DNA of 64,000 nt from contig NW_003314264.1 of assembly GCF_000143415.4 (NCBI RefSeq), forward strand, positions 2,923,710-2,987,709, read 5' to 3'. The DNA is from Selaginella moellendorffii. Its lineage: Eukaryota; Plantae; Lycopodiophyta. The notes below the pieces were generated by a model. The model was not told the DNA's origin. It was given only the letters and a program-made list of their open reading frames with translations, and searched no databases. Below are positions 1 to 64,000 of this stretch, in pieces; the first letter of the stretch is position 1; each line of letters opens with the position of its first letter. Position numbers and translations under genes: made by a program.

Positions 1-349
1 AGCGAATGGTTTATGTGGATGGAGGTTTTAAGACGCCATTCAAGTGTGTTCTCAGAGGAGAGAATAAAATCGCGAGCTTTCCTACCAGAAGATCGACGCG
101 ATACAGACTGGTAACCGGAAAAACGCTGCCTGTGGCCGCCACCGTACCGTGGTCCCACGAGCGCATCGTACGGTTGTCGCCGTGGGAGCATATTCCGTCG
201 GTGCCGTGGCGGCGGCCCGGCGGAATGTGCCACGCGGCTGCGACGGAATATTTGTCCTCCTCCCTCCCCACGGTAAAATTACTTAGGGCACGAGGAAGCC
301 CGGGCAGAGGAGTGGCGTGATTGATTCAAAGCTGGCGTTCCACCAGGCA

Positions 350-1640
350 ATGTCGAGCCTGCTCGGCGATGGCATCGTGATTCCCTTGCAGCAGCCACCG
401 GCCATCGCTGTGGGCGGCGGCATTCTCGATGGAGGCGGCGGCGGTGGTGGTGGAGGAGGAGGAGCTGCGATGATGAGGGGCGGGCGGAGGAAGGAGGAGC
501 GGATCCCACAGTGGGGATTCCACGAGACGAAGGAATTCATTGCAATTAGGGCCGAGTTTGAGAGGGAGTTCACGCAGACCAAGCGCAACAAGACGCTGTG
601 GGAGCTCATTGCCGGGCGGATGAAGGACAAGGGCTTCCGCCGGAGCGCCGATCAGTGCAAGTGCAAGTGGAAGAACCTCGTCAATCGCTACAAGGTCGGT
701 TCCTCTCGTTTTCTCATCCATCTCTTGGGATTTGTTTTTCTCTTTCTCTTCCACTCGCGCCGCGTTTTAGGATTTCTTCTCTTCTTTGTTCTTCGATCTC
801 TTCCAGTGACGATCTTCTCTGGATCTTGTCAAGTGTTTCTTTGGTAGTCTTCTTCGACCGTTCTAGTCTTCTTCGATCTCCCTTCTCGAGTTTTAAGGTT
901 CTTCGATTTTGTCTCGCTTCGTTGCCAACTTCTCGGATCTTAAAAACCACTCTTTGCTGCAGGGAAAGGAGATATCCGAGCCCGACAATGGGAGGCAATG
1001 CCCGTTCTACGAGGAGCTCGACGCCATCTTCAAGGAGCGGTCCAAGAGCATGCTCATGCTCGAGTCCGACGGCTTGAGGCCCAAGAAGCGTCTCAAGAAG
1101 CTCAAAGGCCTGCTGTCCGACGAGGAAACCGACGACGAAGATGACGATGAAGAGAGCGACGACGACAACAGGAACTTGCAGCAGCTCCAGCCATTCCAGC
1201 ACCACCATCAAGAGCAGCAGCAGCAGCAACAACATCAGCTCCAGCAGCAAATCCAAGTAGCAGCAGCAAGCCAGTCGCAGCAGCAGCAGCAGCAACAGCA
1301 GCGGCCGCGGAAGCGCAAAGTTGACAAGGACAGGCAGCGAGCCACCGCCGAGAAGTCGAGGGCGAGCAGCATGCAAGAGGTGCTGGAGGAGTTTTTCCAG
1401 CAGCAGCAGCGCAACGAGGAGCAGTGGCGGGTGTCGCTGGAGCAGCGGGAGATGGAGAGGCGAGCCCGCGAGCACGAGTGGCGGGAGTGCATGGAGAAGC
1501 TGGAGCAGGAGCGCGCGCTGCGGGAGCAGGCGTGGTGGGAACGCGAAGAACAGCGGCGACTGCGGGACGAGGTACGGTCCCGGAAGCGAGACGAGCTGGT
1601 CGAAGCTGTGCTGAGAAAGGTGATACGCGACGACTGCTGA
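350..1640 (+). CDS. Trihelix transcription factor (GT-1/GT-3 clade, single Myb/SANT-like domain, polyQ tract, coiled-coil C-terminus); exons 350-694 and 963-1640
   Basis: PQWGFHETKEFIAIRAEFEREFTQTKRNKTLWELIAGRMKDKGFRRSADQCKCKWKNLVNRYK joins in frame via a GT-AG intron (695-962) to GKEISEPDNGRQCPFYEELDAIF. Ends with a WRECMEKLEQER coiled coil. Confidence 0.93.
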
Positions 1641-1928
1641 TCCCGGACTTCTCTGTATTTTTTTCCTCTGCTGAAAGAGCTGTAACTTCTTCGAGCCCCA
1701 CTTGACGAGAGACTTCCATGCTATAGCTTCGCTTTCTTTCTTCGGGGTCGGAGGGAGCCACGGATACTTTTTGACTCCGCCCGAAAAGATATGCTTCCCT
1801 GACAGATTTTTCCGCGTTGGTGACCTGCGATGAGTTGTTCCAGCTCAAGCCCGCATGTATAGACTTTTGCAATGTACGAAGAACAGGAGAAAAGATAGAA
1901 AAAAATACCTTTTCTGCTTTGAGAAAGG

Positions 1929-3282
1929 TCAGTCGTCCGCTTGTAGCCTGTCTGCCAGTACCGCGAACAGCTTGTCCCATTTCTGTGCACGAATCTCCTC
2001 GCGAGCGCGGCGCTGCTCCTCGCGGTCCCTCCAGGCCGCCTCTCTTGCCATCCGCTGCTGCTGTAGCTTCTCCATTCCACTCATCCACTCGTGCTCCCGC
2101 TGCTGCCACTCTCGCTGCTTTCTCTGTAGCAACTCCTGCCACCGCCTCTCCACGGCTTGCTGCTTGGCGATGAAGTCGGACAGCACCTGATGCATCCCAT
2201 CCGTTCTCCGTTTCTTCCTCGGAAATTCTACCACCTCCGCACTGTCGGCGTCCTCGCTCAGCTGGTCTGAGTCCGCTTGGTTCTCCTCGAGAGATTCCTT
2301 TGGTCCCTTCTCTGCTGTCTCGGTCCTCTGTAGCCTCGCCTTGAACAGCTCGTCCATGTCCGGAAAGAAGAGGAACTTCCGCCCGTGCTCCAAACCGGTC
2401 GTTCTTTTCTCCTGGAATTGCGAGCATAAGTTTGCGAAGCGCAGCACATACCTGCATACTCTCACTCACCTTATAACGACTGACTAGCTTCTTCCACTTG
2501 CGCTTGCATTGCTCGCTGGTTCTCGCGTAGCCTCTTTCTCTCATCTTCCCCGCGATCCGATCCCACCAATTCTTCTGAGAAGAAAGCGATGGATCCTCCT
2601 CCATGCCCGCTCTGATGGAAATGAAGTCCTTGGTCTCGGTGTGTCCCCAGCGAGGCATGCGTTCTTCCACGGCCTCTTGCTTACACTGGGTCGATGCCTC
2701 AGCGCTGGAGGAGAGAGCTGGATGGTGCTCCTCATCGTCCAGACCTGTATCTCCATTTTTTTCCTTCGCCATCATTCCTTCTTGCCACAGCCACCCCGGA
2801 GGCACGCAAGGCATTCGATGGAACATATCCTCCAAGACCTGTTGGACGTCTCTCTCGGCCTCGCTCTCACCGTCTTCGTGACTGTCGATGCTCACGGATT
2901 CCTCCTCGGAAATCGTGAAAACCATAGCCTCTTTTCCGCGTGACTTAAATATGGCGTCGATTTCCTCAAACAGGGAAGCATTTCCTTCTTGCAATCCTTT
3001 CTCCTACACTGAAAAGAAATCCTCTAAGAACGATCAATCCATCGCGAGATTCCTAGAGCTAGAGATATAACTGACCTCGTACCGCGACACCAGCGCCCTC
3101 CACTCGCGCTCGCATTCGCGGCCGCTGCACTGGAAGCTCATCCGCGACGCCACCAGATCCCAGAGCCTGGCCTCGCGCATCGCATTCCCTTCGCTGGCGG
3201 CGAAATCGTAATCTAGCTGCGCCCTCGCGCAGAGCAGCTGTCTGGAATTTGCCACGCCCCAGCCAGGAGCCATCGCCATCAC
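1929..3282 (-). CDS. Trihelix transcription factor with two trihelix domains; exons 3282-3076, 3003-2470, 2411-1929
   Basis: Domain 1 is divergent (WGVANSRQLL...LWDLVASRM...SGRECEREWRALVSRYE). Domain 2 is PRWGHTETKDFISIRA...WDRIAGKMRERGYARTSEQCKRKWKKLVSRYK. Both GT-AG introns are phase 0, and a coiled-coil tail follows. Confidence 0.88.
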
Positions 3283-3390
3283 GAGGAGCCCTAAATTCCT
3301 GGCCCGTTAGAGAGAATATCCACGTATGTAAATCCTTGCATCGAGAAAATTCTTTGGCGGCGTGGGCCTAGCGATGCTCTGGAAAGCGCC

Positions 3391-6300
3391 ATGGCTATGG
3401 CGCTCGAGGCGCAATGCACGGCATTGATCAATCTGCGGCAGCGCTCTTCAATCTGGAGCGCGAAGGCATCGCAATATCGCCCCAGGAGCGCGCTGCGATG
3501 TTGCGGCCCTGTGGTTTTCGTCCAAGGGATTCAGCTGGAACACATCAAGTCCTGGATCCAAGATAGGTTTGAGCATCGCAAGCGCTTGATCGGGATCGAT
3601 GACGCTGAGGAATCCGGCGGCACGATCGTCCTCGACCTCGACCTCGCGGTGATGCTGGCTGGATTTGCATTCGAGTCCTACAATTCTCCTCCTGTAAGCT
3701 TGCGAGTTCTTTGTTCTTTCTCTTGCTCCTTTCGATTTTTCTTTTCTCCTTTGTAAGCTTGCGAATTTGTTTTTCTCTTGCTCCTTTGTAAGCTTGCAAG
3801 TATATGTTCTCTCCTGTTCTAACTTGAACTTCTCGGCACCGTTCTTCCAGCCAAACGTTGGGATTCGCGAGACGGATGGACAGAGCTGCGAGACTACTTA
3901 CATGTCCGAGTACGTAACTTATGGAATTGTTCTTGGACGTTTCTTCATTTGAGCTGTGTGATGCAGTGGTCTCATCCGTGAACTGTATCAAGGACAACTT
4001 ACGGTTAAACTGGAAAAAGGTGTCAATCTTCCAGGGCTTGATCTTTGGGTATGGTGTACTTGGGTGTTCTTTTTGATCGACAATGAAAGTGCAGGGAACA
4101 AGTGATCCTTACGTGTGGCTTCGAATAGGAAATTGTGCTAAGCAGAGCAAAACGGCATGGGCGTAAGTGAAAACTTCTTCGAAATATTGTTAAGTATGTT
4201 TGTCCGCGCAGAACAAAAGACCCTGTTTGGAATGAAACACTCGTTCTAAATGTTGCTGATCCTTTGACGCAATCCTTGAAGGTGGAATTTTCAAAAACGA
4301 TGTCGGCTAATGTTGCAGCTTATTCGCAGGTTGCTGTGTGGGATGCTAATATTCTAAGCGTGCACAAACGATTAGGAAACTATGAAGTTGAGCTCAGCAC
4401 TTTGTGTGATGGTAGGAGTCATTCTACTGTTTCTCTTTTTGTTTTGTAATGCGTAATGCGTGCAGGAACGGCTCATGACATCGAAATGCAATTGGAAGGC
4501 ATGGGAGGTGGCGGGTCACTTTATCTCAAGGTCAGATGTTTCTTTCTCGAATTAGTGCCTGACTATTGAATATATATATATCCAGGTCCAGTACAAGAGT
4601 TTTGCTGATATAGATGGAGAGAATAGCGTGTGGGAAGTTCCTTTTCTGTCCGACTTGATCAAAGGAGGCATCGGAAACGTTTTGACGTCGGTCCTTGGCC
4701 CGGACGGGATAAAGGTCCAGGACTTCGTAGGCTCAACGATCGGGTCGTTACACCTCTTGCCTTCTACATCAGCTGCTAATGAAACAGACCAAGAAGCATC
4801 ATCCAACGGGGCAGACTTGATCAACAGCGTAGCAAATGCTATGAAGAACTGCCTGGGGGGTTTTGACTTGCACCCTTCAAGTCTCTGGAATTTTCATGGT
4901 GAAGACCATGACACGTTGAAGGAGTCGGGATTAGAGCTGCAGGCTAGAGCTGAAGCGCACTACTTAGAGAAACGTTTAGTTCATCCGAGCAGTGAGGAGT
5001 CCGAAAGTATCGCAGAGGCGGTCCTTCCCGAGGTTAAGGAGACGTTGCTGAACATCTCAGGACGTGTGGAGGAAACTCTCGGTTCATTGTTGATGCTGGC
5101 TATGGGACGAAGTGCTGGAAGTGATAAGGCAAATGATGCCGCAGAAGTCATTCAGAATTCGCCTCTACTAGATGTTTCTCAACGCGAACAAATGCGAGAG
5201 ATGTTCAAACGAGCAGAGACCGCGATGGAAGCTTGGGCAATCTTGTCGACGTCGCTCGGGCGGACGAGTTTTGTCAGATCCGAATTCGAGAAGATCTGCT
5301 TCCTAGAAAGCAAGAACACAGACACGCAGGCAAGCCTCTGTTGAACTTGAACAGAAGCGTAACTTTCTGTACAGGTTGCAGTATGGCGTGATCTTCGTGG
5401 CAAAAGACTCGTCGTAGCTTTCCGCGGGACTGAGCAGGTTTTTCTTTCATTAAGTCGCTGTCTATCAACTTTATTCCTTTGCAGGATAAGTGGAGAGACT
5501 TGGCAACAGATCTGATGCTAGCCCCCACCGGGTGAGCTCATTTTCTTTCTCCTTTACGGAAGTGCCTGGATTGATGGTCCTTCCTGCAGCTTTAATCCAG
5601 AACGTGTTGCTGATGGTGGTTCGGACGATGAGATAATGGTAAGGTGGCTGTATTTTATAGAACAAGGCTTCATCTTTTCTACAACAGGTGCATAGTGGTT
5701 TTTTAACAGCCTACGATTCTGTCAGGCATCGGCTTTTGTCTATTATCAAGGCATCCATCACTAGCAGGTTTTCTGCAAGCTTCATCCTTAAGTGTTACCT
5801 CTTGTGTTGCGCAGGAATGACGAAGCTGGTGATGCAGAGCTATCAAAATGGCATATTTATATCACCGGGCATAGCCTGGGTGGCGCTCTGGCAACACTTT
5901 TGGCGATGGATCTTTCTAAGACGATGTTCAAGTACTTCTTATCGTTTTTATTCATGGAAACTCATATCCGGTCTTCGTTTTTATGGTATACATCAGACAC
6001 AAGGGAGTGAATCTCTCAATGTACAACTTCGGTTCTCCACGGGTGGGAAACAGAGCATTCGCTGACCAGTATAACAAGGTGCGTCACAGCTTGGTACTGT
6101 AAACTCAATCACTTGGAACTCGAAATCCTACCAGGTTATCAAGGATAGCTGGCGCATTGTCAACCATCGTGATATTATTCCCACTGTGCCTCGACTCATG
6201 GGTTACTGCCATGTTGCTCAGGCAATCTACTTGTCCAGTTTAGAGGTAGACGCATTCTTCCATCTTGAAAACTACAAAACTTAAAGTTTGATTGTTTTCA

Positions 6301-6631
6301 CAGAAGACAAGCGAGCTCGAGGAGGATGTCATTGGAGAAGCCACACCCGGTGGAATCGTAGGAGAGTTCGTAAGCAACTATCGTTTTTCTCAACTTTGCC
6401 TGAAAGGTTTTCACTTGATCCAGCTGAAAGGAGAGAAGCAGCTAATCAACAAGCTCATCCAGACCGAGATTGCAATGCTAAGAACTCTCAGGGATGGAAC
6501 CGCCCTGATGCAACACATGGAAGATTTCTACTACATTTCACTGCTGGAGGTATAAATTTTCTTGGTTCTCGTTATGTATACTAAACTGGTCATATATCTT
6601 AGAGGGCTCGAAGTGCCGGTACAAATTGTAA
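3391..6631 (+). CDS. C2-domain + class 3 lipase (At4g13550/HIL1-like, probably plastid-targeted), multi-exon
   Basis: DLDLAVMLAGFAFESYNSP; C2 segments (GTSDPYV, KDPVWNE, VAVWDAN); VVAFRGTEQ; VHSGFLTAYDSV; catalytic ITGHSLGGALATL; MYNFGSPRVGN; LMQHMEDFYYISLLE. The last exon is ambiguous (stop at 6631 or 6689). Confidence 0.88.
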
Positions 6632-6776
6632 TGTCACTGAGATTTGTGCCGCTCTCTCCACGAACCAGGAGGATACCAAAGCCGTGTAGCTGAACAACAT
6701 CAGGAGCTCTTGTCCTGTGCGTTACAGCCTTGTAAAATATTACTCCCGCGAAAAATGTAAGTTCTCTTGAGAGATG

Positions 6777-8380
6777 CTATACTTGTTGAGCAGTGTCCGT
6801 TTTGCCTTGTAGTTCCACACTCTCTGGCTCTTTGACCGCTTGTTTCGTTCGATCAGTCGCTCCAGCGTACGACTTGTAGTACAGCGATCCAAACACCAAA
6901 AGCTGGACTCGAAAAAGTAAGAAGTAAATAAAAGGCTCTGCCGATAACGAAAAAAGGCTGACTTACCGTGCCTAACCATTGCTTCCAGCTCAAGGGATGA
7001 GCAAACCACAAGCACGATAACAAGATGCTCACCAGCTGCAAGGGAGGAAGAATGATTTCATAGAGATCATTAAATGTGAGATAGTGCACCTGTCTGGTGG
7101 TCATGATAATGGCAAACGTGAGCGCTCCAAACGTCTTAATGGTGTGATTAATGAAGAACTGGCTGGCGGTGGCCGCCTGTCAAAGGAGACCAAAAGTCTA
7201 GACGTGAAAGAGCGGTAACATACCAAAGACAGAAGGAAAACATGGAAGAAGCAATCCCTGTGGCGGCTAATAAAGGAAAGAGCTGGGAACAAGTTTCCTT
7301 GGGTCAAGAGTCCTGCATTTCCACCACACCACTTTAGTCTAAGCGAAATGCGTGGAAAAGCAAGCATTTACCAAAAGTACTCAGAGCACAGGAGCATAGC
7401 GTCACGTACAAAATCTGGTTGAACACTTCCATACTATAGCCTTTGAAAAGCTTGTCCTGGAATGTGCTTGTAAACCCGTCAAAACTGCACATCACGAACG
7501 AACGAACTTGGTAACCTGAAATGCGCATTAGCGGCAGTACCCCAAATAGCCGGCCATGAGAGCGAGTCCCCAGATAGAATTCTCTCCTCCACTCAAGCTT
7601 TTCGTTTGAGCCCCTTCCTGGAAAAGAAAAACCCGATCAGAGCAACGATCTCGGGAGGAGAAAAGAGAGCTCATACACCATACAGGAGAAAGACTGCGGC
7701 ACCTGCTGTGATGCAAAGCGCCAGCAAGTAATCCCGCAACCCGTATCTCTTTTGCATGATCAAAGTTCCCCAAATCTGTGAAACAGCTAAAAGAAGCAAC
7801 TCATCCAGAGTTAAAAAAAAGAAGGATCACTTACCATCACAGGGATCATCTTGGCAGACTTTCCCAGCGTTTGCACAGGAAAGCTGACGTACTTCAAAGC
7901 CTGGACAAAGGAAAACTTTAAAAAGTCCCGAGAACCAAGTGAAGAGCGCCACACAAACCTCATACTGGCAAGTGGTTGCCAAAATATTTGACAAGGAGAC
8001 ACCGCCATACTTGTAAATCGGGGCAACGGGAGAGAGATCCTTCTTAAGAACCTACAGCCAAAGCGATGAAAACTCTCTCCTCTGAGAAGAAAAAAATCCC
8101 GATCGATGTTCCTCACCAGCATTACGGTTATCGCGAAGGCGCACGTCAAAATCCGGTTGCAAAAGACGAGAAAAAGCGAGTACTGGAAGAATTCGCCGCT
8201 GGAGCCGTAGGGAACCCGGATTATCCTCTCCTGCGATAAATTTCCAAGGGAGGCGTCTCAGTGGAGATGGATCTAGCAGCGCACTACCTGCATCACGCCA
8301 TAGACGAGCAGCGTGGCCATGATGCACACGACGCAAGCCGCCAGCTCCATCCATCGCCTTCGAAACAACACAAGCTCCAT
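6777..8380 (-). CDS. UDP-galactose/UDP-glucose transporter 5-like (UAA/SLC35B nucleotide-sugar transporter), multi-exon
   Basis: ALKYVSFPVQTLGKSAKMIPVM; FDGFTSTFQDKLFKGYSM; IMTTRQ|LVSILLSCLWFAHPLSWKQW. The first exon reads MELVLFRRRWMELAACVVCIMATLLVYGVMQ and the TAG stop is at 6779-6777. Confidence 0.88.
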
Positions 8381-8802
8381 TTGCGCCCAAAACCCTAAAA
8401 TCCAAACGATGATGACGTCGGAAAGGATATATTTGTCGTCGTATAAAAAATAGCTCTAAGGGTAACTTAAGTTGGCACGATATCTTCCTACAAACCTAAA
8501 AAAGTTGAAAAATATTCTGGACAAGAACAAGACCTCTTTGCGAATATACATTTCCCTCTCTTTCGTCAGTAGTGGCAGTGCACCAAACTCTCTTCACTCT
8601 TTTTCTTTTTTCTTTGGCTTTTCAGTGTTGGAAGTACGATCGATCGATCGATTCATCGCTCAGAAGAAGGCGTAACTTGCCTGCAAAAAAACTTTTAGAA
8701 CCTGCTCACCTTTTTGTGTTTTTTTCTTCTTTTTTTCGTTTTCGATGTAGGTACTGATCTATTTGGTTGTCGATACTTCTTTCCATTCCACCAGTTAGAA
8801 GA

Positions 8803-10290
8803 TCACTTTCCCTGCAGTACCTTGCCAGGATCCAATTGACCGCTGCAGTAGCTCGAAGGAACAGCCGAGAGTTCTTGACGGCCCCTCCATTCCTCGCCCG
8901 GTTTGAGAGTTATGGGAGTCTCGATGACCGCGGGTTCCACGCAAACCATGTGTAAGTACTCGTCGTCGCCAAAGTCCGACATAGCTTTCGCCTTCTTGTC
9001 CCAAGGATTCCACACAACTGCACCAGAGAGTTACGGGCGCTTGTTAGCTGTTCCTTGTCCCAGTAGATCATAACTAAAGAAAGATCTACAAGAAATCTAA
9101 AAGAATGATAAATGAAATGCGCACCTGCATCGGGAAAGCCTTCCTTCTTCACCACAATAGTTCTCTTCTTCTCGTGATCGACTATAGCGATTTTCGTCGG
9201 AGCTCCCAAGTAAACTTTGTCCACCTATAAACAAAACATTTAGTCGACGGAAACAAGAGCCTCAAGATGCAAAGATGTGGTACCTCGCCGTCAAAAGTGA
9301 TGGAATCCCCTTGCTCGGTGAAGCGTTTCCGTTGTTGCAAGTTGTCCATATATTCCAGTGTTTCCAGCCCTTCGATGCGTACTTCACTGGAATTACATTA
9401 CGGTTTAGAAGTCTTTAACTAGACAAGACCTCACTTGATGTCAGAAACGGAAAAGTATGTATGGAGAGCAATTGTGAAGCTGAAAGATTTGTTGTCCGTG
9501 TTGGTGTTTCTGACGCGGATAGTTTGAGCCAAATCTCCCCCGCGTTTTAGAGTAACACGCATTCTCACTTCAAAGCTGTTGACACACACACATACGTTTG
9601 TTTGAGTCGACAGCTCTCGACAAAAGACAAATAGAATAAAGCGGACTTTTTGAGTACCTGTGCGGCCAAGCATCTTCGCTGGATTTAAGGATAAGATCGA
9701 CTGTACTGTTTTTGTTGCTGCTACAGCTCCCGCTACCGCTCGAGTTTAGAATGGGAGGCGGATCCGTGTCGATTGCCCATACTCTGTTCCTCGCGAAACC
9801 ATGCTGCTCCAGCGTTCCCAAGTTTGAGAACTACAAACAAATTATAGGAGAAAACGTTTAGAGCAACTTATTACAAATCAAGCACAAACCTGTGGAAAGC
9901 AAACGGGGATTCCACCACGAATGGCCTTTGGTGGCTTAAAAATCGCCTGCACCGACCGAAGAAGCTTTTCAGAAGTCCCGCAGCACCTTTGTGTAAAGAA
10001 TGAAAAAAAAAACAGAAAAGAAAAGAAACCTTGCTACTTAAAAACAGGAGTTCTTCACCCCGTTCGTTTTTCCATGATGTCACCTGACCTCCATAGAGAT
10101 GGACCTGTGCAAACAGTGATGAGACCCAGCAGCAAACGCAAACACTCCCAAAGAAAATCGAAGGAAGAAAATTAAAACAGAGAACCTCTCCTACAAGAAG
10201 AATGGAACTAACCTGAGCAGTAGCGCCCAGTGGTTCGCGAAGAACGACTTTGTCCATGCCAGCCGCATCCTTGACCAGGGATGTTGTCAT
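8803..10290 (-). CDS. Putative glucose-6-phosphate 1-epimerase (aldose 1-epimerase family), multi-exon
   Basis: VHLYGGQVTSWKNERGEELLFLSSK; QHGFARNRVW; FTIALHTYFSVSDI; VWNPWDKKAKAMSDFGDDEYLHMVCVE. Confidence 0.93.
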
Positions 10291-11141
10291 CGCAACAAGA
10301 TCATCGATTCAATGCAGCCTTGAAAAATCGAGAAAGAGGAGAAGAGGGAAAGAACAAAGAAACCAAGAAATATTTCAACCTAGGAAGCGATTATGGCGTG
10401 GGAAAAATATACCTGTCGATCGCTAGCGCCAGGCAGAGAAAGAGCGCCGATTCTTCGTCAAGGACGCGCTCCCATCAATCGACCAATGGGATGGATCAAT
10501 TTACGAAGCAATCAATCCCCTCTCCGGCTTTGCTGCGTCAATTTCCTGCTGCTGCAGCGCGTCGCCAGAGGGAATCCGATCGGATTCGCGATTACCTAGA
10601 GCGCGCGCGCGCGCGGCTTGGCCGATCGATCGCAACAAGAAAATAGAGGCGATGGCGCACAGCTCCGGGCCAGGCAGGGCTGCCAGAAGAGAGGAAAAAC
10701 GCGAGCGCGCACAAAACACACACACGCGCACAGGGAGGAAAAGGCTGGCAGGGAAGCATTTTAGATTTGGGCTGTATCGACGCATCTGGCCCGTAGGGTG
10801 CCTTCGCATCCGGCGGGCGGAGAACTCCCACGCGGCGGGATTTCGAAAGGGACGCATCCAACGGCCAGCTTCAGTTGGATTGATTGACCCGTGCATGTCA
10901 AAGGCCAAATATTCATTTGCGAGATCTTTGCTAAGTGGATGGAGATTTTCTTGTGGTTGTTGTTTCTGCCATTTGGAAAAAAAAATCACTGGAAAAGTAA
11001 AAAAAGGAGGAGTAGGAGGTACTTTTTGTCTTGAGAGTGGGGATAAATTTTCTATGGTGTTGGATCATCATTCTAGAAGCTTGGTGGGATAATTTTTATA
11101 AAAGCTGGGACAGGTTATTTCGTTAATCTTTTGCAACCTAA

Positions 11142-11214
11142 GGGAGTGTAGCTCAGATGGTAGAGCGATCGCTTCGCATGCGATAGGTAAGGGGATCGAT
11201 GCCCCTCACCTCCA
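11142..11214 (+). tRNA. tRNA-Ala(CGC)
   Basis: 73-nt cloverleaf: acceptor GGGAGTG/CACCTCC with the G3:U70 Ala determinant, D-arm GCTC..GAGC, anticodon arm ATCGC-TTCGCAT-GCGAT, T-arm AGGGG-ATCGATG-CCCCT, discriminator A. A T-rich Pol III terminator follows. Confidence 0.96.
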
Positions 11215-11278
11215 TTTCTTTTTCGCATAGATTGACCATTGACCACTTGACCGTTTTTTAGGGCTCTTGTTTTAAGCT

Positions 11279-11964
11279 ATGGCGCTTTGGAGGAGAAGCT
11301 CGCGGCTCAACGCCTCGGCGACGCCCATTCTCCAGCAACGGCGCAATGCGGTGAGCGCTCCCCTCTCTCCCCGATCGCATTCTCAGCGCAAGAGATTCTC
11401 ACAGCTTGATCGCCGCCGCTGCCGCAGCAAATCCTCTTCCCCGACATGGACGTGGATCCGCCCTACGGTGGCTGCGCGATCGACACGCAGCTGGAGCGGC
11501 GCCTCGATCGCTTGGCCAGGGAGAAGGAGAGGATCGCCAGGGATTACGCCAGATCCGCCGCGCAGGGCACTCGAATGTCCTTCCGGCGTGAGTCCGACAA
11601 GTACATGAGGCCTTATTTTTTGATCATCGACTTCCCCAAGCGATCCATCCACGCCAAGATCGTCCACAGTGCGCAGCACACGACGGTGGCATCCGTGGGC
11701 ACCAATTCCCGGGATTTGAAGGCGTTCCTGCCGGACAAGACCGATCTGGCGGCGTGCCGCTTCACGGGCGAGCTCCTGGCTCGCCGCGCCAAGGAGGCGG
11801 ATTGCTACGCTGTGGCCTTCAGTGGATCGCGGGTGGAGGGGAGGCTGGCAGTGGTGATCGACTCGCTGGTGGACTGTGGGATCAGTGTCTACCGCATGGA
11901 TCGAGAGATTTTGCTGAGCAGAGAGCCCGAGGTGGGTAAAAATTCTTCTTTTAGTTCTAGGTAG
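11279..11964 (+). CDS. uL18-like protein (organellar ribosomal L18 family, uL18-L1-like); probable exons 11279-11350 and 11428-11964
   Basis: RPYFLIIDFPKRSIHAKIVH...VASVGTNSRDLKAFL...ACRFTGELLARRAKEADCYAV...EGRLAVVIDSLVDCGI. The first exon is Arg-rich and presequence-like, with a GTGAG donor. Only the CAG acceptor at 11425-11427 restores frame. Confidence 0.82.
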
Positions 11965-12203
11965 GATTAAAAAGTAGCAAGTGCTCTTTGCGAGATTTTC
12001 CTCCATACTGGTACGTAAACTTGAAAGTTTCGATCGTCCTACTTTACTTGGTGTTTCTCATAACAGGACCGATCGCTCCTCGAGCTCCCAGTTTCTCGCC
12101 CAAGTGTTCTTGATCAAGCAATCAGATGGGTGCTCTACTTTCTAACTTGATGATCTTGATCCCAGCTTTTGATAAAGGAAAGCTTTCGCAGCTCAATCGA
12201 TCG

Positions 12204-12871
12204 TCACTTTTGGCTCGAGTTCCTGGCCAGCATGATCCCCTTGTCCGCGTGGTAGACACTGATCCCGCAGTTGGCCACCGCCTCCACCACTGCGGCCAGC
12301 TTCCCTTCCAGCCGCTCCAACTTCCGCGGGATGTAGATCACCGAGTAGCAGTCCGCCTCCTTCGCGCGATCCGCCAGCGTCTCGCCGACGATCCGGCACG
12401 CCGAGAGGTCCGACCGCGACGGCAGCGTCGCGCGCATGTCCTTGGAATTGGTGGACACCGCCGCGACCACTCTCCCCCTCGACCTGTGCATGATCGTGGC
12501 GTTGACATACTTAGACGAGAGATGGACGTCGAGGCAGAAGGGCCTCATGTACTTGTCGGAGCGCTGGCGGAAGGAGCCCACATTGCTGCTGCGGTCCTCG
12601 CTGAGCGATCGGTTGTAGCGATCCACGATGCCCTCCTTGCGGCGCTCCATCTTCTGGCGGAGGCGCTGCGCCTCGTCGGGATCCAGGACCTCGTATTTGT
12701 CCACCTGTGGCGGCTTGAGCATCTGGAGAAATCGGAGAGAGATTATCATCAGCGCAAGCGATCAGAGAGGGGGGAGATCGCTAGACTCACCGCGGCGCCG
12801 CGCCATTGCTGGTGATCGAAGCCGGCATTGCGTTGCGGGACACGGCATCGCCGAGCGATCCTCCCTGCCAT
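12204..12871 (-). CDS. uL18-like protein (uL18-L1-like), paralog of the adjacent gene; exons 12871-12791 and 12722-12204
   Basis: RPFCLDVHLSSKYVNATIMHR...VSTNSKDMRATLPSRSDLSACRIVGETLADRAKEADCYSVIYIPRKLERLEGKLAAVVEAVANCGI; phase-0 GT-AG intron. Confidence 0.85.
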
Positions 12872-12909
12872 AGCCAACAAGAGGTCTAGGGCATTTTAGA
12901 ATCTTAAAC

Positions 12910-13055
12910 AGAATATTACTCTGGAATATGCTCCTTTTGTTTTAAGGTTTTAAAACACCTTTTAAGCAGGGAAGGGTTTCTCTAGGGCCAGATAAATCCT
13001 CCCCTGCTTTAAAGGTGTTTAGAAACTTTAACAGAGGGAGCCAAGAGAATATTCT
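12910..13055. repeat. Long imperfect inverted repeat (fold-back) in a divergent promoter, plus a third partial arm copy at about 13067-13092
   Basis: The left arm ctccttttgttttaaggttttaaaacaccttttaagcagggaagggtttctctag matches the reverse complement of the right arm, ctccctctgttaaagtttctaaacacctttaaagcaggggaggatttatctgg. Confidence 0.85.
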
Positions 13056-13113
13056 CTTCCGCATTATTTTAAGCAGGGGAGGGTTTACCTGGCGCTCGAG
13101 TAGTTTTGTGGCC

Positions 13114-14209
13114 ATGTCGTGCTTAGCCGTCTCGAGCGAAGAAGTGAGGCGATGGCATTTTCTTCTTTTCGCAGATCGAATGAATGGATTTTTTCTTTCT
13201 CTCTTTCCAGATCACACAGCAGGAGGGAGCGCCCAAGGCTCGCAGCTCTCACGCGGTGGCTGTGGTGGGATCCAAGGCCTATGTGTTTGGCGGCGAGTTT
13301 GAGCCTCGCGTTCCCATCGATAACAAGGTCCATGTCTTTGATCTTCGCCAGAGGAGCTGGGCGGTGGCGGAGTTGCGAGGAGAAATCCCCAGCGCCAGAG
13401 TTGGCGTCGCAATGGCCGCCGCTGGCAACACCATCTTCGTGTTTGGAGGTCGGGACGAGCAGCACCAGGAACTTAACGAGTTCTTCTCGTTTGATACCGT
13501 GACCGGGGAGTGGAGGCTCTTGTCAGCCGAAGAGACGAGTCCTCCTCACAGGTTTGCATATCTTTTCTTTTCTCGATTCAAGTTTTCACCACTTCTCGCT
13601 CGATTGCCTGCCAGGAGCTATCACACTTTAGCGGCGGACAAACAAGGCAAAAACATCTATACCTTTGGAGGTTGCGGAAAAGCTGGCCGTTTGAACGATC
13701 TATGGGTGTTTAACATCGAGTCGAGCACCTGGAAGAAACTCCCGGAGTCGTCGACCCTGACACCGAGAGGAGGTCCTGGCTTGGCAGTCGTCAATGGAGC
13801 TGTGTGGGTCATCTTCGGCTTCTGCGGGGACGAGCTAACAGACGTCCATCGTTTCGACATCGCGAGCCAGACCTGGGAAGAAGTTCAGGTTTCTTGCTCT
13901 TCTTTGCAGAAGCCGATCGGCCGGAGCGTCTTTGGAACTTCGTGCGTTGGAAACAAGATCTTCCTCTACGGTGGCGAAGTGGATCCGAGTGACTTGGGAC
14001 ACCTTGGAGCTGGAGCGTTCACCGACGAGCTGCTAGTACTTGACACGGAGAAGCTGGCGTGGGAGAAGCCGAGACTGGAAGGGAAGCATCCTGGAGCCAG
14101 AGGATGGTATGCTGCGGCTGGATTCGAGAATTCGATGCTTGTTTACGGAGGGAACTCGGCAACGAACGATCGGCTGGATGACATGTTTCTTCTTTCCGTC
14201 CGAGCGTGA
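13114..14209 (+). CDS. Kelch-repeat beta-propeller protein, nitrile-specifier-protein-related (At3g07720/NSP5-like)
   Basis: PKARSSHAVAVVGSKAYVFGGEFEPRVPIDN; six kelch blades; GGEVDPSDLGHLGAGAF; PGARGWYA; YGGNSATNDRLDD. Introns at about 13144-13210 and 13552-13614. Confidence 0.9.
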
Positions 14210-14763
14210 TAGTTCTGGTTTGTTGGTTGTGAATAATGAAGTTTCGTTTGCTGTTGCTTTGCTTGATAACCAGCTTAGTATGAGTCTTTGTAGCCAGCAG
14301 AAAGTGGATGTACCGTTATGACTCTCCTTTGGAATGGAGTCTCTCCCTGTCGAAGGTGTTGAGTATGTGTTCTTCGAGGGGAAGAAAAGAAGAATCTGTA
14401 GCGTAGCACGGCGTTGCTGGCGAGTTTGCTTTTTTGTTTGGTCGATTCTCGCTAAGCCTGTGCGTTGTTCTTACAGTGACAGGGTTCGGTTTGGTGTGTG
14501 CGTCCTTGCTTATAACTCAGCTATGGCTGCAGCCGCTGCCACTGCCTCTGCCACTGCCACTGCCACTGCAAAAGAAAGTGAAGCCATTAGATGGCGACGA
14601 CGACTACTGAAAAAGAGAAATAAATAGGAAAAACAAGACGTACCAGCAAAAATTTGTGGATCCTTCCTACAAAGAGTAAGTAGCTCCAAGTGCAAACAAA
14701 ACAATCGTCAACACCGAAAGAGTGAGAAAGCAAAAAAAAAAGGAGCGAAGGAAGGAATGAATT

Positions 14764-16468
14764 TCATCGGCAAGTGGGATTGCTCCCAGGACCACCGTAG
14801 TAAAAATACTGCCCCCAGTCGCTGCTGCCAGCCTTGACGATCCCATAGCAATTGGGATGCTCGGCCAGCGTCTGAAGAACAGGATGGGATTGCAGCTCGT
14901 TGTCCGAATCCACCACTCCAATGTTCCTGAAGTAGCTCGCCTCGGCAAATCCCCGAGAGGGAAATCTCCCGCTTCCCATCTGTGTGGCGGTGTGGGATCC
15001 ATCCGGCTGGGTGTTCACCACCTCACCTCCAAACTCCACCATGGAGGCGTAGTCCGTGAGGTGTGAGAAGATCTCCGCCGGCCAGTAGCCGACGAGCGTT
15101 CGATCGCCCAGCCTCATCCACCAATTGCCAGTTCTTGGATCCTAGAGGAAGAACACACAAAGAAAAGAATGAAGAATATGATCCAAGGGACGTATATGAT
15201 CCAAGTTACCTTCCAGACAAGGATTCTTATATCGTATTGTGGCCCATCGTAGGAGGAAACCGGGGAGATCGATGCGCCTATGGCAATGTCGCTGCCGGTT
15301 TGGATGAATCCCGAGCACAAAAGATTGTAGCAGCCAGTGGCTTGGTAGGAATCGCTCTGGATAAAAGAAAATCGTCACGCGATGCTTTCTTGCTCGAGAT
15401 TTCGCGAATTACCGTCCAGTACGTGAACAACCTGGGATTGCTGTCGCCGTAGAGCTCCGGGCTCACCTGTCAAACAGATCATCCGCGATCACAGGGAAAT
15501 TCGACCTAGACAGATTACCTGCCATCCAGCTTCGATGCTGTTGAGATCGTCCGCGAAGGAGCCTCCCAGCAGCCAGATCTGCGAGAGGCTAAACTCGTTG
15601 GGCACATCGATGTCCGGGCGCCACACATTGAGCGATGCCTGGGCGCCATAGAACTGCCCAGTCGTGTAGGCGATTGCATGCTACACACACACAAGGAGAT
15701 TTAGGGTTCTTGGCGAAATTGGGGATATTTCTCTACCTCGTGGCCGTTTGAATCCATTGCCTCGGGCATCGCCATCAGGGAGCTGGCCTGGAAGCTCGCA
15801 GCTGCGCCGGACGAGTTGGATCGGCTCGGATTGGGAGGCTTGTGGAATTTCCGGCCGTATCTCCTCACCGATCCCGCGCGAAGGATGTCGTCGATCGTTG
15901 TTCTTCGAATCGGCACTGTTCCTCGAGGGCATTGCTTGCCGCATTGATGCCACATTTGCGTCACTCGGATGCTGACGACGTCTTGCTCAGTGCTCGTTTC
16001 CTTGGCCAGATTGTTTGGCCATATCATCGGTTCTTCCTGGAAAAATTATTGATGAAAAGGGGGAGAGAAAATCTCGGGTTACCTGGAGCTGGTGATGCTT
16101 GAGCTTGGGATGATCAAATGCAGGCTGATTTCGCAGCAGCACGCAGTCGATTAAATCTCCATCCGGGCTCTACACGCACAGATTTCACAAAATTTTCGAT
16201 CTTCTCCGCGAATGAGCACTATTTTCTCACTCACCCGAATCGTTTTCACCGGCTGCTTGTTCATCGCGTTGATTTGCTTCTGGATCTTGAGAAGCCGCGA
16301 GCTTCCCCTTCCTCTCCCCCGGAAAGATCTGGCATTGCCGCCGAGCTTGACGAGATTGCCCCGAATCGCGGTACCATTGGGATTGCTCGCCTCCAGCCCC
16401 AGAGAAAGAACCAACAGCACCACCGCTAGCAAGAGCCCCGGCCATGGCGATCTTCTTCTTCTCGCCAT
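14764..16468 (-). CDS. Neprosin/DUF239 protein with signal peptide and neprosin activation peptide, multi-exon
   Basis: Signal peptide [14 protein letters not shown]; [12 protein letters not shown]; [12 protein letters not shown]; [17 protein letters not shown]; [11 protein letters not shown]; FGGEVVN; HTATQMGSG; [13 protein letters not shown]. Confidence 0.93.
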
Positions 16469-18217
16469 TAGGATCGTCACCTCAGCTCTCGCTCTTCTGG
16501 ATCAATCCCTCGCCGCGCGCATTGATTGATCGCGAGAGATCATAGAATTGGAGATGGATAGGGCCATAGAACGATCTCCTCCAGCTAACATTCTCTCTGT
16601 GGAGCAGTCGCTAGCGGTGGTGGAGAGATTGATGACCAAAAACTAATCCCCCACCACCGATTGTAAGCTCCTCCTCTCTCTTAGCTCTCCCAATCCAACT
16701 TAACAGGATGATCAAACGAGAGAGACTGAGAAAACAAGCAAAGCTCGCCCTTGGAAGCTTTTATTGCACTGGGTCCCCATCTCTCGCTAAGAAAGCCATG
16801 AAAATTTCTCTCCAATCAGTCCAACTCTTTCCTCTTCTTCTCTCCCTGATCCCTGATACAAATGCACGAGACGGACAGACAAAGAAAGGCCCCCCTCTGC
16901 TACCGTCTCGTGCCCGCCCTCTTTCTGCCAATCCAGCTGCGAACCGCTGGAGCTCTCTCACATAATTCCTGCGCGCTATGATCCAGAAGTTCGATGGATG
17001 GATCGAATTGCAAGCGCGACAGCATCACTCCATCTACCACTCGTTCTTCGTCCTCGCCGACAGTCCCCCTGTTCTATTTCGTCCTCTAGTCGCTCGCTCC
17101 GTCCTCATTCTCCCCTACTGCCCATTCTACTGCTCGATTTTACGCAGCGCTAGAGCAATCGTGGTCGGCAGCCACATTTTCCCGGCGCGAATCGCCCACA
17201 ACATCGCTGTCAACGGGCAAAACCATCCGTGAGCCCTAGAACAGAGCCGCTGCTTGTCCGTCTACCCCCACCACCTTAAAGGCGGAGGGTAGGGTCAGTC
17301 CGTACACCGCGCTTTTTTCCTCCACTGAAGCCGTACCTCGGTGGCCCAAAGGTGGAACGCTGCACTGCGCAGAAGAGATTCCAGGGAATTTGATGGAGAT
17401 GTTCGCGTCCTTATAGTTGCATCATCCATTTTGTCTCCTCTGTGGAATGCCCTCCAGCCCTAGAGCCATGAGAATATGCTTCAGTTTCGAATTTTTGAAA
17501 AGCATTGCGGCATTTTTGCGGCATTGGCCTGCTGCGAAAACTGCAACAATGAAGGCGCAACGCAGGATCGTTTTTGGGCACCTTTAACTGCTGGCATTGA
17601 ATGGGACATGGACACAAAGTTGACATTAACTCGCTGCATTGACTTCCATGATACCTTTATTTTAGCAAAGCAAATGTGTAGCTTAATGTCAAGGTGTAAC
17701 TCCCTTTCCTGGGGATTAGTTTATACAAGGCAAAGAATGCAGGCCTAAAACCACAAGCATCACTTGTCGAACCTTCTGGTACGCAAGGAATACGTATTTT
17801 ATTCCTCTTTTCTTCGTGCCTTAACTCGGAGCCCAGCCCACATGATCGCCGCTTTGAACTTCGCAAAAACGGTGGCGCGACTACGAAGTTAGGTAGCCCC
17901 AAAAAACGCTTCTTTTTTGTTGGGAACAACGATCGAATTAGGTCGGAAGCGACTTACACTCCGAGGCTTCCTTGCTAGTCGAACAAATGTTGATACTCTT
18001 TGAGCGAATTGGCCACCCAACTCGAGACCTCACCTAAAGCGAGATTCGACATTGTTTCTAACCCCTGAACAAAGCTTCTCAGACATAATAAAGATTTTTC
18101 CGTATGGCTTTTTGGAGAGCCTCCCGTCCGGTTCGTGTTTCTATGAGTTGACTTACTCATCGTCATTAAACACCTGGTAAAGAGAGGACAGCAGCAGCAG
18201 CAGCATTCTAGTAGGTC

Positions 18218-18281
18218 AAGGCAGTCAACCCAAAACCCTGGAATTGCTTCTCGAAGGCAGTCAACCCAAAACCCTGGAATT
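18218..18281. repeat. 28-bp direct repeat (period 36) downstream of plastid S17
   Basis: aaggcagtcaacccaaaaccctggaatt occurs at 18218-18245 and 18254-18281. Confidence 0.9.
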
Positions 18282-18321
18282 CTTTGCCAATACCAAAGCG
18301 TCTTTTCTCTACACAGGTACA

Positions 18322-18860
18322 TCAGCTCGCCACGGCCGCTTGCAGTGGTTCTCCCTGCAAATGCGAACTCGCATTAGTTGGCGAAGCTTCCCGAAAAAAA
18401 ATTAATGGACAAAGAAGAGTACCTCGCCTTCCACTAGCGATTGCATTGGCGGCAGTTCCACCGCTGTAGCCACTGTGGTGGCGGCGCCGCCCATGGTCTT
18501 GCCCTTGATGTCCGTCACGATAAACCTCTTGGTCTTGCTGTAGGGGCGAGACATGGCGAGGGTCACGAAATCCCCGAGCTTGCACGAGTTGTCCTCGTCG
18601 TGCGCGTGATACTTCTTGGACCGCCGCACCCGCTTCTTGCTCTTGGGATCCACCACCAGCCGGGTCACCTCCACCGACACCGTCTTATTGTCGCTGGCGC
18701 ACACCACTCGCCCCTCGATTCTCTTCCGGGCCTCCACTACCAATCCCGGGCGCGAAGAAATACCTGCATTCCTCGGCGGCGCAGCGTCGATCGAAACCCT
18801 AGATCCCCACAGCCCCGATTTCGGGAGGGCCGTCGCTGCCCAACAAGGCGTTGTCGCCAT
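18322..18860 (-). CDS. RPS17: Plastid 30S ribosomal protein S17 (nuclear-encoded, transit peptide); exons 18860-18423 and 18354-18322
   Basis: A transit peptide is followed by KRIEGRVVCASDNKTVSVEVTRLVVDPKSKKRVRRSKKYHAHDEDNSCKLGDFVTLAMSRPYSKTKRF. Confidence 0.93.
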
Positions 18861-18984
18861 GGCCGGAGGCTTATCTTCTTCTCTTTCTTGGGCAAGCAAA
18901 AGGAAATATTAGGGCAAATGAACGCCCAGATCTGGAATATCCATTAGGGTTCTATAGCTAGGGCAAGGGTTTCGGGAGCGGAGA

Positions 18985-20280
18985 ATGGAGGCGCCCGAGC
19001 GCGGCTACAGCGATGGTGGCTACGATCGCCGGGGCAGCGGCGCCCGCCCGGAGAGGTACGATAACAGTTCATTCTCTTCTCAGGGAGGAGGAGGAGGAGG
19101 AGGAGGAGGAGGGGGGGCGCCGGGCTATGGTGGGAGCTTCCAAAGCAGTGGCTATGGCGGGGGTTTTAGCAATCGAAACGAAGGAAGAGGTGGATTTGAT
19201 CAAAAGGGGGGATTTGAGCAGGGAAGGCAGTACGAGCAGCAGGGAAGGGGTGGAGGATTTGATCAGGGGAGACAGGGGGGATTCGATCAAGGAAGAGGAG
19301 GAGGATTTGATCAGGGCAGGCACGGAGGAGGAGGAGGAGGAGGAGGAGGCGCAGGAGCATACGACCAGGGAAGACAGGGTGGAGGAGGAGGAGGGGGATT
19401 TTCTCGACAAGAAGTCTACGATCAACGAGGTCCGGGAGGAGGAGGAGGAGGATTTGGGAGGCAAGAAGGCGGGTATGAGCAAGGACGGGGAAGAGGAGGA
19501 GGAGGCGGATATGGTGGCCGTGGCGGAGATGGGGGCCGAGGCCGAGGCGCACGAGGTCCTCCCATGGGAGGCCGAGATGGAGACTGGCTGTGTCCCAACC
19601 CGAGCTGTGGCAATGTCAACTTTGCGAAGAGGACCGAGTGTAACAAATGCAAAGGTCCAAAGCCAGCAAATGCTGGGAGCGACTTTGGTGGTGGTGGCGG
19701 TGGTGGTGGAAGAGGCCGTGGCTATGGCGGCGATAACAACTATAGAGGCGGTGGTGGTGGAAGAGGTGGTGGCGGCGGCGGTGGCGGGCAGCACCACCAT
19801 CCGGAAGAGCAGGGAAACGACGAAGTGAAAGTAAAGCAGTGCGATGAGAACTGCGGGGATAAGTGCGAGAACACTCGGATTTACATCTCGAACCTCCCGC
19901 TGGACGTCCAGATCGAGGAGCTAAGAACGCTGTTTGGAGGCATCGGCCAGGTCGCGAGGATAAAGCAAAGGCGCGGCTACAAGGATCAGTGGCCCTGGAA
20001 CATCAAGCTCTACACTGACGACGGTGGAAACAACAAGGGCGATGGCGTTCTTTGCTACGAGGATCCATCCGCGGCCCATGCCGCCGGTGGCTTCTTCAAT
20101 GGCTACAACCTCAGAGGGAACGAGATCAAAGTCTCCATGGCGGAAAAATCCGCTCCGCGACCCGAGAGAAGCAGCGGTCGTGGTGGCGGCGGAGGATATA
20201 GAGGTGGCGGCGGCGGTGGCGGTGGCGGTGGCCCGGATAGACGAGACGGTGGAGGAGGGCACAGAAGTCGACCGTATTGA
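18985..20280 (+). CDS. TAF15b: TAF15b-like FET-family RNA-binding protein (RGG/Gly-rich low complexity, RanBP2 Zn finger, RRM); single exon
   Basis: [26 protein letters not shown]; [24 protein letters not shown]...[13 protein letters not shown]...[22 protein letters not shown]; C-terminal HRSRPY (PY-NLS-like). Confidence 0.93.
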
Positions 20281-21078
20281 GAGAACACACAGGAGGAAGT
20301 TTTCTCTTCTTTTTTCATAGTTCTTTGGTTTGGATGGATTTGCATTCTACTTGTTTTTGTACGATGCTCTCGGATATTCCCGGGGATGGCATATGCTGGG
20401 CATAACGGAATCCGAGCAAAAAAACCGTCTGATTCATCTGACAGCGACGCGGCGACAACCGTCCGATTCGGGGATCCGACGGCGGAGGTTAAAGAGGCTT
20501 TTCCGGGATCTAGTTGCCGCCCAAGGCGTGGACGAAAGGATGAATGTATGATCTCTTCGCGGGCACCAACGATGCCCGGCGCCAGCGTGGGGCTCAAGCT
20601 GGGCGCCGCGATCAGGAGCCCCAACCCTAATGATGCGCCCGGGAATGCGGCTGCTCCCAGTCCCAGGATTCACAGCGGCGGCGGCAGGAGGAGTGGCGGC
20701 GGCATTAGCAGCGATGCTCGACCTAGTGGCGCTGCCCATGGCGGGAGTGTGAGCAGGGGGTTGCGAAATATCGGTCCAGTGAATTCTTCTTCGCCGCCGA
20801 GAGCCAAGACGGGCAAGGCAACGACAACACAGGACTTGAGGAAAAAGCAGGTTTTAGGGTATGCGGCAGTAGCGGCTGTGAGGCGGAGCTTGGAGCAGCA
20901 ATCCCCCTCCGGTAAGCAGCCGCCGGGGAGGAGCGCGCCTAACAAGATCCGGCCTCGCAGCGAGCCCGGCCCGCGTAGCAATGCCAATCCAGAGGGCAGG
21001 CTCTTGTATTCGGCGAGGGGCTATCCTCCGGCTCCTTCAGTGATTGCTTGCAGCTTGGAGCCTGCAACTTCCAATTCC

Positions 21079-23218
21079 ATGGAGGATGGGAACTTGGATA
21101 GCAAGGAGAGCAAAAAGAATCCTTCACTGCTTGTCTTCTCAGGTATGATTCGCTCTTTTCTCTTTCGATCTTTTGCTCTGTTGATGCCAAGTAGCAAACT
21201 TTTAGCTTGTGGCTGTGCTTGGTTTGTTTTCTTGTGCTCGTAAGTCTTTTACGTTGATTAGCTGCAGTTTGGGAGTTCTTCCTATTTTCTCTTCTTTGTG
21301 AATACCAGGAGGCACTGCGTTCAATGGTGTTGTAGAAGAGCTCAAGAGGCTGACCACCAATGTCACACACGTACTTCCAGTCTCCGACGATGGAGGGAGC
21401 ACGTCCGAAATACTTCGTGTACTCGGTTAGCTCTTGCATGTGAGTTTTGGGCAATCTGTTTGTGCTAAGTGAATGATTCAATTGCGTTTCAGGCGGTCCG
21501 GCGCTTGGTGATATCCGATCGAGGTGCTTGAGGCTTTCCGATGAGAGTTGTTCTGAGGCATTGGCTGTAAAGCGTTTGCTTGGCTACCGCTTGCCAGTGA
21601 ATAGCTCGGACGCAAAAGCGGAGTGGTATGGCCATTTTCTTACTGTCTGACGAAAAAAATTTGGTCTTTTCAGGTACAAAATAGTTGAAGGTGAGCATGA
21701 GCTGTGGAACGAAGTGTCGGAGCCGTACAGAGAAACTATCCGTGCTTTTCTTGTGTATTTTCAAAGTCAGGTAGCTCTTATGAGTGAAATTGGTTTATTT
21801 CCTTCTGTACGACTGACTCATTTCTACCTTGTAGTTGCTCATGCATTCCACAAAAAAGTTCTCTTTTGGAAATGGAAGGCATGTTTAAGATTTTTAGACA
21901 GCTTGTCGTAATTGTTATCTCTTTGCAGCATAGGAAATTTTTTCTTTGCAGGGGCTAGAATTTTTATCCAGTCCCTAGACGCGGCTATTTTTCTTTATTC
22001 CCGTGTCTCGAAGATTCCCGTGGATAGCATTGTTCTGCCTGCGATTTCTACCAACGACAGGGTTACTCTTGGATGTGAGCTATACGTGAGTTTTGCTTTT
22101 AAGTACGTTCTTCCCGCTGGACTCTTTGAATTTACTCTTGTTGCAGGATGGTACGTTTGTGAGGGGACAGAATGAAATTTCGCATCCAATCAAGAGAAAT
22201 TGCGTCGGTGAAGGTGGAGGGGACGACTGTCATGTTGTTGACAAGGTGAGGCTCTCACTTCTTTCACTTGATCATCAATTTTGTGAATTCATGACGCTTG
22301 CAGGGCAGGGATTCCACACCTCCGCTTCCTTCCCCGATCAAACGTATTTTTTACATGTCTTCTGACGGCGCAAACGCTTCACACGAGGTAAATAGCCTCT
22401 GGTGACACTGATTAGGACCGCAAGTAAATCTTTCAGGTATTTCCCTGCGTAAATCCTGAAGTTTTGAAGCGTATAAGCGATGTAGAAGCAGTTGTGTATG
22501 GCATGGGTTCCCTCTACACGTCAATATGTCCGTTACTGGTAACTCGCATTTCCTCAACTCTTAATGGTCTGGCCTAACCCAGCGTTCTCTGCCTGGAATG
22601 CTAATCTAGTAACCTTTGAACTAGGTTCTTCGTGACGTAGGAGAAAGCATTTCGAAACAGACATGTCCCAAGGTAAGATATTTTTTTAATTTTAATTTTA
22701 ATTTTTAATTTTTTCTGATTTTGTGATGCCGTCATGAACAGCTTCTCTTGCTGAATGGTTCTCACGATCGAGAAACCGCTGGCATGTCCGCCTCGGACTT
22801 CATCATCGCAATATGCGACGCATTGAATCGTAAATACGGTGATCCACAGTTCACGCTCGACAATCCAGTAAGTCTCCAAGTTCATGTTTTTTCGATGCTA
22901 GCCCGGTATTTGTTTCGCAGCCGACGGCTTATATCAACACTCTGCTGGTGCCAGAGAATGGAAGCATTTCCGTGGATAGAGAGCAACTAGCGGCCTTGGG
23001 AATCACTGAAGTGGTAAGAAGGAAATTTTATGTTGCTTAGAACTCGAGCTCACGTTTTCTCTTTTTGTTTCTCGCAGGTGGTAGTAGATTCGATTCAAGA
23101 CGAGAAATCAGGGACGATTTTCGACCCAAAGTCACTGATTTCATGCCTCGAGACCGCGATGTTGAAGAAAAACAATAGTGATGGCTTGGATAGACGGAGG
23201 ACGCGCAAGCCAGCCTAG
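21079..23218 (+). CDS. CofD/UPF0052 (YvcK/GlmR-like, MEE18-like) protein, multi-exon; start may lie upstream (frame open from 20386)
   Basis: PSLLVFSG|GTAFNGVVEELK...HVLPVSDDGGSTSEILRVL|GGPALGDIRSRCLRLSD; IGNFFFAGARIF; RGQNEISHP; YGMGSLYTSICP; LLNGSHDRET. Confidence 0.87.
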
Positions 23219-23467
23219 TTTTAACGAATAAAATGAAACGATCACGTTGGAACCCCCCGCATTGGAGGATATGCTTACACCTCAGCAAAAGAGAAACCCT
23301 TGATGCCTCTCTTCTCTGTGAGCGCGGCAATATTTCTTGATCCGTGGCGACTGATCGCTGTAGCGTGGCGCTGCGATCCTACATGCGCGCCGAGCGGTCG
23401 CCAAGGTGAAGGCAATGCTAGCAAGAAGGTAGAGCAAGGAGAGAGGAGGATCGAGGCCTGACAGGGT

Positions 23468-26279
23468 ATGGCTCTCTGGAACTGGTCGACGCTCGAGTCA
23501 TTGCTAGCGTCTAGTAGCGGATTTGCATCGTCTTGCTCGACCGTGACGAATGGGAGGAAGGTCGCCGATTCTTCCGTGTCGTTTGTCACGCACCAGCCGG
23601 CGTTTGGGAGCATCAGGTCGAGGAAGGAGAGAAAGAAATCCCAGCGCGCTCATTCTTCGCCAAACTGGAGGTCCAAGCGGATTTTTTCCTTTGGAACCAA
23701 TGACACCATCCTCCAAAACGATCTCCTTTCTGGAGATGTACCCGACTTGAAGATGCTACTGCAGAGCAAGCAGGCTCTTCAGAAGGAAGATCTGCCCCCT
23801 ATCACGATCATCGATCCGTCCGCGACTGCCACAGGTAAAGCTAGAACTTACGACTTTTCTGGTTTCTATACTGACTCAATGGATCAAACAGTGAGCGATC
23901 TAGTTCCGCCATCTTCCGAGGGAACAAAGGATGACAAAGGCCATCAAATTCAAGCCGGCACCAGGAAATCCAAGCAACAGGCTCGAAAGACATATAACAT
24001 TGTCTTTGTTGCTGCCGAAGTCGCTCCTTACTCGAAGGTTGGCGGTTTGAGTGATGTCTGCGGTTCACTGCCTGTGGTACTTGCTGCTCGTGGCCATCGG
24101 GTTATGGTGGTTTCTCCCCGTTATATGAATGGTGTGACGGATCATAGATACTCTGGGGCTTACGATGCTCAGTGTCGTATCAGAATTGGCTGCTTCAGCG
24201 GACAGCATGAAGTTGCGTTCTTTCACGAGTACAAAGACGGTGTTGACTGGGTAATCGATTCTTTTCTTTTCTCATATGAACTAACTTCCCTGGCTTGTGC
24301 TTCTCCAGGTCTTTGTCGACCATTGTTGCTATCACAGACCAGGGAATCCATACGGCGATGGTCGTGGTGCTTTCGGAGACAACCAGGTTTCCAGTTCTTT
24401 TCGCTGGTTTTTTATGTCACGAAACTAAAGAAGTGAGTATCAGTTGCCTTGATACAGTTTCGGTACACGCTACTTTGCTATGCCGCGTGTGAAGCTCCTC
24501 TTGTTCTTCCGTTGGGAGGCTACATCTACGGAGACAACTGCATTTTTCTTGCAAACGATTGGCATGCAAGCCTTGTGCCAGTGTATGTATTTTCTTCACT
24601 TCCACATTTTTGGTTAGTTCTCACAGGCATTTATCTTTTCAGTCTGCTAGCTGCTAAATATCGTCGTCACGGGGTGTATCTAGGAGCTCGTTCGATAGTG
24701 GTTATTCACAACATTACTCATCAGGTGTTGTCTATAAGTCGCATTGTTGTTAAGTCGATCTTTTCTTTGCTTTTGTCATGATAGGGATGTGAACCAGGGA
24801 CGACGTACGCTCAACTCGGACTTCCTCCTGAATGGTATGGAGCTCTGGAGTGGGTTTTCCCAACCTGGGCCAGAAAGCATGCCTTTGACAAGGGGGAAGC
24901 TGTAAATCATCTAAAAGGTGGACTTGTGACAGCTGATCGGATTGTCACCGTTAGCGAGGTTGGTTATTTCCATTGTTTGAGACTAATTTGCCTGGAGCAC
25001 ATGTTGAAGGGTTATGCCTGGGAAATAACCACGTCTGAAGGAGGATATGGTCTTGATGGGCTATTACGTAGTCGAAAAATTGTCATTAGCGGTACTGTTT
25101 GTACGTGATGTTTGTGCATTTTCTTAGACTGTGTTCAATTCAGGTATCACCAACGGCATTAACATGGCGGAATGGGATCCTACTTGTGACAAACAAATCG
25201 CTGCTCACTACTCCTTTCAAAATCTTTCTGGAAAGGTACATTGATTAGTTTGTGGAGTCGTTAATTTCAGCTATTGTTTGTATAGGCTGCGTGCAAGGCA
25301 AGCTTTCAGAAGGAACTGGGCCTGGCCGTTCGTCCCGATGTTCCTCTTGTAAGTATGTGTTACGTTGAGTGTTTTTGCGGTAGCATCTCTGATAAAAATT
25401 TCAAATGCTGCCAGATTGGATTCATTGGCCGGCTTGACTTTCAAAAAGGTCCTGACCTTCTACAAGCAGCTCTACCAGCATTGATGACAGACGATATACA
25501 AATGGTAGCTAGTCTAATTTCTCCTTAAGAATCTACTCATGTTTTTCTATCTAAAATCAGGTAATGCTTGGTTCTGGCGATGCTGCCATGGAATCGTGGA
25601 TGCAATGGGCCGAGTCGCATTACAGGGACAAGTTTCGAGGCTGGGTTGGCTTCAATGTACCTCTTACTCATCGCCTTATCGCGGGGTACCTGAAAGCGGT
25701 CTCCTTGCAGGAGCTAACAATATTCTTGTGCGTGGCTTTTTGCAGGTGCGACATCCTTGTGATGCCTTCAAGATTTGAGCCGTGTGGATTGACTCAACTC
25801 TATGCCATGAGATATGGCACGATACCTGTTGTGCATTGTACTGGCGGACTGCGAGTAAGCTCTTGTTACAGTTTTTAAGCTCTCTAACTTGTCTTGTCCT
25901 TTTTATCAGGATACTGTGGAAGACTTCCATCCGTTTGCAAACAATGGCCAAGGTGCTGGGACGGGGTAAGCTCTAGTGTATGTCTAAAACTTAGAAGTGC
26001 TTATATTCACCGCTGCAGCTGGACGTTCTATCCTTGCACAAAGGACGCAATGCTGGGGGTACGTACGCATGCGTCGCTTCCAAAGATAAACAAGCAACTC
26101 AACACTTCTCAACTTTACAGGTTTTGTGGACGGCCATTGGTACATACCGGCACCACAAAGATTCATGGAAGGGCATAATGCGCAGAGCTATGTCTCAAGA
26201 CTACTCTTGGGATCGAGCAGCGGCAAAGTACGAGCAGCTGTTCGAATGGGCTACGATAGATAGGCCATACACATCGTAG
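23468..26279 (+). CDS. SS1: Soluble starch synthase I (GT5, plastid), multi-exon
   Basis: [25 protein letters not shown]; GNPYGD; [12 protein letters not shown]; [19 protein letters not shown]; IGRLDFQKG; [20 protein letters not shown]; [15 protein letters not shown]. Confidence 0.95.
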
Positions 26280-26303
26280 AGGCTGTGGCTTAGGGTTCTT
26301 TTG

Positions 26304-27393
26304 ATGGCCTCCCTCGAGATCGTCGACTACGTGATGCTGGAAGCTGCGGCAAGTGATGTAGGGGTCAGGGAGCGTGTCGTTAGAGCATTAGGAGGTGCAG
26401 GGATGATTGCGGTACGTAACGTTCCTGGCTTGGAGTACCTCCGCAGCGTACTTCTTCCTCAGGCTCGAACTTTGGCGCTAATGCCCGACTTAGATCGGAA
26501 GTCAGTGCTCAAGGTAATAACGTTCATTTTCTAACGTTTATGATCTTCTGGTTTTCCTTCCTTCGTAGGAGAATCTCCTGGGATCAGATGTGCCACTAAA
26601 GCGAAAGGACAGACTTGTATCATCTTTTGTCACCCAGCTTCCAGTTTCTCGTAGCGAGACCGACCAGACACCCGATCAGCTCGTACTCAAGACGGGTGAG
26701 TTGTTCAGGCATCTCGGCTACAGGCTAATAGACGTGGGAGTCAGAGTTGCTCGGGTCTGCGACACAGCTCTCCCGGGACTGCAACTTGAGAAAACAATTC
26801 TGGGCTCTCAGACAGCTAAAGGCCGGCTCATTCACTACCATTCTGAATGTGAAAGGCTTCCTCGACCGGATCCAGCTCAGAGGGAGTTGAGTGGCTCAGA
26901 GTTTTGGCAACAGTGGCATTATGACTACGGAGTGTTGACAGTATTGACAGCACCGGTGTATATCAACGCTTCTGGATCTGTAGGACAGAGTCATTCCTCG
27001 TTGGTTGCGATGGATAGTTGGACGGGATCAGTAACTGCAGTGAATATACCGGATGGCAGTGTTTTGGTCCAGGTGGGAGAAGCTGCGCAGATTTTCTCTG
27101 GTGGAAAGCTTCGCGCAACCGCTCATTGTGTCGTGAAGCCCCAGCTCGACCCGGAAGCCAGCAGAGAGACGTTTGTAGTATTTTTGCAACCTGCATGGGA
27201 TAAGGCCCTCTCTTGTCAAGTCGCACTGGAAGACGGTGACGAAACAGGCAGCGGGGATAACAGGATCAGTGTGATACCACCTCTGGAGACGAGATGGAAG
27301 AAAGGTTGTACGTTTGCTGAGTTCTCAAAGCAGACAACAGGGCAGTACTATGGCTCGAAGGGAATCCAATCCAACAAGACGAGAGCAGTGTGA
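26304..27393 (+). CDS. 2-oxoglutarate/Fe(II)-dependent oxygenase-like protein; exons 26304-26513 and 26569-27393
   Basis: GMIAVRNVPG; LGSDVPLKRKDRLVSSF; AKGRLIHYHS; WQQWHYDYGVLTVLT (HxD); VQVGEAAQIFSGGKLRATAHCV; SRETFVVFLQPAWD. Confidence 0.88.
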
Positions 27394-27672
27394 AAACGGC
27401 AAAGCATCCACTAACTTATGCGATCCTCAATCAGGCAGCCGTAAAGTTCTTTCTGGTAACATCTCTTTTTTTCTTTTCTTGCTTTATCTTTGCTTCATTA
27501 ACAAACGCAATGCTAGTTGCTGCTGCACTGACTTACAGGTAAAATCACAACGACTGCATAGATTTTTCTCTCGACATATGTGGTTCTGGTTTGTGACACA
27601 TTGACGAGCAATCTCAATACGTTTGTATTGAAAAGAATGGTGGCTGTCGGTGGTGTACAAACTTGTCCTCTC

Positions 27673-29100
27673 TCAGCAACCAATGGTGCTAGCTCGCCAC
27701 TCCATCACAACGAGCGCGGCCTTGTAGTGAGCATAAGCACCCAGGATAACCATGACGTGAAATATCTGGTGGCTGTGTCCGGCAATGTCGAAGAACCCCG
27801 GCTTCCACCTTTCGGGAATCCTGGCAGCGTAGACAAGTGTCCCGGAGAGGTAGAAGACCACCATGGCGAGCTCGTATCCCAGGACGACGAAGCACATCGG
27901 CATGTTCCAGTTCTGGACGACCGCATGAGCTCCTGGTATCACTCCGGACAGTCCCATGGAGACGAAGAGCATGGTTCTAAAGATTCGGAACTTGGGAGAG
28001 TGGAGGCAGGGGATGACGGTAACGAAGACCGCGCCGATTCCAAACAGGGTGATCCCGGCGAGGTAGACGAATTGCCAGAGCGGCTGACAGTGGAAGACGT
28101 AGTAGATTGGCGGATAGAAGGACGTAGCGATCATCACTGCGATGCCGGCGTAGTCGAGCCTCCACATTAGCGAGGAGACGCTCCTCGAGTGGCAGGAGAG
28201 GAGGTGGGAGGTGCTGCTGGTTAGCAGGCACGTCATGGCTCCCAGGAGGAAGACGAAGAATGGCCATCGCGCAAACTCGGCTGGTGCTACTGGGACGCCT
28301 GCCGCGATTGATTCGTCCTGGTGAAGTGACAAAGGTGGTCAGTTCAGTTCTATTCAGGATCGAGCCATCGAAGTTGGAAACTTACCAGGATTACGTGTGA
28401 GGCATTAAGTCCTGGCCGCTGGTGGAAGACGCTGCTGCTGCTGCTACTTCTCGGCATGAGCAGCGACAGAGACGAGCTGCCGCTCATCACGAGTTCCTCC
28501 TGGAGCTTGTTAAACTTCGGCACGCTAGGGAGCCTCTCCCAGTTGCTGCTGGGCGCGTTCACGTTGACAGCTGCGTAGATTGTGAGGGCGAGGAAGATGG
28601 CGAAGCCGACCAAGTGCCTGCATCGCAGTCGAGAGGAAGCTCTGAGCAACAGCGATCGAAAAAAGCGGAAGAAGTGGAGAAGCTCCACCAAAATGCTCCT
28701 TTTCCACCATCGGGAAGAACAGGAACAGGAGGGGGAAAACTTACGTCCAGATGTTGAGGGTCTCGTTGTGGACGGAGAAGATGCTAAGCAGCGTGTGCTT
28801 GAGCGGCCAGTCGGCGCGATAGTACTTGAGGATGTACTCGTTGTCACGCAGATAATCGGGCAATGCTTGGTACTCGACGAGCTCGTACTGCTCCTTGATG
28901 GTAACCCAGATCTTCTTCTTCTTGCCATCGCCGGCTTGCGTGGATGAGGAGGAAGAAGGGTGATCGCCGGAAGACGAAGCCGAAGCAGTGGACACGGTCA
29001 CCTCCTTGACGACTGCCCGCTTCTCCAGCACCGATTCGCTCCTCTGCTGCTGCCGGAGAGGGGAATTGGTCGTGGTGGGCTTGTGGGTCGTGCAACCCAT
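27673..29100 (-). CDS. Heptahelical transmembrane protein (HHP1-like; PAQR/haemolysin-III family), 3 exons
   Basis: LPDYLRDNEYILKYYR; SVHNETLNIWT|HLVGF; SSTSHLLSCHS; RLDYAGI; RIPERWKPGFFDIAGHSHQIFH. Confidence 0.93.
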
Positions 29101-29922
29101 CAACGCAAACTCTCGCGCGTCCTCGCTGCTTTCCTCCAAGAACTCTCCTGGCAATGATCGGGGCGTTAAAGCTCAAGAACTCCAAGAAAGAAAAGGGGGC
29201 CGAGAAGAGGGCCAAATGGAGAGCCGGGCGCGCGAGAGAGAGAGGGAGAGAGACGCGATCGATGAGAGAAGAATGTGGAGTGGTAGACCCACCAAATTAT
29301 AAAACAAAGCAAGCACAGCGAGGCCCAGCACAGCAAAAGGGGGAAGAAGCGCACAGTGCACGGCAATGCAATGCAATTCGCGAGAACAAGGCTCTGTGCT
29401 GGCCGTGGATGGATCCACCTTGGAAAGAAACCCTATTTATCGCCAAAGCGATGTGCTGCGAGACGGGCTTGGAAATCCGGGCGTTGACTCCCCCCTCCCC
29501 TCCGCGTTGACTCATCCCGTTGATCGTTGTTGACCGTCTCCCGCCCCTTTCACTCCCCCATTCAATGCGCTCAGATTTTTCTTACCTGCAAAGTTTGTCA
29601 CTACCACTAATCGTCGCACCAACCAATCCAAGAAAGACGCAACATTTGAATTCACCAAAGATTCCCGAAAATATTCTTTCAGAGATTTTTAATTTTAAAA
29701 AAATCCGCTGGCCTGGAAATTGTCAACGCGCGTTCTGTTACTGCCCAGAAAAATAGTCAACGCGTTCCATAGCCAGGAAAACCAACACATTGTTCATCAT
29801 TATCTAGGCAACATTTAGCAACCTGAGTGAGTTATGTGAGTATTTCTCAGCATATCAAGATCTCGGATCGATCAGACTCTCCCCTTGCTCGCTCGCTCGA
29901 TCGAGTTGATCGAGTCGATCGA

Positions 29923-31938
29923 TCAACCCATGGAGTATGATGGAGCCGGGAGGTTGATGACCGTGGTCTTTATCTTGGTCATCATCGCGATGCTGTTTGT
30001 GACACCTTGAGAGCCGATGCCACTGTCTCGGAGTCCCTGCCACGCCAAAAAGTCGTGTGAGTTTTCTTTTTTAACTTCCTTTCGTGGCTCCTGTTGCTTA
30101 CCTGGAAGGGGAAGTGATCGGGACCACGGGCAGGGGCAGAATTGATTTGCACGGTTCCGGTTTCCATTGCGTCGCTTATCATCATCGCCTTGTTTACGTC
30201 CCGGGTGAAGACGCATCCCTGCGAAATCATGTTGATTGGGGTGAGATCAATGTAGAAAAGCTGTAGGTACCTGAAGCGCAAAGTTGCTCGCATTGCAGTG
30301 GTGGATTCCTTCTTCCACGCTGCTTATCCGGATGACAGGCACAATAGGACCGAATGGCTCTTCCCAGGCTATTCGCATGTCGGGTCTAACGTGGTCCAGC
30401 AGCAATGGCCATATGAGGTTGCCTTCCCTCTTGTATTCCTACACAGGCAAAGAAACGAAGGAACTCGGTTAAGAATTGGCAATGGTAAGGAGAGATGCAA
30501 ACAAACCTGACAGAACGTTGCACCCTTTTCTTTTGCATCCTTCACGAGTCCTTCGATAAAGTTCGCAGACGATTCGGTCACCACAGCAGTAATGTCGCAG
30601 TCATCTTCAGGCGCACCTACTTTCAGCTTTGCAATCTTCGCATTCACCTTGGAGACAAGATCGTCGGCCACGGATTCCATGACGAGCACTACTTTCACAG
30701 CGGTACAACGTTGGCCACTGCCAGAGAGTTAGAAAGTTAGTAAAAAACAAGTCGACGACGTCAAGAACACCTGTAAGAGAAGCCGCCTTTCACAACGTTA
30801 GCAGCAGCAAGATCAATGTCAGCATCATCTAGAACAATGCAAGCATCTTTTCCACCGAGCTCCATCTGGAGTGGAATCATCCCGGCTTTTTTGGAAATGG
30901 CGATACCAGTGTCACCACCTGTAAAGCTTTACACAAAAAAGAACACCGTTCAGTCCAGAACACGAAGACAGTATCAAAGACATACCTTATACAATGGACC
31001 CCAGGATGCATTGTTAAAAAGTCGCCTATTTCCGAGCCCTTTCCTGTTATACAGCTTATCAAGCCCTTCGGGAATCCAGCTCGATGGAAGCATTGCACGG
31101 TGTGCAAGCCGGCAACAGCCCCTTGCGTGGGCGGCTTCAGCACGATAGCATTTCCAGCGATCAAAGCGGGAGCGATCTTAGACACTGCGAGATTCACCGG
31201 ATAATTAAATGGAGGGATGGCCAGGACAACTCCAAGAGGGATCTGCCAGTTAAACATATAAGTACACAACAACCAACCTCATTGAGGAAGAAAAAAAAGC
31301 TATTTCCCACCTTTGAAGTGAGACATAACTTAGTCCTGTCATTGCCCGGGAAACTGTCAGAGACTAGAAACTTGCCCTCCGCCAAAATCCTCACACCCTC
31401 TTCCGCGGTGTATGAAATGAGATCTCCAGATCGAACCACCTGTAGCCACGAAAACAATGTGGATGGTATTCATATAAACAATTGTGTATCACGAGATCCA
31501 GCAAAAAACAAAGGTAGAAAGTAGTATAGATTCATACCTCCGAGACCGCATCCTTGGCAGGCTTGGCGATTTCCTTCACCAGGCACTCGGCGATGGGATC
31601 CTTGAGCTCCTTGAGCAGCGCCGCCGCCTTGTGGAGCGCCTCCGCGCGCTTCCACAGCGGTACCTTTGCCCACAGCTTTTGCGCCGCCTTGGCGCTGTCA
31701 ATCGCCTTGTTTACCTCTTCTTGCGTGCATGCTGCGCGAGATCCCACACAGATCGAGCGAAATTCTCACCAGCAAGAGCCATAATCCCACCTTGGACCTT
31801 GTACTGCGCCTCCCGGGTGGAGGGGTTGTAAATCGTGACCGATTTGCCCGACGACGATGTCCTCCACTCGCCATCCGCGTAGTACTTGTAGACGCCGCCG
31901 TCGATGATCTCCTCGAATGGCCCAGTCCCAGCAGCCAT
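29923..31938 (-). CDS. GAPN: Non-phosphorylating NADP-dependent glyceraldehyde-3-phosphate dehydrogenase (ALDH11), multi-exon
   Basis: [18 protein letters not shown]; [25 protein letters not shown]; QMELGGKDA; GQRCTAVK; EEPFGP; [15 protein letters not shown]; [11 protein letters not shown]; [11 protein letters not shown]. Confidence 0.96.
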
Positions 31939-32212
31939 GGCGATTGTGGATCGATCTTCCTCCTCCCCTGGAATGAGCGAGCTATCTAAACCCCAATGCC
32001 TCGTAAGAATGTGAAAAGCCTGTACGAGAGACACGTGGACCAATGCACAGTGATCATTTGCTCGTGGCTAGGATGCTGCCAGCTCGGCCCCGAATATCCT
32101 TCAAAAAAGCCGCGATCCGGTGGTAGATGGACGTCAAGATCTCGAGACAATGCCAAAACGTGATTGCACGAATCCAGCTGAAAAATCCTTTTTACTCAAC
32201 AGGTTTTTACCG

Positions 32213-34282
32213 CTAATTTAAATCTCGCGCCAATTCCATCCCACCTTTGATGGTGTTCGAGAGGAGCACGTAGGCGGAGGAGTCGCGAGGGCAAATTTCC
32301 AGCATTTGTTCCAGCACTCGAGATCCACTCGCTCGATCGCAATGGCTCCGGCAAGCAGCGAGCAGGCTCCTCCAATCCACCAGATCGGGCACGAATGGCA
32401 TTCGCGACACCAGCTCCAGCGATTCTTCCAGGTGTCCCGATCGGCCCAGCAGATCGATCAGGCAGCTGTAGTGTTGCTTCCCGGCCTGGAGATCGAAATC
32501 CGCCGCCATGCCTGAGAAGTAGGACTTCCCAAGATCTGGCTTCCCGGCGCGGCTGCAAGCAACTAGGAGAGACACGAAGCAAGATTCGTCGAAAGGTACG
32601 CCCCTGATCTTCATCTCGTCGCTCAGGTCGATTGCCTGGGAGAGATTTCCACTGTGCGAGTATCCAACCAGCATTGCGCTCCATGACGCGAGGCTTTGCT
32701 CTTCCATTCCATTGAAGATCTTGCAAGCGCGCGGGAGATTTCCTCTCAGCGCAAATGCAACGATCATGGTGTTCCAAGTGATCGAATCGCGCTCCGGCAT
32801 CTCATAGAGAAGGATGAGTGCTCGCTCTAGAAGGCCACAGTGAGTAAACGAGGAAAGGAGCGTGTTCCAAGAGACCTGGATGTGTTGGGGCATGGAATCG
32901 AACACCCTCTGGGCCTCTTCCAGATACCCGGCCTGAGAATATGCCGCCAGCATCGTATCCCAGGATACCACATTTCTTTGGGGGAGAGAATCAAACAAGC
33001 ACTTGGCATTTTCCAGTTGCCCAGCTTGGGTATATGCGGACAGCATAATGTTCAAGGACACTAAATTCCATCTGGGCATTTTCTCAAAGGTTTCCTTCGC
33101 TAGCTTTACGTCATTGTTTAACGAATATGCGGAAAGCATAGCCGTGCACGAAATCACGTCTCTTTGAGGCATCTGGTCGAACACTTGCTTAGCATGAGAA
33201 ATATTCCCTACCTGGGCATATCCGAAAAGAAGTGAGTTCCACGAGAGAAGGTTCCTTTCCGGCATGCTGTCAAAATGCTTCCTAGCCTGGGACATGTCGC
33301 CTTTCCCAGCATATGCCGATACCATGGAAGTTTGAGATACCAGATTCTGTACAGGCATGTCGTGAAACACTCGCTCGGCATCTTCGAGAAGACTGTTTTG
33401 GGCATATGCTGTAAGAAGCGCATTCCATGTAAAGAGATTCCATTGTGGCATAGAATCAAATGTAGATTTGGCGTCGTCGACGTCCCCATTTTGACCAAGC
33501 ACAGTGACCATCATAGTCCACGACACTATGTTTCTGAGTGGCATCTCACAAAATATCCCTTTTGCATCTTCCAGATGCCCGTTGTGGGCATATGCTGTTA
33601 GCATGGCGTTCCATGCTGGCAAATCCCTCTCTGGCATCTCATCAAAAATTTCTTTGGCCTCCTCAAAGTCTTTGTTTTGAGAATATGCAGCTAGAATGGC
33701 AGTCCATGTTACTAGGTCACGCTGGGGAATATCGTCAAAGATTGCTCTAGCTTCCTCTATATATCCTTGTTGGGCATATGCCAAGAGAACGGCCGTCCAA
33801 GATGCCAGATTCTTTTCTGGCATCTTGGAAAACGTTTCGCTGGCTTCTTCAAGAAGCCCGTGCTTCGCCTGTAAAATAACTAGGCTCGCCCACGAGATCA
33901 AATCCCTCTCGGGCATTTTGTCAAAAACTGCTTTGGCGTCGAGCAAATTCCCTGTTTGGGTAAGCGCGACGACCAAAATGTTCCACGCGATCAAGCTCGG
34001 CTCTGGGATTGCACCAAAGAATCTCTTAGCATGGTCTAGATGGCCGCTGCGTGTGTATGCCAACAACATGAACTCCCAAGAGAAGGAATTCTTGTGTTGG
34101 ATGGCATTGAAGATTTGGAGCGCCTCAACAGCTCCCTTGCACTCCGCATACATTTTGATCAGCTTGTTGTGCATGAAAACATCGCTGGGCTTGAGGAAGG
34201 GCTTGACCCGAGCGTGAGCAACTTTAGCTGTAGACAATGTCTTACATGAGTCAAGGAAACTAGCACATTCGTCACGAAGCAT
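32213..34282 (-). CDS. PLS-class pentatricopeptide repeat protein with long runs of 31-aa S-type motifs and a truncated E region (no DYW); candidate organellar RNA-editing specificity factor; intronless
   Basis: Repeated AKxxFDxMPxRxxxSWxxxxxAY motifs; terminal HYSCLIDLLGRSGHLEE...MPFVPDLVDWRSLLAACRSH...SAYVLLSN, then a stop. The first ATG is at 34282 (frame open from 34330). Confidence 0.92.
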   Translation of the reverse strand: MLRDECASFLDSCKTLSTAKVAHARVKPFLKPSDVFMHNKLIKMYAECKGAVEALQIFNAIQHKNSFSWEFMLLAYTRSGHLDHAKRFFGAIPEPSLIAWNILVVALTQTGNLLDAKAVFDKMPERDLISWASLVILQAKHGLLEEASETFSKMPEKNLASWTAVLLAYAQQGYIEEARAIFDDIPQRDLVTWTAILAAYSQNKDFEEAKEIFDEMPERDLPAWNAMLTAYAHNGHLEDAKGIFCEMPLRNIVSWTMMVTVLGQNGDVDDAKSTFDSMPQWNLFTWNALLTAYAQNSLLEDAERVFHDMPVQNLVSQTSMVSAYAGKGDMSQARKHFDSMPERNLLSWNSLLFGYAQVGNISHAKQVFDQMPQRDVISCTAMLSAYSLNNDVKLAKETFEKMPRWNLVSLNIMLSAYTQAGQLENAKCLFDSLPQRNVVSWDTMLAAYSQAGYLEEAQRVFDSMPQHIQVSWNTLLSSFTHCGLLERALILLYEMPERDSITWNTMIVAFALRGNLPRACKIFNGMEEQSLASWSAMLVGYSHSGNLSQAIDLSDEMKIRGVPFDESCFVSLLVACSRAGKPDLGKSYFSGMAADFDLQAGKQHYSCLIDLLGRSGHLEESLELVSRMPFVPDLVDWRSLLAACRSHCDRASGSRVLEQMLEICPRDSSAYVLLSNTIKGGMELARDLN

Positions 34283-35048
34283 TTCCCATGTCTGTTTATA
34301 TCCAATAGTAGATGTTCCACAACCAGTCACAATTTGCTGCTTTAATTTTCAAAAATTTTAAAATTTGTTGATTCATTTATTCAAATTTTCAAATTAAGGA
34401 CTAAATTAATGAAGTTGATATGATTTAGTTGGGAAGTAATAAAAAATTTTAAATTAAGAACAATCACTTTCTTAAAAAATTAAATATAATATAGTTTAAG
34501 TAGTTTATAAGTAGTTTATATAATATTTCTCTTGGAAAACTTTCCCACAAAATGAAATAAATTGTATAATATTTATTTATGGAAAACATAATGTTACAAA
34601 AGTATCATCATGGATTTGTGTGAATTTAATTTGGTTAATCAGTCACACACATTCATAAGGATGAATGACAAATAATCCACCAAACATCCAAATAATTCAC
34701 TAAATCATCAAACAATTATCTATTAAATTAATCATTAAAACTTTATTTAGTAAAAAATTATTCACTAAATTTATCATGTCAAAGTATGACATCACTCAAG
34801 TTATTAATGTATCATCTAAATTAGTAAAGGGTTTCTATATATGCAAAAGTTTATAAGAGCAAATGATTTAAGTATAAATATATAAATTTGTTTTGTTAGG
34901 TCCAAATGTACGGCTATGATGCCGTATACTAATATTAACATAATAAGATTTTGGTAGCTATCAAATTTGTTTCAATCCGGACCACTCACTTCTGTATATA
35001 AATTAAAGTTTTTGAGCTAATTGATATGCATATTCTATGCACTCACAT

Positions 35049-35066
35049 TAGTGGAGGTGAAAGACA
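35049..35066 (+). other. Primer-binding site of family C, complementary to the tRNA-Ala 3' end
   Basis: TAGTGGAGGTGAAAGACA versus TGGTGGAGGTGAGGGGCA (reverse complement of the window's tRNA-Ala 3' end plus CCA): 14/18 identical, all differences G->A, 1 nt after ...TCACA. Confidence 0.72.
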
Positions 35067-35855
35067 CTTTTCATTGTCCCTGAAAAATGCTTAAATTTGG
35101 GATTTTGGTTTAGATTTAGCTTTTGTATTGTTTAAATCTAACTTTTTCCATTTCCTTTCTTTTATTCTTTCCTTTCAAGATTTTAGTTTAGATTTAGCTT
35201 TTCCATTGTTTAAATCTCTTTTTTCTTCTAGTTTTTTCTTTTCATTTATCTTCTTTTACTCTTTCCTTTTCATTTATTTTCATGGCAGAGTAATAGTCTT
35301 TTCCTCCTTTGACTTTGGAGTAGCAATTAGTGCAATTGTTTAATGCTATGCAATTGCAATTAAACAACCAAACTCAGTTAATCGTGGCATTCATAACACG
35401 TGGTATAGCTCCTCCTACTCTTGGTGCCAATCCTTGCGTTCGGCCAGAGTTCTTTTGTGGGAATCCTAAGGATGATGTGTACTATTGATTTGATCACTTC
35501 ACAGTGATTACCACATATCATTCTTAGGATAATGTTTGATGTTTACGTAAGTTTCCCATGTGTTTCCAAAGGACAACACTGCAATTGTACAATGGTTTAA
35601 GTGTAGCCACTCATGGGGATTAGAGTGTTCTTTTGGATGTCTTCAAATGCTCATTTAAAATGCTAACGATTATAATGATGCTTTCCAACAATTACATTAT
35701 CTTCGTTAAGGGCCATCTGAGTCGGTAATGCAATTTGGCGTCCATTTCTGAAGCCTCTTACTTCGTGCGGAGCCAAATATGTCGAAGTGGATCAAGCTAG
35801 GAATGTTGTGGCTAACACTTCGTCAAAATCTTGTTGGACTTATGCATTTACTTGC

Positions 35856-37575
35856 TGTAAGCGACTAATTTTTCCATTCTACTTTAGTCACTTAACCACA
35901 CCTCCAACCACTTGGAGGAGTCTCATTCACAACCTCCATAAGTCCAACTCAGGACTTGGGGCTTGCTAGCCCCGAAAATGGCATCCATGCCACTCAACCT
36001 TAGCACTTGGTCCAAGTGCTCCACATGTCCGATCCCATGATCGACACCCCAAGGTACCACCGATGTATTGGCCTGTTACGCTAAGGCCATGCCCAATTAC
36101 CTTGGTCACCCTGGTGGTCCAACACCACCTACGTTCCAATCCCGTCTCTCAAAGACTGGGTCATTCGTCCATGAGGGATCATCCCAGATCCACTCCTTAA
36201 CATCCTTAGGATGCCTACAGACATGGGGAATAGCCTTCCCCAATATCTCTGTTCCGGTCCCCACCAAGTCCCTTTTTGTCCTTGGCTGTGTTCGCCAACA
36301 CTGCCACTGGGTCAAGGCCCACCGGCCCGACCACTAAGTCCCACTATCCTCGAGGACTTCCTCACTGTGTGACTGTGTCCTTGGTCACCCCACCAGAGGG
36401 CTACCCCTCTTCCTTTCCACAGTTTGGGACTTTGGGACACCATTTCGGAACACCGTGGCCTTACGCGAGCCACTTGGGTACTCTCCCCACCTTTCGCCTT
36501 TAGGTGCTCTAGCCATGGGCTTAGAGCGAGGTTCCGTTGAGCCACGCCTGGTATCCAAGTAGGTAGTGCCACCCACACTTGGACTGGGAGCATCGGCCAG
36601 TCGATCTCCCGGGGGAACTAGAGCCGGCTCTTGAACACTTCACCAAGCTACCCTGCTTGTCGATCCGTGTTCACTCTAGTCTTGGACTTCCCAGTGAGCA
36701 GCTCATCACCCAACACTGGGTCCGGCCTTCCTGGGCCAAACTGGCCTTTCCTGGCCAAACTGGCTCCACTGCAGTCCTCCCCCTACTATACTTTTGGAGC
36801 TCACCAAACCCCCCAGGGTCTGGGAGACGAACGCTTTGGGCTTTCACCCTCTCAGGCTCCGGACTCGGACTCGGACTCGGACTCGGACTCGGACTCGGAC
36901 TCGGACTCGGACTTGGGCTCGGCCTCGGTCTCGGTCTCGGTCCCGATCTCGGTCTCGGTCTCGGTCTCGGTCCCGGTCTCGGTCTTGGTCCCGATCTCGA
37001 CTTTGGACTCCATCTCGGGTCCATCTCGGGTCCATCTCGGACTCCAACTCGGACTCCATCTCGGACTCCATCTCGGGTCCATCTCGGACTCCATCTCGGA
37101 CTCGACCTCGGACTCCGTCTCGGGTCCACTTCGGACTCCGTCTCGGGTCCATCTCGGGTCCCATCTCAAGTCCATCTCAGGTCCATCTCGGACTCCATCT
37201 CGGACACCATCTCGGACTCCAACTCGGATCCATCTCGGGTCCATCTCGGACTCCATCTCGGACTCCACCTCGGACTCCGTCTCGGGTCCACCTCGGACTC
37301 TGTCTCGGGTCCATCTCGGGTCCCATCTCGGGTCCATCTCGGACACTTCCACGTGTCATGTGTTGGTCGCTTTGGGTCCCTTTTTGGAGCCTCGCTTATT
37401 GCTCGCTTCGTGCTCGTTCCTTGAACACTTTGTTGGGAGTTCCACTCCCGCTCTCAATCTTTCAAGTCGGAGCTTTTAGTCCAAACGTTTTACGCTTGTT
37501 TGGCTTTCGCTTCGGCCACTACCACGTGGCACCCCTCCAGCTCCACTCTGGGGCCTAGAGACTTTGTGTCTCACA
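35856..37575 (-). repeat. Family A copy 1, 3' LTR
   Basis: TGTAAGCGAC...GTGTCTCACA; abuts the PPT. Confidence 0.95.
36860..37345. repeat. Composite tandem array within the family A LTR (6-mers GGACTC/GGTCTC grading into 12-mers GGACTCCATCTC/GGGTCCATCTCG); also at about 42674-43100, 55385-55803 (inverted) and 58654-59220
   Basis: Directly visible. It gives rise to the low-complexity ORFs (GL, DS, RT, SR, ES, PR repeats) in the ORF track. Confidence 0.95.
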
Positions 37576-38789
37576 ACTCCACCACCCATAGACGAAGTTC
37601 GATATCCTCATCGAACGGTAAACCATTTTATAAAGTAACACCCGCATGTGTCACCATTTCCATCCTTGAGCCAATATTTGTCAAGGGTTTGACATTGAAG
37701 GCTCACCATGCCTTTTGCATATTCCTCAATGGTTTGACACCAAAGGCTCACCATGCCTTGCCCATCCTCTAAGGAGGGTAGTCTCTCCAACTTAGAGACT
37801 GATTGGACCACATGTAGTGGTTTTCTCCTTTTATTGGTTTAGTTCCCGCTAAACCTCTTAGAGACCCTCCTCTAAGTCAATCCCACTACTCCTTCTAGAG
37901 TAGTTTTAATTTCCATCTATTGAACGTTTTGCACCTTGAAACTTTTACCCTTTTGACTTTTGGAAGTCAATTTCCTAGGTGTCTCCAACACCTTGCATTG
38001 CACCGATTGTGCAACTCCACTTCCCCATCCTAGGAAGTTCATTACTTGAGGGCACCATCATCCTCTCTTCTATTTCGCGCCACCTTGGGCACTAAGTTCC
38101 ATTTATCATACTTTGTGCTAGGGCTGTCCATGGCTTTATCATTTGGCTACCTTACCGCTCCCTCCCTTGGAGCTTCCATTTTTGCCAAATCGGAGCAATT
38201 CGGAATCCATCCTTGGAAACACACTTCCTTTCCCGCAATTTGTTAGCGTCCAACACATTAGTATTCCTCGCCTAACTTTGCCACTTGGATTCCTTCCAAG
38301 GGATTCCACGGCCCTATCCTGGCCACTCATCTTTTGCTCCTATCCGTTGATTGTTGCACCCAGCAACACCGAATGTCTACCTCCCTCCTTGAGGTATTCC
38401 TTTGATTCCATAGCAAAGGCTTGCTTTTGCCAAGACTAGGGTGTTCACCCCTAGTAAGTCTCTTTAGCACCTTCTACTGTGGCCTCTATCCACGGCCCAA
38501 CTTGTGACCCTCCCATGGGTCTCTTATAGAGACTACTTTCCTTGCTCACACTATGCCATCGCAATGACATAGCTTACTTCCCTAAGGTGCTTTTCCCACT
38601 TGGTCACCTTGACCAAGCCACACCATCATCAATAGTTCAAATCAACACTTTGAACTAGGAACCTTATTCCTTAACCCAAACAAAGACTTTGTCCTTATTT
38701 AGCCACAAGATCACCTAGTGATCTCACCTCGGCACTTTAACAGGTTTGCCAATAGGTACTAGGTCTTCTAGACCTTCAAATTGTTGACT

Positions 38790-39201
38790 ATAACCCCGGG
38801 GGCATCCCCCACACTTGGCGGTGCACCCAAGCCAGCCCTTACGGCCAAGGGTTCATAACAACTGAGATTAGGTGTCCCCATCTCACTCACCACGTCCTTG
38901 GTGCCACTTGCACCAAAGCGTTCAAGTTAGATATGCTGAGCTTTCACACTAAGCAATCTAACCGTGCATCACGACTCCGAGGCATCCCTCGCTTGGCGGT
39001 GTGCCCAAACCAGTCTCCCCACTGAGAGTCCATGACCACCGAAATATGAGTGTCCTCATATTCCAAACCATCACCACGCCCTAGTGATTTGGGACTCAAA
39101 CCCAAACACTAGAGGGTCGAGACTCGAACCCAACCTCCGTATATGCATCTACGGACGGCATCACACCGGATGCCTGGCGTGACTCCCCACGCCGGTGCAC
39201 C
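38790..39201 (-). ncRNA. Candidate structured cis-acting RNA domain in the family A interior (copy 1)
   Basis: A dozen or more consecutive hairpins, a duplicated module with covariation and two T-arm-like hairpins; near-identical in copy 3 (about 60660-61071). Function is inferred only. Confidence 0.55.
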
Positions 39202-41678
39202 AACTTATATTAAAGCGCGCTATAGATCACAGCTTAGGAACCTAGTTCCTCCCCACTGCCAAGTCTTCTCACTTGACAAGTCTGTGATCATGCATGGACT
39301 CCTCCATGCTTGGCCCCATGGCCCACCCTTTTTTGAAGTTATCACCTTCAACTAGGGTATTTGTTCCCTTGACTTGCCAATCTCGCTTTGGCAAGTCCTC
39401 CGACCACTGTAACATAGTTCCTGCACAAGCGTAAAAGCCCTTGATCATCGACTTTCGTTCAAAGCCTTCTCTTTGAACACTCGGGAACTACTTCCCTAAC
39501 CTTGATAGCCTTGCGTCATGGCAAGCTTCAAGACCACGCTTCTGCTGCGCCACTTTGATTTGGTGCGTTCCTTGAACCACTTACGCTTGGCCTTTCTAGG
39601 TACTACGCTACCTAGAATCCTCTTTGGGAACCTTGAAGGAACTCTGTCCCTTAGCTTGCTAAGACCCCCCTTTTTGCAAGCTTTCCAATTACCATATAGT
39701 CTAATATGGACAATTCCATATTTTAGACTCTCCATGGCATCACGGTTGTTAGCAGCAACACCCTCGAGCCCCCACTTGATTCTCCACTCCCAGCTAGCAT
39801 AACCAACCTTGGTTATGCCCTTCAATTCCTATGGTTCGGTTCTATCCCCTTACTTCTTGCTTTTGGCTTCACACCTTTCCTTCAGTCATTCTCCTCCAGA
39901 CTAGGAGGATAGCCTTTGCACTTTCTATCATGCCTTAGCAAGTATTCTTAGGGATGAACCTACCCGATAGCCTAGGGAGTGGTTCCTGAATCCATGTATG
40001 CTCACTCTATAATCCCACACACCGGGATTACGTTGTTGCTTACGGGCCTTTACATGCCCATCGCTAGCCTTGCCAAAATTCCATTTTTGGCTTTGTCCAA
40101 TTCGAGTAGACAGTCTTCTCCTATCTCGCCACCTTGGACATTTGGATAGCACCTACTATCCATCGTTCGCTAGGGACTTAGTCCCTTGGGCCTTATCTAC
40201 TGCCCTCACAACATCAAACACCACCTCTTGGTGTTCTAGAGTGTTCGGGTGTCCCAATGACGGCTTCCTTGACAATGAGTATTTCCTTTTATGACATTGA
40301 CTTACTATATCGCAACATAAGCAACTCATCCCCCATAAGGGTATATCCAACTTTCCTATGCCATTAAGAAGGCTTGGGTAGCTACCTTCTACCCGTTTAA
40401 CCAATTATTTGGCACCTCTTGCTTAGTTGCCTCGTAGTTGTCAAGTCTTACAACTCATTGCTGGTGCTTCCACACCTCCATCATTATCTGGGTCACCACA
40501 CTCCAATTGCATGCTCTGCAGCTTAGGCTATATCATTCCCATTTCTATTGGGATTCCTTTGGCAAGGGGTTCTCATGAACCCACCAACATAGCCTCAAGG
40601 TATCACACCTTGGCACATTTGGTGTCTCCACACCATCGGCTCCACGAGCCTACCTCTATGACACTTCTTCTTTGTGTTTAAGTCTTTGCCAAGACCAATA
40701 CCACGCTTTCTCATGCCAACCATCCGTTAGCATTGCATCATAGAAGTCACACACAACTTTGTGTCAAAGTTGTTTTCTTTTTGGGAACACATTTCCCACG
40801 ACTTTAGCATGGCACATTTTGCCATCGATGAGATACCCTTTGCTCTCATCCTTGGATCCTATGATCCCCCCCCATCCTTTGTGGGGTACAACACACCTCA
40901 GTCCAAATGCTTCCATCGGTCCTTTTAGGACCATCCCTTGACTCTACTTGAGTCATCCAGCAGTTTTGGACTTGGTTAATCCACAGACCCGTAAGGTCCT
41001 ACTTGTGAGGCACTAGCTCACTAGAATACACTTCTTGCATTCCTGTCCTACTCAAAAGGACTATTTTCACAAGTGTTACTCTGACACTTGATTTTGTTCT
41101 CTGGGGGCAACCTTTGCCCCTTAGGACTACTTGTCCATGCGATGAGAATACCAACTCATCTCTAAGTACACCCCCCAACTCCTTGGGTTGTTCCAGCATT
41201 TATTAAAGGTAGCCCTGGCTACCATTTCAAGGACTTGAGTCCTCTTCCGTATTTGACCTCCCACGGTCATTACCTCTGGTCTCACATTCATGAGCACCAT
41301 CCTCAACTATATGAGGATAATCTTGTGACTCCTTTATTGTTTTGGAGTCTACATCTTTCTCGTGATCCCAACTATAGTTGTTTATCACAACTACGTTAGC
41401 CCGTTTGCTGTGTCAAACGCTCATTTGGATCACATCCTCAGCTCTCTAAGGAGACTTTATACTGTTCCCAAGATCCCAAAGTCGTTCCATTATTGGCCCT
41501 TTTCTATCCACCATATTGTGCCCAAGCTCACGCATGAACTTGAGTGGAGAGCCATGTACTCTCGACATGCTCCTCCTCAAGGATAGGCCCACTCCTAGGA
41601 CCTTCCGATACCAACATCAATGGTGATATACTTGAGCACCAATAAAAGTCGGACTAAGGAACAGCTCCAATACCAAGT

Positions 41679-43330
41679 TGTAAGCGACTAATTTTTCCAT
41701 TCTACTTTAGTCACTTAACCACACCTCCAACCACTTGGAGGAGTCTCATTCACAACCTCCATAAGTCCAACTCAGGACTTGGGGCTTGCTAGCCCCGAAA
41801 ATGGCATCCATGCCACTCAACCTTAGCACTTGGTCCAAGTGCTCCACATGTCCAATCCCATGATCGACACCCCAAGGTACCACCGATGTATTGGCCTGTT
41901 ACGCTAAGGCCATGCCCAATTACCTTGGTCACCCTAGTGGTCCAACACCACCTACGTTCTAATCCCGTCTCTCAAAGACTGGGTCATTCGTCCATGAGGG
42001 ATCATCCCAGATCCACTCCTTAACATCCTTAGGATGCCTACAGACATGGGGAATAGCCTTCCCCAATATCTCTGTTCCGGTCCCCACCAAGTCCCTTTTT
42101 GTCCTTGGCTGTGTTCGCCAACACTGCCACTGGGTCAAGGCCCACCGGCCTGACCACTAAGTCCCACTATCCTCGAGGACTTCCTCACTGTGTGACTGTG
42201 TCCTTGGTCACCCCACTAGAGGGCTACCCCTCTTCCTTTCCACAGTCTGGACACCATTTCGGAACACCGTGGCCTTACGCGAGCCACCTGGGTACTCTCC
42301 CCACCTTTCGCCTTTAGGTGCTCTAGCCATGGGCTTAGAGCGAGGTTCCATTGAGCCACGCCTGGTATCCAAATAGGTAGTGCCACCCACACTTGGACTG
42401 GGAGCATCGGCCAGTCGATCTCCCGGGGGAACTAGAGCCGGCTCTTGAACACTTCACCAAGCTACCCCGCTTGTCGGTCCGTGTTCACTCTAGTCTTGGA
42501 CTTCCCAGTGAGCAGCTCATCACCCAACACTGGGTCCGGCCTTCCTGGGCCAAACTGGCCTTTCCTGGCCAAACTGGCTCCACTGCAGTCCTCCCCCTAC
42601 TATACTTTTGGAGCTCACTAAACCCCCCAGGGTCTGGGAGACGAACGCTTTGGGCTTTCACCCTCTCAGGCTCCGGACTCGGACTCGGACTCGGACTTGG
42701 GCTCGGCCTCGGTCTCGGTCTCGGTCCCGATCTCGGTCTCGGTCTCGGTCCCGGTCTCAGTCTTGGTCCCGGTCTCGACTTTGGACTCCATCTCGGGTCC
42801 ATCTCGGACTCCAACTCGGACTCCATCTCGGACTCCATCTCGGGTCCATCTCGGGTCCATCTCGGACTCCATCTCGGACTCCACCTCGGACTCCGTCTCG
42901 GGTCCATCTCGGGTCCCATCTCAGGTCTATCTCGGGTCCATCTCGAACTCCATCTCGGACACCATCTCGGACTCCAACTCGGATCCATCTCGGCTCCATC
43001 TCGGACTCCATCTCGGACTCCACCTCGAACTCCGTCTCGGGTCCACCTCGGACTCCGTCTCGGGTCCATCTCGGGTCCCATCTCGAGTCCATCTCGGACA
43101 CTTCCACATGTCATGTGTTGGTCCCTTTGGGTCCCTTTTTGGAGCCTCGCTTATTGCTCGCTTCGTGCTCGTTCCTTGAACACTTTGTTGGGAGTTCCAC
43201 TCCCGCTCTCAATCTTTCAAGTCGGAGCTTTTAGTCCAAACGTTTTACGCTCGTTTGGCTTTCGCTTCGGCCACTACCATGTGGCACCCCTCCAGCTCCA
43301 CTCTGGGGCATAGGGACTTTGTGTCTCACA
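41679..43330 (-). repeat. Family A copy 1, 5' LTR
   Basis: TGTAAGCGAC...GTGTCTCACA; abuts the PBS; highly similar to 35856-37575 apart from tandem-array length and scattered substitutions and small indels. Confidence 0.95.
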
Positions 43331-43335
43331 CTTGC

Positions 43336-46300
43336 TTTAGCGACCCTTGACAATGCTCTTCTCTTGGCATGATATTATGAGACATCACTTCTTCCACTTC
43401 TTGTTGCACGTCTTTCCGCTCCACTTTCTATGGGCGATGGTCTTGTTCCAATAGAGGTTGATGCTATTGCTGTTCAAGTTCAAGGACAAAGACGAGGACG
43501 TGGTTGTGGCTATGACATTTGCTATTGGGCTTGTGATGAAGTTCATCACACTTATCGGTGTTGTCAGTATTTTCCAGATTGGCAACTTCCATTTCCTGGG
43601 TGGAGACCTTGGTGTCAAGAACATTTTGTTGTTGCTACTACAGTGGAAGGTTTGGACATTAAGATACATATGAGAAATGAGGAGTCGCACGAGTAATAAA
43701 AAGACCTTGCGCAAATAAGTTAGTGACCCCTCCATTTTTCTTTCGAGAGTATCATCAAATGGTTCATTTGGCACCGGTTCATCCAGTGTTTACTTTCCAA
43801 ACTCGTATTTATAACAAAAAGTCTTCTATTATTCTCTTTGTGTTGGTTGATATAGATTCGAGTTTATCTTTTATTGCTTAACCTATTGCCATATATTGCT
43901 ATCTACACTTGCGTTATGTAGCAAAGCCAGTTTTGATTCTTTATGGCAACGGCTATACACATGCTTGTGCATGGGATAAGGCAAACTTGGTTGTGCATGT
44001 GGGCGATCTCAAGTTTGGGTTGCAACCATTGTAAGTGGTGTTGAGTCAAGCTTTTGACCTCATCCTTAGTATGGATTGATTATAGTGCAATCATGCCAAA
44101 TATAATTTTAAGGCTTCTCCCCTTTGTCTCATACTTCCTTATATTTTATCCATTCCTCTCACTTCCATCCCTCTTTGTCCCTTTGCTTCTACCTTTGCTT
44201 TGATTACTTTTGACTCCTCACTATTTCCTCTTATATTTTCATCTTGTTTTACTCTTCTCTTTCCGATCCCTCCGACAATCTTTGTATTGTAGCAGTTGAT
44301 CGGCTTATGAAGAAGTATGCAGATCTCTTTGAATTTGACTTATCATTTGGGACCAAAATTGCCACACGTCATCTGATTCCAACCAAGGATGCTTATCCAA
44401 TCAAGGTTCTTGTTTGTTGTCGGTCACCCAAAGAGATCAAGATTCTACGTGTAAACGTCAAGGAGATGTTGGAAAAAAGTGTTATTCAAAAGTTGCGGAG
44501 TCCTTGGGCATGTAAACCTCATTTTGTGATAAAACTTGATAAGAGTATTCGTTTTTGCATCAACTATCATCCATTAAATGAAGTGATGATCCTGAATGTA
44601 TACACTCTTCTTCACACTATTAGTTCACTAAGCTAGATTTTGCTTCTAGGTACTAGCAAGTACCGATAGCTGAAGAAGATATTTCTAAGATTGTTTTTCA
44701 TACACCATTTGGTTTGTACGAGTTTTTGGTGATGCCATTTGATTTGAACAATGCTCCAAAAACTTTCCAGTGGATGATGGATAAGGTTCTTTACAATATG
44801 CTAAAAGTGATTACTGACTTCATTAATAATGTCTTGATTCACTTGGAGGGGACATGGGAGGAATATATTTGTGATGTTCGTAAAGTGTTGGATCGGTTAT
44901 GAAAAGTTGGTTTAAAGTTGAAGTGGTCAAAGTGCGTGTTTGGGCCCAAGGACACAACTTATCTTGGGTACCATATTTTTCGTGAGGGTTTGTAAGTTGA
45001 TTTTGACAAATTTGTGGCTATTCTAAAATTCCCTACTCCAAGTGTGTGAATGATGTGCAATGCTTCCTAGGCAAAATGCAATATCTCGGTCATTTTGTGG
45101 ATCATCTTTCTGATCACACTACATTGTTACAAGTATTGTTGAAGTCATCAATATCACCTTTCATTTAATCTTCAGATTGTGAGCAAACATTCATGGATCT
45201 CAAAGAGCTATTGACGACTCCTCTAATTTTCAAATATCTTGACTACACTTGACCTTTCATTTTGTGCATGAATACTTTTGATATTGGTTTTGGAGGTGTG
45301 TTGATGCAAAAGAGCCCGAGTGTGTTTGGCTAGCGCCATCCTATTGCGTATATAAACCATATATTACAACTAGCGAAGGTAAACTACTCCACGACAGAGA
45401 ATGAGTGTTTAGCAATAGTCTGGGGTTTCAAGAAACTTCATACATATCTACATGGTTTTTAAACATTACTAGAAGGTGATCATGTTGTCACTACTTCATT
45501 ATTGAAACAGAAGAACTTAGTTAGTTGTATTACTTGGTGGGCTTTGAAGCTTCAGATATATGATTTTGATGTTGTTTATCGCCCAAAGACTTCTATGGCT
45601 GATGCTAATGCCTTTTCTCGAGCTCCTCTTCTTCACTCTCTTCTCATATTTCTGACGAGTCTATTATTCCAACATTTGTGGATTTTCTCAACAAGGATTT
45701 TGTGCCATTAGTGGTTGCTATACTTAATGTTCAGTGTCCATAAGGTGCAGAGCAAGATCTATCTTCTCTTGATAAGGTTTACAAAGCTCAAAATATTGAG
45801 TTATGGATTTGAAAGCTTCCAGATGGGTTTGAGAATCTTACATCATTTGCTAATGATTTGCCATTCCGGCATTTACATTCTCAATATTACTTTGAAGATG
45901 GCCTTCTTTATTTTGTGGAGACGGTTCTTGATAGTCCTTTACGGTTGGTGGTGCCTTTCGTCTTTATTTTGCAATTTCTCTATACCTACCATGATTCTCC
46001 TGTTCTAGGCGAACATATAGGACATCATCATGTGACCGAGAAGCTGTGCAAATTTTTTTATTAGCCATACATATTATTTGGTATGTGCGTAGCTGCGTTT
46101 AGTGCCAGGCTTGTAATACTCCCCCTCGTACCGTGGAAGGATGGTTGGAGTCAATTACAATTTCCCGTCTGTTTGAGCTTATGGCATTTGATCTTATCCT
46201 TTTTCATGGTTGATTACTAATAATGAATATGTTATTATTGCTTCTAACTATTTGACTCATTGGGTGGAAGTTGGTGCTCTTGCTAGCGCCTCTGCAATTG

Positions 46301-46745
46301 CTATTAGATACTTCCTTCTCAATTGAGTGGTGTTCCAACATTCTTGTCTAGAGTAGATTGTTTCGAATAATGGTTCCACTTTTATAGCTGAGGCATTTCA
46401 CATTTTGACATTTTGGTTGGGGATATGCCACACTTTCATGAATGCTTATCATCCATAGTTAGACAGTTTGGTGGAATTACTTATACAAATATTCAAAGGA
46501 ATAATCGTGAAATATGTGAACTTTTAGCATTCAAATTGGGATGGTTATTTGCCGTCTCTTCAGTATGCATATGTCATAGGGGTGTAAAGTTCTATTGGTG
46601 CTTCACCATATAAACTTCTATATAGTCATGATCCAATATTACCAACGAAGCTAGATTTACTTTCGCGATTACCACGAGCTACTGATGCTAGGTTATAGGA
46701 TCAGTATTTGACCCATCATCATTCACCTATGGAGTTTAAAGTGGA
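43336..46745 (+). pseudogene. Degenerate gag-pol (end of gag, protease, RT, RNase H, integrase) of family C
   Basis: ORF fragments 44244-44636, 44714-44902, 45502-45711 and 45858-46064 carry gypsy pol motifs. The RT catalytic Y(I/V)DD has decayed to FINN. Confidence 0.88.
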
Positions 46746-48042
46746 TGTAACACACGTGGTTTTTACCTTTTATCCTATAGTGATTTACCGTAGGATAACA
46801 CCATGAAGAAGAACCTAAACCCTCTATGTGCCACGTGTTCAAAGGACAGTGGTGTGGAACCCAAGGCTCAGGGCCACTAAACAAAGGAACGGTGCCAAAC
46901 TCCCAAGCATGGAGCCAAGGAGTGACTGAACCAGACCATGAAGCAACTCCTAAGCATACAACCCAAGGAGCGAAGGGACAAGAGCCCAGAATGACTTAGA
47001 ACAGTCTTAGAGAGATTAGCATCCCATTGCCAAGATTAGCATGCAAAATGGAGCTAAACGGAGTCTGGCGCTATTTCGGCATACCGGTGGCCTAAAGACA
47101 TTGGTACTCCACTAGCTAGCATGGAATGGAACTTGGGCTTATACCCAAGCCAGATGCAGAACAAGGATAGGCATGCAAGCGGGAGTTAAACTATGCCTTA
47201 GGTTAGTTGGCCATACCCGACTTACCCACTATCCCTACTATACATTTGGAACCCCCCACATCCCCCCCCCCCCCCCCATTGAGATCATCATTTTCATCTC
47301 TATATATGTAACGAGACTAATTCCCTAATCATTGGATAGTACTCGCTAAGACGTATTCTCTAATACCAAATGTAGCACACGTCCTATAGTAATTTACCAT
47401 AGGATAACACTACGAAGTGGAACCTAAACCCTCTATATGCCATGTATTATATGCCATGTGTCACATGCCACGTGTCCAAAAGACAGTGGTGTGGAACCCG
47501 AGGTTCAGGGCCTTGGGCCACTGAACAAAGGAATAGTGCCAAACTCCCAAGCATGGAGCCAAAGAGTGATTGAACCAGACTATGGAGCAACTCCCGAGCA
47601 TACAGCCCAAGGAGCGAAGGGATAGGAGCTTGGAGCGACTTGGAAAAATCCTAGAGCGACCAATATCCCATTGCCAGGACCAACACGCAAAATAGAGCTA
47701 AACGGAGTCTAGTACTATTTCGGCATACTAGTGGCATAATGCAAGGACATGGCTACTCCACCAGCTATCATGGAATAGAACTTGGGCTTATACCCAAGTT
47801 GGACGCAAAACAAGGACAAGCATGCAAGTAGGAGGCAAAACAAGGACAAGCATGCAAGTAGGAGGTAAACTATGCCTTAAGTTGGTCAGCCATACCCAAC
47901 TTACCCACTATCCCTACTATACATTTAGAACCCCCCATAGCCCCCCCACTGAGATCATCATTTTCATCTCTGCATATGTAACGAGACTAATTCTCTAATC
48001 TCATTGGATAGTACTCGCTGAGACGTATTCTCTAATACCAAA
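46746..48042 (-). repeat. Two tandem units of about 625-670 bp (family B partial LTR + PBS + about 95-nt leader), TRIM-like tandem array
   Basis: Units start with TGTAACAC (46746) and TGTAGCAC (47371). Each ends with ...gagatcatcattttcatct...ctctaataccaaa, matching 54040-54133. Confidence 0.88.
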
Positions 48043-51000
48043 TGTAGCACACGTGGTTTTACGTTTTATCCTATAGTGATTTACCGTAGGATAACACCAC
48101 AATGCAAAACCTAAACCCTCCATGTGCCACGTGTTATATGCCATATGTCACATGCCACATGTCCAAAGGACAGTGGTGTGGAACCCAAGGTTCAGGGCCT
48201 TGGGCCACTAAACGAAGGAACGGTGCCAAACTCCCAAGCATGGAGCCAAGGAGTGATTGAACCGGACCATGGAGCAACTCTCGAGCATATATCCCAAGGA
48301 GCAAAGGGACAGGAGTCCGGAACGACTTAGAACAGTCTTAGAGAGACTAGCATCCCATTGCCAGGACTAGCATGCAAAATGGAGATAAACAGAGTTTTGC
48401 ACTATTTCAGCATACCGGTGGCCTAACGTAAGGACATGGCTACTCCACTAGCTAGCATGGAATGAAACTTGGGCTTAGACCTAAGCCAGACATAGAACAA
48501 AGACAGGCATGTAAGTGGGAACTAAACTATGCCTCAGGTTTGTCGGCCATGCCTAACCTACTCACTACTCACTTTCCCCCCCCCCCCCCCCCCCCCACCC
48601 TCTAGGAACACACGCTTTGGGCTTTCATCCCAAGCCTCCCTTAATATCAAGAGTTACTAGCTTGAAACTTACTAAATATGGAATGTCCCTAGATTGTGAA
48701 TTTAGACACATGACAAACACCATTGTGTTCAGAACAATCTCTATATTCCATAGATGTGCCAAATGAGCAAATTTAGACATTTTCCATAATTAGCATTTGG
48801 GACCGAAATATAACACAAAGGGCATGATAGTGAGGGTGTTTGGTAGACACAATAAGTTATCATCTAGCAAATATTGAGGGACAAATCTCAATATTGCGAG
48901 TGTTCTTAATACTAGCAAGTGCAAGCCAATGACAGGAGTTTCTCAAATCAGGCTAAGTATGCTCAACAAGAAACACATAGGGTTCCTACCTTATGTTTAT
49001 CCGATTTAAGTGCACAGTTATTGACCAATTTCTCAATTAGCCCAAGTGGGAACTGATAATGGGTCCAGCAATATCGACCTCCTACCATCATGGCAGTAAG
49101 AAAATAGTGTCTATAAGGATTGGCTGATAGGTAATTTTTGATACCCGAAATCATATTCGTGACACTCTGCCCCCCTTAGAGAAGATCGATGTCCTTGTCG
49201 ATGCATACTCCAATCTAGACCACCGCCAAGGAAACAACTCCAGAAAAAGTTCACGGTGATCACACTCTGTGAGAAATGCACCAACTTAAATGAGTTAGGA
49301 AGCAACCTCTTTATCTAACGTGGATGCAATACCAACTCAGACACCTTCCGGTTGTCGCTAACAAAGAAATGACCAACGGAGTTAACCACCCTTGTTGTTC
49401 TGGATGTCACCTAGCTTACAAAAGTGTGATATACCCCTACCCACATGGACATAGAGAGAGAAGCCAGAGGCCACAACCCTCCTAAACAAAGAAACCAAAC
49501 CCATCGGTAAGGTTTAGATAAACTACTATAAATAGGCAGTTATAGTGGTTTACATAGTCATGCCCTTTTAACGGAATAGAGAACATTGACAAAAAGGTGA
49601 GTGATGTGACCAATCGACAGTAGTTACCCTGTGATTAGAGATTTCACCATACACATGAAGTGCCAAAGCCAGTCTGCCTATACTGGCCCAAACTCAAAGA
49701 TCAATAGATGGATAATATCAAAGTTAGAGACAATAATATCTTAGAGTCTTAATTATTAGTGAATAAATTTTATATTAGAACATAAAAGTATTCCAAGTAA
49801 GTTATCATCTGATAGACCACTAGTAGAGTATAGAAACCACCAAGATCACTATCATTGGAAAACATAGAATTCACTATCCAATAAAATTCAATAACAAAGG
49901 TATCATCAAGTAAACTCAATGACAAATCTTAACTAGTGAAAATTATAGACAGTATGCTAAACAACTTACGAAAGAAAATTCAAAAAACACAAAGTATCAT
50001 TGATTGACAAACAAAATGCTTGCGAATATATCACCCAAAGGAAATAACATCTCAATTTATCAGAACTAACTCAAGCAATGATCAACAGAACAGAATGACT
50101 ATTGTAAGACCAACAAACATAATGTTCATGCTAACTATTGCACTAGCGAATCTGAATAGATCTCAGTCACAATACGAAAGAACTCAAGTTGCTTAAGCAA
50201 GTGTCAGCAACATCCTATCGATGTCTCAAACCCAAGAAACCAATCCAAAGCAAACCACAAAGAACATATGGTAATGCGAAAAGCCAAAAATCATCAAAGA
50301 AAACAACTAACCATTATGAAGATTATCAATCATCCCATTAATAGAGATATGCATAATCATCATCAAAAAAGAAATCGATCATCCCACAGAATGGTAAATC
50401 ATTCTACATTAACAATAATCAAGAAAAAATCTTTGACAAAGATAATCAACTATCCGAGATGATAGTCAATCATCACCAATAATTGCTAAATGCAAAAACC
50501 AACTTCAACATCAAAGCTAATAAGCCAAAATGCTTTCCCTTAACAACTCCGAACAAATAAAATAATGAGCATGAAAATTTAAAAAATCAAAAGCTTGAAG
50601 AAGTCTATAGCTAAGTCTTGCATAATAATGATCACAAGCTTCACATGAACTAATTTCAATGCTAAAAAAGAAATCATGGTACAACCCACAACATTCTTCT
50701 CAACACATCCATAAGCTAAATTTTATAATGCAAAGTTAATCAAGAGCATATCTGCATCAATCCAAAAGCCAAACACAATGGAGCTATGCTCAACAAGTGA
50801 TCACCAAACAATCCTCTATGAATCCATCTATAGCACGACATAACTCACTAAATAACAAGCATGAGAAAAATAATCAATGACCAATATATCTCAACTGAAA
50901 TTGAACAAGGATTCAATCATTTCAATATTGATCACTAACTCTTTCTCTCATAAAGCTAGCATAATTCACGACTAAATCACGTTTCAAGGAAAAGCTCAAA

Positions 51001-54000
51001 GCTCAACCCCTACTAAACAATCTCGTCTATGACACAATTAACTCAAATTTGCCACTCAGTTCATTTGAACGTCAATATAATTGCTAACTAGCAAATGCAC
51101 GAATGCTAATAACATAAAACTATAACTAAATCATTAACACTATCTTCATCAAGACTAATGAAACTTGACATCTATCTTAAGGAGAGACATCTCATTTCAC
51201 TCAAATCTCAACACCAACAATATCAATAACAAGGCATCACGTCAATGCCATCAACACCATAACAAAGGTAAAAGAAAGCAAGAGTGAATCACCACCAAAA
51301 ACTCTCTAGCAACCAAGCTAACCAAAGTTGAAGATACTTTAGTTAGTATTCGAGACCAATCCTTCAACAACACTTAGTTACAGATAACACATCATCAAAA
51401 AGTGAACCACCACATCCAAGACTTAATGAAATCCAACATCATGAACTAAACGCAACCAAATGACATCAACAAAGGTAAAATTGATATACCAACATGGAAA
51501 AACCATGCAAATTTAATAACATGATCCTCCATAACACCACCCGGTAAAGCAAGTTTATCACTGCTAAATCATCATCGAGCAAAACAAGTGTCAAACAGTC
51601 CTCAATGAAATCTACAAACAATCATTAGTTGTCAAGCAACTAACAATCACTCTTTTAACTTGCCTTCACAAGACCCAACACTAAACTTATATCATTGAGT
51701 CATATACTTGGTCAACATAAACATAATACCCCAAGTACGAGATAAAGGTTCATGGTCAAGCAAAATTAAATGACCATTCTAATCCAACTTAACCGCAATA
51801 AACTCACTAATATATTTAACCACTAGCTCTGAGCATGCCTTGAAGAGGCTAATTATACATGATTAACACTTATTCAAAACTAAAGTGAAGACCATGAGAT
51901 GGACTCATATTAGTACACAACCTCCTTATAGACAAAGCTATAGTACGAGGACCAACATCTTAACCTTAAATAATTAAATTGGACATCACTACCCTTAGCC
52001 AAGGTGTAGGGCTACCAAGACTTAATAAAGATCAGTGAAAGCTCACTACTCTCATAAAGTCTAATGAAATGCAAAGTGCAACCTGCCACTAAGTATAATG
52101 CTATAAAAGAAAAGCACAAGGGTCACCCTTCTTAAAAAAACGCAATAGCCACTTTTCTACACCAACTCTAGACTTTATTCAACTCAATTGCCTTAGCCCC
52201 AAAAGTTAGCATCCCTTTCGAGCTGCATCATACAACTGTTTACTAAAGTTTAAGCCAACTGAAATCAACTCCAACCCCTTTATTAGTATGTATTAACTTT
52301 TTGAAAACAAAATGGTTTTTGAGCAAAGTGCCTAATAGATCAGCCATTGGAAAAGTCTAAAAAAGTTTGTGGAAAATTTTTCATCCTAGAAAAAGAATGA
52401 CTTTTAGTCTAGGAATACAAACTTTCAAGACTCAATCAACTTCCTTCTAATAACAATTTCATATAGGTTCACCTCAACACAAATTCTCGAAACCCATAAT
52501 ATGCTTAAGCATCTAACATCTTTTTGCCCATACTTCCGACATCCAACACCGATATCCACAAAAATGCAAAATGAACATCCAAGGCTTGATTATGAAGACT
52601 ATATCTTTGGATATCCACATTGCACTAACATTTTTCTTCAATCACCTTCAACATCCAATGTGAAGCCAGGACACTAACAAGAAAAATGACATGGAAAATC
52701 AAGCTCTAAGGAAAAATTCCTCATCACTCAAAATAACAATGTCATTTCTACTAACACAAGTGTTAGCAATGTTAATGCCTCAACCTCACATTTTCTCTAT
52801 CCAACAATCTACTCCAAGTGTTAGCAAATTAACCGACAAGCCATAGTAAGTAATGTTATAACCTTTACCAACACCTTAATGGGCAAACTCAAAGAACTAA
52901 AGAACTAACTTAACCTTAGCATAATGAACTATTATCGAGAATTCAGTCAAAGGTACTATAATGCTACTACATGCAAGTAGACTAGCTTCTCTATCAACCA
53001 CTTTGGGGTTGATCATCTTTTAACTAAGCAACTTCGTCAACATATTACTCATTATCACATGGATATAATATAAATATCACAATGACTAATCATCAATTAA
53101 GAAATACCACAAGCAACACCCATATCACTACTACAAAGGTTTACATGAGTATCAAGTGTCAACTCGATTCGACAAAATGTAACATAAATACCACACCCCA
53201 CCAATAGAGATTTACAACACTGAATACCACCAACTTTTGTTCACAACACAAACAAGCTCATGCCACTCTCTTTTTTACCAAACTCAAAACTAATCCAACA
53301 CCAAACTACTCAAAGAGCAATAGCAAGGTTCTCGGAAAAGAATTGAGCATTGTAACTTAAAAGTCTTTAATAGCAAACCTAAACAAAATGGTATAATACT
53401 TCACCACTATCCATCCCATGACTCACCACTTGTAAGACTATAATTTCCAACATGCATCAAGATAGGGACTCTTGATTGCATAATGTGAACACGAGCAATG
53501 AGTCACATCTCATTGCAAATCATCTCCTCAAGAAGAGAAAATGATTTACATGTTTGATCCTTCGTCCCTAAGAACTCTCTTTTCGGTCTTATCTTTTGAC
53601 TAAACCTCAAGCTTGCATTTGCACTGCCTTCAGTCCAATCCAAGAAAAGTTTATGAGAGAGCACGGGAATGATTACTTGATCATGCCTAGGAAGGATCCA
53701 CTAGTGCCATGCTAAACAGCTACGGACCAACTTATTTGCTAGTCATATCAAACCCAGAGAAGGTTTACTTTCACCCATGGTACATGGAACAACTCATGGA
53801 ATTACTGGAACAACTCATGGAACCACCAATAGGCTAACATTAATCCTACCAACTCAAAGTGTAACCTCGAGTTGCTAATGTGCCTCACTCACAAGCCCAA
53901 GCGTAAACTCACACAAACAGAACATTTCACATCCATCTTATGAGCCCAAGAGCAAGCTCATATAATGCGGTACAAAAAAGTAACCAAAATTCATACCCAA

Positions 54001-55152
54001 GGAACGATTGCGAAGCCTTTGCACCCAAACGTGTACCCATTCGGATCATCATTTTCATCTTTGCATATGCAACGAGACTAGTTCCCCAATCTCATTGGAT
54101 AGTCCTCGCTAAGACGTATTCTCTAATACCAAATGTAGCGCACATGGTTTTATCCTTTATCCTATAATGATTTACTGTAGGATAACACCACGAAGCGGAA
54201 CCTAAACCCTCCATGTGCCACATGTTATATGCCATATGTCACATGCCACATGTCCAAAGGACAGTGGTGTGGAACTCGAGGTTCAGAGCCTTGGGCCACT
54301 GAACAAAGGAACAGTGCCAAACTCCCAAGCATAGAGCCAAGGAGTGATTGAACCGGACCATGGAGCAATTCCCGAGAATACAACCCAAGAAGCGAAGGGA
54401 CAGGAGCCCGGAACGACTTAGAACAGTCTTAGAGAGACTAGCATCCCATTGCCAGGACCAACGCGCAAATGGAGCTAACAGAGTTTTGCACTATTTCGGC
54501 ATACCGGTGGCCTAACGCAGGACATGGCTACTCCACCAGCTAGCATGCATTGAAACTTGGGCTTAGACCCAAGTCGGACACAGAACAAGGACAAACATGC
54601 AAGTGAGAGCTAAATTATGCCTTATGTTGGTTGGCCATGCCTAACCTACCCACTATCCCCCCCACATCCCCCTCCACCTCCCCCTAGGAACACACGCTTT
54701 GGGCTTTCATCCCAAGCCTCCCTTAATATCAAGAGTTAGCTAGCTTAAAACTTACTAAATATGGAATGTCCCTAGATTGTGAATTTAGACATGGGATAAA
54801 CACCATTGTGTTCAGAACAATCTCTATATTCCATAGATATGCCAAATGAGCAAATTTAGATATTTTCCATAATTAGCATTTGGGACTGAAATAAGACTAA
54901 CAGAAAGGGCATGATAGCGAGGGTGTTTGGTAAACACAATAAATTATCATTTAGCAAATATTGAGGGATAAATCTCAATATCACAGGGGTTCTTGATACT
55001 AGCAAGTGTAAGCCAATGACAGGAGTTTCTCAAACCAGGCCAAGTATGCTCAACAAGAAACACATAGGGTTCCTACCTTATATTTATCCAATTTAAGTGC
55101 ACAATCATTGATCAATTTCTTAATTAGCCCAAGTGGGAATTGATAATGGGTC
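48043..55152 (-). mobile_element. Family B: decayed gypsy-like LTR retrotransposon; 3' LTR 48043-49164, 5' LTR 54134-55152 (interrupted by family A)
   Basis: LTR TGTAGCAC...GTGACA; minus-strand PPT AAGGGGGGCAGAG at 49177-49165; minus-strand PBS TGGTATTAGAG at 54131-54121. The interior is stop-ridden, with only faint RT/RNase H-like remnants around 52.2-52.6 kb on the minus strand. Confidence 0.85.
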
Positions 55153-57650
55153 TGTAAGACACAAAATCCCTAGGCCCCAAAGCGGAGCCAGAAGGGCGCC
55201 ACGTGGTAGTGGCCGAAGCAAAAGTCAAACGAGCGTAACATGTTTGGACTAAAAGCTCCGACTTGGAAGGTCAAGAGCGGGAGTGGAACTCCCAACAAAG
55301 TGCTTGAGGAGCGAGCACGAGGCAACCAATAAGCAAGGCTCCAAAAAGGGACCCAAAAAGGACCAACACATACGTGGAAGTGTCTGAGATGGACTCCGAG
55401 ATGGAGTCCGAGGTGGACCGAGACGGAGTCCAAGATGGAGTCTTAGATGGAGTCCGAGATGGAGTCCGAGGTGGACCGAGACGGAGTCCGAGATGGAGTC
55501 CGAGATGGTCCGAGACGGAGTCCGAGATGGAGTCCGAGATGGACCCGAGATGGAATCCGAGATGGAGTCCGAGATGGACCCGAGATGGACCCGAGATGGA
55601 ATCCGAGATGGAGTCCGAGATGGACCCGAGATGGAGTCCGAGGTCAAAACCGAGACTGGGACTGAGACCGAGACCGAGACCGAGACCGGGACCGGGACCG
55701 AGACCGAGACCGAGACCGGGACCGAGACCGAGGCCGAGGCCGAGACCGAGTCCGAATCCGAGTCCGAGTCCGAGTCCGAGTCCGAGTCCGAGTCCGAGTC
55801 CGGAGCCTGAGAGGGTGAAAGCCCAAAGCGTTCGTCTCCCAGACCCTGGGGGGTTTGGTGAGCTCCAAAAGTATAGTAGGGGGAGGACTGCAGTGGAGCC
55901 AGTTTGGCCAGGAAAGGCCAGTTTGGCCCAGGAAGGCCGGACCCAGTGTTGGGTGATGAGCTGCCCACTGGGAAGTCCAAAACTAGAGTGAACACGGACC
56001 GACAAGCGGGGTAGCTTGGTGAAGTGTTCAAGAGCCGGCTCTAGTTCCCCCGGAAGATCGACTGGCCGATGCTCCCAGTCCAAGTGTGGGTGGCACTACC
56101 TACTTGGATACCAGGCGTGGCTCAACGGAACCTCGCTCTAAGCCCATGGCTAGAGCACCTAAAGGCGAAAGGTGGGGAGAGTACCCAGGTGGCTTGCGTA
56201 AGGCCACGGTGTTCCGAAATGGTGTCCCAAAGTCCCAGACTGTGGAAAGGAAGAGGGGTAGCCCTCGGGTGGGGTGACCAAGGACACAGTCACACAGTGA
56301 GGAAGTCCTCAAGGATAGTGGGACTTAGTGGTCGGGCCGGTGGGCCTTGATCCAGTGGCAGTGTTGGCGAACACAGCCAAGGACAGAAAGGGACTTGGTG
56401 GGGACCAGAACAGAGATATTGGGGAAGGCTATTCCCCATGTCTGTAGGCATCCTAAGGATGTTAAGGAGTGGATCTGGGATGATCCCTCATGGACGGATG
56501 ACCCAGTCTTTGAGAGACGGGATTGGAATGCAGGTGGTGTTGGACCACCAGTGTGACCAAGGTAATTGGGCATGGCCTTAGCGTAACGGGCCGATATGTC
56601 GGTGGTACCTTGGGGTGTCTATCATGGGATCGGACACGTGGAGCACTTGGACCAAGTGCTAAGGTTGAGTGGCATGGATGCCATTCTCGGGGCTAGCAAG
56701 CCCCAAGTCCTGAGTTGGACTTATGGAGGTTGTGAATGAGACTCCTCCAAGTGGTCAGAGGTGTGGTTAAGTGACTAAAGTAGAATGGAAAAATTAGTCG
56801 CTTACATCGATATAGTAAGTCAATGTCATAAACGGGAATGCTCATTGTTAGGAGGCCATCATTGGGACACCCAAACACTCTAGAACACCAGGAGGTGGTG
56901 TTTCGTGTCGCAAAGGCAATAGATAAGGCCCAAGGGACTAAGTCCTTAGCGAATGATGGATAGTAGATGCTATCCAAATGTACAAGGTTGTGGAGACAGG
57001 AGAAGACTGTTTACCCGAATTGGACAAAGCCAAAAATGAAATTTTGGCAAGGCTAGTGATGGGTATGTAAGGGCCCATAAGTAGCAACGTTAATCCCAAT
57101 GTGTGCGATTATAAGGTGAGCATGCCCAAGATTGAGGAACCACTCCCTAGGCTATCGGGTAGGTTCATATGGGTAGACCTATTAAGGGGTCAAGATGAGA
57201 TCACCAGGTGATCTTGTGGCTAAACAAAGACAAAGTCTTTGTTTGGGTTAAGGAATATGATTCCTAGTTCAAAGTGTTGATTTGAACTATTGATAATGGT
57301 GTGGCTTGGTCAAAGTGACCAAATGGGAAGAACACCTAAAGGAAATGAGCTATGTCAATGTTGTGGCATAGTAAGTCCGAGGAAGGTAATCTCTATATGA
57401 GATGCAAGGGAGGATCTCAAAAGTTGGGCTGTGGATAGAGCCCACAGCAGAAAATGTTAAAGAGACGTACTAAAGGTGAACACCCTCTGGACTTGGCAAA
57501 GCAAAGTGTTTGCTATGGAATTGAAAGAAAACCTCAAAAATGGAGGTAGTGATCCTATATTGCTGGGTGCAACAATCAAGGATAGAAGCAAAAGACTAGT
57601 GGTTAAAAAAAGAGCCATGGGAATCCTGGGAAAGAATCCAAATGGCAAAG
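55153..57650 (+). mobile_element. Family A copy 2: LTR (55153-56806) followed by a deleted, diverged internal fragment (56807-57650); opposite orientation to copies 1 and 3
   Basis: TGTAAGACAC...GTCGCTTACA is the reverse complement of the family A LTR. Downstream sequence matches the reverse complement of about 40311-39950 and then about 38740-38280. No PBS and no matching TSD. Confidence 0.9.
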
Positions 57651-60600
57651 TGTAAGCGACTAAATTTTCCATTCTACTTTAGTCACTTAACCACACCTCT
57701 GACCACTTGGAGGAGTCTCATTCACAACCTCCATAAGTCCAATCCAGGACTTGGGACTTGCTAGCCCCGAGAATGGCATCCATGCCACTCAACATTTGCA
57801 CTTGGTCCAAGTGCTCCACGTGTCCGATCCCATGACCGACACTCAAAGGTACCACCGACATAGCAGCCCGTTACGCTAAGGCCATGCCCAATCACCTTTG
57901 CCACACTAGTAGTCCAATACCACTTGCATCACCGTCTTCGCTCTCCAAGACTAGGCAAACCATCCGTGAGTGGTCATCTCAGATCCACTCCTTAGCATCC
58001 TTAGGATGCCCACCGACAAGGGGAATAGCCTTCCCCAATATCCCTCTGTCAGTCCCCACTAAGTCCCTTTTCGCCCCTGGCCTTGTTTGCCAACACTGCC
58101 ACTGGATCGAGACCCACAGGCCCGACCACTAAGTCCCACGGTCCTCTGGGACTTCGTCACCACACGACTGTGTCCTTGGTCACTACCCTAGAGGACTGCT
58201 CCTCTTCCTTTCCACAGTCTGGGCCTTTGGGACAACATTTCGGAACACCGTGGCCTTACACGAGCCACCTGGGTACTCTCCTCGCCTTCTGCCCTTGGGT
58301 GCTCTAGCCATGGGCTTAGAGCGGGTTCCGTTGAGCCACACCTCGTATCCAAGTAGGTAGTGCCACCCACACTTGGACTGGGAGCATCGGCCAGTCGATC
58401 TCCCGGGGGAACTAGAGCCGGCTCTTGAACACTTCACCAAGCTACCCCGCTTGTCGGTCTGTGTTCACTCTAGTCTTGGACTTCCCAGTGGGCAGCTCAT
58501 CACCCAACACTGGGTCCGGCCTTCCTGGGCCAAACTAGCCTTTCCTGGCCAAACTGGCTCCACTGCAGTCCTCCCCCTACTATACTTTTGGAGCTCACCA
58601 AACCCCCCAGGGTCTGGGAGACGAACGCTTTGGGCTTTCACCCTCTCAGGCTCCGGACTCGGACTCGGACTCGGACTCGGACTCGGACTCGGACTCGGAC
58701 TCGGACTCGGCCTCGGCCTCGGTCTCGGTCTCGGTCCCGATCTCGGTCTCGGTCTCGGTCTCGGTCCCGGTCCCGGTCTCGGTCTCGACTTCGGACTCGA
58801 TCTCGGACTCCATCTCGGACTCCATCTCGGGTCCATCTCGGACTCCATCTCGGGTCCATCTCGGACTCCATCTCGGGTCCATCTCGGACTCCATCTCGGG
58901 TCCATCTCGGACTCCATCTCGGACTCCATCTCGGGTCCATCTCGGACTCCATCTCGGACTCCATTTCAGGTCCATCTCGGGTCCACCTCGGACTCCATCT
59001 CGGACTCCATCTCGCACTCCATCTCGGGTCCATCTCGGACTCCATCTCGGACTCCATCTCGGGTCCATCTCGGACTCCATCTCGGACTCCATCTCGGGTC
59101 CATCTCGGACTCCATTTCGGACTCCAACTCGGGTCCATCTCGGACTCCATTTCGGACTCCAACTCGGGTCCATCTCGGACTCGGACTCCACTTCGGACTC
59201 CAACTCGAGTCCATCTCGGACACTTCCACGTGTCATGTGTTGGTCCTTTTGGGTCCCTTTTTGGAGCCTCGCCTTTTGCTCGCTTCGTGCTCGTTCCTCG
59301 AGCACTTCGTTGGGAGTTCCACTCCCGCTCTTGACTTTTCAAGTCGGAGCTTTTGGTCCAAACGTGTTACGCTCGTTTGGCTCTTGCTTCGGCCACTACC
59401 ATGTGGCACCCTTCCGGCTCCACTTTGGGGCCTAGGGATTTTGTGTCTCACAACTCCACCACCCATAGACGAAGTTCGATGTCCTCATCGAACGGTGAAC
59501 CATTTTATAAAGTAACACCCGCATGTGTTACCATTTCCATCCTTGGCACGTAGCCAATATTTGTCAATGGTGTGACATTGAAGGCTCACCATGCCTTCTC
59601 CATATTCGTCAATGGTTGGACATTGAAGGCTCACCATGCCTTTTGCATATCCTCTAAGGAGGGTAGTCTCTCCAACTTAGAGACTGATTGGACCACATAT
59701 AGTGGTTCTCTCCTTTTATTGGTTTAGTTCTCGCTAAACCTCTTAGAGACCCTTCTCTAAGTCAATCCCACTACTTCTCGAGTAGTCTCAATTTCCATCG
59801 ATATAACCTTTGCACTTTGGAACTTTGAATTTTGACTTCTTGGAGTCAATTTCCTAGGTGTCTTCGACACCTTGCCTTGCACCTTTTGTGCAACTCCACT
59901 TCCCATCCTAGGAAGTTCTCTACTCGAGGGCACCATCATCCTCTCTTCTATTTCGTGCCAAAGTTCCAGTTATCATACTTTGTGCTAGGGCTGTTCATGG
60001 CCCTATCATTTGGCTACCTTACCGCTCCCTCCCTTGGAGCTTCCACTTTCACCAAATCGGAGCATTTCGGAATCCTTCCTTGGAAACACACTTCCTTTCC
60101 CGCAACTTGTTAGCGTCCAACACATTAGTGTTCCTCACCTAACTTTGTCACTTGGATTCCTTCCAAGGGATTCCACGGCCCTATCTTGGCCACTCATATT
60201 TTGCTCCTATCCATTGATTGTTGCACCAAGCAACATCGAATCTCTACCTCCCTCCTTGAGGTATTGTTTCGGTTCCATAGCAAAGACTCTTCTTTGCCAA
60301 GTCCGGAGGATGTTCACCCCTAGTACGTCTCTTTAGCATCTTCTGCTATGGGCTCTATCCACGGCCCAACTTCGTGACCCTCCCATGGGTCTTTTATAAA
60401 GACTACTTTCCTCGGACTCACTATGCCATCGCACGGACATAGTTTATTTCCCTTAGGTGCTCTTCCCACTTGGTCATCACGACCAAGCCACACCACCTTA
60501 AACAGTTCAATTTCAACATTTTGAACCAGGAACTTCATTCCTTAGCCAACCAAGGACCTTGTCCTTATCTGGCCATAAGATCACCTAGTGATCTCACCTT

Positions 60601-63600
60601 GGCACCTTAACAGAGTTGCCAAGAGGTACTTGGTCTTCTAGACCTCCAAGTTGTTGACTATAACCCCGGGGGCATCCCCCACACTTGGCGGTGCACCCAA
60701 GCCAGCCCTTACGGCCAAGGGTTCATAGCAACTGAGATTAGGTGTCCCCATCTCACTCACCACGACCTTGGTGCCACTTGCACCAAAGCGTTCAAGTTAG
60801 ATGTGCTGAGCTTTCACACTAAGCAATCTAACCGTGCATCACGACTCCGAGGCATCCCTCGCTTGGCGGTGTGCCCAAACCAGTCTCCCCACTGAGAGTC
60901 CATGACCACCGAAATATGAGTGTCCTCATATTCCAAACCATCACCACGCCCTAGTGATTTGGGACTCGAACCCAAGCACTAGAGGGTCGGGACTCGAACC
61001 CAACCTCCGTATATGCATCTACGGACGGCATCACACAAGATGCCTGGCGTGACTCCCCACGCCGGTGCACCACCTTATTTTTAAAGCGCGCTACAGATCA
61101 CAGCTTAGGAACCTAGTTCCTCCACACTGCCAAGTCCTCTCACTTGACATGTCTGTGATCATGCATGGACTCCTCCATGCTCGGCCCCATGGCCCACCCT
61201 TTTTGAAGTTATCACCTTCAACTAGGGTATTTGTTCCCCCGACGTGCCAATCTCGCTTGGCAAGTCCTCCGACCACTGTAACATGGTTCCTGCATAAGCG
61301 TGAAAGTCCTTGACCATCGACTTTCGTTCAAAGCCCTCTCTTTGAACACTCAAGAACTACTTCCCTAACCTTGATAGCCTTGCCTCATGGCAAGCTTTAA
61401 GACCACGCTTCTGCTGCGCCACTCTGATTTCGCGCATTCCATGAACCATTTACACTTGGCCTTTCTAGGTACTAAGCTACCTAGAATCGTCTTTGGGAAC
61501 CTTGAAGGAACTCTGTCCCTCAGCTTGCTAAGGCCTCCCTTTTTGCAAGCCTTCCAAATGCCACATAGTCTAACATGGACAATTCCATATTTTAGACTCT
61601 CCATGGCATCACGGTTGCTAGCAGCAACACCCTCGAGCCCCCACTTGATTCTCCACTCCCAGCTGGCATAACCAACCTTGGTTATGCCCTTTGATTCCTA
61701 CGGTTCGGTTCTATCCCCTTACTTCTTGCTTTTTGGCTTCACACCTTTCCTTTGGTCATTCTCCTCCAGACAAGGAGGATAGCTTTGCACTTTCTATCAT
61801 GCTTTAGCAAGTATTCTTAGGGATGAACCTACCCAATAGCCCAGGGAGTGGTTCCTCAATCCGGGTATGCTCACCTTATAATCCCACACACTGAGATTAC
61901 ATTGTTGCTTATGGGCCTTTACATGCCTATCACTAGCCTTGCCAAAATTCCATTTTTGGCTTTGTCCAACTCGGGTAGACAGTCCTCTCCTGTCTCCGCA
62001 ACCTTGGACATTTGGATAGCACCTTCTATCCATCATTCGTTAGGGACTTAGTCCCTTGGGCTTTATCCATTGCCCTTGCGATATCAAACACCACCTTCTG
62101 GTGTTCTAGAGTGTTCGGGTGTCCCAATGATGGCTTTCTTGACAATGAGTATTTCCTTTTATGACATTGACTTACTATATCGCAACACAAGCAACTTATC
62201 CCCCGTAAGGGTATATCCAACTTCCCTATGCTATTAAGAAGTCTTGGGTAGCTACCTTCTACCCGTTTAACCAGTTATTTTGCACCTCTTGCTTAGTTGC
62301 CTCATAGTTGTCAAGTCCTACAACTCATTGTTTGGTGCTTTCACACCTCCATCATTATCTGGGTCACCACACTCCAATTGCATGCTCTGCAGCTTAGGCT
62401 ATGCCATTCCCATTTCCATTGGGATTCCTTTGGCAAGGGGTTCTCATGAACCCACCAACATAGCCTCAAGGTATCACACCTTGGCACATTTGGTGTCTCC
62501 ACACCATCGGCTCCACGAGCCTACCTCTATGACATTTCCCCTTCGTGTCTAAGTCTTTGCCAAGACCAACACCGCTCTTTCTCATGCCAACCATCTGTTA
62601 GCACTGCACCATAGAAGTCACACACAACTTTATGTCAAAGTTGTTTTCTTCTGAGAACACCTTTCCCACAACTTTAGCATGGCACATTTTGCCATCGATG
62701 AGATACCCTCTGTTCTCATCCTTGGATCCTATGATCCCCCCCCCATCCTTTGTGGGGAACAACACACCTCAGTCCAAATGCTTCCATCAGTCCTTTTAGG
62801 ACCATCCGTTGACTCTACTTGAGTCATCCAGCAGTTTTGGACTTGGTTAATCCACAGACCCGAAAGGTCCTACTTGTGAGGCACTAGCTCACTGGAATAC
62901 ACTTCTTGCATTCCTGTCCTACTCAAAAGGACTATTTTCACAAGTGTTACTCTGACACTTGATTTTGTTCTCTGGGGGCAACCTTTGCCCCTTAGGACTA
63001 CTTGTCCATGTGATGAGAACATCAACTCATCCACTTAATACACCCCCAACTCCTTGGGTTGTTCCAGCATTTATTAGAGGTAGCCCCGGCTACCTTTTCA
63101 AGGACTTGAGTCCTCTTCCGTATTTGACCTCCCACGGTCATTACTTCTGGTCTCACATTCATGAGCACCAACCTCAACTATATGAGGAAAATCTTGTGAC
63201 TCCTTTATTGCTTTGGAGTCTTTATCTTTCCCGTGATCCCAACTGTAGTTGTTTACCACAACTACATTAGCCAGTTTGCTAAGTCAAATGCTCATCTGGA
63301 TCACATCCTCAACTCTTTGAGGAAAACCATATACTGTTCCCAAGATCCCAAAGTCGTTCCATTATTGGCCCTTTTCTATCCACCACCTCGTCTACAAGTT
63401 CACACATGAACTGTAATGGAGAGCCATGTCTTCCCGACTTGCTACTCCTCAAGGATAGGCCCACTCCTCGGACCTTCCGATGCCAACACTAGTGGTGATA
63501 TACTTGAGCACCAATAAAAGTCGGACTAAGGAACAGCTCCGATACCAAGTTGTAAGCGACTAAATTTTCCATTCTACTTTAGTCACTTAACCACACCTCT

Positions 63601-64000
63601 GACCACTTGGAGGAGTCTCATTCACAACCTCCATAAGTCCAATCCAGGACTTGGGACTTGCTAGCCCCGAGAATAGCATCCATGCCACTCAACATTTGCA
63701 CTTGGTCCAAGTGCTCCACGTGTCCGATCCCATGACCGACACTCAAAGGTACCACCGACATAGCAGCCCGTTACGCTAAGGCCATGCCCAATCACCTTTG
63801 CCACACTAGTAGTCCAATACCACTTGCATCACCGTCTTGGCTCTCCAAGACTAGGCAAACCATCCGTGAGTGGTCATCTCAGATCCACTCCTTAGCATCC
63901 TTAGGATGCCCACCGACAAGGGGAATAGCCTTCCCCAATATCCCTCTGTCAGTCCCCACTAAGTCCCTTTTCGCCCCTGGCCTTGTTTGCCAACACTGCC
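57651..64000 (-). mobile_element. Family A copy 3: 3' LTR 57651-59452, interior 59453-63550, 5' LTR from 63551 running off the window
   Basis: Same termini as copy 1; PPT at about 59467-59453; PBS TGGTATCGGAGC at 63547-63536; interior colinear with copy 1. The visible 450 nt of the two LTRs differ at only about 2 positions. Confidence 0.95.
60660..61071 (-). ncRNA. Candidate structured cis-acting RNA domain in the family A interior (copy 3)
   Basis: Same hairpin array as 38790-39201. Here both T-arm mimics carry an intact GGTTCGAGTCC. Confidence 0.55.

Follow-up and report, generated by a model that had tools for sequence, protein, structure and literature searches.

LARDs, for example Sukkula of the Triticeae, have long LTRs, a PBS, a polypurine tract (PPT), a target-site duplication (TSD) and an interior on the kilobase scale that lacks gag, pol and any ORF. 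They depend on helper elements and conserved RNA secondary structure was reported for them; structured RNA is thus already known from non-coding LTR derivatives (PMC7215508). Retrozymes and the TRIMs Cassandra and Helenus are likewise plant non-autonomous LTR elements with structured non-coding RNA, and Helenus, a TRIM with a small-RNA module, also occurs in Selaginella moellendorffii (PMC10886601). The competition of protein-free LTR elements for the Gag and the reverse transcriptase of their helpers is poorly understood because the cis signals have seldom been mapped. In retroviruses the packaging and dimerisation signals reside between the PBS and gag, as part of the 5' leader.

The window analysed here, a 64,000-nt stretch of nuclear DNA from the lycophyte S. 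moellendorffii, contains three copies of an element that is, by its anatomy (LTRs, TG...CA ends, TSD, PBS, PPT and no coding capacity), a non-autonomous LTR retrotransposon of the LARD type. It differs from the described LARDs in its lycophyte host, its unrelated sequence and its shorter LTRs (1.7 kb). In contrast to TRIM and TRIMp3 elements (Cassandra, Helenus, Ajax) it is 7475 bp long and has no tRNA or 5S sequence by ARAGORN and Rfam, and in contrast to retrozymes it has no hammerhead in an Rfam scan of the whole element (E <= 5). The likeness to HIV-1 DIS/Psi lies in a 6-nt palindrome loop (GUGCAC), in G-rich loops that include GGAG tetraloops and in competing long-range and local pairing. 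However, the 412-nt block of the interior that carries the palindrome is found ~2.5 kb downstream of the PBS in an element without gag, whereas DIS/Psi is part of the 5' leader, and the block has no sequence or Rfam relationship to retroviral DIS/Psi. The many short stem-loops along the whole RNA recall the dispersed packaging signals of ssRNA phages. This is an analogy only: the replication system is another one, and no common motif beyond purine richness was found in the loops of the element.

The sequence-only reading had described the block as a large folded RNA domain in a non-coding retroelement, and had not recognised it as a described family. Its general idea is right but not new in kind. 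An Rfam scan gave E = 4 as the best match in the block region and E = 0.68-0.74, to unrelated families, as the best matches of the whole element, in line with that statement. To our knowledge, hairpin saturation at seven times the level of shuffled sequence, purine-rich loops and a duplicated four-way junction have not been described for LARDs; it is the degree of saturation, the purine-rich loops and the bracketing of the duplicated junction by palindromes that were not found described. The anatomy of the element, its lack of coding capacity, the hairpin excess, the junction architecture common to both units and the near-identity of two copies are shown here. We infer selection on the structure as RNA, and a function for it, and give about an even chance to the block being a structured cis-acting segment of the element's genomic RNA that serves dimerisation and packaging, or export.

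Anatomy of the element and its genomic setting

The features of the element are collected in Table 1. The ends of copy 1 are TG...CA and the copy is flanked by the 5-bp TSD CTTGC at 35851-35855 and 43331-43335. The PBS-like TGGTATTGGAGC resembles a PBS of the tRNA-Met type. From the positions of the PBS and the PPT it follows that the sense strand of the element is the minus strand of the window. There is no ORF longer than 110 aa in the copy 1 interior, whose longest stop-free stretch has 110 codons, and its ten longest stop-free pieces gave zero Pfam matches at E <= 1. Two spurious ORFs, one beside the block and one in the LTR, have no real relatives in the protein collection, and the NCBI record calls no gene model within the element. 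Its transcript has no ORF and no evident introns. The TSD, PBS and PPT, together with the lack of an ORF or Pfam domain, show an intact, protein-free LTR retroelement and bear out the earlier description of it as non-coding, with the minus strand as sense.

Table 1. Features of the element copies in the 64,000-nt window; positions count from its first letter.
Feature	Position	Strand	Remarks
Copy 1, complete non-autonomous LTR retrotransposon	35856-43330	-	7475 bp; found by self-comparison of the window
3' LTR of copy 1 (sense orientation)	35856-37575	-	contains the core 36516-36976, with <=3% difference among all three copies
Polypurine tract GGGTGGTGGAGT	37576-37587	-	adjoins the 3' LTR
Non-coding internal domain of copy 1	37576-41678	-	4.1 kb (4103 nt); hairpin-rich, protein-free
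Unit A four-way junction	38787-38859	-	~13-bp closing helix around three hairpins; GUGCAC in the middle loop
Low-divergence core tract of copies 1 and 3	38788-39087	-	3 differences in 300 nt
Block	38790-39201	-	412 nt; most stable and least diverged part of the interior
8-nt palindrome GGTGCACC	38820-38827	.	loop of the middle hairpin of unit A
Unit B four-way junction	38968-39036	-	paralogue of unit A; identical architecture as its own MFE fold
Second GGTGCACC	39194-39201	.	5' (sense) edge of the block; pairs with the first in the MFE fold, closing the whole domain
PBS-like TGGTATTGGAGC	41664-41675	-	3 nt downstream of the 5' LTR
5' LTR of copy 1 (sense orientation)	41679-43330	-	~1-2% substitutions against the other LTR, hexamer-microsatellite stretch excluded
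Copy 2, inverted	55147-57659	+	truncated by the insertion of copy 3; two internal deletions
Copy 3	57651-64000	-	cut by the window end; young, LTRs 99.3% identical; block counterpart at 60660-61071

Copies 1 and 3 are ~90% identical overall. The two deletions of copy 2 correspond to copy 1 positions 40330-41678 and 38760-39953, and the block is therefore absent from it; short overlaps mark the deletion junctions. An origin of the block as a nested insertion or captured gene fragment was rejected, no ORF, Pfam match or terminal signature being present in it. A nested insertion is also disfavoured by the gap of copy 2 (38760-39953), which exceeds the block and whose junction overlaps are typical of deletions.

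The three copies sit in a nested arrangement. Copy 3 is inserted in copy 2, and the copy 2 LTR abuts an LTR of another family, whose end is at 55152. This second LTR-type element (family B) occupies 46829-55152. It has repeats at 47953-49065 and 54044-55152, with 90% identity to each other, and further partial ones at 46829-47833; its interior is AT-rich, with no ORF of at least 150 aa and a hairpin density near background. A PPR protein encoded at 32213-34282 of the window has an exact match on scaffold GL377568.1 of NCBI assembly GCA_000143415.2, and the ORFs neighbouring the element have plant-type domains (PPR, starch synthase, Kelch).

Hairpin excess across the interior

We counted perfect hairpins (stem of 6 bp or longer, loop of 3-14 nt) and compared the numbers with those of dinucleotide shuffles. 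The copy 1 interior (4103 nt) has 63, against a shuffle mean of 9.0 +/- 2.9 (7 times), and the copy 3 interior has 67 (shuffle mean 8.7). High hairpin density had been presented as a property of the block, but it extends over the whole 4.1-kb interior: the block holds 7 perfect hairpins (shuffle mean 0.9) and the copy 1 interior minus the block 56 (7.3), and the LTR is enriched too (12 against 3.0). The block is thus the peak of a 4.1-kb hairpin array and not a separate domain of ~410 nt against an unstructured background. Sliding 200-nt fold z-scores are negative almost everywhere in the interior, mostly from -2 to -7, on both strands. Elsewhere in the window, 21 perfect hairpins were counted in the interior of the different non-coding LTR element (shuffle mean 13.4, 1.6 times) and 119 in the gene-rich half (shuffle mean 86, 1.4 times).

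The stems of the interior are perfect Watson-Crick, strand-symmetric and all different in sequence. Most have 6-7 bp, and only 5 of the 63 perfect stems exceed 8 bp. Construction of the interior from one repeated hairpin motif was rejected, its sole internal similarity being that of units A and B of the block. Read on the sense strand, loop positions are 71% purine and 7% C, and linker positions 61% purine and 16% C. Purine-rich, C-poor loops are typical of structured RNAs in their functional orientation. GGAG tetraloops are present at 39292-39309 and 40620-40635.

A less probable but serious reading sees the hairpins as a neutral by-product, short inverted repeats that built up by template-switch mutation during reverse transcription or replication in DNA free of coding constraint, and the peak of identity between copies 1 and 3 as a tract of recombination or gene conversion; the block would then have no function. 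Template switching is able to generate hairpins and apparent compensatory changes (PMC8794818). The hairpin enrichment of the LTRs and the perfect, strand-symmetric Watson-Crick stems agree with such an origin, and so does the turnover of hairpins. Copies 1 and 3 have 51 at common positions and 12 and 16, respectively, that are lineage-specific, some of these with 2-3 changes clustered in one arm (e.g. near 37726 and 38119). However, the other non-coding LTR element of the window should then be marked as well, yet it reaches only 1.6 times its shuffles. Hairpin density is moreover equal among three copies that are 10-20% diverged, the old and decaying copy 2 included, and the greater purine content of the loops relative to the linkers also speaks against a by-product.

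Fold and stability of the block

On the minus strand the minimum free energy (MFE) of the block is -189.5 kcal/mol against -150.9 +/- 5.8 for dinucleotide shuffles (z = -6.7), and on the plus strand -149.2 against -112.9 +/- 6.1 kcal/mol (z = -5.9). None of 100 shuffles matched the block on either strand, so the block folds far better than such controls. The three 150-nt windows of the block, with -57 to -62 kcal/mol, are the most stable of the interior (-32 to -55 elsewhere), and they have 4, 1 and 9 differences between copies 1 and 3. Over the interior as a whole, fold energy and divergence are not significantly correlated (rho 0.30, p = 0.13). The notion of a large folded RNA domain is upheld in so far as no other part of the element's interior is as stable or as little diverged as the block, but its conservation is read from two copies, copy 2 being without the block.

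The hairpins listed in the sequence-only reading are nearly all present. The one given as CTCCC..GAGAG exists, but with a 4-bp stem, TCTC/GAGA. No link to tRNA was found by Rfam or ARAGORN for two hairpins that had been called T-arm-like, and a tRNA or SINE origin of these was rejected, as no tRNA was found in the element. The hairpin at 39136-39155 has an 8-nt loop with a second 6-nt palindrome, AUGCAU on the sense strand, which is kept in copy 3.

Two observations run against a reading at the RNA level: the two strands have equally low z-scores, and G.U pairs are no more frequent than composition predicts. Plus-strand A:C mismatches that become G:U pairs on the minus strand had been offered as a sign of the functional strand. 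In pairs just outside perfect stems A.C and G.T stand at 22:11 and the composition of unpaired positions alone predicts 1.57:1, which means that base composition accounts for the bias. Among single-sided stem changes there are 31 A.C against 12 G.T, likewise 27:12 in the LTR, a bias in favour of the minus strand that is marginal against a composition-aware null.

Duplicated four-way junctions and palindromes

The only internal duplication of the interior lies in the block, where 38801-38892 and 38981-39070 are 68% identical (E = 7e-6). It belongs to two units of ~180 nt, A and B, with 63% identity. Their consensus fold, computed from the sense-strand alignment, has 42-48 pairs (-36 kcal/mol with 48), and its 3' part is a four-way junction of ~70 nt, which each unit alone also yields as MFE fold. 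In the closing helix four pairs are compensatory, changed on both sides between the units. None of 150 controls made of non-homologous, equally hairpin-rich segments reached the energy or the pair number of the real consensus. When one unit was mutated blind to structure up to the observed divergence, 2 of 300 simulations reached the consensus energy (p about 0.007); the multi-helix junction was thus kept better than structure-blind divergence predicts, which counts against a neutral by-product. The number of double changes in the unit alignment is not exceptional alone (46 of the 150 non-homologous controls attained it), and in these predicted folds only the total shared structure of the two units is exceptional.

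A covariance model of the junction finds only its four training instances and one weak candidate at 39222-39294 on the minus strand, just upstream of the block (15 bits, E = 0.04). There an 8-bp closing helix (GAUCACAG/CUGUGAUC) encloses smaller hairpins in what may be a degenerate third junction module.

A palindromic loop of the DIS/Psi type is present in the predicted fold, where the middle hairpin of unit A carries GUGCAC in its 8-nt loop. The palindrome GGTGCACC of this loop occurs only four times in the 64-kb window, at the two block ends in copies 1 and 3. As modelled, the GGUGCACC palindrome pair can join within one RNA, closing the domain, or between two RNAs. A 22-mer common to both units was found nowhere in viral or prokaryotic contigs, and its single exact match in metagenome contigs (Ga0126379_10192195) is due to chance, this contig having no other similarity to the window.

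Near-identity of two copies: constraint or shared ancestry

The counterpart of the block in copy 3 (60660-61071) has 8 differences in 412 nt, at 38858, 38895, 38933, 39098, 39106, 39120, 39167 and 39168 of copy 1 numbering, and the 120 nt left of the block have 16. The earlier estimate by eye (about 8 in the block, 15-20 to its left) was accurate. The differences had also been said to fall mostly in loops or linkers; three are indeed in loops and two in bulges, but one changes a helix pair from U.G to C-G and two affect terminal or loop-closing pairs. Maximum-likelihood segmentation places a sharp change-point at 38787/38788. Divergence is 9.8% to its left (13.5% locally), 1.0% over 38788-39087 and 6.2% beyond.

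Stems, loops and linkers were compared in two ways. Between copies 1 and 3 the loops are 11-12%, the linkers 8% and the stems ~4% divergent. Hairpins defined in one copy are intact in that copy by construction, an ascertainment effect, and the one-way stem divergences of 3.9% and 4.3% sum to the 8.2% of the linkers, which is what selection-free decay of an ancestral hairpin set would give. In a design free of this ascertainment, hairpins were defined in copy 2 and divergence was scored between copies 1 and 3, in the block flanks: stems are 9.4%, loops 12.5% and linkers 11.3% divergent, and the sparing of stems is not significant (p = 0.4), as expected of a neutral by-product. Alignments of the three copies show compensatory pairs in individual hairpins. 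In the one at 38519 copies 2 and 3 each have a double change of their own, and that at 38505 has one, in copy 2. At 38682 copy 2 has A:T and copy 3 G:C, with an intermediate in copy 1 (G.U on the minus strand).

The LTRs of the three copies are similar in sharply bounded, mutually incongruent blocks. In the stretch 36056-36455 copy 1 is close to copy 2 (2-7% difference) but far from copy 3 (16-25%); in 37056-37155 it is copy 2 that is close to copy 3 (2%) but more distant from copy 1 (12%). It follows from these incongruent blocks that recombination among subfamilies of the element family is real. Over 36516-36976, in turn, all three copies are within 3% of each other, against 10-25% in adjacent LTR stretches.

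These patterns bear on how the neutral reading would explain the low-divergence tract, namely by inheritance of 38788-39087 from a recent common ancestor, either by strand transfer when two RNAs were packaged together or by conversion across the 21.9 kb that separate copies 1 and 3. The mosaic of incongruent LTR similarity and the sharp change-points of divergence are what such exchanges leave. Divergence between the LTRs of one copy is ~1-2% in copy 1, outside the microsatellite, and <1% in copy 3. Post-insertion decay is therefore ~1%, the same as seen in the tract, and this decay alone could account for its divergence. Over 38788-39087 there was essentially no difference between the parents of copies 1 and 3, even in the loops. 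To judge from the sequences, recent shared ancestry by strand transfer or conversion fits the 1% divergence at least as well as structural constraint does. The near-identity does not prove selection, because it comes from two copies only and these belong to a recombination-mosaic family.

Selection is nevertheless still plausible. The sevenfold hairpin excess, the equal hairpin density of three diverged copies, the lower divergence of stems than of linkers and loops between copies 1 and 3, the compensatory pairs and the loop composition speak for it. The least-diverged tract coincides with the most stable fold, a coincidence that a neutral by-product does not predict. All three copies keep the LTR core nearly unchanged, which indicates real constraint on some part of the family and suggests that strongly constrained segments occur in it. 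The claim that the fold is under purifying selection thus draws support from the retention of the A/B junction (2 of 300 simulations), but is weakened by the number of copies, two, by the mosaic family and by the unbiased stem test (p = 0.4).

Proposed role of the block

A structured cis-acting segment, the reading that we prefer, would act as follows. The element encodes nothing and would depend on a helper. Its interior would form an array of ~60-100 short stem-loops with purine-rich and C-poor loops, and the block would be the most strongly folded part of this array, with two anciently duplicated units of ~180 nt, each ending in a four-way junction. Through this structure the Gag or nucleocapsid of the helper element would recognise the RNA of the parasite, dimerise it and package it, and protection or export of the transcript might be an additional or alternative role. 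The paired palindromes, the exposed G-rich loops and the alternation of local and long-range pairing in the models suggest dimerisation and packaging, whereas the location of the block ~2.5 kb downstream of the PBS, outside the 5' leader, goes against these. An export or stability element would likewise be compatible with the position in the 3' half and with the duplication of the module.

A bolder version, which we consider doubtful, is that the entire interior evolved to capture helper particles, the stem-loops acting as a multi-site binder of nucleocapsid and the junction domain with its GGUGCACC palindromes as a dimerisation switch. If true, the element would be a hyper-parasite with a 4-kb packaging scaffold as its single 'gene'.

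The cis-acting segment proposed here is an unusually explicit candidate, comprising a 412-nt domain, a duplicated junction, paired palindromes and an interior made almost wholly of stem-loops, and in a small sequenced lycophyte genome every copy of the family can be collected. Were selection on the structure confirmed, the element would become a tractable model for the packaging and dimerisation signals of plant retroelements, and also a test case for telling selected RNA structure from template-switch hairpins.

Retroviral CTEs, the IAP RTE and the hepadnaviral PRE, which are export or stability elements, offer a comparison for the block. By analogy with these, the block could be a post-transcriptional element that recruits host factors, a reading that appears improbable. 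The location of the block in the 3' half, ~1.2 kb upstream of the PPT, its junction module in two tandem copies and a transcript that has neither ORF nor evident introns would all be in keeping with export. But neither the block nor the element has an Rfam match, no sequence feature connects the block with export factors, and the palindromes at its ends speak rather for RNA-RNA pairing. We know of no defined plant equivalents of CTE, RTE or PRE.

It is very improbable that the palindromes work as DNA, as protein-binding or cruciform sites, or that the hairpins feed small-RNA pathways. Equal strength of the structure on both strands and perfect Watson-Crick palindromes in the stems would be compatible with either, but the stem sequences are all different, with no common protein site evident, and there is no miRNA family match in Rfam. 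Dicer substrates need stems longer than the 6-7 bp that most of these have, which are too short for the enzyme.

The dense multi-helix fold had also invited comparison with an IRES or a self-cleaving ribozyme, both hardly credible here, as no Rfam model, those of ribozymes and IRESs included, matches even at E <= 5-10 and no ORF of at least 70 aa follows the block on the sense strand (minus strand, 37576-38790).

Additional features of the element and the window

The sole Rfam or ARAGORN match of the window is a tRNA-Ala (CGC) gene at 11142-11214. Within the interior, copies 1 and 3 diverge most (27%) in a 60-nt segment at 41513-41572, ~100 nt downstream of the PBS. The LTR core 36516-36976 folds better than shuffles (z = -3.7) and may be a promoter, an R region or some other stretch of RNA under constraint. 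In the LTRs, at 36880-37360 and 42700-43110, there are long microsatellites of hexamers whose sense-strand units are GACCGA-like and GTCCGA-like. Their length varies among copies, and they are predicted to pair mutually into a long imperfect hairpin.
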